From positions 124,001-188,000 of the forward strand of contig OZ251244.1 in the NCBI GenBank assembly GCA_965240325.2: a DNA stretch of 64,000 bases. The letters run 5' to 3'. Below the pieces are notes generated by a model. That model worked only from the letters and a program-made list of their open reading frames with translations. It was not told the origin of the DNA and searched no databases. The stretch's first letter is position 1, and each line of letters starts with the position of its first letter. Source of the stretch: Rebecca billardiae RCC1528. Taxonomy: Eukaryota > Protista > Haptophyta. Shown one piece after another: positions 1 through 64,000 of the stretch. A program made the position numbers and the translations under genes.

Positions 1-148
1 TTAATTATACATATATAATTATTATTATATATATTGCATCATCATACGTATAGTGACTGGCGGGCTGGCACCGCGCGGACGACAAGGCATCAGAGCCGCC
101 TATATGCATCGTCGGTGTGCATCCGCTACTATCGTCGCGTATATTTCG

Positions 149-1363
149 TCAGCCCAGCCGACCAGTGACGGTGCTCCAGCCCGCGAACGGCTCCACGCCC
201 AGCAGAGCGAAGAGTGCGTCGTTGTGTGGCGCGTAAAACTCGCGCAGGGCGGCGCGCGTGTGGTTGGCCATGGGCGCCTCCGGAGCTTTGTGTCTGCGGT
301 GGGCCCGCGTGCCGTTTGCGCCCGCCTCGGCACTCGCGGCGCCGCCAGCGCTCGCGCCCAGCTGCTCGCGCCGCACCCACGCGGCGATGGCCTCTGCGCA
401 TGCGATCTCGTCACGCCCCACGCAGCGCGAGAAGTCGACGAACCGGATCGAGGCGGCGCGGTGGTAGTGCAGCCAGCCCGGGAGGAAGCGTGCGTACATG
501 CCGCGGCGCACGGGCAGGAACTGGAGTGCCCTGCCCCTCCCCATGTGGCACCCTTGCCAGCCGGTGCGCCCGCAAAGGGGCGGGTACGCCGCGCACGCGG
601 CCACATCGCAGCACCGCCTCAGTCGCTCTGCGGCCGCGGATGCGTTCGGGGCGTCGTACGAGGCGGCAGGCGGCTCGAGGCACGCGCGCGCGATGGCCAT
701 GTCGACGCGTGCGAGCACGTCGAACCCTTCGACCACCCCCTCCCCCGAGGCGTTCATGCCGAGCTCGGGCAGGATCGACTCTTTGAACATCCCGTACCCG
801 GAGTACGCTCTGGCCACGGGCTCGCGAAGTATGATCACGATGGACACCAGCTTCCCGGCGGAGGTGAACGCCTCACACACGCGGCGCGGCGTCCAGGGGT
901 TGTCCAGGTACGCCGGCGTCTTCTCGATGCGCACGATGATGCGCGAGTGCGCCCTGCGGCAGTGTGAGAAGTGATCCAGCGCGTACTGCCTCAGCGCGGC
1001 CGCGGTGACCATGGCGTCCTGCCAGCGACGGCCGCTGAAGAAGTGGGGTTCGCCCGCGGCCGAGCATGTACGCAGCGTGGCGGCGCTCGCTCCGAAGCGA
1101 TGCATCAGCGTCGACGTGCCGCCCTTTTGCACGCCGGCGACCAGCAGATGCGGCAACGTCCTGCACACAAAGTCCTTGCACACCTCGCGCCGCTGGCTAG
1201 GGACGGTCGCACAGCCGCGGTATAGATCCAGCGCCGAACGGCTCGTCGCCAGGACGAGCCCAGCTTCGTGCTCGGCCTGTGTGACCTGGCCGAGTGCCAT
1301 GACGTGGCCGTCGCTTGCGCGGGGCGCCGCCGCAAGGACGATGAGGACGACGACGACGCCCAT
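149..1363 (-). CDS. PAPS-dependent sulfotransferase (heparan-sulfate 3-O-/N-sulfotransferase-like fold) with N-terminal signal/anchor
   Basis: 5'-PSB loop LVAGVQKGGTSTL, EPHFF, EKTPAY, 3'-PB motif IILREPVARAYS, C-terminal LREFYAPHNDALFALLG; hydrophobic N-terminus MGVVVVLIVLAAA. Confidence 0.88.
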   Translation of the reverse strand: MGVVVVLIVLAAAPRASDGHVMALGQVTQAEHEAGLVLATSRSALDLYRGCATVPSQRREVCKDFVCRTLPHLLVAGVQKGGTSTLMHRFGASAATLRTCSAAGEPHFFSGRRWQDAMVTAAALRQYALDHFSHCRRAHSRIIVRIEKTPAYLDNPWTPRRVCEAFTSAGKLVSIVIILREPVARAYSGYGMFKESILPELGMNASGEGVVEGFDVLARVDMAIARACLEPPAASYDAPNASAAAERLRRCCDVAACAAYPPLCGRTGWQGCHMGRGRALQFLPVRRGMYARFLPGWLHYHRAASIRFVDFSRCVGRDEIACAEAIAAWVRREQLGASAGGAASAEAGANGTRAHRRHKAPEAPMANHTRAALREFYAPHNDALFALLGVEPFAGWSTVTGRLG

Positions 1364-1413
1364 GGCGGCGGCGCGAGATAGTACTCATCCAAGATTCATG
1401 CAAGCGCATCATA

Positions 1414-1569
1414 CCGGCGGCGCTACCATCGGCGACGGCTTCATGGGCGGTGACAGTTGGCGGGCGTCAATCTCGCCTGCCTGAGCTGTGTGCGTCTCTT
1501 ATTCTTAGTAAACTGTTCTGTAATGCACGTTATGTTTTATAATATAATAGTACGTACTAGTAAACTGTA
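1414..1569. mobile_element. Tc1/mariner-like transposon end(s) (dispersed repeat family)
   Basis: 1414-1515 is almost identical to 51927-52028. It ends ...GTGCGTCTCTTATTCTTAGTAAACTG, and a second TAGTAAACTG-TA lies at 1558-1569. The reverse complement reads (TA)CAGTTTACTAAGAATAAGAGACGCAC. Confidence 0.6.
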
Positions 1570-1666
1570 TCAGCGCTGTCGTCAGTCGTGACGCTTCGGC
1601 GCGTCAACAACCCGCGCTGTAGTGCAGTACCACACGCGTCGCCGACGAGGCTGCACACGCTCGCGC

Positions 1667-2531
1667 CTGGCCGATACACACGGCCGGCTCGCTCTGCGTG
1701 TGGTGAACCACGCTCGCAGATGAGCGGCCGGGGCGAACCTCGGAGATCGGGCCCGGTGACGAAACATGGCAGCGCCCCGGGACGCGTGGCCGGCGCTGTG
1801 CCGGGCGACACGCATCAGGTGCTCGTTTCGCGTGGTGCGGCGTCGGACCAGTCGCGGGCTTGGGCGCTTGGCACATTGCCGCACCTTCCCACTCTTCGGC
1901 CACTCCCGCCTCAGGTCCGCGCACGCGCGCCTCTCTCGCCGCTCGCGTGGGGCTCGCTTTCACCAGCCGCCCGTGCACCCGCCTCACAATCGAGCCGCGC
2001 TGCAACTCGAAATGGGCGGAAATGGGCGAGCTCAGGCGCTTTCTGTGCGGCGCTCTAGTGGTATGTGAGAAGGTTGAATGCGGCCGTTTTCTTGCAAGAC
2101 CTTCCGTAGGCACTCACGCGCGTCCACTTGGCTACCAGTCACAGTGCGCACTGCCTGTCTAACACTCACCGCTGCAGTAGCGGTGCAGTGCGCGGCACGC
2201 GCTCCCGGACATCTCGGCTGGTAAGGAAGCGGCATGCCGGCGTCGCGGCGAGCCCGGGCGCACGGAACAAGTCGTCTACTCCCAAGCAGCGTGCGCCCAG
2301 CTGGAAGTGGCTTGGCATTGATGACACTCTCGTAGTTGTACTCTACGCTCTGCTCGCAGCCTTCGCCTCACTCTCTGGAGTGCAAGCACGACGGGAACGC
2401 CGTACGCGAGGCGAGTAAGGCGGCGCAATGAAGTGCGCCCCGATGGCGGAGGGCGGGAGGGCTCCCCAACATGATCAGGGAGCCCGCCCGCACCCTCAGG
2501 CATTGCCGCGGGGCACGCGTCCTGGACCGCC
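1667..2531 (+). mobile_element. Right-truncated copy of a Mutator-like non-autonomous element
   Basis: Starts CTGGCCGATACACAC and is colinear with 25945-~26738; the right TIR is absent. Confidence 0.8.
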
Positions 2532-2711
2532 GAGTCACCTTCTTCTGTCAGACTGTCATCAGTGTCACGCTCGAACACGGCTGACAGTGCGAGTGCGGAG
2601 GTTACTTACTTGGCGGGTTGACGATTGATGAGCGGTGGAGGGAGGCCCCGCATAAGCAATACTGTAAGCAGGGTGGCGCCAGCGTGTGGGCGCCCCACAA
2701 CCGCGCCAGCC

Positions 2712-5700
2712 CATGGCGGCGGTCGTGCATCCCGCCGAGCCGGGCGCGGATGTGGCGGACGCCGCGGCTGCGGCGGCTGCGGCGGCGAACGAGCCGATGA
2801 TCGAGCCGACCAGCAGCGCCGGCACGCCGCCCAGCGGCGCGCCGCTGCTGCGCGCGCTCTCGACAGGCGTGCCCCTGCGGCGCGCGCTCTCGGGCGCCGT
2901 CACGGCCGCGGCCGCGCGCACGCCGCCCTCGCCCGCGGGCAGCACGAGCTCGCAGTGGGAGGGCGTGGACGTGCGCCGCCGCCTCGAGAGCGCCCGCCGC
3001 GCCGGCGTCGCGCGGCGCTGGGCGATCACCCTCCCGCTGGCGCTGCTCGGCCTGTCCCTCACGCTGGGCGGGCTCGGGCTGTGGCTCTCGCGCTCGGCGG
3101 GCAGCGAGTGGTGGTGGTGCGCGCGGAGAGAGAGGGGCCGTGCGCCGCGCGGCGCGGAGAGGGGGGGCAGGGGGATGGCGCCCGCGCGGCGCAGCGCGCG
3201 GGGCGGCGGCTGCCGCGCGCGCGCGCTCGGCGTGCCCTCGGCGTGCCCCCTGCCCTGAGTCTCCGCACGCGCCCCGCCCCGCCCCGCCCCGCCTGCTGCC
3301 CCCCGCCCGCCTGCTGCCCCCCGCCGCGCCGCGCGTGGGCGGCCTCGCTCAGGGTGGTGCTGCTGCCCGGCACGCTGTGCCTGATGCTCGCCGTGCTGCC
3401 CACCGACGAGTGGGGCATCACGGGCTGCCTGCTGCTCGGCGGCTGCATCATGGCCACGGTCACGGCCGCGCAGATCGCGGAGGCGCCGCGCGCGCTCGGC
3501 TGCGCGCGCGCGCGCTGCCAGGCGCCGCTCTCCGCCGCGGCGCACGCGCTGCTGCTGGCGAAGCTGCTCGTGTCCGTGCTCGCGAACGCGGCGCTCTGCG
3601 CCTTCTGCGCCGTGCACCTCCTGCCGCCCCGCCGCGCGGCTCGTCTCAAGCTGGTGCGCACGTGGCGCGCCATCGGGCTGTGGATGTGGCTGGGCGCGTT
3701 GCTTGCGCTGGCCGCCGACCTGCCCGTCCTCATCGAGCGCACGGGCGCCGGGCTGGCGGCGCCGGGGTCGGGCCTCGCGCTGGGCGTGCAGGCGTGCGTG
3801 ATGTTCTGCCTGGGCGCCCTCGCGCTCTCGCCGCACGCGCGCGTGTGGCTGCACTCGCGCTTTGCGGCGCAGGGCGCGGCCGTGAGCGCGGCCGCGGGCG
3901 TGGCCTCGGTGCGCGCCCGAGCGCGGCGCGGCGCGGCGCGGCGCGGCGGCGCGGCGTCGCGGCGGCGGTGGCGGCGCGAGGGGGCTGGCTGCCCGCCTGC
4001 GCACGCGCCGTCGCCCCGTCGCACGCCGCGCGCCGCCACGCCCTCGCCGCGCCCCCAGCCCGCGCCCACGCCCCGCGCGCCCGCCGCTCCCCGCGCGCGT
4101 GCGCGCGCGTGCGCCCCCGCCTCCGCGCGCCGCCGCGCGCCGCCGCCGCGCCGCCGCGCCGCCGCCGCAGCTGATGGGCTCGGCCACGCCCGCGCAGCTG
4201 ATGGCGGCGGCGACGCAGCGGTTCCGCGCGCTGCCGCTCGACCGGATCGAGCGGCGGCACCTCGAGTGCAACGCGCCCGACCCTTTGCTGTACGGGCGCA
4301 GCAGCGCCGCCTCCCTGTCGCACGTGGACGCCTTTGTCTCCCACTCGTGAGCCGCACACCGCGCACACCGCGCACACCGCCGCGCACACCGCGCACACCG
4401 CGCACACCGCGCACACCACCGCCGCGCACCACCGCACACCACCGCCGCCGCGCACCACCGCGCCGCCGCGCCGCGCGCGCCGCCGCGCCGCCGGAGCGCG
4501 CGCCGACGCGCGCGCGCGCGCCGCGGCCGCGCGCGCCCCCCGCCCTTTTTGCGCGCAGCTGGCACGACGACCCCGAGGGCAAGTGGGCGGCGCTGCAGGC
4601 GTGGCGGCATGACTTCCGCGTGCGGCACGGCCGGGAGCCGCTCGTCTGGTTCGACCGCGCGTGCATCGACCAGACGGACATCGAGACGGAGCTGCGCCAC
4701 CTGCCCATCTACCTCGCCGGGTGCAACACGCTGCTCGTGCTGTTCGGCCGCACCTACTTGCTGCGCCTCTGGTGGTGCGCGCGCGCGCTGTGTGCGCGAG
4801 TGCGCGTGCGCTGTGTGCGCGTGCGCGCGCGCGCGCGAGCGTGCCACGCGGCGTGCGCGCTCACTCTGCCGCGCGCCCGCGCCCGCGCCCGCCGCCGCCG
4901 CCCCCCTGCAGCGTGATCGAGCTGTTCGTCTTCCTGGCGATGGGCGGCCATGCTGTCGAGCTGGTCCCGCTCAGCCCCGACGCGGCCGTGCTCGACGCGG
5001 CCGCGTGCTTCGACGCGGCCGCATGCGCGTCTTCCAACAGCGAGGAGCACGCGCGGCTGCTGTCCTTCATCGAGGCGGCGTCGGGCACGATGGAGGCGTT
5101 CAACGGGCAGGTGCGCGCGTTCCTGGGCAGGGCGGGCGCGGAGACGCAGGGCGGGGGGCGGCTGCGACGCTCCGCCGCCGCGGCACACTCGGCGCGCGGC
5201 TCCGCCACCGCCGCCACCGCCGCCGCCGCCGCCACCGCCGCCGCCAGCAGCCGCAGCCCCTCGAGCTCGCCCGCGCGCGCGCGCGGCGCGCTGGGCTCGC
5301 GCATCCTGGTGCGGGACGGGCTGGCCGCGCACTCGAGCGCGGCGGGCGGCGCGGAGCGCGGCACGCCGCTGCGCGAGCTGCGCGGCGCGGCGACCTTCGC
5401 GCTCGACTCGGTGAGCACGGGGCTGCGCGCGTCTGTCAACGCGGTGGGCGGCGCTGTGGACGCGCTCGGCGACGCGGTCGACGCGGCGGTGGGCGGCGCG
5501 GTGGGCGTGGTGGGCGCGGTGGGCGGCGCGGTCGTGGAGCACCTGCCGCACGCGGTCGACGCGGCGGTGGGCGGCGCGGTCGGCGCGGTCGGCGGCGCGG
5601 TGCAGCCCCTCCGCCGACCCTCCTCGCCGACCAGGTCGCCGCCCCGCTCGCCGCTGCGCTCGCCGGCCAAGTGGGGCGGAGGCGGCGGCGCGGGCTCGCC

Positions 5701-6118
5701 GCTCCGGGGCGACGGCGGCGGCGGGGGCGGCCGGTTTGGCGCGCGCGCCATCGCCGCCGCCGAGGGGGACAGCGGCGGCGGCAGCGGCGGCGGCGGCGGC
5801 GCGCGCCCGCGTCTCTCGCCCCTCGGCCGCGAGCAGCGCGGCCGGGCGGCGAGCCTCGCCTCGGCCTCGGCCACGGAGGCGGAGACGGCCGGCGGCGGCG
5901 CGGCGGTCGGCGCCGTCGGCTCGGCGCGCCCGCGCGCCGAGTCGGTGCCCCCTGCCGCGCTCGGCGCGGCTGCGGCCGCGGCCGCCGCAGGGGATGGCGG
6001 CACAGAGAGCCCCGCCGGGGCGCCGAGCGCGCTGCCGCCGCTGGGCAGGCCGGGCGGCGACAGCGGCGGCAAGCTCGACCTCGACCTCGCCGAGCTCGAC
6101 GACGCCGACAATGTCTAG
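2712..6118 (+). CDS. Multipass membrane protein with TIR-like domain; predicted exons 2712-3116, 3353-3908, 4171-4346, 4559-4774, 4912-6118
   Basis: All four GT-AG introns preserve frame and rebuild DAFVSHSWHDD...VWFDRACIDQ...LPIYLAGCNTLLVLFGRTYLLRLWCVIELF. About six hydrophobic segments lie upstream and a low-complexity tail downstream. Confidence 0.82.
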
Positions 6119-6815
6119 TGCGCCGCCAGCAGTACTCAGTACAGTTTACTATGATTTAACGTGCACACTTGGTTAAGGCGTGATTAACGCCATCCAACAC
6201 TGCACAAAGATAACACCGCCACAAAACAGACCGGCGCAGGCAGGTGAGGGGCGCGTCATGCCGCACCTCATGGCTCATCGAGGCGGCTATTGCAGCAAGC
6301 GGCAGAGTGCCTGCGGCAACGGCATAGTGATTAGTATCGTGTCTCGCTTATCGGCGGCTTAATATGATGACGACGATGATGACGATATATATATATATAT
6401 ATGTCTAGCCGTCCTCGCGAACGCCGACGCCAACTGCTGGCCGAAGGTGGGCACGCCGCCTGGCATGTCCATGCCGAGACGGCTGCCTGTGTTCCTACTC
6501 AGTGGGATTTACGTGTCCTCATGCAAAGGCGAGCGGCAGCAGATGCGGTGGGCATGCCGCTCGCCGTCGACGAGACGCGGTGCGTGAGAGATCCCGTTTC
6601 ATCGTTGAGGCCATGGTCCGGTAGAGGGCGATGGAGCTGATGAGCGGCGCTGGCGCCTGGCGTCCGTGTCGTCCTCTTAGACAATATCAGTTATATTGTA
6701 CCAATAACCCCACATATATACCACGCACGTCGTTAATATATTATTATATATATACGACGCGATGACTATACACGCGCGTCGTGACGCGGCGGCGGCGCGG
6801 TCGTGCGCCGCGGTG

Positions 6816-6818
<3 letters not shown>

Positions 6819-6860
<42 letters not shown>
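6819..6860. repeat. (TA)n microsatellite within the AT-rich spacer between convergent genes
   Basis: Uninterrupted TATATA run; TAAA-type repeats follow at ~6895-6940. Confidence 0.95.
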
Positions 6861-6862
<2 letters not shown>

Positions 6863-7352
6863 GCGCCATCAATATAACTCTGATAATTACTATATAATAA
6901 ATAAATAATATAAATAAATAATAAATTTATTTATTTATTATTAGCAGCAGCCTGGCAGCAGCACGGCGCCCCGCGACCGGCGCGCGCGCCGCGCGCACAT
7001 CGTCAGCACACTTCTTTACAGCGCCACGACGATGACGATGACGATGATGATATGACGAACAGGCTTCGATCGTAGTCGGCACAGCGGATGCGTGCGGCGC
7101 GTCGGAGTAGCGCCGGCTGGCAGCGCAGCGCCGTCGCGGCCGGCCGCACCGGGCAGCGCCCAAGTCCGCAGCGGCACGCACGATATATGCTGCGGCCTTC
7201 ACACGCACACGGACAGCCGCCTCCCCCACCCCCCCACACCCCCTCCCCTCGCTGGTACACACCGGTAGAGCCACCCACACCCTCAGAGCGAGTGCACACG
7301 GCGGCGCCCTGTCACCGCAGCAGCCGCGACGGTGCCGCGCGCGCGCGCGCGC

Positions 7353-7485
7353 TCAGCGGCCGATCGCGTGTGCCGTGCCTTCGATCAGCTCGTCCACGAC
7401 GGCGGGCTCGGCGAGCGTCGACGTGTCGCCCAGGTCGGCGGGCGAGACGCGCTTCCCCTTCGTCGCGATCTTGCGCAGGATGCGC

Positions 7486-7519
<34 letters not shown>

Positions 7520-10011
7520 CGGGCGCGAGCTGCAGCGCGTCGGGCGCCGCAAACGGCCCGACGCCCGCGCGCACGGCTGCCACGAGCTCCGGCGAGACGG
7601 CCTTGAGCGCGCCCAGCGCGTCGGGCGCGCCGAGCTGCTGTGGCGCGTCGTCGTTGAGCGTGACGAAGCAGTAGAGCGACGCCCCCTTGAGCGGGTGCTC
7701 CACGCCCACCACCGCCGCCTCCGCCACCGCCCCGTGCGACAGCAGCGCCGCCTCCACCTCCGCCGTGCCGATGTTGTGTCCCGACACGATCACCACATCG
7801 TCCACGCGGCCGGTGATGAGATAGTCGCCGTCCAAGTCACGCCGCGCGCCGTCGCCGGTGAGGTAGTAGCCCGCGAACGGGAAGTAGGTCGCCTCCATCC
7901 GCGCGTGGTCGCCGTACACGGAGCGCAGCATCGACGGCCACGGCCCCTTCAGCGCCAGCAGGCCCTCCGCCTCCGCAGGAGCAGCGCCGCCCTCCGCCTC
8001 CGAGCCGCCGCCCGCGCGCGGCGGCGGGTCGGGCAGCTCGGCGCCCGTCTGCGGGTCGAGCAGCACGGGCTGCACGCCGAAGAAGGGGCGCATCGCGCGG
8101 CCCGGCTTCTGGCGCAGCCCCGCGTACGGCGGCGGCAGGATCGCGATCGCGCCCGTCTCCGTCTGCCACCACGTGTCCACCACGGGGCAGCGCCCCTCGC
8201 CCACCACGTCGTGGTACCAGCGCCACGCGGCCGCGCCCAGCGGCTCGCCGACTGAGCCGAGCAGCCGCAGGGATGCGCGCGAGGAGGCCAACACCGGCTC
8301 GTCGCCCGCGCGCTCGAGCGCGCGGATCGCGGTGGGCGCGGTGTACAGGTGCGTCACGCCGTGCTTGTCCACCACGCGCCACAGCCGGCCGCAGTCCGGG
8401 TGGCTCGGCACCCCCTCGAACACGAGCTGCGTCGCCCCGTTGAGCAGCGGCCCGTAGGCCACGTACGAATGGCCGGTGATCCAGCCGCAGTCGGCGGTGC
8501 ACAGCCACACGTCCGCGCCGGGCTGGAAGTCGAAGGCGTACTGCGGGCGGGCGCGGCGCGGCGCGAGGTGTGTCGCGCACCGACGCCGCGGCGCACGGGG
8601 CGGGGCAGCGCGGCGCGGCGGCGCGGCCGCGCGGCGGGGCGCGGGGCGGCGGGCGCGCGTGAGGCGCGCGCGCGGTCGGGCGGAGCGCGCCCGCTCTGTA
8701 GGGGCGCGCAAGGCCGCGGGGGCGCGAGATGCAACCCCCTTTGCCCCGGCGTGCGGGGCGCGAGATGCGATCTCCCGCCCCGCGCGCGCGCGTGTGTGTG
8801 CGTGTGCGCGTGTTCGCGCGTGTGCGCGCGTGTGCGCGCGTGCGCGCGTGTGCGCGTGCGCGCGTGCGCGCGTGTGCGCGTGTGCGTGTGCGTGTGCGCA
8901 CCTTGAACGACGTGGCCGCGCCCACCATGTAGCCGCCGACCGTGTGCAGGATGCCCTTGGGCGCGCCGGTGGAGCCGGAGGTGTACAGGATGAACGCGGG
9001 GTCCTCCGCATCGAGCCACTCCACCGCGCACTCCGCCGGCTGCGCCGCCGTCGCCTCGTGCCACCACGCCGCGCCCGCGGGCAGCGTCGGCTGTGGGTAC
9101 TGCGCGGCTGAGAGCCGCCGCAGCAGCAGCACGCGCGACGGGTCGACGGGCGTGCCCTTCTCCGCGGCGAGGTCGAGCGCGCGGCCGGCGAGGCCCCACA
9201 GGTCCACCATCTTCTTCCCGCGCATCACGCCGTCCGCCGTGATCAGCGCGCTCGCCCCCGCCGCCGCGACGCGCGTGGCGAGCGAGGTCGACGAGAAGCC
9301 GCCAAACACGACGGCGTGCACCGCGCCGATGCGCGCGCACGCGAGCATGGCGATGGGGAGCTCGGGGACCATCGGCATGAAGATGGCGACGCGGTCGCCC
9401 TTCTTCACGCCCCGCGCGCGCAGCGCGCCCGCCAGCCGGCACACCTCCGCGTGCGCCTCCGCGTAGCTGTACGCCTCCGGCTGGAGGGCGGACGCGTCGC
9501 CCTCGTCGTTGCGCTCGGCGAGGAAGCATGGCCGCGCGCCGAGGCCGGCGCGCACGTGGACGCCGAGCGCGTTGTAGCACAGGTTGGTGCGCCCGCCCTT
9601 GAACCACGACGTCTCCACCCGCCCCGCGCGCGCGTCGAAGTTGGACGCCACCGCCGCGCTCGGCTCGAACGGGACCTCCCAGTGGAACTGGCGGCCGAGC
9701 TCGGACCAGAACCCGGACGGGTCGGCGATGGAGCGGGCGTACATCGCGTCGTACTCGGCGATCGAGGCGAGGTGGTGCGCGCCCGACGAGAGGAACGCCT
9801 CGGGCACGGGCACGGCCGCCTCCTCCGCCGCCGTCGCGCGCGCGGCCGCGCGCGGCGAGAGCGCCGAGCGCGCGTGCGCGCCGCGCGCCGCCGCGCGCAC
9901 GCGCGCGCGCGGCGATGCCACGGCGGCATGCGCGCCGAGGCCACTGGCGCACGCGAGCGCCACCACGGCGGCGAGCGCGAGCGCCGTGCGCGGCGTTGCA
10001 CCCCGCGCCAT
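7353..10011 (-). CDS. ACS: Acetyl-CoA synthetase (acetate-CoA ligase), probably plastid-targeted; exons 10011-8902 and 8540-7353
   Basis: [80 protein letters not shown] intron 8901-8541 is in frame. N-terminus is a signal peptide followed by an Arg/Ala/Ser-rich transit-like stretch. Confidence 0.95.
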
Positions 10012-10258
10012 CTCTTTCCGCGCGACCGACGCGCCGGACGGGAGGACGACGCGCGGGCGTGGGCTGCTCTTCGCGAACCGAAGTGACGCCACCGTGACGA
10101 ACCCAGTCTCCGTGGGGTCAGCAAAAAGAGTCCGGGCGAGTCGGCGAACGGGCGAAGCCCCACCAGCACCTCAACTCCCGGACCCCGGCGGCAGCAGGGT
10201 GGCTAGAGGCTCAGGCCGCGTGCCACGCGTCTCCACAGCTGCGCCGCGTGCAAGCACC
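10012..10258. promoter_or_regulatory. Putative bidirectional promoter between ACS and RPS19
   Basis: Only 247 bp separate the two divergent ATGs. Confidence 0.55.
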
Positions 10259-11130
10259 ATGGCAGCGCCGCGTGTGAGCAACAACGCGCCCGAGAAGGGC
10301 GGGTGCGGCGTCACGGTGAAGGACGTGCCGGCGAACGACTTCATCGTCGCGTACGCCGCGCACCTCAAGCGCACGGGCAAGATCGAGGTGCCCAAGTGGG
10401 CCGACCTCGTCAAGACGGCCAAGTTCAAGGAGCTCGCGCCGTACGACCCGGACTGGTACTACGTCCGCGCTGGTGCGCGCACCGAGCGGCCGAGGCGCGC
10501 GCGCCGGGCGGGGATGGACGGGGTGGGATGGACGCCGCAGGCACGATGCGCCCACGCGCGCCGCCGGGCGTGGCTGCCTGCCACGCAGCCGGCCGGCGGC
10601 GCGGAGGCGGCGCCACGGTGATGGCCGCTGGCCGGCCGGCGGCGCGGGCGCGGCCCGATGGGCCGCGGCTGGGCGACGGCTGGCGGGGACGGGTGCCTCC
10701 GGCGGGCGTGCACCGCCGTGCACGTCGCCGTGGGGCCAGATGGCGCCAGCGCCCGCCGCGTCAGCGAGCCCGACCTGGCTCTCTGCCCGGGCGCCCGGCC
10801 TGACGCGCCCGCGCCCCCCCTACGCGCGCACGCGCCGCGCCCCGACTCGCGCGCGCAGCGGCGATCGCACGGCGCGTGTACCTGCGGGGCAACGTGGGCG
10901 TGGGCGCGATGCGTAAGATCTACGGCGGGCGGCAGTCGCGCGGCACGATCAAGGAGAAGTTCGCCACGTCGGGCGGCTCGATCCCGCGGCACATCTTTGG
11001 GCAGCTCGAGAGCATGAAGATTGTCGAGAAGAGCGACGGGCCCAAGGGCGGGCGGCGCATCACGGAGACGGGGCAGCGTGATCTGGACTCGATCGCCGGG
11101 CAGATCAAGGCGGCCCAGCAGGAGGAGTGA
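10259..11130 (+). CDS. RPS19: 40S ribosomal protein S19 (eS19); exons 10259-10472 and 10859-11130
   Basis: [53 protein letters not shown]|[10 protein letters not shown]...[17 protein letters not shown]; GT-AG intron 10473-10858 restores the frame. Confidence 0.97.
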
Positions 11131-13342
11131 GGCGCGCGGCCGTAGAGGGCGCAGGGGCCGCGCCGCCGCGCCGAGCGGGGCTCACCTGCGCTCGCAGAAT
11201 AATTCATCATGGTGTCCGTGATTCGGATTCCGCCTTCCGTGCGCGGCTCGCGTGCGCAGCCGTATCACAGCGCGTCAGTCCCGAGGGGACTCCGATGAGC
11301 GCCCTTAGGGCAGACAGTCCGGGCGTGGAATTGTCGCGCACTATATATATATATACATACTGCCATCTCGCTAAGAAGCGGTGACGGTAGCTGAGACTGG
11401 CCGCGTCAGCCCGATCTGCTAATTCTGCCGCCAATTCTGCGGGAGGAGCGCCGCCGCCGGCATCGCTAAAATGAAAATCATGCTGAATTGCTGAATTGGC
11501 GCCGCGTGTTGGGGGATGGCGGCGGGCGTGAATGCCCGTCCCACCACGATGCAAGGCCCAGCGCCACGGCCGGGTCACCGGGGGGTGGCGTAGGGACGGT
11601 GGCGCGGTCGTGCGAGCGTGTGAGCACGAGTGACAGCTTCCCTTCAAAAACGGTTCGACCGCTCTCACGTCCACGTCCACGTCCTCGCGCGACCGGGGCG
11701 CGTGTGGGGCAATGGGGCTCGCATGGGAAGGATGGGCAAGTAAAGGTCAAGATCACCGTGCTGACGGCCATGCTGACCTCTTTGGCATGCTATGCGACGG
11801 TACAGACCTGCCAATGTTCCGAGTGACCCCACTTACCTTGGAGCCTTGACGATCATCGTTGGCTGCATTGTAGTCGTGCGACCGCCTTCCGTAACACGGC
11901 TGCCGTGCGAATACGCGTTGCGTGTGCGGCTGTGCGCGCCTGTCAACGGCCCGACGATCATCAAAACAAACGGCGCGCTAGCTTGCCAGGGCTTGCAGCA
12001 ACCTTCTCTGGGCCCACGCCGCGCGATTTGGGGACATCACCACCGCTCAACGCCCGCCCAAAAGCACGGACGTGCGACACTGACTACCTGGCCAGCCACC
12101 AACGAGGTATCCGCCACCATCTGGACGTGCCGTAGAACTATAGATGGCTTCTTGCCGACGGCCGGTGTCCGCAAGTGGCATGTCCGAGCGCGCGCGTGCA
12201 CGGCTGGGCGTCCTCGCGGCTGCGACGCAGCGTACCAACCACAGCGGCCCCACTTGACTCCTGCACCGCAAGGGGGTACACAGGGCTGGACGCCTGGACG
12301 GCTCAGCTGAATGTGCGCATATTATCGACGTGGGGGGCATGTTCGACCCCCAGGGCGGCCGGCGGCCGCATCAATCCCTCCGTTGGGCCGGCGGCACGAG
12401 TTAATTTGTTTTGCTCTGCACCTCAGTCAGCAGGCCGCTCAGCGCAGTGGCACCGGGGGCAGAGGCAAGGACAGCCCTTGGCAGAGGTGAGCATCTGGCA
12501 CTGCCGTGGCATGTGGAGCTCCTTCACGGTTGAGTCCCCACCTGGCTTATCGCCAGAGGACCAAACCTCCCTTACTTGTGCTAGGCCGTAGGCGGCCGCT
12601 CACTCGGGGACTCGGCGAGTACTCTCGCCGTTGCGGTTGTCCAGCACTCCAGGAGTACTGCTGGTCTGGCGGGCTGACGGGCGCGGCCCGCCCTAGTGCT
12701 GTGTGCGGATGACCCATCGTCAGTGGGTGCCTGTCCGACAGGAGCTGCTCCGATTCCAGAGGGCGCCGACGAGCGCAAAGCTGATGCGTACTGTAGGAGT
12801 TCGACTCAGTCGTGTTACGTGACTTAGTACGTGCGGCACCTTCTTGCACTAATCTTGCAACTGCAAGCAGCCGAGCACCCGAGCGGCGTGCGTCAGTAGC
12901 GGTCGCAAGACCCTACCGTGACCTGCCAGCAGGTGAACGCCCCAACTCTACCGCCAGCGGTCGGCAGCAAAGCCACTGCTCAGCGACGGCCTTTGGCAGC
13001 TGGCTTGGGATGCATGAGAGGAGGCCAGATTGATGAGATTCGTCGTTGACTAATATGGGGTAGTATAGAGCGCACCTCTTCCTCTTGAGATTCGTGCAAT
13101 ACGGCATCGATCTCGGAAGATCCGACGGCCGACGACGACGATTCGAGCTCGAGTTTGCTCCTTTGCTGTGCAATAATGTGCATGCGCGACTCTGATTCTG
13201 AGTTTCAACCTGAATTCGTCTAAGACGTTGCATGGGCCAGCCATGGGTCAACCACATCATAAAAGTGAGCGGGTTGATGGCGGGTTTGTGCGACATACAT
13301 GATCCGAGCCACCGGTTCCAGAAAGGCGATTAGTTCGGACAC

Positions 13343-13391
13343 GGTCCGGGAGCTCAAAAGGTGCAAGTTGCACCTTTTGAGCTCCCGGACC
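13343..13391. repeat. Perfect 49-bp palindrome (24-bp arms, 1-nt centre)
   Basis: GGTCCGGGAGCTCAAAAGGTGCAA-G-TTGCACCTTTTGAGCTCCCGGACC. Confidence 0.97.
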
Positions 13392-13484
13392 ACAGTGGGC
13401 GCACGCGGGGCCGCGGCCGTTGAGAAGGGGCGGGGGCGGGCGGGCGACGTCGACGTCGCGGCGTTCCACGCGCTCTGCTGTCGA

Positions 13485-14490
13485 TGACTTGCTGTTGGCG
13501 GCGCGCGCCGCGCTGGCGAGGTGGCTCGGACCCATGCGCGCCTTCGAGCGCCCGGCGACCGCGCGCGCATCGGCTTCCTCCGCCTGCGAGTCGCCCGCGG
13601 CCGCGACCTCCGCCCGCTTCGAGTGGGTTGACTGCGCCCGAGCCTGCTCGCCGCCGAGCGCAGGGATGAGTCGAGCGCGGCGCGAGGCGGCGATCGTGAT
13701 CGGGCGATCGTGTGCGCCCATATGCGCCCCATCTGCCACGGCGCGACCGCTTCAGCGTGCGTATGTCACCCCACTTGTCAGGGATGTCGGGTAGCAGGCG
13801 AGCACCGTCGGCCAGTGTGTCCGCCCGCGCCGCGTGCGCACAGGGCCATACGACGCGGAAACACGTCACAACCGGCATCAGTGCATGGCCATGGCCGTGT
13901 ACAGCCCCGCGTGGGCCACCAAGGTCATGCCATCCACTGCTCTGCCAGCTCGCAACGTGCGTCAATGCTGACGACAACTCTGGTCGAGAAGAAGTTGCTT
14001 CTTGAGTTCTGTCACAGTGGTGCACACGGCATCAGCGGACGTCCCCATGACTACGGATGCGGACCAACCGTGCCCGCCAGCTTGCGTAGCGAAGACATCA
14101 CGAGACGCCACGGAGCGACATCCGATGCGTAGAGCCCTTCGCGCACGCGGCGCGGGCGGACACGCTGGCCGACAGAGCTCGCCCGCTCCCCGACATGCCT
14201 GACAAGTGGGGTCCCATACGCACGCTGAAGCTGTCGCGCCGAGGCAAATAGGGCGCAGATGGGCGCATGCGATCGCCCGATCGTGATCGCCGCCTCGCGC
14301 CGCGCTCAACTCATCCCTGCGCTCGGCCGCGAGCAGGCTCGGGCGCAGTCAACCCCCTCGAAGCGGGCGGCCGCCGCGGGCGCGGGCGACTTGCAGGCGG
14401 AGGAAGCCGATGCGCGCGCGGTCGCCGGGCGCTCAAAGGCGCGCATGGGTCCGAGCCATCCCGCCCGCGCGGCGCGCGCCGCCCAAGTCA
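13485..14490. repeat. Long imperfect inverted repeat (arms ~13485-13846 and ~14133-14490, spacer ~290 bp)
   Basis: The arms align as reverse complements along their length; both orientations translate to near-identical IAASRRA.LIPALG.EQARAQST.SKRA...QAEEADARAVAGRSKARMGPSH. Confidence 0.92.
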
Positions 14491-14780
14491 CGCATATCTC
14501 GGTCCGCACGTCGGCCACGCGCCCACCTGTTCGCCATCCTTCCGCCAGTCCGCCACCAGCCGGGGCGCCTGGCGGCGGAACAACACCCCGTGGAACGGGT
14601 GGTTCGAAGTGCTAAGTGGGCAGCTGATCCGATGGCTTGATGAACATTGAGCTCCGTCAATGAATACATAGGAGCGATGAAACGCCCTATCATAGATAGT
14701 GCTACAGGTAACCAAGCACCTCGCAGGTACACCGTCTGTGATGGCAAAAAGCGTATCGTCACGAAACGAGCGCATCCAAA

Positions 14781-15521
14781 ATGAAGAGAAGGACGAGGAG
14801 AGGTCGGAACGAGGTGGATACCCTTCCCGTTCGGCCTTCTCTTCCAGCCTCCCACGTGATGACACGCTCGCTACCTGCCCCGTCGCGCAGCGCACTCGAG
14901 CTCGAGGTGGCCAAGGCGCTGCTTGCAGCGAGTGGATATGGCGCATCACCTTCTCCATCCGCAACTCCTTCTTCGCCGCCCTCACCCGTGGCCACTCCAT
15001 CGCCTGCGCCGACCCCCTCAACTGGTACCCTGCCGCCGAAGGAGGCGACGGCGCCGCACGTGAGAAGGGCGTCCAGGGCCGCAGGTGACAGCTATCGCTG
15101 CAGCATGTGCGGTCAGCGAAAGAAGGGACACACATGCGCGCTCGGTGTGCGCAACGGCCTCTTCCAGTCGAACATCTACAAGCGCCAGCGAGTGTCGTCT
15201 CAACCTGCTGCCGGGACGCGTCCTGCGGCATTGCTGACGGTCGCTCAGGGCACATCACCCACCGGCCCCGCCCACAGCTTCCCAGCAATCTCGCAGCCAG
15301 CCCTGGCCTTCTTCGTGGGCGCACCGCCAGCCCCCGTTCCTTTCTCCGGCCCGTCGCCATACCAGGCTGGCAACATGCTCGTCTACCAGCAGCAGTGGCA
15401 CCCGCTCGGGCAGTTCGCTCCCCACTGCTCACAGCAGCCGTCGACCCCAGGCTGGACCGTGCATCCTGCTCTTCTCCCTCACCCAGCCATGCCGACGATG
15501 GTGGCAGTGCGCCAGTTTTGA
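14781..15521 (+). CDS. Pro/Ser-rich protein with a C2HC zinc-knuckle-like motif (start uncertain)
   Basis: YRCSMCGQRKKGHTC motif within a 246-aa ORF. Codon usage is less GC-biased than in host genes, so it may be transposon-associated. Confidence 0.5.
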   Translation: MKRRTRRGRNEVDTLPVRPSLPASHVMTRSLPAPSRSALELEVAKALLAASGYGASPSPSATPSSPPSPVATPSPAPTPSTGTLPPKEATAPHVRRASRAAGDSYRCSMCGQRKKGHTCALGVRNGLFQSNIYKRQRVSSQPAAGTRPAALLTVAQGTSPTGPAHSFPAISQPALAFFVGAPPAPVPFSGPSPYQAGNMLVYQQQWHPLGQFAPHCSQQPSTPGWTVHPALLPHPAMPTMVAVRQF

Positions 15522-17419
15522 GCCTGTCCGCACGTCTCCCGTCTGTGTCATGTTGGTGACTCCGTCTGCTCGACCGACTCTCCGCGAGCGGATATCGACC
15601 GAGGCTATGTGCGAATCAAGGCCTATATGGCCGGCCATGACCGATGATATTGGCCGCTAGGCGGCCATGGCCGATGGTTAGCGGCCGACCATCCATCTCT
15701 GGCCGATGGGTATTGGCCGATGGCCGTCCGGCGGCCGGACCGCCGTACTCGTAGGCCGCGCCGGACGGCACGGCCATGAACGGCGCCGGCGCGTGATGGC
15801 CGCGTGAGCACGCCGCGCGGGCTGCAGCACTGTCCGACTCTGCACGGTCGTAGTTCGAGAGGGCGGCCCCGGGGCTCGGCCGACCCAACTGGTGGACTTG
15901 TTGAGCCCCAGTGGCGGTCTCGACCGAGCTTGGCAGGTGTGTGTGTGTGCCTGTGTGTGTTAAAGTCTGACGATATATATATACTATATCTAAGTTACAG
16001 GCGACTATGTCTATATTGCGATGTATTTGCCGATTCTGCGCGCCGGCCCGGCGAGTGAAGGACGCGAGGTGCAGCAGGCGGCGAGCCCGGCGAGACTCCG
16101 AGGGCGAGTCAGCGGCCGCACCCGCGCCCGCGACCCCGCCCACGCCCGCGCCCACGACCCCTACTTCTGCCACGGCTCGCGCTTGCACTGCCAGCAGCGC
16201 TGCGGCATCGTCTCACGCAGACCACGTCTGCCGACGCGGCGACTGCGGCAGCCTCGCGGCGAGCGGACGAGCGGTGGCTGCCGCAGCACAGTAGTCGGCT
16301 GCAAGCATCAGCTTCTGCGACGAGATCATGCCCAGACAGAGTCAAGCCGACCTCGTTGGGGTACCACTTACGTTCTGCCCGAGTGGTGAATAATCTTTTG
16401 CCGAAAAAGAAAAAGGGGTGAATGAATATATATATACATGATGTATTCATTTATGGCCCGCGGTGCAGGGCGGAGCGCGCAGCGTGGAGCCCGCTCCGTG
16501 GGCCCGAACCACGTTTCAAAAAGATCTTTGATCAAGAAAAAAGGGACGGGGGGCGATTTTTAGGGCTGGCGGAGACCGAGTTTCGATTTTTGAGACCCTC
16601 TCTACACATGCATTACGGAGAAAAAACCGCGCCCACGACATTCCCCTAATCAATCGTGGACGGCCGGGCGTGAGTGTGAAGTAGGACGGTTACAAGTCCA
16701 ATATATACAAGCGTCAGCTTCTTTGAGGCTATTTTTACACATCGTTAGCGGCAAAATCTTCATCACGGGGTCGTATTCGCTTGAGAACATTTACAGCGCT
16801 TCGCTTCGTATCCATGTATCATAGTTTGCCTCCGCCTTGATGAATATACGAACTTGGCTTCGCGGCGGTTGGTATCTAGAGTCTAAAACCCGCAAGCCTT
16901 ATTGAAAATACCCGCGCAGCTATTCGTTGCCAGCCCATTCCATAGTCACTGACTTACCGAGCTGGCGAGCTCAAAACCTGCCGCCGTCGCAAGGACGTGT
17001 GCAGGTTTTCTTCGGGGGTGGCGAGCGAGCCGCGACGACTCTCGGCGTCCAACGGTCCAAGGGGGCGCTTGATGGGCACGGGTGCGCGTGGCGAGTGCCG
17101 AGTGGCGCCTGGAGCGCGCGTCTGCGGCGGGTCCCGACGGCCGTCGACATCGCGTTCGTGCCCGCTCACTAGTCACTCCGCACGCCCCTGCCGCGGCCTG
17201 TCGATGCCTGTGCGGCCGGCCGCGCGGCCGCGAGCCGCCGCCGCAGCCGCCGCCCTGTGTTCGGGCTCTCGCAAGCTCGGGGGCAGCGGCGCATGATGCC
17301 GGACTGATCGATCTCTGAGTCTCCGACTTCACCACACGCCCCCCTTGCCATGCCTCTCCGCCAGGGTCTCCCAGAACTCTTCTTCAGAGCAGGCGCAAGT
17401 CGAACTGGCCGCGGCCCCG

Positions 17420-17930
17420 CGCCGTCGGCTCCCCGTGGCTGTCAGCTCCGCGTGGCCTGGGCGCCTGGCGTGCCCAGAGCTGGCCGTGCCTCTGCGACGC
17501 GTGCCGAGCCTGACCGAGGTGTGTCACCCCGTGCACGCGCGGCGCGCGCAAGCACCGGTGCTGCATGGCTGCTCGCACCGTGCTCCCTGGCTCGGTCAGT
17601 CAGCTCGGCCGCATGGGCCTGGTGTGCACGTAGAGTCGCGCTCATGCGTCGCTCACGCCTCGCGCCCGCCTGTCGGCCGTCGCGCAGGCGCGCAGGTCGA
17701 ACCCTACTGACCTGCAGATCATCTACTCCTGCGCTGCTGGCGTCGCGGCGACGACGGTCAGCGGCAGGCCCGAACGAAGTCGAATCCGCGGTCCCGCGCC
17801 GTGACGCCGTCGGCTCCCTGGCTGTCAGTCAGCTCCGCCGGTGGCCTGGCGTGCAAGAGTCGCGCTCGTGCGTCGATCACGCCGAGTCGCATCCGCCTGT
17901 CGGCCGTCGCGCACGCGCAGGGGGTCAGGT
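17420..17930 (+). repeat. Three degenerate direct repeats (~17422, ~17582, ~17807)
   Basis: Shared core GCTCCC..GGCT..GTCAGCTC.GC..GGCCTGG; copies 2 and 3 continue AGAGTCGCGCTC.TGCGTCG.TCACGCC...CCGCCTGTCGGCCGTCGCGCA. Confidence 0.8.
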
Positions 17931-19006
17931 AAGGGCCGTCTGTGATGAGGGCAGCTCGGCCGACGACCCGGACATCCACACTCGGCGCACGCCAGCCGCC
18001 GACGCGCCCGCGCCCGGCCGGCCGGCCGGGCCGGCGGCGGCGCGGCGCTGGGCGGCGCGCCGCTGGATGGAGTCTAGTTACGTACGGGACGACTGCGACG
18101 GAGGGTGCACCGCCACCGCGGGCCCCGAACTACGTTCGTTCTACGGAAAAGGACCGCGGAACGCGGTCATATTCATTTATTCGTCGTAGTCGGCCACTGG
18201 CCGATGAACGGGCAAAAGTGGGCATCCTGTGGCCGACGGGTTGGCCGACGCCCGTCGAGGCTTGATTCGCACACAGGACTCACCGAGGGCTGCGCCTGCG
18301 CCGTCCGTCGTGAAGGCTGTCGCGGCTGTTCGGCGGCACGCTCGCAGTTGCCATCGTCAGAGAATGTGAGTCGTCTGCATCATCATTATAAAGTAGTGAA
18401 TACCATTGTAGCTCCGAATCGTCTGAATCGGATGCAGAATTAACGGGCGCTGCAGCACCGCAGCCGCGGCCGGCCGCGCCCCGGCCCGCGCCGCGGCGGC
18501 GGCGCGCCGCCCGGCGGAGCCCGCCCCGGGAGCGGGCAGGGCGGCCACGCGGGCGGACCGGCGGCGGTGCCGCCGCGCCCGGCACTGGCGGCACGGTGTC
18601 CTGGCGGCAGGCGTAGTCCGCGGCACAATGTCATTCTGATGAATTCGTGAACACTCAGCACTATACTACTCAGCCGCTAAAATGAGTCAGTAGTACGTGA
18701 CGACTGCATGCTGCAGTAAGTGCAGTGACGAGCTGGCCATGACCGAGTCGGAACTCGGAGTCCGGGATCGCGGACCGGCCACCGACTCGGACTGCGGCCT
18801 GCGCCCCCGGATGTGAGAGTGACCGATCGGGCCGACTGGCCGCCGGGGGTGGCCGAGCCCGACGGCAGTGGGCTGCCTATATACGCCTGCTATAGCAGGA
18901 CCGTCAGCTCCGGCTCGCGTGCAGGTGCGCAAGCGCAGTACGGCCATCAACGGTAGGAGCTGACGTTGAAGGCAGTATCGGCGCCCGCGCGCTGCCGCGT
19001 CATCAA

Positions 19007-20509
19007 TCAGCTCCATGGCGCGCCGTCGTGACGGGCGTTGGCAGCAGGCGCCGCCAGTGGCATGCCGCGGCACATCCCGCAGCGGCTGCCGGTGCCGCCA
19101 TCGCTCGCTGCGGACGAGGCGGCTGTCGAGGCGAAGGCGCCGCCGGCAGCCGCCTCGGCTCTCAGCGCGCGGCCTCTGCTCCAGCTCCGGGCCCGGCTGA
19201 TGAGGAGCGCGGCCACAGCCATCAGCGCGTAGATCAGCATGGGGCCCGCCTCGCCGCCGCGCGCGAAGCGCGGCTGCCGCGCCGCCGGCGTCTCCGCCTC
19301 GGCCCACGCCCAGAGGCCGTGCTCGAACACCGCCTTGATCGCGTCGGGCGGAATCGGCAGCGCAGGCAGCGCAGGCGGCGGCGGCGGCGCCGGCGCTCGC
19401 GCCTCGAGCGACCGTGGCGGCGGTGCGCTGGGCGGCTCAGCGGCTGGGCCGTCGGGCTCCGCGGGCTCGCACGCCCACACGGCGCGCTGCTGCCACCCGA
19501 GACCCCCCGCCGTCGCGTTCGCCTCCTCCGCGCCCGCCGGCGGGAGCAGCCAGCTCCCCAGCGCCGCGCCGCCCCAGGCGGGCCACTCATGCCCCATCCC
19601 ACGCACGGTGAGGAGGGCGACGGACGCGTCGGACGCACAGCGCGTGTGCAGCTGCTGCGAGACGGCGGCGGCGTCGGCGGGGGCGAGGCCGAGCGCGCCG
19701 AGCGGCAGCCGCTCGCGCTCGCACGTCTCCTCGCACGCGTCCGCCCCCGCCCACCGCCGCGCCGCCTGCGCCACCGTCTGCCACTTCCAGTAGCCGTGGC
19801 CGCCGCCGCGGAGCGGGTTCACAGCGTCCGCGGTGCCGTGCACGCTCAGCACGGCGACGGGCGCGTCCGGCGTGACGGGGGGGTACGCGCGCAGGCCGCC
19901 GACGACGAAGATGCCGGCGAAGCGCACGCCCGGCTGCGCCGCGAGCAGCGAGCACAGCCGCCCGCCGCGCGACCATCCGGCGCACACGACGCGGCCGCCG
20001 TCGGCGCACGCGCGCGCGGCCGCGTGCGCGACGACCGCGCGCGCGTACGCCAGGTCGTCCACGTGGCCGCGCGCCGTGGCGCCCGGGCTGGGCCTCACCA
20101 CGAGGTCCCCGCCGCGCGCCGCGGGCTCCAGCGCCGCGACCACGAAGCCGTACCGCGCGGCGGCGTCGCGCATGTGCGTGTGGCGCAGCGCGTCCAGAGC
20201 CGTGTTGGACGACTGCGGCGCGAGGAGGACGAGCGGCGCGCCGCACTCGGGCGCGCTGGTGGGCACGTAGAGGACGTAGTGCCTCGAGCCGGGCGCCGCG
20301 TGCAGCGCCACGGCCGCCGTCGCGTTGCGCTCGACGGCCGCGGTGTCGCACAGGCACGCGCCAGGCTCGACTGCGTCCGGCCACGCCGCCGCGCCGCTGG
20401 CCGGGGCGGGCGGCGACGAGACCGTCGCCGCCGCCTCGGACGGAGCGTCGTGCTTCGAGTGCCACTTGGCCGCGTGCCTCGCGTGCCGCGCCTCCCGGCG
20501 CCACCCCAT
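19007..20509 (-). CDS. Alpha/beta-hydrolase, LpqC/polyhydroxybutyrate-depolymerase-like esterase with C-terminal TM segment
   Basis: RHYVLYVP..PLVL, GFVVAALE, DDLAY, nucleophile elbow GWSRGG, SVHGTADAVNP, GMGHEWP; TM MLIYALMAVAALLI. Start codon uncertain. Confidence 0.82.
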   Translation of the reverse strand: MGWRREARHARHAAKWHSKHDAPSEAAATVSSPPAPASGAAAWPDAVEPGACLCDTAAVERNATAAVALHAAPGSRHYVLYVPTSAPECGAPLVLLAPQSSNTALDALRHTHMRDAAARYGFVVAALEPAARGGDLVVRPSPGATARGHVDDLAYARAVVAHAAARACADGGRVVCAGWSRGGRLCSLLAAQPGVRFAGIFVVGGLRAYPPVTPDAPVAVLSVHGTADAVNPLRGGGHGYWKWQTVAQAARRWAGADACEETCERERLPLGALGLAPADAAAVSQQLHTRCASDASVALLTVRGMGHEWPAWGGAALGSWLLPPAGAEEANATAGGLGWQQRAVWACEPAEPDGPAAEPPSAPPPRSLEARAPAPPPPPALPALPIPPDAIKAVFEHGLWAWAEAETPAARQPRFARGGEAGPMLIYALMAVAALLISRARSWSRGRALRAEAAAGGAFASTAASSAASDGGTGSRCGMCRGMPLAAPAANARHDGAPWS

Positions 20510-20731
20510 GCGGCCGCGCGCGCGAACGCGCCGGGCAAACGTGAGAGCGCCCGCCCCGGGCCGTGGCGTGCCGCGGTCTGCGTCGGGTCCTGAGCGATGC
20601 GGCCGTGAGATGTTGAGCGGGGCAGCGGGCGGCGCCCCGGACCCGGACTGCTCAGGCTGGTCCGGCTCAACAGTCAGGGTCGCACGCCCGGGCTGCCAAC
20701 GGAGCGGCCGGTCGAGGTCAAAGGTAGCGTC

Positions 20732-22123
20732 ATGGAGGCGGTCGACGCCGCGGGCACGGCGGTGGGCATGCGGCCCACTCTGGACGACCTGCCGGCGGAG
20801 ACGATCGAGCAGATATTGGCTCACCTTTGCAACGCACGGGACCTCGCGCGCGCCAACGCTGCTGCGCGCCTGTTCCGCCAACCGGTCGAGCGCGCGCTGC
20901 GCGCGCGCGAGCGAGCATGCGCGCATGCGCGAGCGCTGCCATCGAAGCTGCCGGACGACGTCACCACGTGGACGGAGGAGCTGCTCGCGCGGGAGCGCAT
21001 CCGCGAGCTGGCAAGCGCGCACACGCACGTCGTGACCAACGGCGCTCTGCGCGCCGGCCACGCGTGTGACGTCAGCTGGGTGGATGCGCGCGGCCGCGTG
21101 CACACGCGCGACGCTCGAGCTTTGCACGCAGAGGCCGGGGGCGGTGCGGCTGCGGAGGCGAGCGCAGTGCGGCAGGGCGCGCTGCGGACAGACTGGCGCG
21201 AGCCCACGCCGCGCGTGCCTGCACTCTCGAGCGTGCGCGTGCGCGCGCTCGCCGGTGGCTCTGGCCACCTGCTCGCGCTCAGCGCGTGCGGCGCCGTGTA
21301 CGGCTGCGGCGAGAACGAGTACGGCCAGCTCGGGCTGGGGGACGCGATGGATCGCCGTGCGTTCGCGCGGGTGGACGCTCCGGGCGGCGAGGCGGTGGTC
21401 GCGGTTGCAGCCGCGTGCTGCCACAGCGTCGCGCTGACGGCCTCCGGCGGTGCGTACAGCTGGGGCTGGAACAAGCGCGGCCAGCTCGGCCACGGCGACA
21501 GGGCGGAGCGGTGGGAGCCGACGCGCATTGACGCGCTGGCCGGCGTGCGCGTGGGCGGCATCGCCGCGGGGGTCGTGCACACGCTGCTCCTCTCGACGGA
21601 CGGCGCGGTCTACTCGTGCGGCTGCGGCTTCCACGGCAGCCTCGGCCACGGCGACGAGCGAGAGCGGCGCACGCCGAGGCGCATCGAGGCGCTATCGGCC
21701 GTGCTCGCCGTGCACGTGAGCGCGGGCAGCCTGCACAGCCTGGCGGTGGACGCAGCTGGGGGCGTGCGCGCATGGGGTTACAACCACGTGGGGCAGCTTG
21801 GGCACGGCGACACCGAGAGCCGGCTTGTCCCAGCGCGCATCGAGGCGCTGGCACCCGTGCGCGCCGTGCGCACGGCCGCGTGCGACGGGAGCAGCGCGGT
21901 GCTCTGCGCGGACGGCAGCGCGCGCGTGTTTGGCGAGTGCGCGCTGTCCGCGCGCCCGGTGCCCGTGGCCGTCCTGCAGCCGCCCGGGCTCGCGCGGGCG
22001 GGGCGTCGTGCGCCCTGGTGCACGTACACGCGTGTGGTGAGCTGCGTGCTCCACGGCGTGCACGCGCTGTACGCGTCCGACGACGGCAGCGAGTACCGTC
22101 TCGGGTACACCGGCGGTGAATGA
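20732..22123 (+). CDS. F-box-like + RCC1-repeat protein (paralog 1)
   Basis: LDDLPAETIEQILAHL (F-box-like) followed by repeats G.VY.CG.N.YGQLG.GD...AG..HSL. Confidence 0.88.
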   Translation: MEAVDAAGTAVGMRPTLDDLPAETIEQILAHLCNARDLARANAAARLFRQPVERALRARERACAHARALPSKLPDDVTTWTEELLARERIRELASAHTHVVTNGALRAGHACDVSWVDARGRVHTRDARALHAEAGGGAAAEASAVRQGALRTDWREPTPRVPALSSVRVRALAGGSGHLLALSACGAVYGCGENEYGQLGLGDAMDRRAFARVDAPGGEAVVAVAAACCHSVALTASGGAYSWGWNKRGQLGHGDRAERWEPTRIDALAGVRVGGIAAGVVHTLLLSTDGAVYSCGCGFHGSLGHGDERERRTPRRIEALSAVLAVHVSAGSLHSLAVDAAGGVRAWGYNHVGQLGHGDTESRLVPARIEALAPVRAVRTAACDGSSAVLCADGSARVFGECALSARPVPVAVLQPPGLARAGRRAPWCTYTRVVSCVLHGVHALYASDDGSEYRLGYTGGE

Positions 22124-22225
22124 CGTCGACTGCCGCTGGAGCCCGGACCAAACCAAATCGTGATGATGCATACAGTGCTGAAGTTCGTCGCGACTTTCGT
22201 CAGCGGCAGGACTGCACTACATGGG

Positions 22226-22332
22226 CTGGCCGATACACACCCTTACCGCTCTGCGCATGGGGGACCCATGCTCGCAGAGCGAGCGTGATTTCACCACGCG
22301 CAGAGCGAGCCGGGTGCGTGTGTATCGGCCAG
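22226..22332 (-). mobile_element. 107-bp miniature (MITE-like) derivative of the Mutator-like element
   Basis: CTGGCCGATACACAC...GTGTGTATCGGCCAG, made only of the two ends of 25945-26842. Flanks CTACATGGG / ACACATGGG match at 7 of 9 positions (decayed TSD). Confidence 0.85.
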
Positions 22333-22552
22333 ACACATGGGCGGTGACAGTTGGCGGGCGTCAACTCGCCTGCCTTGTCTGCCACCAACGCCGACTTCGT
22401 GTCCGGACGATCGGGCACTGCCGCCGACGAATCAGGAGACCCGCGTCGTCCTACCTGTGTCGTTAAATCATAGAATGAGTACAGTATTCTGGTGGGAACA
22501 GCGCAGAGCGCGAGTTCGTCGCCATCATCAAATCCATCGTGTCCCGAGAATC

Positions 22553-24007
22553 ATGGCGGCCGTCGCGGGCACGGCGGTGGAACAGCCGCCCACGCTAGGC
22601 GACATGCCGACGGAGGTGCTCGAGCGGATCCTCACGCTCATCGACAGCGGGCGCGGCGTCGCGCGCGCCGCTGCCGCCGCGAGCCTCTTCCGCACGCCGG
22701 CCGAGCGCGCGCTTCGCGAGCGCGCGCGCACGCGCGGGCATGCGCACGTGCTGCCAGCCACGCTGCCGGACGGTGTCGCCACGTGGACGGAGGAGCTACT
22801 CGCGCGGGAGCGCGTGCTCGAGCTCGCCCACGCGCACGCGCTCGTCCTCGGCCGTGGCGGCGAGGCCCGCTCCGCGCGCGCCTGGGCGGTCTGCGCAGAC
22901 GGGCGCGCGCACAGCTGCAGTGAGGACGAGCTGCTGGCGCTGCTGCACGCGGGCGGGGCGGGCGGGGACGGCGCGCCGGCGTTGCTGGCGCCAGCCTCCT
23001 CGCTCGGCGGCGTGCGCGTGCGCGCGCTCGCCGCCGGCCACTCGCACACGCTCGCGCTGAGCGAGGCCGGCGCCGTGTACGGCTGCGGCGAGAACGGGTG
23101 CGGCCAGCTTGGCCTTGGGCACGATGGCGGCACCGAGAGGTTCGTGCCGCTCGGGGGCCTGTGGGCGCGGGCTGGGGGCGAGGGCGGGGCGGAGGGGAGC
23201 GGCGCGCTCGCGGTCGGCATCGCCGTCGGCCGCACGCACAGCCTGGCGCTCGACACCGCGGGGCGCGCGCACAGCTGGGGCGGCAACGAGTGCGGCCAGC
23301 TCGGCCACGGCGACACGGAGACCCGGTGGGAGCCGACGCGCATCGAGGCGCTGGACGGCGTGCGCGTGGGCGGGCTCTCGGCTGGGTACGCGCACACGCT
23401 GCTCCTCTCGACGGCGGGCGCGGTGTACGCGTGCGGCGACGGCGAGCACGGCGAGCTCGGCCACGGGCGCACGCAGCAGCGGCACAGGCCTGCGCGCATC
23501 GAGGCGCTTGCGGGCGTGCGCGCCGTGCATGTGAGCGCGGGCTACGAGCACAGCCTGGTGGTGGACGCCGGCGGCGCCGTGCACTCCTTCGGCGGCGGCG
23601 GGTACGCCAAGCTCGGCCACGGCACCGAGGCGGGCGAGCTGCTGCCACGGCGCATCGACGCGCTGGCAGGCGTGCGCGCCGTGCGGTGCGCCGCCTCCGA
23701 GTGGCACAGCGCTGCGCTGGACGCGGACGGCGGCGTGCACGCCTTCGGGGACGGCCAGGGCGGCCAGCTCGGCCCGCAGGCGGGCGCGCTCTGCGCGCGC
23801 GGCGTGCGCGTGCCCGGCCCCGCGCGTAAGCCAGTCGCGAGCTGCCTGCTCACGCCCCTCTACGCGCTGTACGCCACGGCGGACGGCTGCCTCTACGCGC
23901 GCGCACTTGTCATCGAGCCTAGCGCGCGCGGGCAGCGCGCGAGCTCGGCCAGGCACAAGCTGCTGAGGCTGAGGGCGGTGCCGCCGCTGCGCACGGCCGT
24001 CGTCTGA
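22553..24007 (+). CDS. F-box-like + RCC1-repeat protein (paralog 2)
   Basis: LGDMPTEVLERILTLI, TWTEELLARER shared with paralog 1, multiple GQLGHGD RCC1 repeats; intronless. Confidence 0.88.
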   Translation: MAAVAGTAVEQPPTLGDMPTEVLERILTLIDSGRGVARAAAAASLFRTPAERALRERARTRGHAHVLPATLPDGVATWTEELLARERVLELAHAHALVLGRGGEARSARAWAVCADGRAHSCSEDELLALLHAGGAGGDGAPALLAPASSLGGVRVRALAAGHSHTLALSEAGAVYGCGENGCGQLGLGHDGGTERFVPLGGLWARAGGEGGAEGSGALAVGIAVGRTHSLALDTAGRAHSWGGNECGQLGHGDTETRWEPTRIEALDGVRVGGLSAGYAHTLLLSTAGAVYACGDGEHGELGHGRTQQRHRPARIEALAGVRAVHVSAGYEHSLVVDAGGAVHSFGGGGYAKLGHGTEAGELLPRRIDALAGVRAVRCAASEWHSAALDADGGVHAFGDGQGGQLGPQAGALCARGVRVPGPARKPVASCLLTPLYALYATADGCLYARALVIEPSARGQRASSARHKLLRLRAVPPLRTAVV

Positions 24008-24615
24008 CGGCTTGGTCGGCCTGGCTCGACGGCGGGGTGGGGCGCCGCGCTCGTGCTGCGCGCGAGTCGGACGATGACGATGATCGGACTACGTCACTTA
24101 TACTAGGCGACGAGACACAGCGGCGCATTCGTGTCACACGCCCGTGTCTCGGGGCGCCGCTGGTGCTCCGTGCTGACGCGCAACGCGGGCCGTAATATGC
24201 CCCGTAACATATATTTATATATATATCGACGATCCGATCCTCGTCGGCGCGGCGAATAATGCGCAGCGGCCGCGGGCCCAGTGCACGGCCCCGCCTAGTC
24301 CGGGCGACGCGGGCCAAGCCATGCAGTACCACGCATGGCGTGTCGCTGCTCGGAGCGTGCCACCCGCATGACGGCGGGGCCCGCCGCCGCGCGTGCGCGC
24401 TGCGCGCCCGAGTGCGCGCGGATCAGCGGATGCTTCAGCGCGCCGTTGCGTCGTGCGTGCCCGGCGACGCTGGCAACGCTGCGCCATGCGGGCCGCCGCA
24501 CGGCGCGACACGACGCCCGCGCCGCCGGCCCGCACTGCGCCGCGCGGGCGAGTGGGCGAGCGCACGCCGAGCTGGCCGCCGGGCGCCTCAGGAGGCCAGC
24601 TGGCCGCCGGGCGCC

Positions 24616-25848
24616 TCAGGAGGCCTTCTTCTTGAACGGGCCGTCGGCGAGCACCGGCGGCACGAGCTTGGAGAGCAGCGCTGTGATTGGCTGGAGCGGG
24701 TGCCAGTCCGGGCCCATCAGCGTCTCCTGCGCGATCGCGGTGCCCGCGAGGAAGGACACGGCCGCCAGCCGGCAGAGCGACTCGTCCGGGCTGCCCTTGG
24801 CGCTGAGCGCGGGCCACGCCGCCTCGGAGAGCGGCGGGTAGTGCAGCAGCAGGTGCACGCTCAGCGCGGTGGCAAAGGCGGACAGCATCACCCAGTTGAA
24901 CCCCTTCTCCACCGGACCCAGGCCCTTGTCGAACGGCAGGAACTGGCCTGCACCGCGGACGCAGAGGGCGCGCCACGCACGGGGCGCGGAGGGCGCGGGG
25001 CAGGGGCGGGGCAGAGCTCGGCGCGGCGGCACGGCGCGCGCGCGTCCGCCCGCCCGCACCGGCCGCGCGCTGCCTGCCACCTGCCACCCCTCGCGCACGC
25101 ACGGCCCGGCCCGCCCGCCCGCCGCGCGCGCGCTCGTGCGGGTTGGCGCGTGGCGCCGGACCGAATGAGCCGCCCATCGAGCCGGCGAGCACGGGCCCCC
25201 ACAGCGGGATCGAGAAGAGGCTCGGCTTGAGCGTCGCCTGCGCCAGCAGCACCATCGAGACGATGAAGTTGGCGCGGAACACCTCAAAGCACACGTGCAC
25301 GCACAGCCGCAGGGGCTTGGGCCCGCCCGGGCCGAGCAGCCTGCCGGGCCGGGGCGCGCGGGGGGCGAGGGGCGTGGGCGTGCGCACGCGCGAGCGGTGC
25401 ACGAGGCCGCGCGCCGCGCGCGTCGGGCGCGCGCGCACTTGAAGCCCAGGTCGCTTGGCGCGCGGTGTGCGATCCACCACGCGATCAGCGTCGAGGTGAC
25501 GACCGCGTCGTTGGCGAAGGGGCCGGGTGGCTTGCCCAGCGCGAGCGGGACGCAGATGCCGCCACCGAACGCGCCGACCAGCACCTTGAGGAACGACGCG
25601 CCCCAGAAGAGCGAGCGCGGGCCGAGCGCGCGCACCTTGAGCGCGACGTGCAGCGCGTACCCGCACGCGCACAGGAAGAAGAGGCGCGGGCTCTTGAGGA
25701 GGAGGAAGGCGAGCACGTCGTCCGAGGCGGGGAGCGCGGAGGCGCCACCGGCGGGGCCCGCGGACGAGCCCGCGCTCGCGCGCGACGCGTACGCCACGCC
25801 CGCCGAGAGCAGCATTGCCGCTGCGGCCGACAAGCGCGCTGCCACCAT
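24616..25848 (-). CDS. TRIC/TMEM38-like membrane channel; exons 25848-25439, 25340-25162, 24947-24616
   Basis: AFGGGICVPLALGKPP, WWIAHRAPSD, FEVFRA, LAGSMGGSFG pattern across multiple TM helices; two GT-AG introns preserve frame. Confidence 0.72.
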   Translation of the reverse strand: MVAARLSAAAAMLLSAGVAYASRASAGSSAGPAGGASALPASDDVLAFLLLKSPRLFFLCACGYALHVALKVRALGPRSLFWGASFLKVLVGAFGGGICVPLALGKPPGPFANDAVVTSTLIAWWIAHRAPSDLGFKCARARRARRAASCTARACARPRPSPPARPGPAGCSARAGPSPCGCACTCALRCSAPTSSSRWCCWRRRRSSRASSRSRCGGPCSPARWAAHSVRRHAPTRTSARAAGGRAGPCVREGWQVAGSARPVRAGGRARAVPPRRALPRPCPAPSAPRAWRALCVRGAGQFLPFDKGLGPVEKGFNWVMLSAFATALSVHLLLHYPPLSEAAWPALSAKGSPDESLCRLAAVSFLAGTAIAQETLMGPDWHPLQPITALLSKLVPPVLADGPFKKKAS

Positions 25849-25944
25849 CCTATTACGTAATCGTCGGCGGTGAAGGCGACAATCTCGTCCCAGACCGTTC
25901 CGTTCGCCCGAAGCACTTCCACGCGCGCCGGGTCGCGCCCGGAC

Positions 25945-26842
25945 CTGGCCGATACACACCCGGCCGCTCTGCGCGTGGTGGAACCACGCTCGCAGAGCGG
26001 CCGGGGCTAACCTCAGAGATCGGGCCCGTGACGAAACATGGCAGCGCCTCGGGACGCGTGGCCGGCGCTGGGGGGCGACACGCGTGGTGCTCGTTTGGCG
26101 TGGCGCGGTGTCGGACCGGTCGCGCGCTTGGAAGATGGACGCACCTTCACGTTGTTCGGGCACTCCCGCATCAGGTCTATGCACGCGCGTCTCTCTCGCC
26201 GCCCGCGCGGGGCTCGCTTTCACCCGCCGCCCTTGCACCCGCCTCACAATCGAGCCGCTGTAACTCGTTATGGGCGGGAATGGGCGGGCTCAGACGCATT
26301 CTGCGCGGTGGTCTAGTGGTATGTGAGAAGGTTGGATGCGGCCGTTTTCTTGTCGTGGCTTGTCGTCGCTCACACGCGTCCACTTGGCTACCAGTGCGCA
26401 CTGCCTGTGACTGCCTGTGCGCACGCGCTCTGACATCTCGGCTGGGGAGGGATCGGCATGCCGGTGTCACGACGAGCCCGGGCACACGGAACTAATCGTC
26501 TACTCCCAAGCCGCGCGCACCTGGCTGGAAGTGGCTGGCGAGCAAGTTGGAACCGAATGCAATCATGATGGCACTATACGCTCTGCTCAGCCTTGTCAGT
26601 GCGAGCACGACGGGAACGCCGTACGCGAGGCGAGGCGGCGCAATGAAGCGCGCCCCGATGGCGGAGAGCTCACCAACATGATCGAAGAGCCCGCCCGCAC
26701 CCTCAGGCGTGGCCGCGGGGCGCGCGTCCGGGACCGCCTCAGGCCCCTGAGATTCGCCCCGGCCGCTCTGCGAGCAATAGGCGGAGCATGAATTCAGCAT
26801 GGGTTCCCCATGCACAAAGCGGTAAGGGTGTGTATCGGCCAG
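25945..26842 (+). mobile_element. Complete 898-bp non-autonomous Mutator-like DNA transposon
   Basis: 17-bp TIRs CTGGCCGATACACACCC / GGGTGTGTATCGGCCAG; perfect 9-bp TSD CGCCCGGAC at 25936-25944 and 26843-26851; further copies at 1667 and 22226. Confidence 0.92.
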
Positions 26843-27856
26843 CGCCCGGACAGGCCATCATCTATACCGGATTGCCACAGCTTGCGCTAGCACTGTCTGT
26901 CCGTCGCCGTGCCGCGGTGCCGGCTGCCCGCCGTCGCCGCCGCGCGTAGAGGTTGCCCTCCCCGTCGTCGCTGCCACAGCGGTGTGTTTGCGCACAGGCT
27001 GCGCCGCTCATTACGGCCGTTCACAGCAGCAGCAGATAGGGGGTCCATGACAGCAGCCCACTGATTTGTGATTTTCGACAACTATGCGATTTAGGTGTCT
27101 GACGAGCGAGGCGCTTGCGAAGGCACCCACAAATATGTCCCGGAACCCAGCCCAGCCGTCAGAAGCACGCAAAACCGACTCCGCGTGCCGTCACGCGGTC
27201 GTGCGCGCGCGCCAGCTGCGCCACTGTGTCACATACAGATTCAGCCAAACGTCAACGACTTGTTATGGCAGCTAAATGACGGTATATCGTCGAACATACT
27301 TATTCATAACCGTTGCAACCCGCCCAAATAAAATTACGGTGGAATTGCTGATTTTTAGAAGGCACGATGAGTGCGCGTAGAGGGCGAGGAAAAACTACTC
27401 CAAGATCGAGCATGTTACCCATTTAATTAGAGACACGTACCCGTATATATGCGCATGTCTACCCGCGTTTATTATATAACGCGGGTGCGTTTTAAATATA
27501 TATTCAGGGTGCTGTCAATATGGGGGTACCTTGTTCACTATTCGTGCCGGGTCATCCGAATAGGCCGCGCCGCCGCGCGGAGACCGCGGGCTCATGCCAC
27601 TCGAACCGTGCCGCAGCAGGCCCGGACGGACCTGATGCGGGCGGCGGGCTGCGTGCCGAAGCACACTACCAAGCCCACCTCTGAGCATGCCACCATCCCC
27701 ATAGTCGTGAGAGAGTCCTCCGCCATCGAGGCTTGCGTGCGCAGACTAGCAGTCGCCGCCGCCGAGCTTGCCGCGGTCCGTTCGGCGACTTCCGTGCCCG
27801 TGCTCTGTGTCACCGGCGTCGTCGCCGTTCGTCGTACCCTAGCCCACGCGAGGGCG

Positions 27857-29184
27857 TCACCGGTCCACCAGTACTGCGGCGGACTGCGCGCGCTTCGCCG
27901 CGCGCTCGCCCTCGAGCTCCGGCGCTCTCCTCTCGCGCTCGAACTCGGCGCAGTCGGCAGCCATGGCAGCCCGCTCGGCCGCAGCTCGATCTGTGCCCCC
28001 GCGCGCGCTGCGCTCGGTTGCGTTGGCGCGCAAGCTGGCGCGCGCAGCGTCGGCGACGGCGCGCGCGATCGCCTTGCGCGACGAGTTCAGCTCCACCTGC
28101 TGCTCCGTCAGGCGCACCTGCTGCTCCAAGATGATCGCGTGCTCAGCAGGAGTCACGCGCTGCTCGTGCAGCTGCACCTGCACGCGGCCTGCTGCGGACG
28201 CGCGCGGCGCGCTGGCGTCGGGGGGCGAGTAGAGGTCGCGGAAGGGGCAGCTGTCGTCGCCGGCGCCCAGCGACGTGTCGTCGACATCCAGCTCCGCCTT
28301 CCTCTCCGCCGCCGACGCGCCCTGCTTCCGGCTCAGGATGCGCTCCATGTCCTCGTGCTTGCCCTTCCACCACCTGTGCACGGTCATCAGCCAGATGCCG
28401 ATCACCTCGAGCCGCGGCGAGTCGTGGCGCAACGAGATGCCGAGCGCATCCACGCAGACGAGCGTGAGCGCCTTGGGCTTCTTCGTCCGACCGTCGCGCG
28501 CGGTCTGGGCGCACGCAGGGGTGAACACTCTGACCAACGGCTTGTGCTTCTTCAAGTTCTCAAGCATGAGCTCCACGAGACCACGAGCGTGCGGAGGAGG
28601 TCGAGGAGCATGAAGTCGAGCACCGATGCGTACCGCGGGCGAGTGCCGGCCACGCGCCAGCTGGTCGAAGGCTGTAGCACGTGGATGGCGCGCGCCGCCA
28701 CCGCCGTCTCCTCGAGCTGCTGCGCGCTGACGTTGACGTCAGGCCGTAGCTCGGGCCTGCACGGTTGCTCACAGTCGAGGCCGTCCGCGGAGGAGGCGAG
28801 CCCCTCGGCGGTGCCGGCAGGGACCTCGGGCGGGTCGCACACACCCATGGGCACGCGTGCATCATCATCTGCCGCGCCCTGGACCTCGTCATGCCCGGCA
28901 CATCGGTCCGCAAGTTGGTCGGCGGCAGCTAGCCCTTGCGGCAGAGGCGTCGCGGGCACGTCCGAGGGCGAGATGGCAGCGACGGGTGGGGAAGGAGACA
29001 GTGTCCAGTCGTTGTCGATGCCCATCCCACCATATTGCGCATGTTCGTCTCCGTATTGCTCTCCTGCACGTGCTCCCAGGACGCGCTCCTTGGTCGCGAG
29101 CAGCACACGTCGAGCACGCAGATTCAAATGATGAAGCACGAGCGTCGTTTGGCCAGCGACTCCCAGCGAGAGCCCGGTCCACAC
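27857..29184 (-). pseudogene. Possible frameshifted or spliced hypothetical gene (two overlapping ORFs 29184-28552 and 28576-27857) with coiled-coil-like C-terminus
   Basis: Protein-like composition (ENLKKHKPLVRVF...HRWWKGKHEDMERIL...ILEQQVRLTEQQVEL), AT-rich flanks, no recognisable family. Confidence 0.35.
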
Positions 29185-30444
29185 GAACCGTGGCTACGTG
29201 TCCGTGTCAACCGAGTCGCTCGGCGAGGCGCCCGCGCCGATGTGGGCGCGCCCAATGGCGAGCGGACGGCCGTCGACGAGGGCCATCAGCCTTGCCGACC
29301 CCGTTCAGAGCTCCGCTCCCGCGCCGGGCCGAGCCGAGCGCGGATTTGGAATCTGCCGATCGCGAAAACACGCCGAACAAGTTCTGAAAAGGAAAAGAAA
29401 AGAAATCAAAACTCGATTTAATCAGATGGACCCCCTACAGCAGACCAGACAGCCGCTCATAGCTGCCCTGTCGGCCTGCTGAGTGAGTCCGGGCTGCCGC
29501 GCTCGTCACGGCGGCTCGGGCAGTCTGGCACTGGGCCCCGAAGTGCGCACCGCCGTGGTGCCAGCTGCCGGCGCCGTGGCCGCCACCCGCGGTGCCAGAG
29601 ATGGCCATCTCCCTTGGACGCGGGTAGGGCTGACGAGACCGTCGCACACGTATGCCAGTCTGCAGCCTGAGGCGCACCGGGCCAACCCCCCTGGCGCGGA
29701 ACAAGCGTGCGGGGGAGCCGTCACTCGACGGCCGCCGAAGGGTCGACGAAAGCAGTGCCAACCCGTATTGCCCTATAGGTGATTGAGAGAGGGGTGCCCT
29801 TTTCCATCAGCCCGTGTAGCTGACGCGGCGCCAACCCATACGGGGGGCCGAGGCCCCAGGCGGGCGCGGGAAGCGTTCACCTTCCCGTGGTCGGATACGG
29901 TCGCGGGAAGGGGAACGCGGATACAATCCAGCCCACGGAGCCGTCCACAGGTGCACCGGACAGCGAACGAGTGCACTCGTTCCTGCACCCGCCCGCAACA
30001 TGGCGCCAAAAGATCTCACACGCACCCCCGCCCCGCGCGGGCGCCGTCATCGTCGTGCATCCTTCGCGCGCAGGTGATGAGACGACGCCACGCTCGGAGT
30101 GCAGCGCAGCCCTCATGAGCATTTGCGACCAGGCCGAGCCACTCGGCGGCGACGTATCGGCGCCTGCGGGCTGCGGCCCCGTACGCGGTCCAAAAGCCTG
30201 CCATGGGCGGCGCTGACGCATGGCGGACATGCTGACACGAGTTTAAATAGCAAGCGGATGCGCAGAGCCGAGACAGGAGATGACCAAGGAGAGCCGAGAA
30301 GCCGATAATAATTATTAATAAAAGGGGGCGCTGCGGAAGTGCGGATCTGTTTTGCCAACATAATGCCAACCGGCACTTCTCCAAAATCGGTTGATGTCGA
30401 TCGACGAATCAGGAGACCTTTCTGAACTGTCGAATCATAAAGTA

Positions 30445-30606
30445 CAGTTTTTCAATAATTGAGACGCACACAGCTCAGGCAGGCATCAGTTTCGATGCAT
30501 GAATACTCAAGAGACGCACATAGCTCATGCTCCCGAGATTGACGCCGACAGTAGTAGTCCGTAGTATGAGCTGAGTGCGTCTCTCAGATTTCTTCTTGGT
30601 AAGCTG
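30445..30606. mobile_element. Degenerate ~160-bp MITE of the Tc1/mariner-like family
   Basis: TA-CAGTTTTTCAATAATTGAGACGCACACAGCTCAGGCAGGC on the left; TGAGCTGAGTGCGTCTCT...TCTTGGTAAGCTG inverted on the right; matches the ends at 1515 and 52028. Confidence 0.6.
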
Positions 30607-30673
30607 TTCTCGTAGTGGTACGACGGTCCGTCGTCGCGGCTGGGGACCAAGGCCCCCCCCCCCGTGGGCAAGG

Positions 30674-33587
30674 ATGCTCGCGGCGGCGCTCCTGCTGCTG
30701 CTGCTGGCGGGGCCGGCGGCGGAGGGGGCGACGGTCGCACGCGGGTACGTCGCGTCATTCCCTTCGCCCACGATCCACGCCACCCCGCGCACCGTCCCGC
30801 TCGACCCGTCCAACGCGGCGGTCGCGGCGCTGCGCGACGGCGTGACGGTGATGCTGTGGGCGCGCTTCAACGACCTCTCGCCGCAGCGCATCCAGCCGCA
30901 TGTGCGGCTGGGCAGCCGCACGTACGAGCAGATGCTCACGCCCTTCGCGGGCGTCCACGGCGGCTTCAACATGGGCGTCACCGGGCCGACCGCGCTCGAG
31001 TCGATCGGCGAGAACGCGAGCGCGTGGCACCACTACGCGGCCACGTACGCGCGCGAGAGCGGCGCGCGCGTGCTGTACATCGACGGGCGCGAGGTGCACC
31101 GCGACACGCTGAGGGCCGGGTACGACTACGTCGCGGACGAGCCCTACTTCGTGCTCGGCAACGCGGCGAACAACGTGCTGCGCCCCGAGTCGTACCTCTC
31201 GAGCGGCCAGCTGTGGCTCTGCTTTGACGGCCAGCTCGACGACCTCGCCATCTTCGGCGGCGCGATGAACGGCTCGGAGGTGGGCGCGCGCGTGGGCGTG
31301 TCGCTGACCAACCGGCTCGCCGCCGGCCTCGAGCCCGCGCTCTCCTTCTTCTACAACTTCAACACGGGCGGGCTGGGCGCGGGCGGCGCGTCCGCGGCCG
31401 ACGGCGGCGCGCCGCTCGAGCCCAACCTCGGCCACGCTGGCGCGGCCGGCGACCTCGTGCTCGGCCGCGCGGTGAACAAGCCGACGGAGGACCTCGCGAC
31501 GCACATGACGAAGACGGGGCTCAAGCTGCCCCTCGCCGCCTTCGAGCGCACGCCGCTCTCCGCGAGCGCCACGTGGGCGGCGGTACGGCCGCTCGACGCG
31601 GACGCGCCGCACGTGGTGCTGCTGGCGCCGGGCGAGCGCGTCGCGCTGGCGCTCGCGGCGGAGGACGGCTCGGTGGAGGTGGTGGAGGCGAGGGCGCCCG
31701 AGCCGTTCGACGCGCCGCTCGAGCTGCCGACCAACCGCACCGCGCCGCGCGTGCACCTCGTCCCGCACGCGCCCGCGCTCGCGCCGCTCGGCGCGCTCCG
31801 CCCCGTGTACCTGCGCCGCCCCGCCGTCGAGCGCCGCCCGTTTGCAATGCGTCTCTGGGGCACCGGCGGCGGCGGCCGGCGGCTGCGCGCGCAGCTCGTG
31901 CGCCCGCCGGCGCGCGGCGCGCTGTTCGAGCTCGCGCACGAGGCCGCGCCGCGCGGCGCGCGCCTCGCCGAGCCCGGCGCGCTGCTCTCCGGCCGCGCCA
32001 ACCTCGTGCTGTACGAGCCGGACCCGGCGGGCGGCGCGGGCGAGGATGGCTTTGAGTACCGGCTGCTGCCCGCGGCGGGCGCGGGCGCGGAGGAGGCGGC
32101 GGCTGGGCTCGAGGCGGGGGCGGTGCTCGAGGCGCTGGCGTCGGAGGCGGTGAACGTGAGCATCCGCGTCGAGAACATCGACGACCTGCCCACCGCGCAG
32201 CCCGCGAGCGTCGAGCTCGACGAGGACGGCGGCGGCGCGCGCATCGAGCTGCGCGCGGCGGACGCGGACGTGGGCGGCGTGTTGGCTGTGCACCTGCTCA
32301 GCCTGCCGCGCCACGGCGGCCTGTGGTACGAGCGAGGCGCGGGCGGCGAGCGCGTGCGCATCGAGGCCGCGCACGTGGTGTACCACGTGGGCGAGGGCCT
32401 CGTCGAGCAGTACCTCTCCGAGATCCTCGCCGTCTCCTCCTTCTGGGGCTCGGCCAACTCGGCGTCCTACCACCCGCTCACCGCGCTCGGCGCGCCCGGC
32501 TGCGGCGCGTACGGCGAGTGTACGAGTGACGGGCCGTGGACGCGCGAGCCGGGGGCGTACCCGGCGGTGGGCGAGCGCGTGCTGCACCCGCCGAACGGCG
32601 CGCTCGCCACCGTCCGCGCCGTCCACCCCGACGCCGCCACGCTCACCCTCGAGCTCGCGCCGCTGTGGAAGCCCGACCGCTCGGCGCCGCCCAACGGCAC
32701 GGCGAGCGGCGCGGCGCCTGGCGCGGGCGCGATGCGCCGCTGCGCGTTCGCGGCGCCGGCGCTGGCGCACGCGTACCCCGACGACTGCGCGTTCGACGCG
32801 GTGGCGGCGGACGGGTCGGCGCAGGTGCTCACCGTGCCGCGCGACTCGATCGGCGGCCTCGAGCACGGCTGGTCGCCGCTGTACAAGGGGTACGCGCCCG
32901 GCCAGCCCATGGCGGGCGGCGGCGTGTACGGCCCGCAGTACGTGTTTGCACACTCGCACGACGACAGCTACGAGCGGCACGGGTACACGGAGTTCCTCGA
33001 GGCGGGGGTGGAGGAGGCGGTGTACCTCACGTCGGTGCAGGTGGGCATGCCCCGCGGCGCGGGCGCCATCGTCGGCATCCACGCCCGCGGCCCCGACGGC
33101 GTGAGCTGGGTGCGTGTGTACGGCGGCTCGGCGCAGTCGTCCGAATCGGAGCGCGCGACGCGGCTGCGCCAGTATTGGTCGTGGGAGTTCGCGGTGTGCC
33201 GCACGCACTTCCGGACGCGGCAGATCCGGCTCGAGCTGGACACGAGCGCGGAGACCGGCATCGCCGACTGGAACTACATCGACTACGTCAAGCTCGTCGG
33301 CGTGCGCGAGCTCTCGAGCGGGATGCTGCCGCACGGCGTGAGCGCCGTGTGGTACGCGCCCCAGCGCCACTTTGCGGGGCCGGACAGCTTCGACTTCGCC
33401 GCGAGCGACTGCCCGGGGAAGGCGCTGCGCTCGTCGGCGCCGGCGCGGGTGGCGGTGCGCGTGCGCGGCGTGAACGACCGCCCCGTCGTCTCCGACGTCT
33501 CCGTCGACGCGCTCGTCGGCGAGCGCGCGCGCGTCGAGCTGGCCGTGACCGACGTGGACGTGGATGAGCCGAGGCGCGACGACGACG

Positions 33588-33627
<40 letters not shown>

Positions 33628-36600
33628 AGGGGGCGCGACGGTGAGCGTGACGGCGCTGCCCGCGCTGGGCGCGCTGTACGCGGAGGCGCGCTCGGAAGAG
33701 CCGCTCTCCCGCGAGGCGCCCGTGCAGCTCGCGCGCGGCGCCACCCACCTCTACTTCGAGGCGCGCTCACTGGACGGCGCGGACGTCGGCGCGCTCCGCA
33801 CGGACCGGGAGGGCAGGCGCTGGCTGGAGCTCACGATGGCGTACGGCGCGACGGACGCGCTCGGCGCGCGCTCGGCGGAGGAGGCGGAGGTGACGATCCG
33901 GCTGGTCGAGCCGCTCGCGCCCGCCGACGACCGCTCGGCCGAGCTCCTCGCCCTCGCCATCGTGCTGCCCGCGCTGCTCGCGTGCGCGCTCTGCTTTGGC
34001 GCGCGCCAGGCGGCGCACAACCGCCGGCTGAGGGCAGCGTTGGACGGCATGGGCGCCGCGCGCGCGCCGCCGGTGCCGCTGCTGGTGATCACGGACGCGG
34101 GCGAGGACGCGGACGACGAGATGGCGCTGGTGATGGCGCGCTTCCTCACCGACGCGGGCCACATCGAGCTCCTCGGCGTCGTCGCCAACCTCGCCCCCTC
34201 CTACGAGCGCGCGCGGCTTGTGCGCGGCACGCTCGACGTGCTCGGGCTGACCAAGGTGCCGGTGGGCGTGGGCACGAACGGCGGCAGCCGGCACCACGCG
34301 GCGAGCTTCGTGGAGAGCGCGCCGTACATCCCGCCGGTGGGCGGCGAGCGCGCGCAGAGCCTCGAGCCCGGCCGCGCGCTCCTCCACCGCGTGCTCGTCG
34401 CCGCGCCGCCGCAGTCGGTCACGCTGCTCTGCATCTCCTCGCTCAAGGACGCGGCGCTCTTCATGCGCGACAACCGCGCGCTGTGCGCGGCCAGGCTGCG
34501 CCGCGTGGTGGTGATGGGCGGGCTCGACCTGGCGCGGACGGAGGCGGAGCGCACGCTCGTCACCGACTCGGCGCACAACAACACCTTCGACCCCGACGCC
34601 TCCGCCTTCTTCCACCGGCTGTGCGTGCTGCTGCGCGTGCCCGTCACCGTCGTCTCGCGGCACGCCGCTTACGCGTGCCCCGTGCGGCGCGAGGTGTACG
34701 ACCACCTGGGGCACTCGGGCAACCCGGTGGGCTGGCGGCTGCGCAAGATGCAGCGCGACGCGATCGAGGACCTGTGGCGCCGCGCGTGCGCGCCCGACGG
34801 CGCGCCCGCGCGCCGCGGCCTCCCCGCGCGCTGCGACCGCGGATGGTTCTCGCGAACCTTCACGGCCGGGCGCGCGGACGCGCGCGCGCCGCACGAGCCG
34901 ATCTGGGATTTGGTGCAGAGCTTCAACCTGTACGACGTGATCGCGCTGGTGGCGTGCGTGCCCACGCTGGCGGACGCGCTGCTCGAGCCGCTGCACCTCG
35001 ACGCCGTGCGCCCGCACCCGCGCCTCGGGTGGCACGAGCTGATCGGCGCCAGCGCCGCGCAGCCCGGCGTGCGATCGGTCACAGACCTGCGCATCGTGCT
35101 GCACCGAGGTATCTCCTCAGCGGTGGGGCTCGGCCGGCGCGACGGGCGGTGGCGCCAGCCGATCGTGCTGCTGCTCGACTCGGCGTCGATCGACGCCGCG
35201 CTCGCGCCCACGCTGCTCTGCCTCTCCGGCCTCCTCGCGTACAACGCGCTCGCCCGCGCCGCCATCATTGTCGTCGACGAGTCTGAGGCGCGCGCGGACG
35301 CGGCTTCGGAGAGGGCTGCGGAGAGATCTGCAGAGAGATCTGCAGAGAGCGGCTCGGAGGAGACGGAGCGCGCGCCCGCCGAGCAGGGCGGGGCGCACGC
35401 GGCGGCGAAGGCGGGGCGCGCGGACGACGCGCGCCGCGCCGCCGCGCGCGCCGACCTGAGCGCGCTGCTGCGCGAGCTCTCGATCGGCGAGGTCGAGGTC
35501 CATTGGGTGCGGCCGGCCGCGCCCGGCCGCGGCGGCGCCGCCGGCTGCGGCGGCAGCGGCAGCGGCAGCTGGAGCGGCAACTGGGCGAGTGGCGGCGCGG
35601 CGGCGCGCTCGCTCCGAGCGTCGTCGGCGGACGGCTCGCTGCCCGGGCTCGACGCGCCGCCGCCGCCGCCCCACCAGCTGCGCCGCGTCGGCAGCAACGC
35701 GAGCAGCGTGGGAGACAGCGAGCCCGCGGCGGCCGCGGCGGCCGCGGCGGCCGCGGCGGCGGTGGCGCGCGGCGTCGACCAGCTGGCGGCTGTGGTGCGC
35801 GAGTGCACGCCCTCGACGGGCTTCCGGCTGGTGCTGCCCACGGGGTGCCCGCCGCTGCTCGCCGCGTTCGCGAGCGCGCACCCGCTGCTGCTCCGCGAGC
35901 GCGCCGCCGAGTGCATCGCGCTCGGCGAGTGGGGCGAGAGCGAAGCGCAGCTCGACGGCGGCGCCGCTGCTGCGGAGGCGGGGGCGGGAGCGGGCGTGGG
36001 CGGCGCGTCGTGCGCGGCGGAGGAGTGGACGGAGCCCGCGCCGCCGCAGCCGCTGCCGCTGCGCATCGACGCCCCGCACGGCTGCGCCGACCCCGCGGGC
36101 CGCGCGGCCGGCGAGCAGCTCGCCGCCACGTGCGCGGCGCTCGGCGTTGCGCTCACGCTGGTGCCGCGCGCGCTCACCGAGGCGGCCGCGCTTCCCATCT
36201 CTGCGGTCGAGGCCGCGACGGGCGTGGGCGGCGCGCTCGGGCAGCGGCTGCTCTCGTCGGTGCAGACGCGCCTCGCCGCCATCCGCGCGCGCGCGGCCGA
36301 GCCACGCGAGGCGGCGGCGGCGGCGGCGGCGTGCGCGCCCACCTGCGCCCAGTTTGAGTTGGCCTTTGGGGCGCAGCGCGCGGGCAGCGCCGCGCGCGGG
36401 GCGGCGCAGGAGGAGGAGGACGCGTGGTCGGGCGCGAGCGTGCTCCCCGCCGCGGGCCCCGTGCTCCTGCTCGCGGCCACGCGGCGCGCGCACTTCTTCG
36501 CCACCCTCCCGAACACGCTCCCGCTGCGAGGCACCGAGCACTGCGCCCTCAGCCCAGCGCCGCTCGACGACGCCGAGCTGCGCACCTGCGTGACACAACT

Positions 36601-37657
36601 CATGCTCAAGGCAGCCTCGCTCGACTCGTCCGACTTTGTCGGGTACCTGGCCGCCGCCGAGGCCGAGCTCTCGGACGAGGAGCACGCGCGCGGCCCCGCC
36701 GCCTCGCACCGCCCCTCCTGCTCGCGCGACTCCGACGCCGCTTCGCACGGCGGCGCGCACGGCTGGCGCCCGGGGCGCGCGTCGCGCGACGGCTCGCGCC
36801 GCCCATCCTACGGCTCCGCGCGCGGCTCCGCGGGCGATGGCTCCTCGGCGCGCGGCGCGCTCGGCGCGCTCGGCGCGCTCGGCTCGTTCAGCGGGCGCGT
36901 GCGCTCGCGCGCCGCGCGCCGCGCGTCGGTGCAGCCCGCGCCCACCGACGCCGCCGCCGCGCCCGCCGCCGAGCTCTCCGCAGGCCGGCTGCTGGCCGTG
37001 CAGGGGCTCGGCCACGTGAGCCTCGCGGACACGCTCCCCGGCTGGCTGGGCGCGCGGCGGGCGGACGAGGGAGCAGACGAGGGCGGCGCGCCGAGCGGCG
37101 AGGGCGGCGAGGGCGGCGTGGTGGCGGGCGAGGGGCCCTCCGACGCGGCGCTCGACCCGGTGCTCCTCGACGCGCCCGCAGACCCCGACCCCAGCGCGCA
37201 CGCCGAGCGCCACCCCTCGCGCCGCCACTCAGCCGCGTCGTCGTCGGCCGGTCTCGGCTCGTTCGAAGCGCAGGAGGCGGAGCATGACCGCCTCGAGCAG
37301 ATCCTGCGCGAGGCGAGCCACTTCGTGCCCCAGCACGCGGCCGGGCCGCCGGCCGGGCCGCTGGGGCTGCCCCATGCCGGCGGCTCGTCGGCGCGTGCCG
37401 GACGACGCCACCCAGGCTCGGGCCACGCCGGACGGCGGCACACGGGCGGCGCGGGCGGCACCGGCGTCGCGTCGCCCGCGCGCGGCGCGTCGTGCGCGCC
37501 GTCAGCGTCGCGGCGGAGCCTGCCGCCCATCTACAGGTCGTACACCGGCCCGACACCCGAGGCGGACAACAGCGGCCGACCTCCGAGCAGCAGCGCACAG
37601 CCGCACCCATCACCGGGCCCGTCAGTGTCGCGCTCGCCATCCATCACAGAGACTTGA
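30674..37657 (+). CDS. Large single-pass receptor-like protein: signal peptide, LamG/ConA-like, cadherin/Ig-like, galactose-binding-like domain, TM, inosine-uridine nucleoside hydrolase domain, degenerate second hydrolase domain, disordered tail
   Basis: Uninterrupted ~2327-codon ORF. MLAAALLLLLLAG; WHHYAATY...LYIDG...FDGQLDDLAIF; NIDDLP / DSFDF...VRGVNDRP; IRLELDT...WNYIDYVKLVG; TM LLALAIVLPALLACALCFG at ~33944-34000; VITDAGEDADDE, VVANL, ISSLKD, VVVMGG, AHNNTFD, LYDVIA. Confidence 0.88.
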
Positions 37658-38026
37658 CGACGATAATACCGCGATCGAGTATGTCAGTGAACGCGACGGC
37701 CGCCTGCTGCCTCAAGTAGTCAAGTACGGGCGCAAGTGCGCCGCGCGTGCGAGCAGTCTACTCGTCATGATCAGTGTACTGTGCACGTATCAGCATATCC
37801 ATGCGAGTAGTCGTGATGCTGGCGGTCGTCCGAGATATATCGCGGTGACGAATCGATGCGCCCGCCTGCCGGTCCGGTCGTGGCTCGGCGGCCCGGATCG
37901 GACCGTCCGGCCCAGGCTGGCCGGCCGGCCGGCCCGCGACCGCGTTGGTCGTCGCGGGGCCGCGCGCGCCGGTTCCGGCGCCAGTAGCGCCGCCGCCGTC
38001 ATCATCATCATGATGACGAGCATATC

Positions 38027-40063
38027 CACAGTAAAGAAATCGATTTTCGGCGTTACCGTAACCCGTCCGCACTTCCGCCCAGTGGGGATGCGCTGGAATT
38101 TTTTTCATGCCCCGTTCGCGGCACTTCGCGCCGCGCACAGTGGAGAAAGATCGGGCCGGAAGCCGTTTGAGCATGGTCGGTCGTGCGCACGCCCATTCGA
38201 ATCGATGGCGCGCTCCGAGCGGCGGGCGTGCGCGCATGTGTGCCGCGAGGGGGGCTGCGAGGCGTCGGCCGGCTTGCCAAGGCGGTTCCCCGGGGCGGCG
38301 TCACCCTCGCCCGCCCCTCCTCGCCCACCCTCGCTCCACGGGCGGCCACACGTGACCTGTTGAGATGAGTTCACGGGGGCCGCGCGGCACGCGCGCGGAG
38401 AGGCGAGGAAGTGGTGTTTCGCGGAAAAACGCAACGTCGCATTGTGCCCAACCCATGTGGGCACCCGCTCCACAAGTTTGTACGCCGCCAAACCGCACAC
38501 AGCGGCCTGAGCAGCTCCCAGACTGAGTTTCGCTCTTGAAGCCTGTTTTGGGGCCAGATCTTGGTGTGGATGTAGCGCGGCGAGGAGGCGCCGGGCGCGC
38601 GCCCGAGCTGCGTGCTGCCACTCGCCATGACCCATAGACATCGTCCGTCGCGAACGACCCGGCTCGCCTCGACCTCTCCGACTCGCCGGGCAGCCACGAC
38701 CGAGCACGGCACGACAATGGCCAAACCGGGAGGCTTCTCAGACCGCGTGGGATGGGCATAGGCGCGAGAGAGGGCGCCCAGCGCGCTCTTGAGATGCACA
38801 GGAGCACGCACTGATGCGTATGGAACCATCCCATCACGATCGCCCCGACCTGGCGCGACCTATCTGGCCCGTCAGGCTGCCCGCGCCGCCGCCGCCGCGC
38901 CACGCCGCCGCCCAGGGCGCCGCCGCACCGCGGGCACATGGGTAAGTCCGTATTCAACAAATACAGAATTTCCGGTGCGGCCCTCTTTTGGGCGGCAAGG
39001 TCGGCCTGGTCGACACCTGCCGCGCGGCATGGGCCACGGCGCGGCGAGGTGGCGGCTGGCGCACCGCGGCGTGGGCGGGATGGCTCGAGGACACCACCGC
39101 CCCGCCTCCCACGCCGCGCCGTGCGCGTGCGCCGTGCTCTCGTCGCGTACCGATTTTCCTGCGGCGAGCGACGCCCAACAGCGCGACCATGCCATCGCGC
39201 GACGAGGTGCGTTCAGCTCGGCGATTTGTCGTATTTGTTGAATACATGCGGGTACGAATCGGCCGCAAGATGGCCTCGACGTACACGTCGAGAGCCACGC
39301 GCGCGGTGTGGAGTGGCACGCGACGCGGAGAGGGCGGGTGCGGTGCCGCGGGCGCGCGACTGGTCTAGAACATCCCAATGAAGCGCGGGACGGCGCTGCG
39401 CGCCTGTGCTCGCCGCCGTCTCCTCGCAGTCGAAAATATCTGTGCACCCTTCTGTCTGGCTAGTCGACCGGCCGGCACGCGGCACGCGAGCAGTGTGTGT
39501 GGGGAGGAGTGTGACATGGCAGGCTGTGGCGAGGTGGATGGCCGTGCAGGTCTACGCTAGGAAGGGCCGCTCCCGCGCTCGCGCGGTGCCTCGCGCACGC
39601 ATCGTCGAGGACGAGCGTGTTTGAATGGCTCCGGAGAAGGCTTACGATCGCTCGTTGATGGGCAGCGCGCGACACGTGCACACGACGAAGGTGACGACCA
39701 GGCACTCCGGCGAGGGCGGCTGTGCTGGTAGCAGACTGCATTCGGAGTCAGATGCGCCATCTTACGCGCCGCTTCGCCTCGCTGCATCGCCGCACTGAGC
39801 AGCAGGGCTCCACGCTCACGAATGGCTCACCCGACGAGCTACGTGACCGGCCAGCCGCGTGCAACCCGGCGAGGCAGAGAGGGGCGGAGGGATGGGGAGG
39901 CTGGGTGGGATGTTGCAGTCCCATGCCCGGGGCACTCGCCAGGCGCCTGCGCGACCACCGTAGCGCCGTCTGTGCGCTCGTGCGGCCCGCGCGAGAAATT
40001 CCCCGAAAATCGGCTCGTGTCGGACGGGTTACGGTAACGATAATCCCGTTTTTGTTCACTGTG
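38027..40063. mobile_element. 2037-bp non-autonomous CAC-ended DNA transposon (CMC/EnSpm-like)
   Basis: Termini CACAGT...ACTGTG; perfect 19-bp subterminal inverted block CGTTACCGTAACCCGTCCG (38051-38069 / 40021-40039); TC on both flanks (2-bp TSD); no transposase ORF recognised. Confidence 0.8.
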
Positions 40064-41137
40064 TCACTATACTGCTGATGCGTCGTCATGATCACTACGA
40101 CTGATGCGTGACCCGGCACTTGCACATCTGAGTAACCTGGGAGATCGCGATATAGTCTAGTATAGCAGTTAGCTGCTGGCACCGGCCGGAGATCGATATA
40201 TATATGCCGCCTGCCGGCCGCGCGCCACAGACCGACCGTGCCCCCGCCGACGTAATAAGCCGTCGGAGCACGCACAGATCCGCGGGCCGCAATGTATATA
40301 TGATGATCTGATGGCACTCAGGCGCGCGACCAGTGCCGCCAGCAGCAGCCCACGCCGGGCCGAGTGACCCTGGGACTACGGTCTGACGGAGTCATATATA
40401 TATACGTGTCGAGTAGGCCGCAGTCATCCGGCGGCGCCCCGGCGGGCGCACACCGTCTGGCGTCCGGATCTGCCGGCGGTCGTAGTACGGCGAGAGTCAC
40501 ACCGCCGGTTGACCGTTACTCGGCCCGACTACTCGTCGTCACGGAGCTAACGGTCGCGTAGCTATCGTCACTGGCCACCGCGCAGACCGCGGCCCGTGCC
40601 TGGCACGGTGACGGTGCTGATGCCTCGGACGAGTAGAGTCGTCGTAGTCGTCCGGACACCGTATCGTCGCGCGTCGTAAGTCCCGTCACTACTCCGCCCG
40701 CCGCGCGGCGGTCCGCGTGATGATGAGTATTGATGATCTAGCGCGCGCTCATCAGATCGATTCTCGATGATCAGCTCGGCAGGATCGACTCGTCTTAGTG
40801 CCGAGTCCGAAACCGGCCCGACCCGGGGCGGTTCACTAGCGGAGGCAACGTGTCACATCGTCACTGTTACTGATGCTATCCGTACGGTACTCCTTCCTCA
40901 GACGGTCAGGGCCGCACCGCGGGGCGCGGACGCCCGCCGGAGTGCCGCGTGCCGTACCTTGCTACCATGGGCACGGTCCCAATGGCAGTGTCGGGACGCT
41001 CGACCCGATGACGATCGGGCCGCGATCGATGATGATGATCAAAGAGCAGCGCGCTGCCGTGATGTTCACGGCCGCGCCGAGCATATGCCATATGCACTAA
41101 TGCAGGACGAACGGCCGCGAACTTCCGGCCAACGTCT

Positions 41138-42029
41138 TCAAGCCGGCCGCTTCGGTCGGCCCCGAAGCGCCCCCAGTCGCTCGACGAGCTCGTAGTTGCG
41201 AACCACCTCCGCGAACCAGTCCGCCAGCTCGTCGTCGGAGACGGGGATGCGCGCGTGGTTTGGGTCGTAGTCGTACCGCCCCGGCCGCGGGCGGAGCTCC
41301 TTGGGCTCTGCCTCGATCAGGTGCCGTGGATCGGGCTCGTCCTCGGGGTCGTCGTCCTCGGAAGGGATCTGGAGCGCGCGCGCATGCAGGGGCGCGCACG
41401 CGGCGTTGGCTCCGAACCCACGTCTGCCGAGCGCCGTGCCGCCGTTCGGGCGCGCGCGCGCGCGCTGTGCGTGTGCCGCGCGCGCTACAGCCACCCACGT
41501 GGACGAGGACGTTGTACCGCTCAGGATGGCCGCCCGGTGGCTCCCCGCTCACGGTCGCCAGCCGGCCGTTGAGGTCGAGGTGCGGGAGCATCCGGTGGCG
41601 GACGCTAGAGTTGACCAGCTGCACCGAGCCCCCGAGCGCCATGAGGGGGCCGATGAACCGCCGCATCCCCACCACGACCGCCTCCTCGCGGCGCGCCGCC
41701 GGCACGCTCGCCAGCCGCGCGGCGATGCTGTCGAGCGCTGCCTGCATGAGGTAGCCGAGCTCCACCGCGCGCGCGCCGAAGGCTGCAAATGTGGGGCCCG
41801 TCTCGCACGTCTCTTTCACCACGTCCAGGGCCCCGGCCCGCTCGCGCGAGGTCGACGCGTCGGCTGTGGCCTCGTGCTGCATGAGCGCGCGCCCAAACTG
41901 CGCGTGCGCGTGCTCGGGGAGCAACGCGAGCTCGGCGAGGATGGCGCGCTGCGCCTGCGTGAGGGAGCACGCTAGCTTCGAGGCCAGGCTGTCCGCACGA
42001 TCGAGCTCATCTGCCTTGCGCTTCGGCAT
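41138..42029 (-). CDS. Hypothetical protein; exons 42029-41499 and 41368-41138
   Basis: MPKRKADEL start (NLS-like); GT-AG intron 41498-41369 joins RYNVLVH|IPSEDDD in frame; host-like codon usage. Confidence 0.65.
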
Positions 42030-42908
42030 GGGCGCAGTGCGCGTGGCCCTCGGCCGTCGTCGCCCGGCCCTCTCGCGCCCGCCTTGTTCGGCAAGTCGCC
42101 GTTTGTCCCTTTCGGCAGTTTGCGGCGCGCAGAAGCTCAACCGCGCCAACTCTCCGGGAGAACGAGAACTCCGGGAGCACCGCGCGGGGCCGCGCAAAAG
42201 CGGACGTCCGGACGCGGCTTGTCCCCATGCATGCAGCGGTTGCAGCGTGCTGAAGCTGAGGGTTGACAGACGGTCAGATAGGCGATGCCGATGGCGCGAC
42301 GCCGACGAGCGCGCGAGGGGTCGCGCCAGGACGACGGCAACGCACGCGCAGGCCATGCTCGCCCGCCAGCTGCGGACCGCACCCAAACGTCGGTGTGGAC
42401 GCCGGGGGCCACACCGGCGTTTCTCATCTCGGGAAGGCATGGGCGCAAGGCTACCTGCGCCTCGGGCAGGGAGCGAAGAAGTCGGGGCATGCCGCCTGAC
42501 GGCCCTGCCCGGAGGACATGCGCTCACCGCATACTCCATAATCGAGGCGCATGCGGCATGGTTACCAGTGATGGTTGTCTGCCGCAGCGCGCAGCGCGTG
42601 ACTGACGTGTGACCAGACTGAACCGGGTTGCTGGATCGCAGATCATGGACTTGAGAGTCAAGAGACCGTGAACATCGACGCTGTGTGTGACACGCGCCCG
42701 GCAACTCGTTCAGCATGCTCCGGACGGTCGTGCGCCCACCGATGGAATCGGCGGGCCCTGCCGTGCTTCGTGCCTTCGTCGTGCCCATTCGGGGATTTCG
42801 GGCTCGAATACGACGACAATTCGTCGCCCGCTTGCTCAGTGCCGGTTGACGGTTCGTCACCGGGCTTTTTTGGAGGCGCCGGCGGGCACGCCCGGTTGTG
42901 GACGTCTC

Positions 42909-43571
42909 ATGCCGGAGGCGGGGGCTCCGCCGCGCGCGCCCGCGCGGGGCAACGTGATCAAGCTCAATGTGGGCGGCACGCACTTCACGACGAGGCGCGC
43001 GACGCTCTGCGCCTACCCGGACTCGATGCTCGGCCGGATGTTCGCCGAGGAGAACGGCGCGCTGCTCGACGTCGATTCGGACGGCTGCCCTTTCATCGAC
43101 CGAGACCCGACGCACTTTGGCGCGATCCTCAACTGGCTGCGCACGGGGTACGTCGAGCTGCCGGGCTCGGTGGCAAACGTGCGTGCGCTCAGGCTCGAGG
43201 CCGAGTACTACATGCTCGACGAGCACATGTTCTCGCGCGCCGCGCGCGCGCTGCTCGACGAGCAGTGCGGCGCGGCCGCCGCCGCCGCCGACGCCGCGGA
43301 CCGTGCGTGCTGCGCGTGCTCGCACGGCTGCGACGAGACGCTGTGGAACGCGTTGGTCAACGGCAAGCCTACGTGCCAGAGCGCCTCCGCGAGGAGCGCG
43401 CTCGGACCGCACGCGTACCGCGACGCAGGTGGCCCGCCCGGCGTGCTGGAGGGCTGGCGGCTGCTGGCGAGCTGCGTGCAGCAGCAGCAGCGGCAGCAGC
43501 GGCGGCCGCAGGAGTGGGGCTCATTCTTCACGGGGCGGCATGCGCAGCAGCTGTGGTACTTTGGCAGCTGA
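42909..43571 (+). CDS. KCTD-type BTB/POZ (T1 tetramerisation) domain protein
   Basis: VIKLNVGGTHFTTRRATL..YPDSMLGRMF...FIDRDPTHFGAILNWLRTG...EAEYYML. Confidence 0.92.
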   Translation: MPEAGAPPRAPARGNVIKLNVGGTHFTTRRATLCAYPDSMLGRMFAEENGALLDVDSDGCPFIDRDPTHFGAILNWLRTGYVELPGSVANVRALRLEAEYYMLDEHMFSRAARALLDEQCGAAAAAADAADRACCACSHGCDETLWNALVNGKPTCQSASARSALGPHAYRDAGGPPGVLEGWRLLASCVQQQQRQQRRPQEWGSFFTGRHAQQLWYFGS

Positions 43572-45327
43572 GCCGTGCGCGGCGGCTGGTGACAGATGGG
43601 CCCCGCCCGCTTGCGGGTGCCGAGCAGCCGCATTGGGCCCCAGCCCGGCTGGCAGTGTGCGTGGTGCGCCGGGCCGCGGGCCACTACGACGGCCCAGCAC
43701 CGCCGGGCCAGCCACCGGCCGGCGGCCACCGGCGCCTCGCACCGCGTACGGACTTGCGGTACCTACGGTAGGCTCCGTCCGACGGGAAGCAGTGATATGA
43801 GTCTCAGACCGTCTGACCGATCAGCAAGTCACTCCGAGCCGGCGCCTCGTACGCGGGGCCGGCGTTACGAGCCGACGGCGCGGCCCGACGACGGTTACTC
43901 CGCGTACTCGTAGTTACTACTGTTAGTCGTAGTCGTACTCGTCGCCCTCGGGTCTGACGATCCGGGCTCAACTCTCAAGCCGCCTAGCATGTCATCAAGC
44001 TCGGATGGCGGCTGATCCGCTTATCGCCCGTCTGTCGGTCTGATGCGCGACAATATGCGCAGTAGCAGCTATGCTGCCAGCATCATCGGCACGCGACAGC
44101 GCAACTGACAATAATGATACGCAGTCGTCTAGTAGCACGCAGGCACCGTGAGTCCGTGACCGTACAGACCGGCGTAATGACCGGGGCTGCAGCGCACTCA
44201 ATCGACGATCCGCTGCTGATATCGTCCGGTCAGGGCAGCATGGATCCGCGCGGCGGACCGCTCGGCCTCGCCAGGGCCTGAGGTCATTGACAGTGCGCCA
44301 CGGCTCAAACCCGAGCGTTCACAGCGGGCAGCCGCCGGGCCGCAGCCGCGGCGGGCTCCGCGGCACAGCTCGGACTGATGATTGGCTGAAATTCGGCATG
44401 CGCGACGAGTGACGCTGCGTGACCCGGGCGGCGCCGGTGCGACTACACGTATCATCCCCCGTAGTAGACGCGTGCCCGCGACAGAAGATAGTAGGGCCGA
44501 GGGCGAACGGCACGCTCGACACCAGAAGGCTGCCGGACGCGCCTGCTGCCCCGTTGGGAGCGGATCAGCGGACACAGGAGTGCAGAGGCCGCACGCCAGG
44601 CATGCTTTGTAAGGCAGCGGCTCAAGGTCCGGGCGCGACGCTTTGCGATCCTCCTATAGCACGATCCGTGCCATCGGCAGCCGAGAAAGCAGGTCCATGT
44701 GTGACCATTGTCTCAGGAAATGGCGTGCGGCACAATCAACACGGCACAAGCCGTCTGGATCCGGAGCACATCACACGGGGAAGGCGAGAGAGCGGCGCGT
44801 GGCGACCGTGACCATTTGCAGGGCACGCTCGGAGATCGAGCGCACGTGTGCGCATGCACGCGGCATCATTCGTACTGTACCCCCATCTCCCCGGGCCATC
44901 TCCTCGCGCCCAGGCTCCCCACACGTCGAGTCGGCGGCACGCAGGAAGTGACCCGCCGTGTTGAAACCGCTCGGCACTCACGATCAAGCCCGCACGTGGT
45001 TGCGCGTGCCGACCGCAAGGGCGCCGCGCGACGAGTGGCAGCAGCTGGGCGGGCGGGCTTGTCGACACTCCCCCGCGTCCTGGACCCCACTCCGCCCGAC
45101 CTTGCGGCGTGCCGCGGTGCCGCCACGGCCGGCCTTCCGCTCGCGCCCCGCCGCTGCGGTCCGGAGGCGCACGCGGGCGCGGGTCCGGTCGGCGGGCAGT
45201 CGGGCACCGACTCACCGTCATCGATCAAAGCCGTGCGGGCGGAGAAACGCTCGCAACGGGAGGCAAGTCGAAAAGGAGGAGCGCCCCCAGTGGCCGCCCC
45301 GCGCACGCCGCAGCGCACGCAGAGAGC

Positions 45328-48300
45328 ATGGGCCGAGAGGCGGCGGCGCCGCCGCCCGAGCCGCCGGCGTACCTGCGCGCGCAGTCGTCGCTCGTCATCT
45401 TCGAGGGCGCGCGGCGCAACACCGCGCCCCTCGGCGCGCTGCAGACGGGCGGGCGGCGCGACTACGACTTTGAAGGCTCTGTGCGCGCCGACCCGCCGAG
45501 CGTCTGCCGCGCGACGGGGCTGGCGCGCACGGGGATCTCGCGCCTGCCGGTGGTGCGGTGGTACCACGGCGAGCTCTCCGGCGAGCTCGCCCTCCGCGAG
45601 GTGCTCGACGCCGTCGAGTCGTGCGTCGGCGCCGAGTCGCGCGAGCGTCGGGAGCTGATCGACGCCGTCCGGCTGTACGGACACGCGTGCGACGTGCTGG
45701 GCGGGCCGGTGGGCGCGGCGATCGGCGGCGTGCCGCTCTCGCCGCTCACCGTCTCCGAGGCCGCGCCGCCCATCGCCGCCGGCCTCTGGGCGCTCGTCTT
45801 CTCGCAGCCGCCCGCGGACGCGATGCGCGCCGCGCTCGGCTGGGTGACGGCGGCCGAGACGGACGCAAACGGGCGCGTGGGCGCGACGCTCGCGCAGCTG
45901 CGCAAGGCGCTCGCGGGGATGAGCTCGGAGGAGGCGAACCTCGAGTTCAAGCGCGCGTGCCTCGCCACGCACCCCAAGCGCCCCGGCGGGCGCCTGGTCG
46001 AGCACGTGTGCGTGCACATCCACTACGAGCTCGTGCGCCACTGCTGGGAGACGGTGAGTGCGCGCGTGTGTGCGTGTGTGTGTGCGTGTGTGCGTGCGCC
46101 ACTGCTGGGAGACGGTGTGTGCGCGCGTGTGTGCGTGTGTGTGTGCGTGCGCCACTGCTGGGAGACGGTGTGTGCGCGCGTGTGTGCGTGTGTGTGTGCG
46201 TGCGTGTGTGCGTGCGTGTGCGTGTGCGCGCGTGTGTGCGTGTGTGTGTTGGCGTGCGCCGTGCGCCGTGCGCCGTGCTCACTCGCGCCGCTGCCCGCTG
46301 CGCCCGCGCCGCCGCGCGCGCACGCACGCAGTCGCACCCGGCGCTGTTTGGCGGCCGCGGCGGCAGCGGCGCGGACGAGGCGGAGGAGGGCGAGCTGCAC
46401 GAGCCGCAGGCGCACGACGCGCTCGCCGAGTGCGCGGTGCGCACAGCGCTCGAGTACGACCTGATCAGCGCGAGCGGCGGCTCCGCGCCCGCGCCCAAGC
46501 TCGGCGGCCGCGCGCTCGTCCCGCCGCTGCCGGGCGGGCTGGGCGTGCGCGAGTACAACGCGCGCGTCGAGCGGTACCTCTCGCACCTGTGCGCGGTGCG
46601 CGACGAGCTGGCAGAGGAGGTGGAGCGGCTGCAGCACAACGGCGCGTTCGCCACGCTCGGCGCCTCGCCCGACGACTCGACCGCCGAGCTCACGCGCGTG
46701 TACCGCGCGCAGGCCAAGCGGCTGCACCCGGACCGCAACGGCGGCGACAAGTCTGCGTTCCAGGAGCTGCAGCAGGCGTATGAGACGATCATGAAGGAGC
46801 GGCGCGCGGCGCAGGAGGCGGAGAGCGAGAGCGAGAGCTCGGACGACGAGGACGACTCGGTCGAGGCCGCGACCACGCCGCGCGGCGGCCGCACGCCGCG
46901 CGGGCCCAAGCCCAAGCCCAAGCCCAAGGCGGGCGCCGAGGGCGGCGACGGCGCGGAGGGCGCGGAGGCGGAGGGCGCGGCGAAGACGAAGACGAAGAAG
47001 GAGCAGCAGGGCGGCGGCGCGCCCGCGTCCGAGGACGCCGACGCCGCGCCCGGCGCGGACGAGCCCGCCGACGCCGCCCCGCCCGCCGCCGACGGCGCGC
47101 CCGCCGCCGCGCCCGGCTCTGCAGACGGCGCGGACGGTGCGGAGGCGGAGGCGGAGGCGGAGGCGGAGGCGGACCCGGCGGTGGCCGAGCTGCTCGAGTC
47201 GCTGCGCAAGGGGAAGGAGGCGGCGGAGCAGGCGGCGCGCGGCGCGAGCAGGCAGGGCGCGCGGCCCGCGCCCGACGGCGCCGAGGACGCCGGCTCCGCC
47301 CGCGCCGACGGCTCGGCCGGCGCCAAGCCCGGCGGCGGCGGCGGCGCCGACGGCGGCGGCGGCGGCGGCGGCGCGGAGCCCGATGGAGCGGATGACGTCA
47401 CGGGCGTGCACATCGGGGGCGTGCGCCCGCCGCCGCCGCTGCCGACGGAGGTGGCGTCGGAGCACGCCGAGCTCGCGGCGGAGCACGCGAGCATGTGCAC
47501 GCGCTCCTCCAAGATCGCCGCCTCCGTCGCCGCCGCCTCCAAGGCGGGCGGGCGCGGCGGTTCTTCGGTGCTCCTCTCCGCTGCCGGCCTCATCCTCGAC
47601 TGCGCGGAGAAGGCGGCGGGGCACGCGCGGCGCGCGGGCTCGGCGGCGGCCGCGGCGCCGAGCGCGGTGATGCCGACGCTGCACGGGCTGTGCGCCGAGC
47701 AGCTCGGCGTGAAGGAGGAGAAGGCGGTGCGCAAGCTCATGAGGTGCGCGCGCGCGGCCCGCGCGCCGAGCGGCGCGGGCGCGGCGCTGCGCGCTGCCTC
47801 CCGCGCGCCGCCCCGCCGCCTGAGCGCGCGCCGCCGCGCGCTCACGCGCGCTCGCCCGCCCGCCGCCGCGCCGCCCGTCCCGCTCGCGGCCGCGCGCCGC
47901 CCCCGCCCCTCGCGCGCGCGTCCGCAGCGTCGTGCTCGCCGCCGCCTCCGCGGGCGAGGCCTCCCTCGAGGCCGTCAACGAGCTCGAGCTCTCCACCGGG
48001 AAGAACGTCCGCGAGTCCCTGGCGCTGATGCGCGCGCACGCAGGCTCGCCGGTCGCGGCCGTGGCGGGGCCGCTGGCGGCGCAGATGCTGGCGCAGGTGG
48101 GCAAGGCGGCGGTGCGGTGCGCGGAGGCGGCGATGGCCGCGGCGATGGCGCTCGCCGACCTGCAGCAGCGCATCGACCGCGTCTTCCAGGTGCGAGCACG
48201 CCGCAGCACCGGCCGCGCGCCGCGCCCGCTCGGCGCGCCGCGGCGCACGCGCGGTGTCGCGCGGCGCGCTGTGCTGCCGCGGGTAGCGCGCGGCGCGCGC

Positions 48301-49336
48301 GCGGCGGTGACGTGTGCCGCGCACCGCGCGCACCGCCACGCCGCGTCACGCGCTCGGCCGACTCACCCCGCCCTCGCCGCGTGCCCACCCACCCCCCTCC
48401 TCCTCCGCCGCCGCGCGCCAGGACAACGGCAAGGAGGGCCCCCCGCGCAGAGGCCCCCACGCCAAGCGGCGCGGCAGCAAGCACGCGCACAGCCGCAGGG
48501 GCAGCAAGGCGGGGCAGAAGGGGGGCAAGGGCAGCGACGAGGAGGAGGAGGGCGAGGGCGGCGCGGAGGGCGGCGACAAGGAGAACGACCGCGGCGGCTC
48601 CTCCAAGCCCGGCGGGCCCAAGCCGGGCGCGCCCGCCTCGGAGGACGCCGCCGACCCTGCCAGCGCCGTGCCCACCCCTCAGAGTCCGGACGAGCGCCGA
48701 CTCCTGGAGAACCGGCAGCTGCTGCTCAAGCTCAACGCGCAGGTGGTCACGTCGCAGGCGAAGATCAAGCAGCTGCTCGGCGCGAGCCCGGGGCTGATCG
48801 CCGCCGTCACCGAGCCGCAGAAGGAGAGCCTCTTCGCGCTGCTCGCCGAGGCGATCGGCGACGCCGAGTCGAGGCTGGCGCGCAGATGGTGCGCGCGCGC
48901 GCGAGCACAGCCGCACGGCCGCGCCCGCGCGCCGCCGTGTCGCGGCGGTGTGCGCGCGGTGTGCGCGTGGGCGGCACCGCCGACGCCGCGCGATGCGCGC
49001 ACGCACATGCGCTGATGCGTCGCGCCCGCTGCCCGCGCGACGCCCCCCTGCCGCCGCCCCGCCCCCGGCAGGTACGAAGCCGGATGCGGGCAGCGGCTCA
49101 GCATGGCCGACTGGATCGAAGCAGTCCGGGAGGCGACCACCTTTGTGACGCATGGCGCCGCCACCGAGCGCATCGCGGTGCCCTACTCGCTGACGGCGCG
49201 GCTGCTGCGCGAGGCGGCGCTGGTGGACAACCACCTCCTCTGCTCCATCCTGCGCAAGGAGCTCTTCGACAAGGTGCGCCGCTGCGGCTGCTCGCCGCTG
49301 CGGCTGCTCGGCGGCCGCTCGAGACGGGCGCTGTGT

Positions 49337-49371
<35 letters not shown>

Positions 49372-49590
49372 GGCGTGCGCATGCGTGTGCGTGTGTGGGC
49401 GCGTGGGCCCCGCCTCGCCTCGCTCTGACACACCCGCGCACACCCGCCCCCCGCCCTCCGCCCCCCGCCCCAGATCCTGCTGCTCTCGCCGGACGCGCGC
49501 TCCAAGGCGGACGAGAGCGCGCTCGCAGACGTGCGCGCGCTCTTTGACGGCACGATCAGGGCGGTCGCCGCGCTCTCCGCCGCGCCGTGA
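45328..49590 (+). CDS. J-domain (DnaJ) protein; exons 45328-46053, 46332-47743, 47928-48189, 48422-48888, 49072-49273, 49474-49590
   Basis: FATLGASPDDSTAELTRVYRAQAKRLHPDRNGGDKSAFQELQQAYETI; five GT-AG introns all keep frame through to TGA at 49588-49590. Confidence 0.82.
46032..46250 (+). repeat. Triplicated 25-bp exon/donor junction embedded in a GT/GC microsatellite
   Basis: CGTGCGCCACTGCTGGGAGACGGTG at 46032, 46093 and 46146. Confidence 0.92.
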
Positions 49591-49869
49591 GGCGCGGCGC
49601 AGCCGCAGGGCGCGCGCGGGCGCGCGGCGGGCGGCAGGGTGACCGCCGCCCCGGCCGCAAACGCCGGGCTGTATGTACCGCACACACACACGGGCACCGC
49701 GCCGGCTCACTGGCACACGCAGTGCCGCACCAGACACTGCGACAGCCTGGCTCGGCGCGGACTCCGCGCGGACGGGCCACGGCACTGCATGTGCGGCGGG
49801 ACTCTTCCGGGGAGCCTGCCAAGTGTCAACCGACTTGGATCAGATGACGAACTACGATGAGACGATGAT

Positions 49870-51383
49870 TGTTAGACTGAAGAAGAAGCGCGGGTGCTCC
49901 CTACCGCGCGTGTGGGCGATAGGTCCACCGGAAATCGGAATCCGAATAGTCCGGAAGCGACCAGGCGGGGCTAGGACCGGCCCCGAAGGGGCAGGCGGAC
50001 GGGGTCACATCATCGGATGACGGATGATGGGTCAGGCAGCCCCAAACTCCCACGGGGAGCAGTTTGGGGCTCCGGACTGGCCGAGATAGTGCCGGATCGT
50101 GCCTCCGCCGGTACGTGCGGGTAGATGCGGAAACTTACCCGCGACTCCTGTGGAACGGTGTCTTCGAGGACTGGTGCCCAGTCTGACACTCCTCCTCACC
50201 GACCACAGCGAGGTGCGGTGCCTGAGTGCGCGTGCGCGTGTGCGTAAGTGTGAGTGGGGGCGTAAGGCGAGCGTGCGTGTGCGTGCCCGACTGTCTAGCT
50301 GCCAAGCTGTCCGGAAGCTGCGAATCGCAGCAGCGATCGAGGGACGTCTGGAGTTGCTCGCGAATCCGTCCGAGCAGTCGTACTCCAGTGCATGGACGCC
50401 TGCCGAGCTGGCTGACCAGGCTCGGGCTCGGCTTGGGCGTCGACGGGGGCGTGGTGCCCCAGGCAGTTGATCGAGTGATCGTGTGGTCGTGCCAGCTGCT
50501 GTGGACTTACCGAGATCCACCTGCCTGCTCCTCCTCGATGGGTCGCGTCGACGGCGACGGCGCACCACCGCGTGTGGGCTGGTGCAATGGGACATGGACT
50601 GGTCTCACGCGTAGAACCTTGTGTCGGCTTCGGCCGCAGAATGACGCTGCCTCGCAACCGTGTGTCACGAAGAAGCTGCACATAGCGAGCGCGGAGATGA
50701 TCGAGCGGCGCGCGGTGTCGATCGACGTGATCGTACCCGCTGTCGCCTAGTGAACGCGTAGATCGCGCCTCATCTCCTCCTTGCAAGCTGCTCGGCCATC
50801 TTGGCGGTCGAGGGCTGCATTCATGAAGTCAATCGACTTGGTGTCGAGACTCCTCCTGCATCTGAGCAGGGCGTGCGACTCGGCGCACGATGACGACGCG
50901 AATGTCGTCGGAATGAGGTACGTCAACACATCCTCCTTGAAGGCTGCCGCGGTTGGACTAGCCTGCCTTGGACCATCCGACTCGGATGTGAATCGTCTCG
51001 CGAGCTCGCAACGCGCGATGCGCGCGAGCGCGTTCCTTGCGCCAGCGAGGTCGGGTCCGGTAACGAGCGCGTCTCGTTGCTGACTCCGATACCATGTTAG
51101 ACTGAAGAAGAAGCGTGGGTGCTCCCTACCGCGCGTGTGGGCGATAGGTCCACCGGAAGCGACCAGGCGGGGCTAGGACCGGCCCCGAAGGGGCAGGCGG
51201 ACGGGGTCACATCATCGGATGATGGGTCAGGCAGCCCCAAACTCCCACGGGGAGCAGTTTGGGGCTCCGGACTGGCCGAGATAGTGCCGGATCGTGCCTC
51301 CGCCGGTACGTGCGGGTAGATGCGGAAACTTACCCGCGACTCCTGTGGAACGGTGTCTTCGAGGACTGGTGCCCAGTCTGACA
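49870..51383 (-). mobile_element. Complete 1514-bp non-autonomous LTR retrotransposon (TRIM-like)
   Basis: LTRs 49870-50188 and 51095-51383, each TGTTAGACTG...CAGTCTGACA; 5-bp TSD ATGAT; minus-strand PBS TGGTATCGGAG next to the 5' LTR; PPT GGTGAGGAGGAG next to the 3' LTR; no pol motifs. Confidence 0.95.
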
Positions 51384-51592
51384 ATGATATCGAGTCTCAT
51401 ATCTGAGACCGGACATCTTTATATTTAAAAAGGCGGCCAGACGGTCTTCGAGTCGAGAGGTTACTACTTACTGGCATGCGGACTCGGACTCGGTCCGCCC
51501 GAAGACCCGAAGTAAGTAAGCCTCGAGTGGCTCGACGGCCCGCAGCCGGTGCTGCCCGGCCCGCCCGGCTGCGTTACGAGGCGGGTGACTTA

Positions 51593-52028
51593 CAGTTGAG
51601 TAGTATTTGTTTTATAACGTGCGTAAGGCTCACGGTGGCAGGTTCAGGTTGCCGCGCCATCCTTCATCGCACGCTCTCCGAAGACACATTTCTTGAGAGA
51701 CTGCAGTGGGCGTGAGGTTTCGAACTTTCGATCCACCAGGCGGCGGCCGGTGCTTGTTCCATACTACTACATCCTGTCGGCGTGCTGTTGCATCGGCGCC
51801 CGGTCGGCGAGTTCGGACGACGACGTTTTGTGGACGACGGTGGGGCGAGGACGACGGGCGCTGGCGCGCCGCGAGGCGGCCGCAGCCCTCGTCCAGGCCT
51901 CGCAGGCGGACGGCTGAACGCATTTTCCGGCGGCGCAGCCATCGGCGACGGCTTCATGGGCGGTGACAGTTGGCGGGCGTCGATCTCGCCTGCCTGAGCT
52001 GTGTGCGTCTCTTATTCTTAGTAAACTG
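51593..52028. mobile_element. Tc1/mariner-like non-autonomous element (right end clear, left end degenerate)
   Basis: 51927-52028 is nearly identical to 1414-1515 and ends ACTG-TA; possible left end TA-CAGTTGAGTAGT...TAACGTGCG at 51591. Confidence 0.5.
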
Positions 52029-52818
52029 TACAACCAAGGTAGGAGCGCTCGTTGGAACTTGAGCGGGGGTGGAACTTGACACCGCATTTCCCAGCGAAGT
52101 GCCCCATCTCGGCGGGGCTGGCACGGTCGGCACACGCTCCTGAGCGCTCGCTTCGCGGTGCGGCAGGCCTTGGGCAGCCCAGACAGACATGCCGCGACCG
52201 AATTACCGGGCCATGCGCGCACCACACCCGCGCTACATGGCCTGCGCGCTGGACGACTGAGAGGCAACGCCGAACCACTGCATTCCACTGCCCCGCATGC
52301 ACCCCGAGTCACCTTCAGAGGGCGTCGACCAGCGCAGAGCGGGTGCGTGGGAGTTCGACCAACTCGTGTACCTTCTTGCAAGCACCAGCGGCGAGGTCGC
52401 AAGCCGAACCTTGACCAGCCGTGGAACTTGAGCTGGTCGGCAGCAAAACCACCGTTCAACCCGGATCAAGTTAGCAGCGTGCGAGGAGGAGGCGCGGTGC
52501 GCGTCCGCGGCTGGCGAGAGGCGTCCGGACCGTGCCGTTCTCGGCCGCGCCCGCGCGCTTCCCGCCGCCGCGGGCCCCGTGTACGCCCGTCGTCGCCCTC
52601 GCCGCGGGGGCGCCAAACCTGAGACCTGACCGACCAACCGTCATCGTGAGTCGTGACAATCCCGCACTGGCGCGACGAAAAGACGAACGAGTGCAGCGGC
52701 GTCGCGCGCGGGCGGTCGAGCATCACTTGAATACACGTGCGAGCTCTCCTCCCGCGAGGCTCGCTGGCCCGATCGCCGTCCTCAGCTCCTAGCGTAGCCG
52801 CACGTGCGTCTCGGCTCG

Positions 52819-54588
52819 ATGCATCCGAGCGCTGCTTCGGCGCTGCTCACCGAGGCGAGCGCTCGCGCGTCAAAGCTGGTTCATCCCGTCAAGCTCGACC
52901 TTGAGGCGCTGGAGACGCTCCTCACCGCGCTGCGCGCTCAGCCTCCGGACACCGAGGCGATGATCATGGCGCTCGTCCCGTTCTGCGCTGATTGGAAACA
53001 TGTAGACGCGCACGGGGATGCGATCGGCGAATCGCAGTCACTGCCGGCGCTGGTGCAGCTCCTCGCGCCCGAGCGCACCGCCGAGGTGCAGCTGGCTGCC
53101 ATGACGGCTCTCCTCGCTCTGTACCGCATTGGCTCCGTGTGCTTCGCGCTCGTGGGCGCTGGCCTCATCCGTCCGCTGGTGTCGCTGCTGGGCTCGGCTG
53201 AGGAGTGCGTGCAGGCCCGGGCAGCTTCTCTGATCGGCAGGGTTGCCATGTACTGCACTCAGGAGGATGAGGCCGTGATGATCGCTGCTGAGGGCGAAAG
53301 CGTGCAGCGGCTCATCCCGCTGCTGCGCTCTGCTGACGAGATGGCGCAATGCGATGCAGCGCATGGCATCGGCTCCTTTGCTGAGTCGGCCGCCCTGCGG
53401 AACGGCCGCGCTCTGGTCGAAGCCATCCCGCCGCTCGTGCAGCTGCTGGGGTCTGCCAACGCGCGCGTGCAGCATGGGGCAGCATGGGCCATATACAGGG
53501 TCGCTATCGAGACGACCGAGGCTACGACCTATCACGGGGAATTGATGGCGAATGGCTTCTGCGAGCGTGTGGTGCAGCTGCTGCTGGCCGCATGGGACGA
53601 GGGCTCCGACCAGGGTACGATGTCGATCACAGTGAACGATGCCGGTGCAACGCTGCAGGCCATCTTCAGCGATAACAATGATGCGCATCGAGAAGCCGTT
53701 GCGAGCACGCCTGGCCTTGTCGGCGCGCTGATGCGCATTACGCACGGCCCCAAGGAGGAGATGGCGGCACGCTTTGCGGACTTCTCCGCGCAGGAGTTGC
53801 TCGAGGCCCTGCTGCTCCACGCCACCGAGGACGTGCGCTACTGTGCGCTCGCCTCAGCAGCCGAGTCGCACGCGCAGCTCGCCCACAGCGAGGCCGGGCT
53901 GCGCGGTGCGCATGCGCGGCTGCATGCCAAGCTGTGCTCTCTGGCCGATGCGGTGGGCGAGCCCACGCGGCAGCACGACGTGGTGCTGCAGTGCGCGGAC
54001 GGCACCGAGCTGGGCGCGAGCCGGCTGCTGCTCGCGCGGCACTCCGAGTACTACGAGGCGCAGCTGGGCGGCGGGCTGGCGGAGGGCGGGCAGCGCGAGG
54101 TCCGGGCCGACCCGGCCTTCTCCTCAGCGGCGCACGAGGCGCTGCTGCGCCAGCTGCACTCGGCGGGGGAGGCGCCGCTGCCGGTGGAGCCGTCAGTGCT
54201 GCTCGAGCTGCTGCGGCTGACGAACAAGCTGCAGCCACCAATGCCGCCAGTGGCAGCAGCTGCGGGCTCGGAGGACGCGCCTGCGGTGCACGCCGAGGCC
54301 AACGTGCCGGCGGGCGTGGCGCGCCGGTGCGAGGACGCGCTGCTGGCTGCTCTGGACGTGGACAACTGCCTCGACCTGCTGCGGCACGCCAAGGCGGCGG
54401 GCGGGTGTGCTCGGCTGGTGGAGGGCGTGCGCGCGCTGGCGAGGGAGGAAGTCAAGGCGATCGTGAAGCAGGAGCGCTGGGCCGCTTTCAAGCGCGACGA
54501 CCCGGCGGAGGCGTGGGAGCTGATGGAGACGCTGGCCGTCGACTTGGCGGACGAGCGCGCGGCCAAGCGGCAGTGCTTGGCGGTGTGA
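52819..54588 (+). CDS. Armadillo-repeat + C-terminal BTB(/BACK-like) protein
   Basis: ARM units (LPALVQLL, LIRPLVSLL, IPPLVQLLGS..VQHGAAWAI); BTB HDVVLQCADGTELGASRLLLARHSEYYEAQLGGGLAEG; then CEDALL..LDVDNCLDLL. Confidence 0.88.
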   Translation: MHPSAASALLTEASARASKLVHPVKLDLEALETLLTALRAQPPDTEAMIMALVPFCADWKHVDAHGDAIGESQSLPALVQLLAPERTAEVQLAAMTALLALYRIGSVCFALVGAGLIRPLVSLLGSAEECVQARAASLIGRVAMYCTQEDEAVMIAAEGESVQRLIPLLRSADEMAQCDAAHGIGSFAESAALRNGRALVEAIPPLVQLLGSANARVQHGAAWAIYRVAIETTEATTYHGELMANGFCERVVQLLLAAWDEGSDQGTMSITVNDAGATLQAIFSDNNDAHREAVASTPGLVGALMRITHGPKEEMAARFADFSAQELLEALLLHATEDVRYCALASAAESHAQLAHSEAGLRGAHARLHAKLCSLADAVGEPTRQHDVVLQCADGTELGASRLLLARHSEYYEAQLGGGLAEGGQREVRADPAFSSAAHEALLRQLHSAGEAPLPVEPSVLLELLRLTNKLQPPMPPVAAAAGSEDAPAVHAEANVPAGVARRCEDALLAALDVDNCLDLLRHAKAAGGCARLVEGVRALAREEVKAIVKQERWAAFKRDDPAEAWELMETLAVDLADERAAKRQCLAV

Positions 54589-54679
54589 ACCGTGCGCTGA
54601 TGACAACTCCACCGCCACCAGTTCCGAGCGGGGCTTTCCCTCTCTGGAGCGAGGCGCTGGCGTCGTCGTGGCGCGCGCT

Positions 54680-54880
54680 GACGATCGATGACGACGATGA
54701 CGATGATATGATGATGATGATGACGATCGTAGCCGCCTGTATGATGATGTGCTGATATGATGACGACTAGAAACGCGTAGTCACGACGGCATGCATACCG
54801 GACTCGATTATATCAGATATATATATAATATATATATATATATATACTCTCTCTCTCTCTCTCTCTGCTCTCTCTCTCTC
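54680..54880. repeat. Compound microsatellites (GAT/GAC, TA, CT)
   Basis: Read directly from the sequence between two convergent genes. Confidence 0.9.
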
Positions 54881-55123
54881 GATCTCTACAGCACGCATAT
54901 ATTATTATATTAGTCCACCGCCCTGGCATGCAGGCTGACGAGACGTCATCACTACTCAGACTCAGTCACTCGGCCCAGGCGCGGCCCAAGCTGAAGCTCC
55001 GTCGCTGTCACACTCACCGTCTGACTACCCGCGTCGCGCGCACACGGGTCGTCCGCCCGCTCGGACAGGCCGCCTCCCGTGCGCGCCGGCGGGGGCGCGG
55101 CGCGTCGCCCGTCCCCTTGCCCC

Positions 55124-55963
55124 CTACGCTGCCCGCGCCCCGTACGTGTCGACCAGGTAGTCGACGATGGCCTTGGACTCGGCCATCGCCGCGCCCGTGT
55201 TCGGGTCGAGCAGGTACGGGCACTGCGACGAGCCGCCGGTGAGCTCGCGCAGCTGCGCGCGGCGGGGCGAGCCCTTGCCCGCGCTGTACAGCACGTACGG
55301 CAGGTCGAGCTCGCACAGCGCCTCGCGCACCAGCCGGCAGAACTGGTTCGCCTCGTACGACCACAGCTGCAGCGGCTGGGCGGGCGGCGCCCGCGCCGAC
55401 GCGCCGCCCTCGCCACCGCCCGCGACCGCGGCGCCGCGGCCGAAGCGCAGGAGCGAGGGGAGCGCGGCGCCGAGCGCGGCGGCGCCGCCGTCGAGAAAGT
55501 CCTCGCTCGGCAGCCCCGCCCCCTCGCCGTACGCCTCGAGCAGATAGCGCACGATGTCTGCGCTCTCGTACAGCGCGGCGCCGCTCGCCTCGTCCACCAG
55601 GTAGGGGAACTGCGCCTTGCCGCCGCGCGCGACGACCTCGTCGCGGTGGCGGGAGCCGCGGCCGCACGGCTTGACGGTGAGCGCGAGGTCGAGGTATGTC
55701 ACCGCCTCGCGCACGCGGCGGCAGAACGGGCACGCCTCGAACTCGTACAGCGTGAGCGGCGCGAGCGCGGGCGCCGCCGCGCGCGCGGCCGCGGCGTCGC
55801 TCACCTGCGCGCCGTACTGCAGCCGCGTCATCGAAGCGAGGCCACTCGTGAGCACGTCGACCGGTGTCACCCGCGCCACCGCGGCGGCGGCGGCGGGCGC
55901 GCGCAGGGCGCCGATCAGCGCCACCGACGCGAGCGCGCGCATCAGCGGCGCGGGCGCGGGCAT
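55124..55963 (-). CDS. Tandem GST-N/thioredoxin-fold protein (2xGST_N type), probably plastid-targeted
   Basis: LYEFEACPFCRRVRE...QFPYLVD...LYESADIVRYL and second domain LWSYEANQFCRLVRE...QCPYLLDPNTG..MAESKAIVDYL; N-terminal signal-like peptide. Confidence 0.9.
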   Translation of the reverse strand: MPAPAPLMRALASVALIGALRAPAAAAAVARVTPVDVLTSGLASMTRLQYGAQVSDAAAARAAAPALAPLTLYEFEACPFCRRVREAVTYLDLALTVKPCGRGSRHRDEVVARGGKAQFPYLVDEASGAALYESADIVRYLLEAYGEGAGLPSEDFLDGGAAALGAALPSLLRFGRGAAVAGGGEGGASARAPPAQPLQLWSYEANQFCRLVREALCELDLPYVLYSAGKGSPRRAQLRELTGGSSQCPYLLDPNTGAAMAESKAIVDYLVDTYGARAA

Positions 55964-57449
55964 GGCGTGATGGCGATTCCGGAGAAAAGAAAAGCCGGAC
56001 CTGACGGTGAGGACCTCCTCCTCACTCTGAACTCCTCGGAGCACGGCCGGAGGAGTGAGGACCGCCGCGGAACGCCCAAGTCTAGTGCACGACAGCACGA
56101 GCTGCTCGGCGCACGGCTGTCGCGTTCCGCTTCGGACACGCGCGCAGTGCGCGTGACACTGCGGTTCTGCATCGTGACGCGCTCCGAAAGTTCGTTCTTT
56201 GGAAGTTCGCCTCCCATTCCGCCTCGCCGCAGCCGCCTGAGACAGTCCGGTGACGGCCCGAGCACGCATGCATCAGCCTGCGGCATCGCCGCGCAAAGCG
56301 TCAAGCATGGCATTTGACTTGTGGTACACTAGAGCCGTGACGACAGCTTGCCCAGAAAGCCGTGCGCCCGCGTCGAATGCCATGGGCTGCCTCAACGGTC
56401 ACTAGCGCCCCGACCATTGCCTAGTGAGCACTGCGCCGCACCGATTCCCACCGTCGTCGGCCACTGAGTCTGAGTGAGTGCCTCACAACTGAGTACTGAG
56501 CAACCAGATTCAGATTGCAGCGGATCTGATGGACATTAGACAAGGTACTCGGCAGCACACGGTCGCGGTCGCGCCAGGTGGAGCCTTATCACACACAGCG
56601 CACATAATTCGCGCCTGTGTTGCCAGACACGCCGCCCGGATGGCGGGCAGGTGCGCGCACTGCGATTCACTTGATTCAGCCCGCGGAGGCCGCTAGTGGA
56701 CTGACGCTTTGTGCCGCGATGCGTGCACACACGCATGCTAGATTGCTCGGCTTGCGGGCGCAGCGGAGTGCGGCACCAGGGGCGATGAGCGACACGCGAC
56801 AAGCATCGTGATGCATATCCGCCTGCACCCATCAGGCGTGGACCGCAGCCGAAGCATTATTATTGCGATGACGCGAGTAGCGATGAATCGGTGCAGCAGG
56901 CGCGACGCTCATCAGTCATCAGTGCCAAACGCCGTGAAGAAGCGCGCGGGCAAACATCAGGCGCATCGGATTACAATTAGGAGATCGTCATATTCATCAA
57001 CGGCTAGCGAGCGGGCTCGTCCTGCCCAGTCGGGATGTAGCGTTCAAGCGGCGATGGCTGCTTGATTGCCTTGATGCCATCAATCCGGACTATGTGGCGG
57101 TAAAAATGTAATCTGAAGATGAGCGCGCGGAAAGATCCCGACTCATAAACTGAGCGGCATTTCCGCCGCGTGCGCGCGTGCGGAAGAACTCGAGTCATCA
57201 CCCCACACGATAATGAATAGTGTTTCTCTACTCCTGTCTTGTATTTGCAAGAGCAGGTAACATTTACAGGTACAACGACAAGGCCCTTGACAAGGCACTT
57301 GGACGGCGGGAGGCACGGCCACCCGCCCGCGCGCGCGCGAGCCCGCGTTTCGGGCGAGGCAGTTGGCTGGGGCCCTCCGACCCGCAAGCAGCTGGCGTCG
57401 CGTCCGAGCATCTCCACGGTCGACGCGCGCGCTCGGCGACGAAGCGCCG

Positions 57450-59495
57450 ATGGCGGCCCGACTCATCCCGACGGCGCAGCCGATGTCGCGCAAGTGGTCG
57501 CGCTCCTCCCTCCTCGCGCTGAGCACGCAGTCCTCCGCCCTCCTCGTCTGCGGCGGCGCCTCCGCCGAGGAGGCGGCACTCGCCGAGGCGAAGCTGCACA
57601 CCGCCGGCTTTGCGCGCGTCGACGTCGCGCGCTCCTTCCTGTGCGCGCTCGAGGCGGTGGACGCGGACGTGCGCGACGCGGGCTGCGTGGCATACACGCG
57701 CATCTTCTGCGACGTCGGCGCGTGGGAGGCCAACGCCGTCACGTTCGTGCGCATGCTCCTCTCGAGCGGCTGGCCCGTGTCCGTGGTCGTCCTCGCCAGC
57801 GCGCCCGCGCGCGGCTCGAGCGCCGAGGCGGCGTGCGCGCTGCTCAGCTCGGCGTGCGGCGTGGACGGCGTCCTTCGGCGCGGCGCGACCGCGCTCGAGC
57901 TCGCCGACTACGCGAGCGGCTTCGAGGAGGCCGCCGACCGCTCGCTGAGCGTGCAGGCACTGCTTGGGCCGATGCCGCGCCGCCCGTCCGACAGCGAGCT
58001 GGCGCCGCCGGCGCAGGACGCGCCGCGCGGCGTGGAGCCGGGCGCGCCGCGCGCGCTGCCCTCGCGCGCGCGCGCGTACTGGGACGTCGTGCCCGGCGAG
58101 CAGATCGAGACGCACATCGTGGTGATGGGCTGCGCGCTGCTGCTCGAACAGCTGCTCGCGGGCAGCGGCGGCGGCGGCGGCGGCGGCGCGGCGGCGGCGG
58201 CGGCGGAGGCCGAGGCGCGCGCGGCAAAGGCTGCCGGGCCCGTGGGCGGCGCCGGCGTGGAGGGCGCAGGCGGCCGTGGTGACCGAGCGTCGCCGCTCGG
58301 CCTGCCCGACGTCGGCGCCGTGCACTCCGCGCTCGAGTACCAGAACGAGTACGGCGGCGCGTGCGCGTCCAAGCCGGCCGAGTGCGCGTGCGCGCCGACG
58401 CGCATCCACAGCGGCGGAGGCGGCGGCGGCGGCAGTGGCGGCGGCTGCTGCTGCTGCCCGTGCGCCGCTGCGCTGCCCACGCCGCCGCGCGCCGACAGCC
58501 CGCGCGGCTCGCCGCTGCTGCTCTCCGACACGAGCGACGACGACGAGGGCGATGGCGGCGCCGCCGACGGCGCGTTCGGCAGCAGCGACAGCGGCAGCAG
58601 CGGGTGCGCATCGCCGCGCTCGGCCACGCGCGGACGCGGAGGCGGCGGCGCGCGCGCGGCGCCCGCAGAAGCGGAGGCGGAGGCGGAGGCGGAGGCGGAG
58701 GCGCCGCCGAGCGCGCAGGACGCGTACCGCTTCCTGATGGTGCTCAAGCTCACGCTGGAGCTCGACGACCGCCTGCTCGTCGTCGCCGCCGTCTACCTGC
58801 AGCGGCTGTGCGCGACGCTCGGCGCGCGCGCGCTGCGCGGCCGCTGGCACGAGCGCGTGCTCGGCGCGGCGGTCGTCGGGCTCAAGGCGCACTCGGACAC
58901 GCCGCCCACGCTGGGCGAGCTGGGCTCGCGGCTGGCGATGTGGAGCTGCGACGCGCGCCAGCTGCGCCAGCTCGAGGCGGCCGTGCTGCGCGGGCTGCAG
59001 TGGCGCACGCTCGTGCGCGCCTCTCAGTACGAAGGCACGCGCATGCAGCTGCGCGCGCTGCACGACACGCGCTGCCCGCTCGCGCACGGCGGCGCGGCGC
59101 ACGAGCAGACGCGGGCGCCGGGGGGCGAGCGGGGCGCCGCCGCCGCCGACGGCGACGGCGACGAGGCGTGCCGCGAGACCTCGCCGCCGCACCGCTACGA
59201 CGGCTTCGCCTCGCCCTCGCCGCCCTCGCGCCGGCTGCGCGAGCGTCGCCCGTCCGCTTGCTCGCCTAACGCGCTCGTGCGCCGCTCGCCCGCCGCCTCG
59301 GCGCGGCCCTCGCCCTCGTCCAGCGGCGGCTTCCGCAGCCGGCGCGCGGCGGCGCAGGGCGGCGCGAGCTCGACGGCCGGGGCGACGGGCGGTGCCGGCG
59401 CGCTCCCGCTCGGGGCGCTGTCCGCGCCGCTGCACCTGCGCCCGCCGCCGGGCACGGCGCCGACCATCACTGTCAGCGCGTGGCGCGAGTGCTGA
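57450..59495 (+). CDS. Receiver (REC)-like domain fused to a cyclin Y/PHO80-like cyclin box
   Basis: REC-like ~57531-57911 (ALLVC...YTRIFCDV...FVRML...PVSVVVLAS...GVDGVLRRG..ALEL); cyclin box ~58703-59065 (PSAQDAYRFL...VAAVYLQRL...RVLGAAVVGLK.HSD...LRQLEAAVLRGLQWRTLVRASQY...LRAL); intronless. Confidence 0.75.
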   Translation: MAARLIPTAQPMSRKWSRSSLLALSTQSSALLVCGGASAEEAALAEAKLHTAGFARVDVARSFLCALEAVDADVRDAGCVAYTRIFCDVGAWEANAVTFVRMLLSSGWPVSVVVLASAPARGSSAEAACALLSSACGVDGVLRRGATALELADYASGFEEAADRSLSVQALLGPMPRRPSDSELAPPAQDAPRGVEPGAPRALPSRARAYWDVVPGEQIETHIVVMGCALLLEQLLAGSGGGGGGGAAAAAAEAEARAAKAAGPVGGAGVEGAGGRGDRASPLGLPDVGAVHSALEYQNEYGGACASKPAECACAPTRIHSGGGGGGGSGGGCCCCPCAAALPTPPRADSPRGSPLLLSDTSDDDEGDGGAADGAFGSSDSGSSGCASPRSATRGRGGGGARAAPAEAEAEAEAEAEAPPSAQDAYRFLMVLKLTLELDDRLLVVAAVYLQRLCATLGARALRGRWHERVLGAAVVGLKAHSDTPPTLGELGSRLAMWSCDARQLRQLEAAVLRGLQWRTLVRASQYEGTRMQLRALHDTRCPLAHGGAAHEQTRAPGGERGAAAADGDGDEACRETSPPHRYDGFASPSPPSRRLRERRPSACSPNALVRRSPAASARPSPSSSGGFRSRRAAAQGGASSTAGATGGAGALPLGALSAPLHLRPPPGTAPTITVSAWREC

Positions 59496-59890
59496 CATGA
59501 CCTGCTGACGATGTGTGATGAGCGACGAGCAGCGCTGCCGCGGCCGGGCCGGCGGGTGCGACCGACGACGTCGACCGAAGACGACAGCTGTATGATGTCG
59601 TATAGTACAATATATAGGTCCGCCGGCGCATATATCTGGCGGTAGCAGCAGCCGCCGCCGCATGCATTACTTGACTGTCGCGCGTAACTATAATGCTGTC
59701 GCCATATCTGCATATCAGCCTCAGGCTCAGCTATACGCCTACGGCAGTGTGAGTGAGTTCAGTGATATATATATATGAGTATATATAATCCGCGCGGACG
59801 AAGCCGCGCCGGATCGAACGATGCGCGCATCAGTAGCCGCTATACTTATTATATATATATCATCATCAACGGCAGAGCTACTCGCATCAG

Positions 59891-62800
59891 CTACTGCAAT
59901 GCGCTCAGGCCGACGACCGTCACCGTCGCCGCACGCGCGAGGGCGAGCGCATCGCGCGTGTGCAGCACGGACGCGTGGCTCGCCGAGCGCAGGGGCACGC
60001 GGCCCACGCTCGCGGGCTCCGGCCGCGCGCCGTGCGCGTCCGACGCGGTCGCGTGCCATGTCGCACGCCGCTGCGACGGCAGCGGCAGGGCAACGCTATC
60101 GCTCGCGCGCCGCGGCCGGCGGCGCGGGGGAGGCTCCGCGCCGCTGGTCGCTGCCTCTGCTGAGTCCGGCGAAGCAGGGCTTGCCACCGCCGCCGCGCCT
60201 GCCGCACGGACGAGCGGCGCGTGCGCAAGCGCCCCGCCGCTGCGCCGCGCCCGCCGCCGCTCGGGCGAGCACGGGGCCGAGTTGGTGCGCGGCGCGGCGC
60301 TTGTCGGCGGCGTCGCGCTCGTCGGGCGGCGCGGCGCGGGCGGCGTCGCGCCGAGCGCGCGCGCCGAGCGCGCGGACGCGCCGCCGCCGCGCGCGCGCGC
60401 GCCCTTGCCCGCGCCGCCGCGCATCAGCTGCGTCAGGTTGGCCGACAGCGCTCGGAAGCCGCTCACGAAGCCGCCGCCGCCGCCCGAACTCGGCCGCGCC
60501 GCGCTCGCGCCGAGCGCGCCCGGCACCGGTAGCGCTGGAAGCGACTGCCGGGTGCGCGCGGCGCGCGCGCACTCGGCGCCGCCGCCGCCCGCCGTGCCGC
60601 CGCCGCCGCTGCCCGCCATCGGCGCGGCCGCAGAGGGCGGCACGGGCGGCGCGGAGGCGCGGCGCGTCTCGGTGGGCGGCGCCACCATCGAATCATGCGC
60701 CGCCTCCGCCGCCTCCTCCGCCTCATCGCGCTGCTGCTGCTGCTGCGGCTGCTGCTGCTGCGGCTGCTGCTGCTGCGATGGTGGCGGCAGCGGCAGTGGC
60801 GGCTGCGCTGCCGAGCGCTGATTCGGCGAGGGCGGCGCGGCGTCGGCCGCGGGCGCCACGGCCGGCGCGACGGCTGCTGGTGCGCGCACGTCCGGAGGCG
60901 GCGCGGCCGCGGGTGCCACCACCGCGGCCGCGGCTGCGGGTGGGGCAACGACGGCTACTGCGCCTGCGGCAGCCGCCGGCGCCGCCGCGGCTGCCGCGCC
61001 GCCGCCCGCCGATGCCGCGCCTTCGGCCGCGGCCGCGCGCTCTGCGCCTGGCGCCGCGCCGCGAGGCGTGGCGGGCGCCGGGGCGGCGGCGGCGGCGGTG
61101 GCGGCGGGAGCCCCAGGGCTTGCGCGTGCGGGCGCGGCGGCGCTGGCGGGTGCGGGCCATGCGCATGCGCCAGGGCTCGCGGGCGGAGGCGGCCACGCGC
61201 TCAGCGGCGCGCGCGGCTCGGCGTGTGCGCCGAAGCCGTTTGCGGCGGCGGCACTCGGCGCCGCGCTGCGCGCGGGCGTGGGCGCGGGCGTGTGCAGCGG
61301 CGTGGGCGGCGCGAGCGGCGGCGGCGCCACGCCCGCCGCCGCCTCCGCCGCCGCGGCGACCGCCGCCACGCGCAGCGCGTCAGGCGGCCGCAGCTGCGCC
61401 AGCGCGCCGTGCGCCTCCGCAGACACCGGCACGCCCGCCTCCCGAAGCTGCGGCGGACGCGCGAGCGCGGCGGACGCGCGGGCGCGGGCGCGGGTGTTGG
61501 CGCGCGCGCGTCAGCGGCCGGCTGCACGCGCGGCAGACGCGGGCGGCGCGCGCCTCGGCGCGCCGCCGCGTGGCTGCGCGCGGCGGCGCGCGCGGCGCCC
61601 GCCCCCGCGCCCGGGGTTGGCGCACCCACGCACCCACGCACCCACGCACCCACGCACCCACGCACACACGCACACACGCACACACGCACACACGCACACA
61701 CGCACACACGCACACACGCACACACGCACACACGCACACACGCACACACGCACACACGCACACACGCACACACGCACACACGCACACACGCACACACGCA
61801 CACACGCACACACGCACACACGCACACACGCACACACGCACACACGCACACACGCACACACGCACACACGCACACACGCACACACGCACACACGCACACA
61901 CGCACACACGCACACACGCACACACGCACACACGCACACACGCACACACGCACACACGCACACACGCACACGCGCGCTCCGCCTCCGCCTCCGCCTGCGC
62001 TGTGCTGCGCTGTGCTGTGCTGCGCTGTGCTGTGCTGGGCTGGGCTCACCTGTCCGAGCAGCAGGTCGATGGCGCCGTCCCGGAGTCCGAGCTGCTCCAG
62101 CGCCAGCCCCTGCAGCCCCTCGCGCATGCGCAGCTGCAGCTCGAGCTGCATCACCTCGAGCTCCATCAGCTGCGCGCACGACAGCAGCCGCAGGAACGGG
62201 CGCAGCGCGACGGACCCGCCGCCGCCGCCGGCGGCGGCGGCGGCGGACGGCTGCGGCGGCGCGGCTGGTTGCGCGGCGGCGGCGGCGCGGGGCGACGGCG
62301 CGCTCGGCGAGGCGCGCAGGCGCGCGCACGCCGAGAGCACAGGCGACGGCTCGGCGGCGGAGGGCGGGCTCGGCGGCGCGGGCTCGGCGGCGGACGCGGC
62401 AGGCTGGCTCAGCCGCCGCTGCCGCGCGCCGCCGCGCGAGCCCGGCGCTCGCTCGCGCGCGCCCGCCGCCGCGTGCAGCTGTGTGTACAGCGCCGCTGCC
62501 CCGGCCTCGTTCGCCTGCAGGCCACACGCGAGGCGCTGTGGGCGCGCGAGCGCGCGCGCGAGCGCGGCGCGCGGAGGGGCGCGGGGGGCGGCGGGCGCGC
62601 GCGGGCGGGCGCGCGTGGACGTCGGCACACGGCGCGCGCAGCGCAGCGGCGGTGGGCGCGCGCGCGGCGCGGCGCGGCGCGGCGCGCGCGGCACCTGACG
62701 CGTGGCCTCGTTGATGGCCTCCGCACGGCTGCGTCTCGCCGCCTCCGCCTCGAGCGCCGCCAGCGCGTCCGCCGCCGCCGCCGCCGCCATCACCGCCGCC

Positions 62801-63924
62801 ACGCCGCCCTCACCGCCCTCGGCGCCCTCCGCCGCCGCGCCCGCGCGCGCCGCCGCCGTCCGCTCGGCCAGCGCATGCAGGTCCGCCCGATTCTGCCGCG
62901 AGGTTTGATTCAGCTCGAGCAGCGAGCGGCGCAGGCCGAGCCGCTCCTGGAAGTTGGTCACCAGCGCGGCCTGCAGCCAGCGCAGCCGCGCGCTCTCGCG
63001 CCGCGCCGCCGCGCGCGCGCCGAGCCGCGCCGAGCCGCGGTGAGCGCTGCCGTCGGCGGCGTCGGCGTCGGCTTCGCGCGCGTAGCCCGCGCGCTCGGCG
63101 GCGGCGGCGGCATCGGAGCCGACCTCAGAGCAGCCGCCGTCCGAGCGGTCCGAGCCCTCGTCGTCCTCGTCCCCGAGCAGCTCCGAGTCGGTGCCGAACC
63201 CGTCCTCCTCCTCGTCCTCGTACTCGTCCTCCTCCTCCGACCAGCCGGACGGCGTCGCCGCGCCGCCGCCGCCGAGCGCGCCGCCGGCGCCGCGCGCCGG
63301 CGCCGCGGCGTCGGCCGCGGCGTCGGCCGCGCGCTCATCCGGGCCGCCGGCTGCGGCCGGCCACGAGGCGGCGAGCTGGGCGCGCGCGAGCGAGGCCGCG
63401 GCCTCGGCCGGCGGCACGCCCGGTGCGTGCGCGGCGTGCTGCCGCGCCGCCTCGCCCCGCCGCGCGTGCGCCGACGGGCGGCGCAGCCCCGGGCTGTGCG
63501 ACGCCGCACTCCGATGCGAGAGCACCGACCGCGCGGACGGCGCGCGCGAGAGCGGGGCGCGCGGCGTCGCCGGCGCGCTGCCCCCCCCGGTGGCGGCGGC
63601 GGTGGCGGCGCGGGCGGCGCGCGGCGAGGCGGCGGCGGCCGCCGCGCCCGCGGCCGCCGCCGCGCCCGCCTGCCGCTCCGCCTCCGCCCCGTGCAGCGGC
63701 GGCGGCACCCCGTGCGCGATCAGCTGCGCCCGCAGCGCGCCCACCTCAGCTCTCAACTCGGTCACAAGCCGGTGGTAGGCTGCAAGCTGCTGCTGCGCGT
63801 GCGCCGCGCGCGCGCCGCGCTGCCCCGAGCCGGTGCGGATGTGGCTGGCCCTGTGCGCGTACTTGAGCGTGTTCACCGACTCGTCGAACGAGGGCGCGCC
63901 CGGCGCGAGGCAGCACAGCATCAC
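59891..63924 (-). CDS. 3' portion of a kinesin (kinesin-8/KIF19-like); exons 63924-62695, 62514-62050, 61447-59891; motor continues beyond the window
   Basis: End of motor VMLCCLAPGAPSFDESVNTLKYAHRASHI, neck coil YHRLVTELRAEVGALR, NFQERLGLRRSLLEL; introns in frame. Confidence 0.82.
61622..61972. repeat. Intronic 8-bp tandem repeat (GCACACAC)n, preceded by (GCACCCAC)n
   Basis: About 38-39 perfect GCACACAC units plus ~5 variant units, inside intron 61448-62049. Confidence 0.97.
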
Positions 63925-64000
63925 CTGCGCCAGAGCGAGCACACCCCAGCCACACGGGCCGGAGGCGGCGGAGGGCGGCGCGGACGCGCGCGCGCCGCGC

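Follow-up and report, generated by a model that had tools for sequence, protein, structure and literature searches.

The locus and its coding sequence

The gene analysed here lies on the forward strand at positions 30674-37657 of the window, by which we mean the whole stretch of 64,000 nucleotides that was analysed, and according to the list of open reading frames and its translation it consists of one exon of 2327 codons followed by a stop codon. The open reading frame runs from a GTG at 30575 to the stop at 37655-37657, the 2327 amino acids being counted from the first ATG at 30674. The domains of the predicted protein are, in order, a signal peptide-like segment, a LamG domain, cadherin/Ig-like modules, one transmembrane helix, a hydrolase fold, a degenerate copy of this hydrolase and a disordered tail, with the following features:

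30674..30736, + strand: signal-peptide-like segment, residues 1-21 (hydrophobic window 1-19, Kyte-Doolittle 1.85, then small residues)
30833..31282, + strand: LamG / concanavalin-A-like lectin domain, residues 54-203 (Pfam Laminin_G_3, E 2.3e-9)
32153..32320, + strand: cadherin-like module 1, residues 494-549 (Pfam Cadherin_4)
32429..33301, + strand: conserved Cys-containing, beta-rich module, residues 586-876 (blocks conserved with the homologue P0001)
33335..33568, + strand: Ig/cadherin-like module 2, residues 888-965 (all matches below curated cut-offs)
33941..34012, + strand: single predicted transmembrane helix, residues 1090-1113 (best 19-residue window 1091-1109, Kyte-Doolittle 2.64)
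34013..34063, + strand: basic juxtamembrane segment, predicted from its charge to be on the cytosolic side, residues 1114-1130
34064..35107, + strand: XopQ/HopQ1-like nucleoside-hydrolase-fold domain, residues 1131-1478 (NCBIfam, PDB, AlphaFold2, Foldseek)
34094..34117, + strand: non-canonical Ca2+/ribose motif DAGEDADD with D1141, D1145, D1147 and D1148 (alignment)
34934..34936, + strand: D1421 of the NLYD motif, equivalent to XopQ D399 (alignment with 4p5f/7jlu and HopQ1/XopQ)
35153..36643, + strand: degenerate hydrolase-like domain with low-complexity inserts, residues 1494-1990 (hhalign)
36644..37654, + strand: Ser/Gly/Arg/Pro-rich low-complexity tail (composition)

The uninterrupted reading frame of ~2327 amino acids that had been claimed in an earlier note on this DNA is borne out by the translation, by the coding signal and by P0001, a collinear homologue encoded on another contig. 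The GC content at third codon positions (GC3) amounts to 0.95-0.99 in a single frame from ~30700 to ~37600, against ~0.65 on the flanks, and across this interval no sign of an intron (a dip in GC3 or a change of frame) was seen. The motifs quoted in the note were likewise found in their places: VITDAGEDADDE at 34085-34120, VVANL at 34178, VVVMGG at 34505, AHNNTFD at 34571 and LYDVIA at 34928. The GC content of the region is 70-78%, at which stop-free frames easily become long, and several long antisense open reading frames overlap the gene, as would be expected if it were a chance frame in GC-rich DNA or two adjoining genes read as one. The antisense frames also have high GC3, but because they are interrupted every ~150 codons and show GC at second positions of ~0.8 we took them to be mirror artefacts. 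Moreover, the one-frame GC3 signal covers almost the entire reading frame, protein homology crosses the junction between ectodomain, transmembrane helix and hydrolase, and contigs L001, L004 and L005 show an equally continuous structure. GC3 periodicity and homology rule out a chance reading frame, an artefact of the gene model in either form is hardly credible, and the gene is predicted to be real and unsplit.

The neighbouring genes in the window (for an AMP-binding enzyme, ribosomal protein S19e and an RCC1-like gene) show no functional link to the one described here. Raw pieces of open reading frame at 2712-6118 of the window gave no Pfam match, and this stretch may need splicing. The PADLOC defence models matched no part of the 2327-residue protein.

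Ectodomain and membrane topology

The ectodomain has lectin-like and cadherin-like parts. Laminin_G_3 scores 38 bits against a Pfam cut-off of 27.6, the same domain being found in P0001. Cadherin_4 matches in two stretches, which give a whole-protein score of 34.5 bits (cut-off 25.1), so that the LamG-like module and the cadherin-like repeats proposed in the earlier note are backed by matches above the Pfam cut-offs. In module 2 the sub-threshold matches were to the tandem-95 repeat of NCBIfam at residues 888-943 (E 4e-7), to Pfam Big_9 and to stretches of Cadherin_4. Residues 586-876, which had been labelled as galactose-binding-like, share strongly conserved blocks and invariant Cys residues with P0001. 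This module has no Pfam match; the atlas gave leads to F5/8 type C (0.79-0.80), to be taken as leads only, and an AlphaFold2 model built from two sequences was unusable (pLDDT 37). A homologue search with the ectodomain (residues 20-1085) came back blank even for P0001, low-complexity candidates having probably crowded the search, and this blank therefore carries no information. When metagenomes were scanned with the alignment of the ectodomain, no relatives turned up.

Topology and signal segment were judged by hydrophobicity and charge rules only. The helix at residues 1090-1113 is the sole strong internal hydrophobic segment of the protein, with a net charge of -3 before it and of about +4 after it, five Arg residues falling within ~20 residues past the helix; a basic cluster after the transmembrane segment recurs in P0001, P0002, P0098, P0023, P0014 and P0021. 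The single membrane passage claimed earlier, with positive charge on its inner side, hence agrees with these rules, and a hydrolase beginning ~25 residues past it is found within one and the same gene. We interpret the product, encoded by a very GC-rich alga of haptophyte type, as a predicted type-I single-pass membrane protein with an adhesion- or lectin-like ectodomain.

An XopQ/HopQ1-like domain behind the membrane

The first domain on the predicted cytoplasmic side resembles effectors of plant-pathogenic bacteria more than it does nucleoside-salvage enzymes. Residues 1131-1478 match the XopQ model of NCBIfam with E 2.1e-40, and the sequence matches of the hydrolase domain in the PDB were to XopQ entries only (E 6e-31). 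The AlphaFold2 model of this domain has a pLDDT of 96 and a pTM of 0.93, and Foldseek matched it with a probability of 1.00 both to XopQ and to numerous nucleoside hydrolases, in agreement with the nucleoside hydrolase fold that had been expected after the transmembrane helix. The best structural match was XopQ (TM 0.78-0.79), the classical hydrolases reaching TM values of 0.51-0.60 with identities of 13-16%. The expectation of IU_nuc_hydro at ~34075-35120 holds narrowly as far as Pfam is concerned, PF01156 covering residues 1140-1353 with 35.2 bits (cut-off 34.2; E 1.5e-8), but XopQ is far closer both by sequence and by fold.

This marginal match is what favours taking the domain as a classical inosine-uridine-type salvage nucleoside hydrolase that is merely membrane-bound. 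The earlier note had assumed the DxDxxxDD motif of IU-nucleoside hydrolases, but the motif present, DAGEDADD, is of the type DxxxDxDD and aligns with DPNKDPDD of HopQ1 and XopQ. In the LYD motif the algal domain has Tyr at the position where classical enzymes typically carry the leaving-group His of an xHD motif. Neither XopQ nor HopQ1 cleaves nucleosides (preprint 10.64898/2026.06.15.732069; PMC8910321), and this, together with the poor identity and fold similarity to the classical enzymes, further argues against a salvage function. We consider such a function very improbable, the classical salvage hydrolase being ruled out by motif and fold distance.

The residues common to the algal domain and to HopQ1/XopQ are D1141, D1145, D1147, D1148, D1298, N1302, D1306, Y1420 and D1421, D1145 being aligned with XopQ D120, and the position of XopQ Y279 is occupied by His. 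By motif, sequence and fold the domain belongs to the XopQ/HopQ1-like (HLP) clade and not to the classical IU-nucleoside hydrolases. Orthology to the effector XopQ was also considered and rejected, as the score with the NCBIfam XopQ equivalog (NF041355) is 138.7 bits and lies far under its cut-off of 500; identity to HopQ1/XopQ is only ~25%, and the domain is a distant relative of the effector family.

The second domain and the C-terminal tail

Comparison of the alignments of the second and first domains by hhalign gave a probability of 98.7% (E 1.6e-16, 241 columns), and matches to the second-domain HMM were found in the 2327-residue protein, in P0001 and in P0002. The second domain has lost both the Asp motif and the aspartate of YD, and it is best described as a predicted catalytically degenerate copy of the hydrolase fold, that is, a pseudo-enzyme. 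The low-complexity tail that follows (36644..37654) has no Pfam match; a short motif in it, RLEQILREA at 37289-37315, is common to P0001 and P0002 near their C-termini.

Relatives and reuse of the cytoplasmic module

The nearest relatives by organism are in Diacronema lutheri and Pavlovales sp. CCMP2436. When the same architecture was sought in other proteins, as the earlier note had proposed, it was found in full in P0001, which is collinear with our protein over residues 1-1536 and has a matching ectodomain, and in its cytoplasmic part in P0002 of Diacronema lutheri, where the transmembrane helix, hydrolase and pseudo-hydrolase stand behind a PBP_like_2 ectodomain unrelated to LamG/cadherin. 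P0001 and P0002 are also encoded by single open reading frames, on three further assemblies, and the hydrolase domains of the three proteins form one clade (SH-aLRT 98). XopQ itself has a long branch and falls in the opposite half of the tree.

Beyond this clade the domain occurs in several settings. In P0098, P0023, P0014 and P0021 the transmembrane helix lies at the N-terminus, leaving only 0-15 residues outside, and is followed by the basic cluster and the hydrolase domain. Most members of the family are soluble tandem proteins. Almost all of the 80 metagenome loci with the hydrolase domain encode soluble tandem proteins, a few having short N-terminal transmembrane anchors, and none among them represents a further receptor type with a large ectodomain. 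In other protists the same domain ends proteins composed of cyclase, AAA_16/NACHT and TPR modules, or adjoins a protein kinase, and some fused relatives (P0003, P0131, P0135) lack the Asp motif. Judged by these domain combinations, the family appears to have a signalling flavour.

Putative substrate and regulation

For two decades XopQ was an enigmatic effector. A preprint of June 2026 reports that it specifically hydrolyses 2'cADPR, a TIR signal of plants, to ADPR, that it is very efficient once given the right substrate and that its D120N + D399N double mutant is inactive, the activity being documented for bacterial XopQ homologues only (10.64898/2026.06.15.732069). Because the algal domain is XopQ-like and keeps both of the aspartates whose replacement inactivates XopQ, and because XopQ reportedly cleaves 2'cADPR, the substrate of the domain is more likely to be a NAD-derived nucleotide than a nucleoside. 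The guess of a NAD-related substrate in the earlier note fits this XopQ/HopQ1-like identity. Were the action XopQ-like, the bond cleaved would be the O-glycosidic ribose-ribose bond and not, as the note had supposed, an N-glycosidic one. Specificity may well differ from that of XopQ, given the ~25% identity and the long branch of XopQ elsewhere in the tree.

Bringing these results together, we lean slightly toward a receptor-like protein with an intact XopQ-like hydrolase and a pseudo-enzyme, putatively acting on an ADP-ribose-type nucleotide at the membrane. The first domain would be an active glycohydrolase working on the cytoplasmic surface of the membrane, most plausibly on a cyclic ADPR isomer made by TIR domains, such as the 2'cADPR reported for XopQ, and would remove this second messenger in the manner of a phosphodiesterase. 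More speculatively, the time or place of hydrolysis may be governed by the ectodomain together with the pseudo-domain, possibly through ligand-driven clustering or through release of an intramolecular enzyme/pseudo-enzyme pair, much like the kinase-homology domain in receptor guanylyl cyclases.

The fold could also bind a nucleotide without cleaving it and serve within the cell as a sensor or a scaffold, for ADPR-type ligands for instance, so as to tune adhesion inside-out. Crystals of XopQ, a protein long held to be inactive (PMC8910321), contained bound ADPR, and the Asp motif has been lost in P0003, P0131 and P0135 as well as in the second domain of our protein. The first domain nevertheless retains every family-conserved acidic or polar residue, including both XopQ-inactivating positions, and the efficiency of XopQ with its proper substrate also speaks against a binding role, which makes this option improbable.

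That an extracellular cue controls the hydrolase is pure inference, and the purpose may be no more than to tether the hydrolase to the membrane, since close relatives carry the transmembrane helix and the hydrolase with almost no ectodomain. It is possible, though doubtful, that the enzyme is a constitutively active XopQ-like hydrolase which the helix only anchors to the inside of the membrane, and whose ectodomain serves for adhesion or matrix binding and passes no signal across: P0098, P0023, P0014 and P0021 are tethered without a sensor, and XopQ is described as a monomer that requires no partner (review PMC8910321). What weighs on the other side is that the cytoplasmic module is combined with two large ectodomains unrelated to each other, including one of the PBP ligand-binding type, as is usual where sensors are swapped, and that the conserved pseudo-enzyme domain and C-terminal motif suggest regulation.

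The receptor-like hydrolase that we favour could be extended into a new receptor-enzyme class, namely a surface receptor whose cytoplasmic glycohydrolase destroys a TIR-derived cyclic ADP-ribose messenger, with an outside cue switching off a NAD-based immune or death signal or setting its threshold, within a wider algal network of XopQ-like domains on STAND/TPR, cyclase and kinase modules. In this complete form the proposal is rather unlikely. Full-text literature searches found no paper describing the combination of a receptor with an XopQ-like hydrolase, in line with the earlier note, which did not recognise the class as described.

If the domain does cleave a cyclic ADPR isomer, haptophytes would be using nucleotide signals of the TIR type and would have dedicated off-switches for them, the protein would be the first receptor-linked second-messenger glycohydrolase, and the bacterial effector would look like an imitation of a host-type regulator. 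The question is testable now, because the hydrolase domain is small, modelled with high confidence and directly assayable.

Comparison with known systems

The classical IU-, IAG- and pyrimidine-specific hydrolases (PF01156; RihA, YeiK, Crithidia IU-NH) share with the algal domain the superfamily fold and, at the first strand, an acidic cluster of the Ca2+ type, but they are soluble oligomers of ~300 residues (PMC8910321). Sde_0182 of Saccharophagus degradans (cited in PMC8910321) likewise has lectin-like modules (carbohydrate-binding modules) before a hydrolase-like domain, which is inactive on nucleosides; unlike the algal protein it is bacterial and has no transmembrane segment between the modules, which places all of its parts on one side of the membrane. 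The sequence search against solved structures did not bring up Sde_0182.

The type III effectors XopQ, HopQ1 and RipB of Xanthomonas, Pseudomonas syringae and Ralstonia (4KL0, 4P5F, 7JLU) share the fold, the DxxxDxDD motif and the NLYD aspartate. The algal protein differs from them in being eukaryotic and without an effector-type secretion signal region, and its domain sits behind a transmembrane helix in a protein of 2327 residues, with a pseudo-domain after it. HopQ1-like proteins of algae, fungi and mosses form a distinct clade, with an 'algal clade' that includes haptophytes and heterokonts (Piechocki et al. 2018, PMC6019455). That account deals only with the hydrolase-like domain and nowhere uses the word 'transmembrane'; the algal domain belongs to the same clade, but the receptor-like, STAND/TPR, kinase and tandem architectures do not appear there. 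The occurrence of HopQ1-like domains in haptophytes was thus already known (PMC6019455), and what appears to be new, judged by the papers searched, is their receptor-like coupling. Eukaryotic algae possess a large family of XopQ-like domains, which they have built into signalling proteins of their own, in the present case into the cytoplasmic part of a surface receptor-like protein with an enzyme/pseudo-enzyme pair.

In layout, a parallel is offered by the receptor guanylyl cyclases, which are composed of an ectodomain, a transmembrane helix, a kinase-homology pseudo-domain and a catalytic domain. As in these, the algal protein is predicted to have a signal-peptide-like segment, a ligand-type ectodomain and one transmembrane helix, with a catalytic and a degenerate or regulatory domain inside, and its relatives carry swapped ectodomains on a constant cytoplasmic module. 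The folds are unrelated, and the output of the algal protein would be to destroy a nucleotide signal rather than to make one.

Coding signal and genomic context of the gene

Examination of the reading frame of Q, the gene under study at window positions 30674-37657 (+), showed in the ORF listing that it opens at 30575 on the + strand and ends with a stop at 37655-37657, its first ATG at 30674 yielding a protein of 2327 amino acids. Because the GC content of the window is 63-82%, long open frames alone are little proof of a gene in this region, and an artefact of the gene model had to be weighed. The coding signal of Q is unambiguous: GC3 in its frame stayed at 0.95-0.99 in nearly all 300-nt steps between ~30700 and ~37600 and dropped to ~0.65 on both sides of the gene, and the codon-position GC scan revealed no intron-like dip or frame switch along Q. 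This single-frame signal agrees with an earlier note on this DNA, which described one uninterrupted ORF of ~2327 amino acids and whose cited hydrolase motifs were all found where it had placed them. We consider an artefactual gene model to be extremely improbable.

The antisense chain of ORFs at 31354-37530 (-) also presents GC3 values of 0.93-0.99, with a stop every 100-700 codons; being short, interrupted and with a GC2 of ~0.8, these ORFs were rejected as genes and taken as mirror images of the sense gene. Just 5' of the start codon, at 30275-30575, GC was 0.39-0.51 per codon position versus 70-78% in the gene, this AT-richer stretch being probably an intergenic or promoter region. Two low-complexity runs lie in frame, one of ~17 glycines adjoining an acidic stretch in the ectodomain (~33590-33650) and one a short ERSAERSAE repeat with slightly lower GC3 (~35300-35350), where the inserts of the pseudo-domain begin. 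Matches of ORF pieces identified the following neighbours:

7356-9224 (-), AMP-binding enzyme
9578-10618 (+), ribosomal protein S19e (RPS19e)
22289-24004 (+), RCC1-like repeats
57291-59492 (+), weak Cyclin_N match

All are of an ordinary eukaryotic kind and show no evident tie to the receptor. At 2712-6118, the raw high-GC3 ORF pieces 2668-3255, 3886-4347 and 4613-6115 gave no Pfam match.

Ectodomain and membrane topology

The features of the protein, in residues of Q, are these:

1-19, signal-like N-terminal segment (hydrophobicity)
54-203, Laminin_G_3 (Pfam, above curated cut-off)
494-549 and a second stretch, Cadherin_4 (Pfam, above curated cut-off)
888-965, Big_9, tandem-95 and Cadherin_4 (weaker matches)
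1091-1109, best window of the single strong internal helix (hydrophobicity, Kyte-Doolittle 2.64)
1140-1353, IU_nuc_hydro (Pfam, barely over curated cut-off)

The LamG-like and cadherin-like modules proposed in the earlier note were thus recovered above the curated cut-offs of Pfam, and the IU_nuc_hydro domain anticipated after the membrane helix was matched, if marginally. The helix is preceded by a net acidic flank and followed by five arginines in ~20 residues; taking hydrophobicity and flanking charge together, the topology fits an outside-N, inside-C orientation, in agreement with the type-I layout that had been proposed. Residues ~586-876, previously described as a galactose-binding-like module, gave no Pfam match. 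This region is strongly conserved with respect to P0001, a receptor-type relative on another contig, with invariant cysteines; its F5/8 type C atlas scores (0.79-0.80) are leads only, and its AlphaFold2 model, built from two sequences, was unusable (pLDDT 37).

The cytosolic domain is of the XopQ/HopQ1 type

Analysis of the hydrolase domain by sequence and by structure pointed to XopQ and HopQ1, effectors of plant-pathogenic bacteria. The NCBIfam XopQ model matched residues 1131-1443 (E 2e-40), with a score of 138.7 bits that is far under the 500-bit equivalog cut-off, and the only solved structures matching the domain by sequence were the XopQ entries 7JLU, 4P5F and 4KL0 (E 6e-31 to 3e-29). 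The AlphaFold2 model, based on an alignment of 45 relatives, reached a pLDDT of 96 and a pTM of 0.93, and its top Foldseek match was XopQ (TM 0.78-0.79, E 1e-22), classical nucleoside hydrolases ranking below it (TM 0.51-0.60, identity 13-16%). The cytoplasmic nucleoside hydrolase of the earlier note hence stands as regards the fold of the model, but the domain is closest to XopQ/HopQ1 and the classical enzymes are more distant. That Q is a classical salvage hydrolase, a reading with which the marginal Pfam match would be compatible, we regard as very unlikely.

Alignment with HopQ1 from a plasmid of P. savastanoi pv. phaseolicola and XopQ from a plasmid of Robbsia andropogonis placed the Q motif DAGEDADD (D1141, D1145, D1147, D1148) opposite DPNKDPDD in both effectors; this "alternative aspartate motif" is the defining trait of HopQ1-like proteins. 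Also common to Q and these effectors are D1298, N1302, D1306, W1368, W1391-F1392, W1411 and Y1420-D1421. In the alignment with 4P5F, D1145 and D1421 are equivalent to XopQ D120 and D399, whereas Y279 of XopQ is replaced by a histidine in Q (H1301). The cytosolic domain of Q is therefore XopQ-type with its catalytic residues intact. A domain acting as a non-catalytic nucleotide sensor is a further alternative; the aspartate motif is degenerate in three relatives from other architectures (P0003, P0131 and P0135), and we judge this reading improbable for Q.

The profile of the first domain also matched residues 1812-1882 of Q and collinear pieces of the equivalent regions of P0001 and of P0002, a Diacronema lutheri relative. 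Profile-profile comparison of these second-domain regions with the hydrolase alignment gave a probability of 98.7% (E 1.6e-16, 241 columns). In Q this second copy has lost the aspartate motif and the YD aspartate, and its fold is broken by low-complexity inserts. Because soluble relatives, for example P0004, hold two intact copies, the receptor lineage seems to have kept one copy as an enzyme and the other as a pseudo-enzyme.

Relatives and domain architectures

An exhaustive search with the hydrolase domain yielded 1268 cluster representatives at E <= 1e-3, with 273 at E <= 1e-30; the majority of the closest relatives were soluble with two tandem copies, and the best relatives of Q were pavlovophyte. 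P0001 (2341 aa, a single ORF on an 11.5-kb Logan contig) is collinear with residues 1-1536 of Q and has the same order of LamG/cadherin ectodomain, transmembrane helix, hydrolase and pseudo-hydrolase. P0002 (KFE25_002800, 2408 aa), one ORF in both the NCBI genome and an independent ENA assembly, carries the helix and cytoplasmic module of Q behind a PBP_like_2 ectodomain. The architecture sought elsewhere hence recurs in P0001, and in P0002 the same cytoplasmic module stands behind a PBP-type ectodomain in place of the lectin/adhesion one. In a maximum-likelihood tree of 140 hydrolase domains, the receptor-type domains of Q, P0001 and P0002 formed one clade (SH-aLRT 98), while HopQ1/XopQ, which have a long branch, fell in the opposite half, amid ~350-aa single-domain proteins, some of them bacterial.

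Other combinations were also found. The XopQ-like domain is C-terminal to guanylate-cyclase, AAA_16/NACHT and TPR (NLR-like) in P0096, P0131 and P0003 from other protists, follows TPR arrays in P0074, P0108, P0111, P0112 and P0130, and stands alongside a protein kinase in P0135; the nearest fold clusters in the ESM Atlas came from diatoms (TPR and hydrolase) and haptophytes. In marine metagenome loci (L009-L088), soluble proteins that carry the XopQ-like domain twice in tandem (~850-1250 aa in total length) were common, on contigs of marine eukaryotes with GC of 0.40-0.74.

The shorter P0098, P0023, P0014 and P0021 present an N-terminal transmembrane helix, the same basic cluster and the hydrolase domain with nearly no ectodomain. 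Two were placed on contigs:

L007:426-1919 and L008:426-1919, P0098, short TM-anchored relative
L006:3012-4679, P0023, short TM-anchored relative

L008 comes from the ENA assembly that also contains P0002, and gene calls after the short ORFs of L006-L008 look like continuations split by a prokaryotic gene caller. The existence of these short proteins favours the main rival explanation, plain membrane tethering of the enzyme with no gating, to which we assign a lesser though appreciable probability.

Putative function and comparison with known systems

According to a preprint of June 2026 (10.64898/2026.06.15.732069), XopQ and HopQ1 hydrolyse 2'cADPR, which TIR domains produce, at an efficiency close to the diffusion limit; they cut its ribose-ribose O-glycosidic bond and so release ADPR, but cleave neither 3'cADPR, cADPR and pRib-AMP nor nucleosides, and the XopQ double mutant D120N + D399N is inactive. 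A XopQ crystal from earlier work contained bound ADPR (4P5F). Q is one gene with a type-I-like layout and an adjacent pseudo-domain, its cytoplasmic module being reused behind different ectodomains. We propose that its hydrolase domain would be catalytically active as a Ca2+-dependent glycohydrolase and would cleave a nucleotide of the ADPR type on the inner side of the membrane, the most plausible substrate being a cyclic isomer of ADPR. More speculatively, ectodomain and pseudo-domain may gate this domain. Taken as a whole, this reading of a receptor-like protein with a putative glycohydrolase inside is the one towards which the evidence leans slightly.

Single-pass receptor-enzymes are a known class, and the XopQ/HopQ1-like domain family and its occurrence in haptophytes are likewise already known. 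HopQ1-like proteins were described from algae including haptophytes in a paper that considered the HopQ1-like domain alone and in which the word "transmembrane" is absent (PMC6019455). Full-text literature searches did not find a protein in which a lectin/adhesion- or PBP-type ectodomain and one transmembrane helix are combined with a pseudo-hydrolase and a hydrolase of the XopQ-like kind. If the substrate and the gating hold true for Q, this protein would represent a new class of receptor-enzyme.

Follow-up and report, generated by a model that had tools for sequence, protein, structure and literature searches.

A long frame on the forward strand of the window (the whole 64-kb stretch of DNA analyzed) is predicted to encode a receiver-like domain followed by a cyclin box. 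The features of this locus, with the evidence for each, are as follows.

57450-59495, + strand: complete single-exon CDS, 681 aa plus TGA (ORF and GC3 edges)
57531-57923, + strand: receiver (CheY-like) fold with a degenerate active site, aa 28-158 (profile matches, hhalign, AF2, Foldseek, VIA)
57537-57557, + strand: beta1 and following loop, ALLVCGG, aligned with canonical ALIIDDD; Mg-binding acidic pair absent
57711-57713, + strand: Asp88, phospho-acceptor residue kept where beta3 ends, RIFCDV (alignment)
57795-57797, + strand: Ala116, where beta4 otherwise has its conserved Thr/Ser (alignment of SVVVLAS with SIVMVTG)
57879-57884, + strand: Arg144-Gly145 in place of the beta5 Lys-Pro (alignment of GVLRRGA with AVLSKPV)
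58089-58160, + strand: conserved hydrophobic helix, aa 214-237, VPGEQIETHIVVMGCALLLEQLLA (conserved with orthologue P0001)
58161-58721, + strand: low-complexity linker of about 187 aa, with Gly/Ala runs, CCCC and an AE repeat
58722-59066, + strand: cyclin Y-type cyclin box, aa 425-539 (cyclin Y profile matches; sub-threshold Cyclin_N)
59067-59492, + strand: Ser/Pro/Arg/Ala-rich low-complexity tail, aa 540-681, GC3 0.93-1.0 (absent from the orthologue)

The ORF listing places the ATG at 57450 and the TGA at 59493-59495, with no intron between them, in agreement with the intron-free frame placed there in a preliminary description of this DNA; the frame encodes 681 aa. Because stop-poor ORFs are frequent in this GC-rich DNA, it matters whether such a frame arose by chance. 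Its overall GC3 is 0.955. GC3 jumps from 0.70 in the upstream in-frame stretch (57363-57449) to 0.97 exactly at 57450, and stays at 0.87-1.0 in each 90-nt bin from the ATG through the bin that contains the stop; past the stop, values drop to about 0.4-0.7. The remaining two frames show no such rise and fall in 90-nt bins. Chance alone thus does not account for the ORF. Translation could also start from another ATG, at 57483 (Met12), such that the protein would begin with MAARL or, if Met12 is used, with MSRKW. We found no second copy of the receiver-cyclin gene within the 64-kb window. The antisense strand at the locus carries an ORF of 799 aa. Judged from its sequence, 57450-59495 is an intact single-exon gene, known here from DNA, and its predicted product is a receiver-cyclin Y fusion protein.

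The N-terminal motifs earlier quoted as receiver-like are all in place (YTRIFCDV at aa 82-89, PVSVVVLAS at aa 110-117 and GVDGVLRRG at aa 137-145). Used alone, the window N-terminus gave no PF00072 match even at E 10, and no sequence match in the PDB. Matches of the N-terminus, alone or with the orthologue, to mS54, F1-ATPase and enoyl reductase (Pfam/PDB) had E values of 0.1 or worse and were dismissed. A profile of the N-terminus plus orthologue P0001, searched against 1.84 billion representative proteins, matched relatives at E 1.1e-7 to 4.4e-4, and P0002, P0004, P0005 and P0006 among them score 46-58 bits on PF00072 (cut-off 30.2). Alignment of the N-terminus to PF00072-positive receivers by hhalign gave a probability of 98.05% and E 1.4e-13 over 105 columns. 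An AF2 model of the N-terminus reached pLDDT 73.3 and pTM 0.70, from a 9-sequence alignment that contained canonical receivers, of which the model is not independent. Strands and helices in this model follow the order b-a-b-a-b-a-b-a-b-a, that is, (beta-alpha)5. Its best Foldseek matches were the receivers of Sln1, CKI1 and ETR1 together with CheY (for Sln1, E 8e-5 and TM 0.74-0.77), bearing out the CheY-like fold that had been expected. VIA gave Z 14.3 and an rmsd of 2.5 A over 121 residues, and each of the best 50 structural matches listed was a receiver. A feature search of the ESM Atlas with the window N-terminus returned response-regulator clusters at 0.93, but with few shared features, and so gives no more than a lead. 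On these alignments and this model, the N-terminal 130 residues are a CheY-like receiver fold, evidently descended from fully canonical receivers.

The acidic pair of a receiver holds the Mg2+ required for phosphotransfer. In the window protein, the loop after beta1 reads CGG, versus DDD in canonical members and CSG in orthologue P0001; the AF2 model has beta1 at aa 29-34 and the start of the first helix at aa 39. Asp88 aligns with the D of RIFCDI in canonical members, and that residue aligns with the RcsC receiver's acceptor Asp. Beta4 had earlier been read as carrying the Ser; its Thr/Ser position in fact holds Ala116, and the Ser lies one residue further, where it is absent from the orthologue. 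The orthologue, too, has Ala at the Thr/Ser position, and its next residue is Glu. The Arg of the Arg144 position is kept in the orthologue (LSRD). Thus, the acidic pair and the Lys-Pro are altered, as had been noted, and the caveat that this may be a pseudo-receiver is upheld: four of the five receiver active-site positions are replaced, with the acceptor Asp88 alone kept. Because of these replacements, phosphorelay input to the window copy appears unlikely. A functional link from phosphorelay to CDK control is something that we infer from sequence, and the idea of a clock-like pseudo-receiver is one of analogy.

Downstream of the receiver, the helix at aa 214-237 is helical in a single-sequence AF2 model of the full protein, which is itself poor (whole-model pLDDT 38). 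Canonical members carry a counterpart (H..AMGAALALAVHV) about 25-40 aa upstream of the cyclin box; the upstream extension of the cyclin Y alignment does not reach the helix. Most of the linker is unalignable with P0001, save for weakly matching short stretches and a conserved acidic, Ser-rich motif, DSPRG-P..LSD.SD, at 58494-58559. Because its GC3 remains at 0.87-0.97, we regard the linker as coding. At the other end, P0001 terminates 12 aa past the cyclin box.

The C-terminal domain had been described as cyclin Y-like, and this proved correct. Human cyclin Y (9r2i_D) was matched at E 0.052 by the window sequence alone, at 5.1e-6 by the profile of window plus P0001, and at 1.4e-20 by the family profile. 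Pfam Cyclin_N scored 16.8 bits with the whole protein and 20.7 bits with the domain alone, both under the 23-bit cut-off. The cyclin string previously quoted for this locus (IYRF...LVYLERL...ASKVWDD) is, however, human cyclin Y's own sequence; the window box reads AYRFLM...AVYLQRLC...GLKAHSD...RQLEAAVLRGLQW and aligns with it. In CCNY, residues K225, W227, D229, E253, Q261, S269 and Y271 matter for CDK16 (PMC13168255). Six of these seven are kept, with Lys479, Asp483, Glu509, Gln517, Ser525 and Tyr527 aligning with K225, D229, E253, Q261, S269 and Y271, respectively, and the sole change being W227 to His; the mapping uses a chain offset of +5, which reproduces 7/7 residue identities. The conserved pair of Lys (helix 3) and Glu (helix 4) is therefore present, as Lys479 and Glu509. 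The window clade has lost the DEQVW.EDF motif common to cyclin Y and the other clades. The matches identify the C-terminal conserved block as a single cyclin box, for which cyclin Y is the closest solved relative.

In orthologue P0001, on contig L001, a single ORF holds the two conserved blocks, which are 59% and 72% identical to those of the window protein. Contig L001 may be DNA. Between the window gene and P0001, dN/dS is 0.55 in the receiver and 0.41 in the cyclin box; these values are only moderately low, and weak evidence here, since extreme codon bias depresses dS. The family falls into three clades, left unordered for want of an outgroup: those with canonical receivers, those with Asp-to-Glu receivers (P0007/P0008, a sister clade with Glu at the acceptor position), and the window gene with P0001. 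Two complete MMETSP transcripts of relatives (P0002 and P0009) are fused, and on genomic contigs L002-L006 a receiver and, after it, a cyclin box are encoded in the same orientation and interrupted by introns. The fusion is kept in every family member found, and the earlier placement of both domains in one frame is borne out by the single ORF of P0001 and the two transcripts. Word-based searches with a canonical member, using the whole protein or the cyclin region alone, recovered the same small family and no fusion elsewhere, and the ESM Atlas holds no large cluster pairing PF00072 with a cyclin family. A receiver-pattern scan returned a single metagenome locus, L007, which we attribute to chance: the contig is bacterial, with 49% GC, and the match falls within a spurious ORF on the strand opposite a real gene. 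The only species-labelled member is from Pavlova. As found here, by sequence searches, the family is small and confined to pavlovophyte-type haptophyte data.

The joint explanation that we favor, and regard as probable, is an intact gene for a pseudo-receiver and a cyclin Y box, with probable CDK binding and a gate deaf to phosphorylation. Because the metal-binding acidic pair is gone, the window receiver would not catalyze phosphotransfer, and would therefore be a pseudo-receiver locked in one signalling state. With the Lys/Glu pair and most of the CDK16-contacting positions of cyclin Y intact, the cyclin box has probably retained its binding to a PCTAIRE/PFTAIRE-like CDK. The receivers of the canonical paralogues would gate, in cis, the CDK-binding face of their cyclins—by analogy, the counterpart of the phospho-Ser/14-3-3 role in animal cyclin Y. 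In the window paralogue, this gate would no longer respond to phosphorylation. The protein would then either be a constitutive cyclin or else partner or compete with the canonical paralogues, blind to phosphorylation and acting through receiver-receiver or receiver-HPt contacts. More tentatively, this receiver-cyclin Y family may be the means by which pavlovophyte haptophytes have connected His-Asp phosphorelay directly to CDK control. The receiver would replace the 14-3-3 gate and occur in phosphorylatable, phosphomimetic (Asp to Glu) and phosphorylation-dead forms, with the window cyclin as a signal-independent baseline or an antagonist; we view this broader scheme as possible, though doubtful.

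Other readings of the locus can be weighed against this one. The gene could have arisen as a duplicate of a canonical receiver-cyclin gene and be decaying or without function, its ORF persisting through the rarity of stops in GC-rich DNA. The dN/dS values in the domain blocks, the long low-complexity insertions, the 142-aa tail missing from the orthologue and the occurrence of chance long ORFs here, such as that of 799 aa on the antisense strand, would all fit. Yet GC3 is high throughout the frame and changes sharply at both its ATG and its stop, the domain blocks have stayed 59-72% identical in two species while the linkers diverged almost past alignment, and the motifs of the structural core are kept, as is the Lys/Glu pair of the cyclin box; we therefore think decay unlikely. 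That the gene model merged two adjacent genes, or joined a gene to a non-coding ORF upstream of it, is scarcely credible: about 187 aa of low-complexity sequence do separate the blocks, but the GC3 coding signature is unbroken, with no low-GC interval, the orthologue links the blocks in one ORF by a much shorter linker, and complete paralogue transcripts contain both domains.

Two further alternatives accept the gene and differ on what its domains do. Asp88 might be phosphorylated by an HPt protein or hybrid kinase, making the protein a true phosphorelay target that couples His-Asp signalling to CDK. Both orthologues have the acceptor Asp, Arg144 is a conservative swap for Lys, and helix 1, a few residues past beta1, has two Glu residues at its start. 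But beta1 ends without an acidic residue in either orthologue (CGG, CSG), so that the Mg2+ needed for phosphotransfer would lack its established ligands, and in both the Thr is lost and the Lys-Pro changed, making this very unlikely. It is decidedly unlikely, too, that the cyclin fold has no CDK role and serves as a protein-binding scaffold or transcription-factor-like module, with the receiver as a dimerization domain. A box below the Pfam cut-off, the loss of the DEQVW.EDF segment in this clade and the lack of a recognizable counterpart of the CDK16-gripping segment of CCNY (residues 38-53) point that way; against it, cyclin Y is the only significant solved relative, and K225, D229, E253, Q261, S269 and Y271 are all matched.

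The known output domains of receivers are numerous: DNA-binding, enzymatic and protein-binding. Neither a cyclin box as a receiver output domain nor a eukaryotic cyclin under the control of a two-component module turned up in our searches, which likewise yielded no paper on the receiver-cyclin architecture. Should the fusion function in the way its parts imply, a single protein would carry environmental signals, sensed by histidine kinases, to a cyclin-dependent kinase, and receiver gating, if true, would be a new mode of cyclin control. With canonical, Asp-to-Glu and stripped receivers in one small family, these genes amount to a natural experiment on which functions outlast the loss of phosphorylation. 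Domain scans overlook such genes, because neither domain of the window protein passes Pfam thresholds alone.

Compared with known systems, the window protein is nearest to animal cyclin Y (CCNY; PDB 9r2i/9r2n, CDK16:CCNY:14-3-3) in its cyclin part. Each has one cyclin box, its helices arranged in the same way, at an identity of about 25-30%, and among solved structures CCNY matches the window box best and is alone in doing so significantly. Animal cyclin Y is a gated cyclin, its CDK face unmasked by a phospho-dependent partner (phospho-Ser/14-3-3), and its N-terminal residues 38-53 grip CDK16 (PMC13168255). Unlike CCNY, the window protein has no Gly2 for N-myristoylation, and a receiver fold occupies its N-terminal regulatory position. 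We recognized nothing in it that corresponds to the gripping segment or to the pair of 14-3-3 phosphoserine motifs of CCNY, the flanks being of low complexity and unalignable with CCNY. PHO80-like and P-type (U-type) cyclins belong to the same broad single-box branch; family matches to PF08613 (below the cut-off) and to PHO80 (2pk9, E 0.85) are weak and not significant, and cyclin Y is far closer to the family than PHO80.

With response regulators and the receivers of hybrid kinases (PF00072; Sln1, RcsC, CKI1), the window protein shares the (beta-alpha)5 fold and an acceptor Asp that ends beta3, and its canonical paralogues match the RcsC and Sln1 receivers best by sequence. It differs from PF00072 receivers in that its acidic pair, Thr and Lys-Pro are replaced, and it has no Pfam match. 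Plant PRR/TOC1 and other pseudo-receivers are likewise eukaryotic receiver folds without phosphorylation chemistry, kept for regulation or interaction. Plant PRRs join a pseudo-receiver to a CCT motif and act in transcription; Pfam detects no CCT or other extra domain in the window protein. They carry Asp-to-Glu at the acceptor, as do P0007 and P0008. The window receiver, with its Asp retained and the remaining sites lost, is the reverse of the plant PRR pattern.

On its sequence, the window gene is a degenerate-receiver member of a receiver–cyclin Y family, apparently undescribed so far. The gene reads from ATG to TGA through 681 codons of one ORF (57450–59495, + strand). ORF length says little here, with local DNA at 65–82% GC and a 799-aa antisense ORF (57264–59663, – strand) spanning the whole gene, so codon-position composition was used as the coding test. 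Third-position GC of the full gene frame is 0.955. Resolved into 90-nt bins, it rises at precisely 57450 from 0.70 to 0.97, holds at 0.87–1.0 in all bins short of the one containing the stop (59493–59495; 0.83), and lies at about 0.4–0.7 beyond. No such signal was seen across the gene in the two other frames checked. Nor was any low-GC break found in the gene frame, indicating that linker and tail are coding and that the gene lacks introns, in line with the single intron-free frame of the preliminary description. The antisense ORF, like several ORFs of 150–350 aa in other frames, is Arg/Ala-rich and without third-position GC signal; they are therefore not genes but arise from the GC richness of the coding strand. 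The flanks at 57000–57300 and 59600–59800 (41–61% GC) look intergenic. Within the 3' intergenic DNA is an AT-rich stretch with TATATATA runs (59590–59790), and the next ORF downstream (59891–61432, – strand; 513 aa) is rich in Ala and Pro and carries a poly-Gln/Pro-Gln tract.

In a word-based comparison with 5.8 billion proteins, the window protein had one relative, the 439-aa P0001 from Logan contig L001. Identity is 59% over residues 24–228 and 72% over residues 420–539, with mostly unalignable sequence in between. The P0001 ORF starts six residues ahead of the first strand, directly past an in-frame stop, and contains both blocks; hence a second species keeps both in one reading frame. About 240 nt past its stop (L001 2000–2030), a TATATATATATATG tract resembles the tract 3' of the window gene. 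A hydrophobic helix (aa 214–237) and an acidic Ser-rich linker motif (aa 349–370) are also conserved with P0001. In canonical family members (those with an intact receiver active site), the counterpart of this helix lies 25–40 residues ahead of the cyclin box. It may be an N-terminal helix of the cyclin domain, displaced here by a 187-aa low-complexity insertion. Three in-frame linker runs are absent from P0001:

58161–58235, + strand, Gly9-Ala6 run
58410–58460, + strand, Gly7-Ser-Gly3-Cys4 run
58665–58703, + strand, GAGGCG repeat encoding (Ala-Glu)6

Comparison with P0001 gave dN/dS of 0.55 for the receiver and 0.41 for the cyclin box, values compatible with constraint but weak evidence of it under such strong codon bias; on a less likely reading, the window gene is drifting without function.

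The N-terminal block, alone or as a two-sequence profile with P0001, gave no meaningful match in Pfam or PDB sequences. An HMMER search of 1.84 billion representatives with the same profile found seven further proteins (E 1e-7 to 4e-4). Four of these (P0002, P0004, P0005 and P0006) score 46–58 bits with PF00072 (Response_reg; cut-off 30.2 bits), as does P0003, a truncated form of P0002. In all five, the canonical residues DDD, D, T and K-P are present, and their best sequence alignments are to the RcsC and Sln1 receivers. Such canonical members are documented here through sequences from other organisms. Profile–profile comparison (hhalign) linked the window and canonical clades with 98% probability (E 1.4e-13, 105 columns). 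An AF2 model of aa 20–177, built from a nine-sequence alignment, shows five strand–helix units in order (pLDDT 73.3, pTM 0.70). This alignment includes canonical receivers, so the model is not independent of them; the homology that justifies their inclusion is significant in its own right. The best Foldseek matches in the PDB were the Sln1, CKI1 and ETR1 receivers and CheY (E from 8e-5, TM 0.74–0.77 by target). VIA-align superposed 121 of 122 residues on a hybrid-kinase receiver (Z 14.3, rmsd 2.5 Å), and receivers filled 50 of 50 rows among the matches listed. The model and its matches support the CheY-like fold proposed earlier.

Family alignment and hhalign columns agree on the state of the active site. 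In the window protein, DDD is replaced by CGG, Thr by Ala116 and Lys-Pro by Arg144-Gly145, and Asp88 occupies the acceptor position. One of five signature positions is kept, and a second is conservatively changed. P0001 has CSG, Asp, Ala and Arg-Asp at the same sites. The acidic pair of receivers binds the Mg2+ required for phosphotransfer. Because this pair is replaced, we interpret the domain as a pseudo-receiver, a possibility that had already been raised. A third clade (P0007, on L002/L003, with P0008, P0012 and P0013) has GSD or GRD after beta1 and Glu at the acceptor, with Thr and Lys retained.

The C-terminal box is sub-threshold in Pfam Cyclin_N (whole protein 16.8 bits, isolated domain 20.7; cut-off 23). 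Against PDB sequences, it matched human cyclin Y (9r2i_D) at E 0.052 alone, 5.1e-6 as a profile with P0001 and 1.4e-20 as a seven-sequence family profile, bearing out the cyclin Y-like assignment. A single canonical member reached cyclin Y at E 4e-11, and cyclin B1 and PHO80 were far weaker (E 0.13–0.85). Cryo-EM of CDK16:CCNY:14-3-3 assigned contact or structural roles to cyclin Y residues K225, W227, D229, E253, Q261, S269 and Y271 (PMC13168255). With the +5 numbering of the deposited chain taken into account, all seven identities are recovered. Window Lys479, Asp483, Glu509, Gln517, Ser525 and Tyr527 fall on six of the seven positions; that of W227 is His here and throughout the family. The DEQVW.EDF segment, common to cyclin Y and the other family clades, is lost in the window clade.

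The fusion is a family trait. Transcripts marked complete encode P0009 (677 aa) and P0002 (512 aa), and Pfam matches both domains in P0002 and in P0004, representative of P0009's cluster. With the single ORF of P0001, these bear out the proposed fusion. On all five genomic Logan contigs L002–L006, a receiver is followed on the same strand by a cyclin box in shifted frames. These shifts reflect introns, of which one interrupts the box after KAH. Canonical genes have short introns (L004 1040–1900; P0015), one right after KAH; the window gene, in contrast, has none at this point. The gene caller ran through these introns or split them, giving separate 'CheY-like' and unnamed proteins. Each of the samples SRR30872635 and SRR30872636 contains a canonical and an Asp-to-Glu member, so the two types are probably paralogues in one organism. 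P0004/P0009 are labelled Pavlova sp. CCMP459 (EukProt/MMETSP). Searches of very large protein collections brought the family to about 17 proteins, the window's own included, with none outside this group. The ESM Atlas held no large cluster with receiver plus cyclin architecture, and a full-text literature search found no paper describing such an architecture or link.

We infer that the receiver gates the cyclin box and that this gating is lost in the window copy. On the simplest reading, Asp phosphorylation in canonical members would control access to the cyclin box. In the window copy this input would be gone, leaving a protein that would act as a constitutive cyclin or, blind to phosphorylation, would pair or compete with its paralogues. 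The Asp-to-Glu acceptor change of the third clade is typical of plant pseudo-response regulators. Animal cyclin Y can bind CDK16 only after 14-3-3 has bound in a phospho-dependent way and exposed the CDK face of the cyclin; where animals have this 14-3-3-gated cyclin Y, the present family has a receiver at the N-terminal regulatory position.
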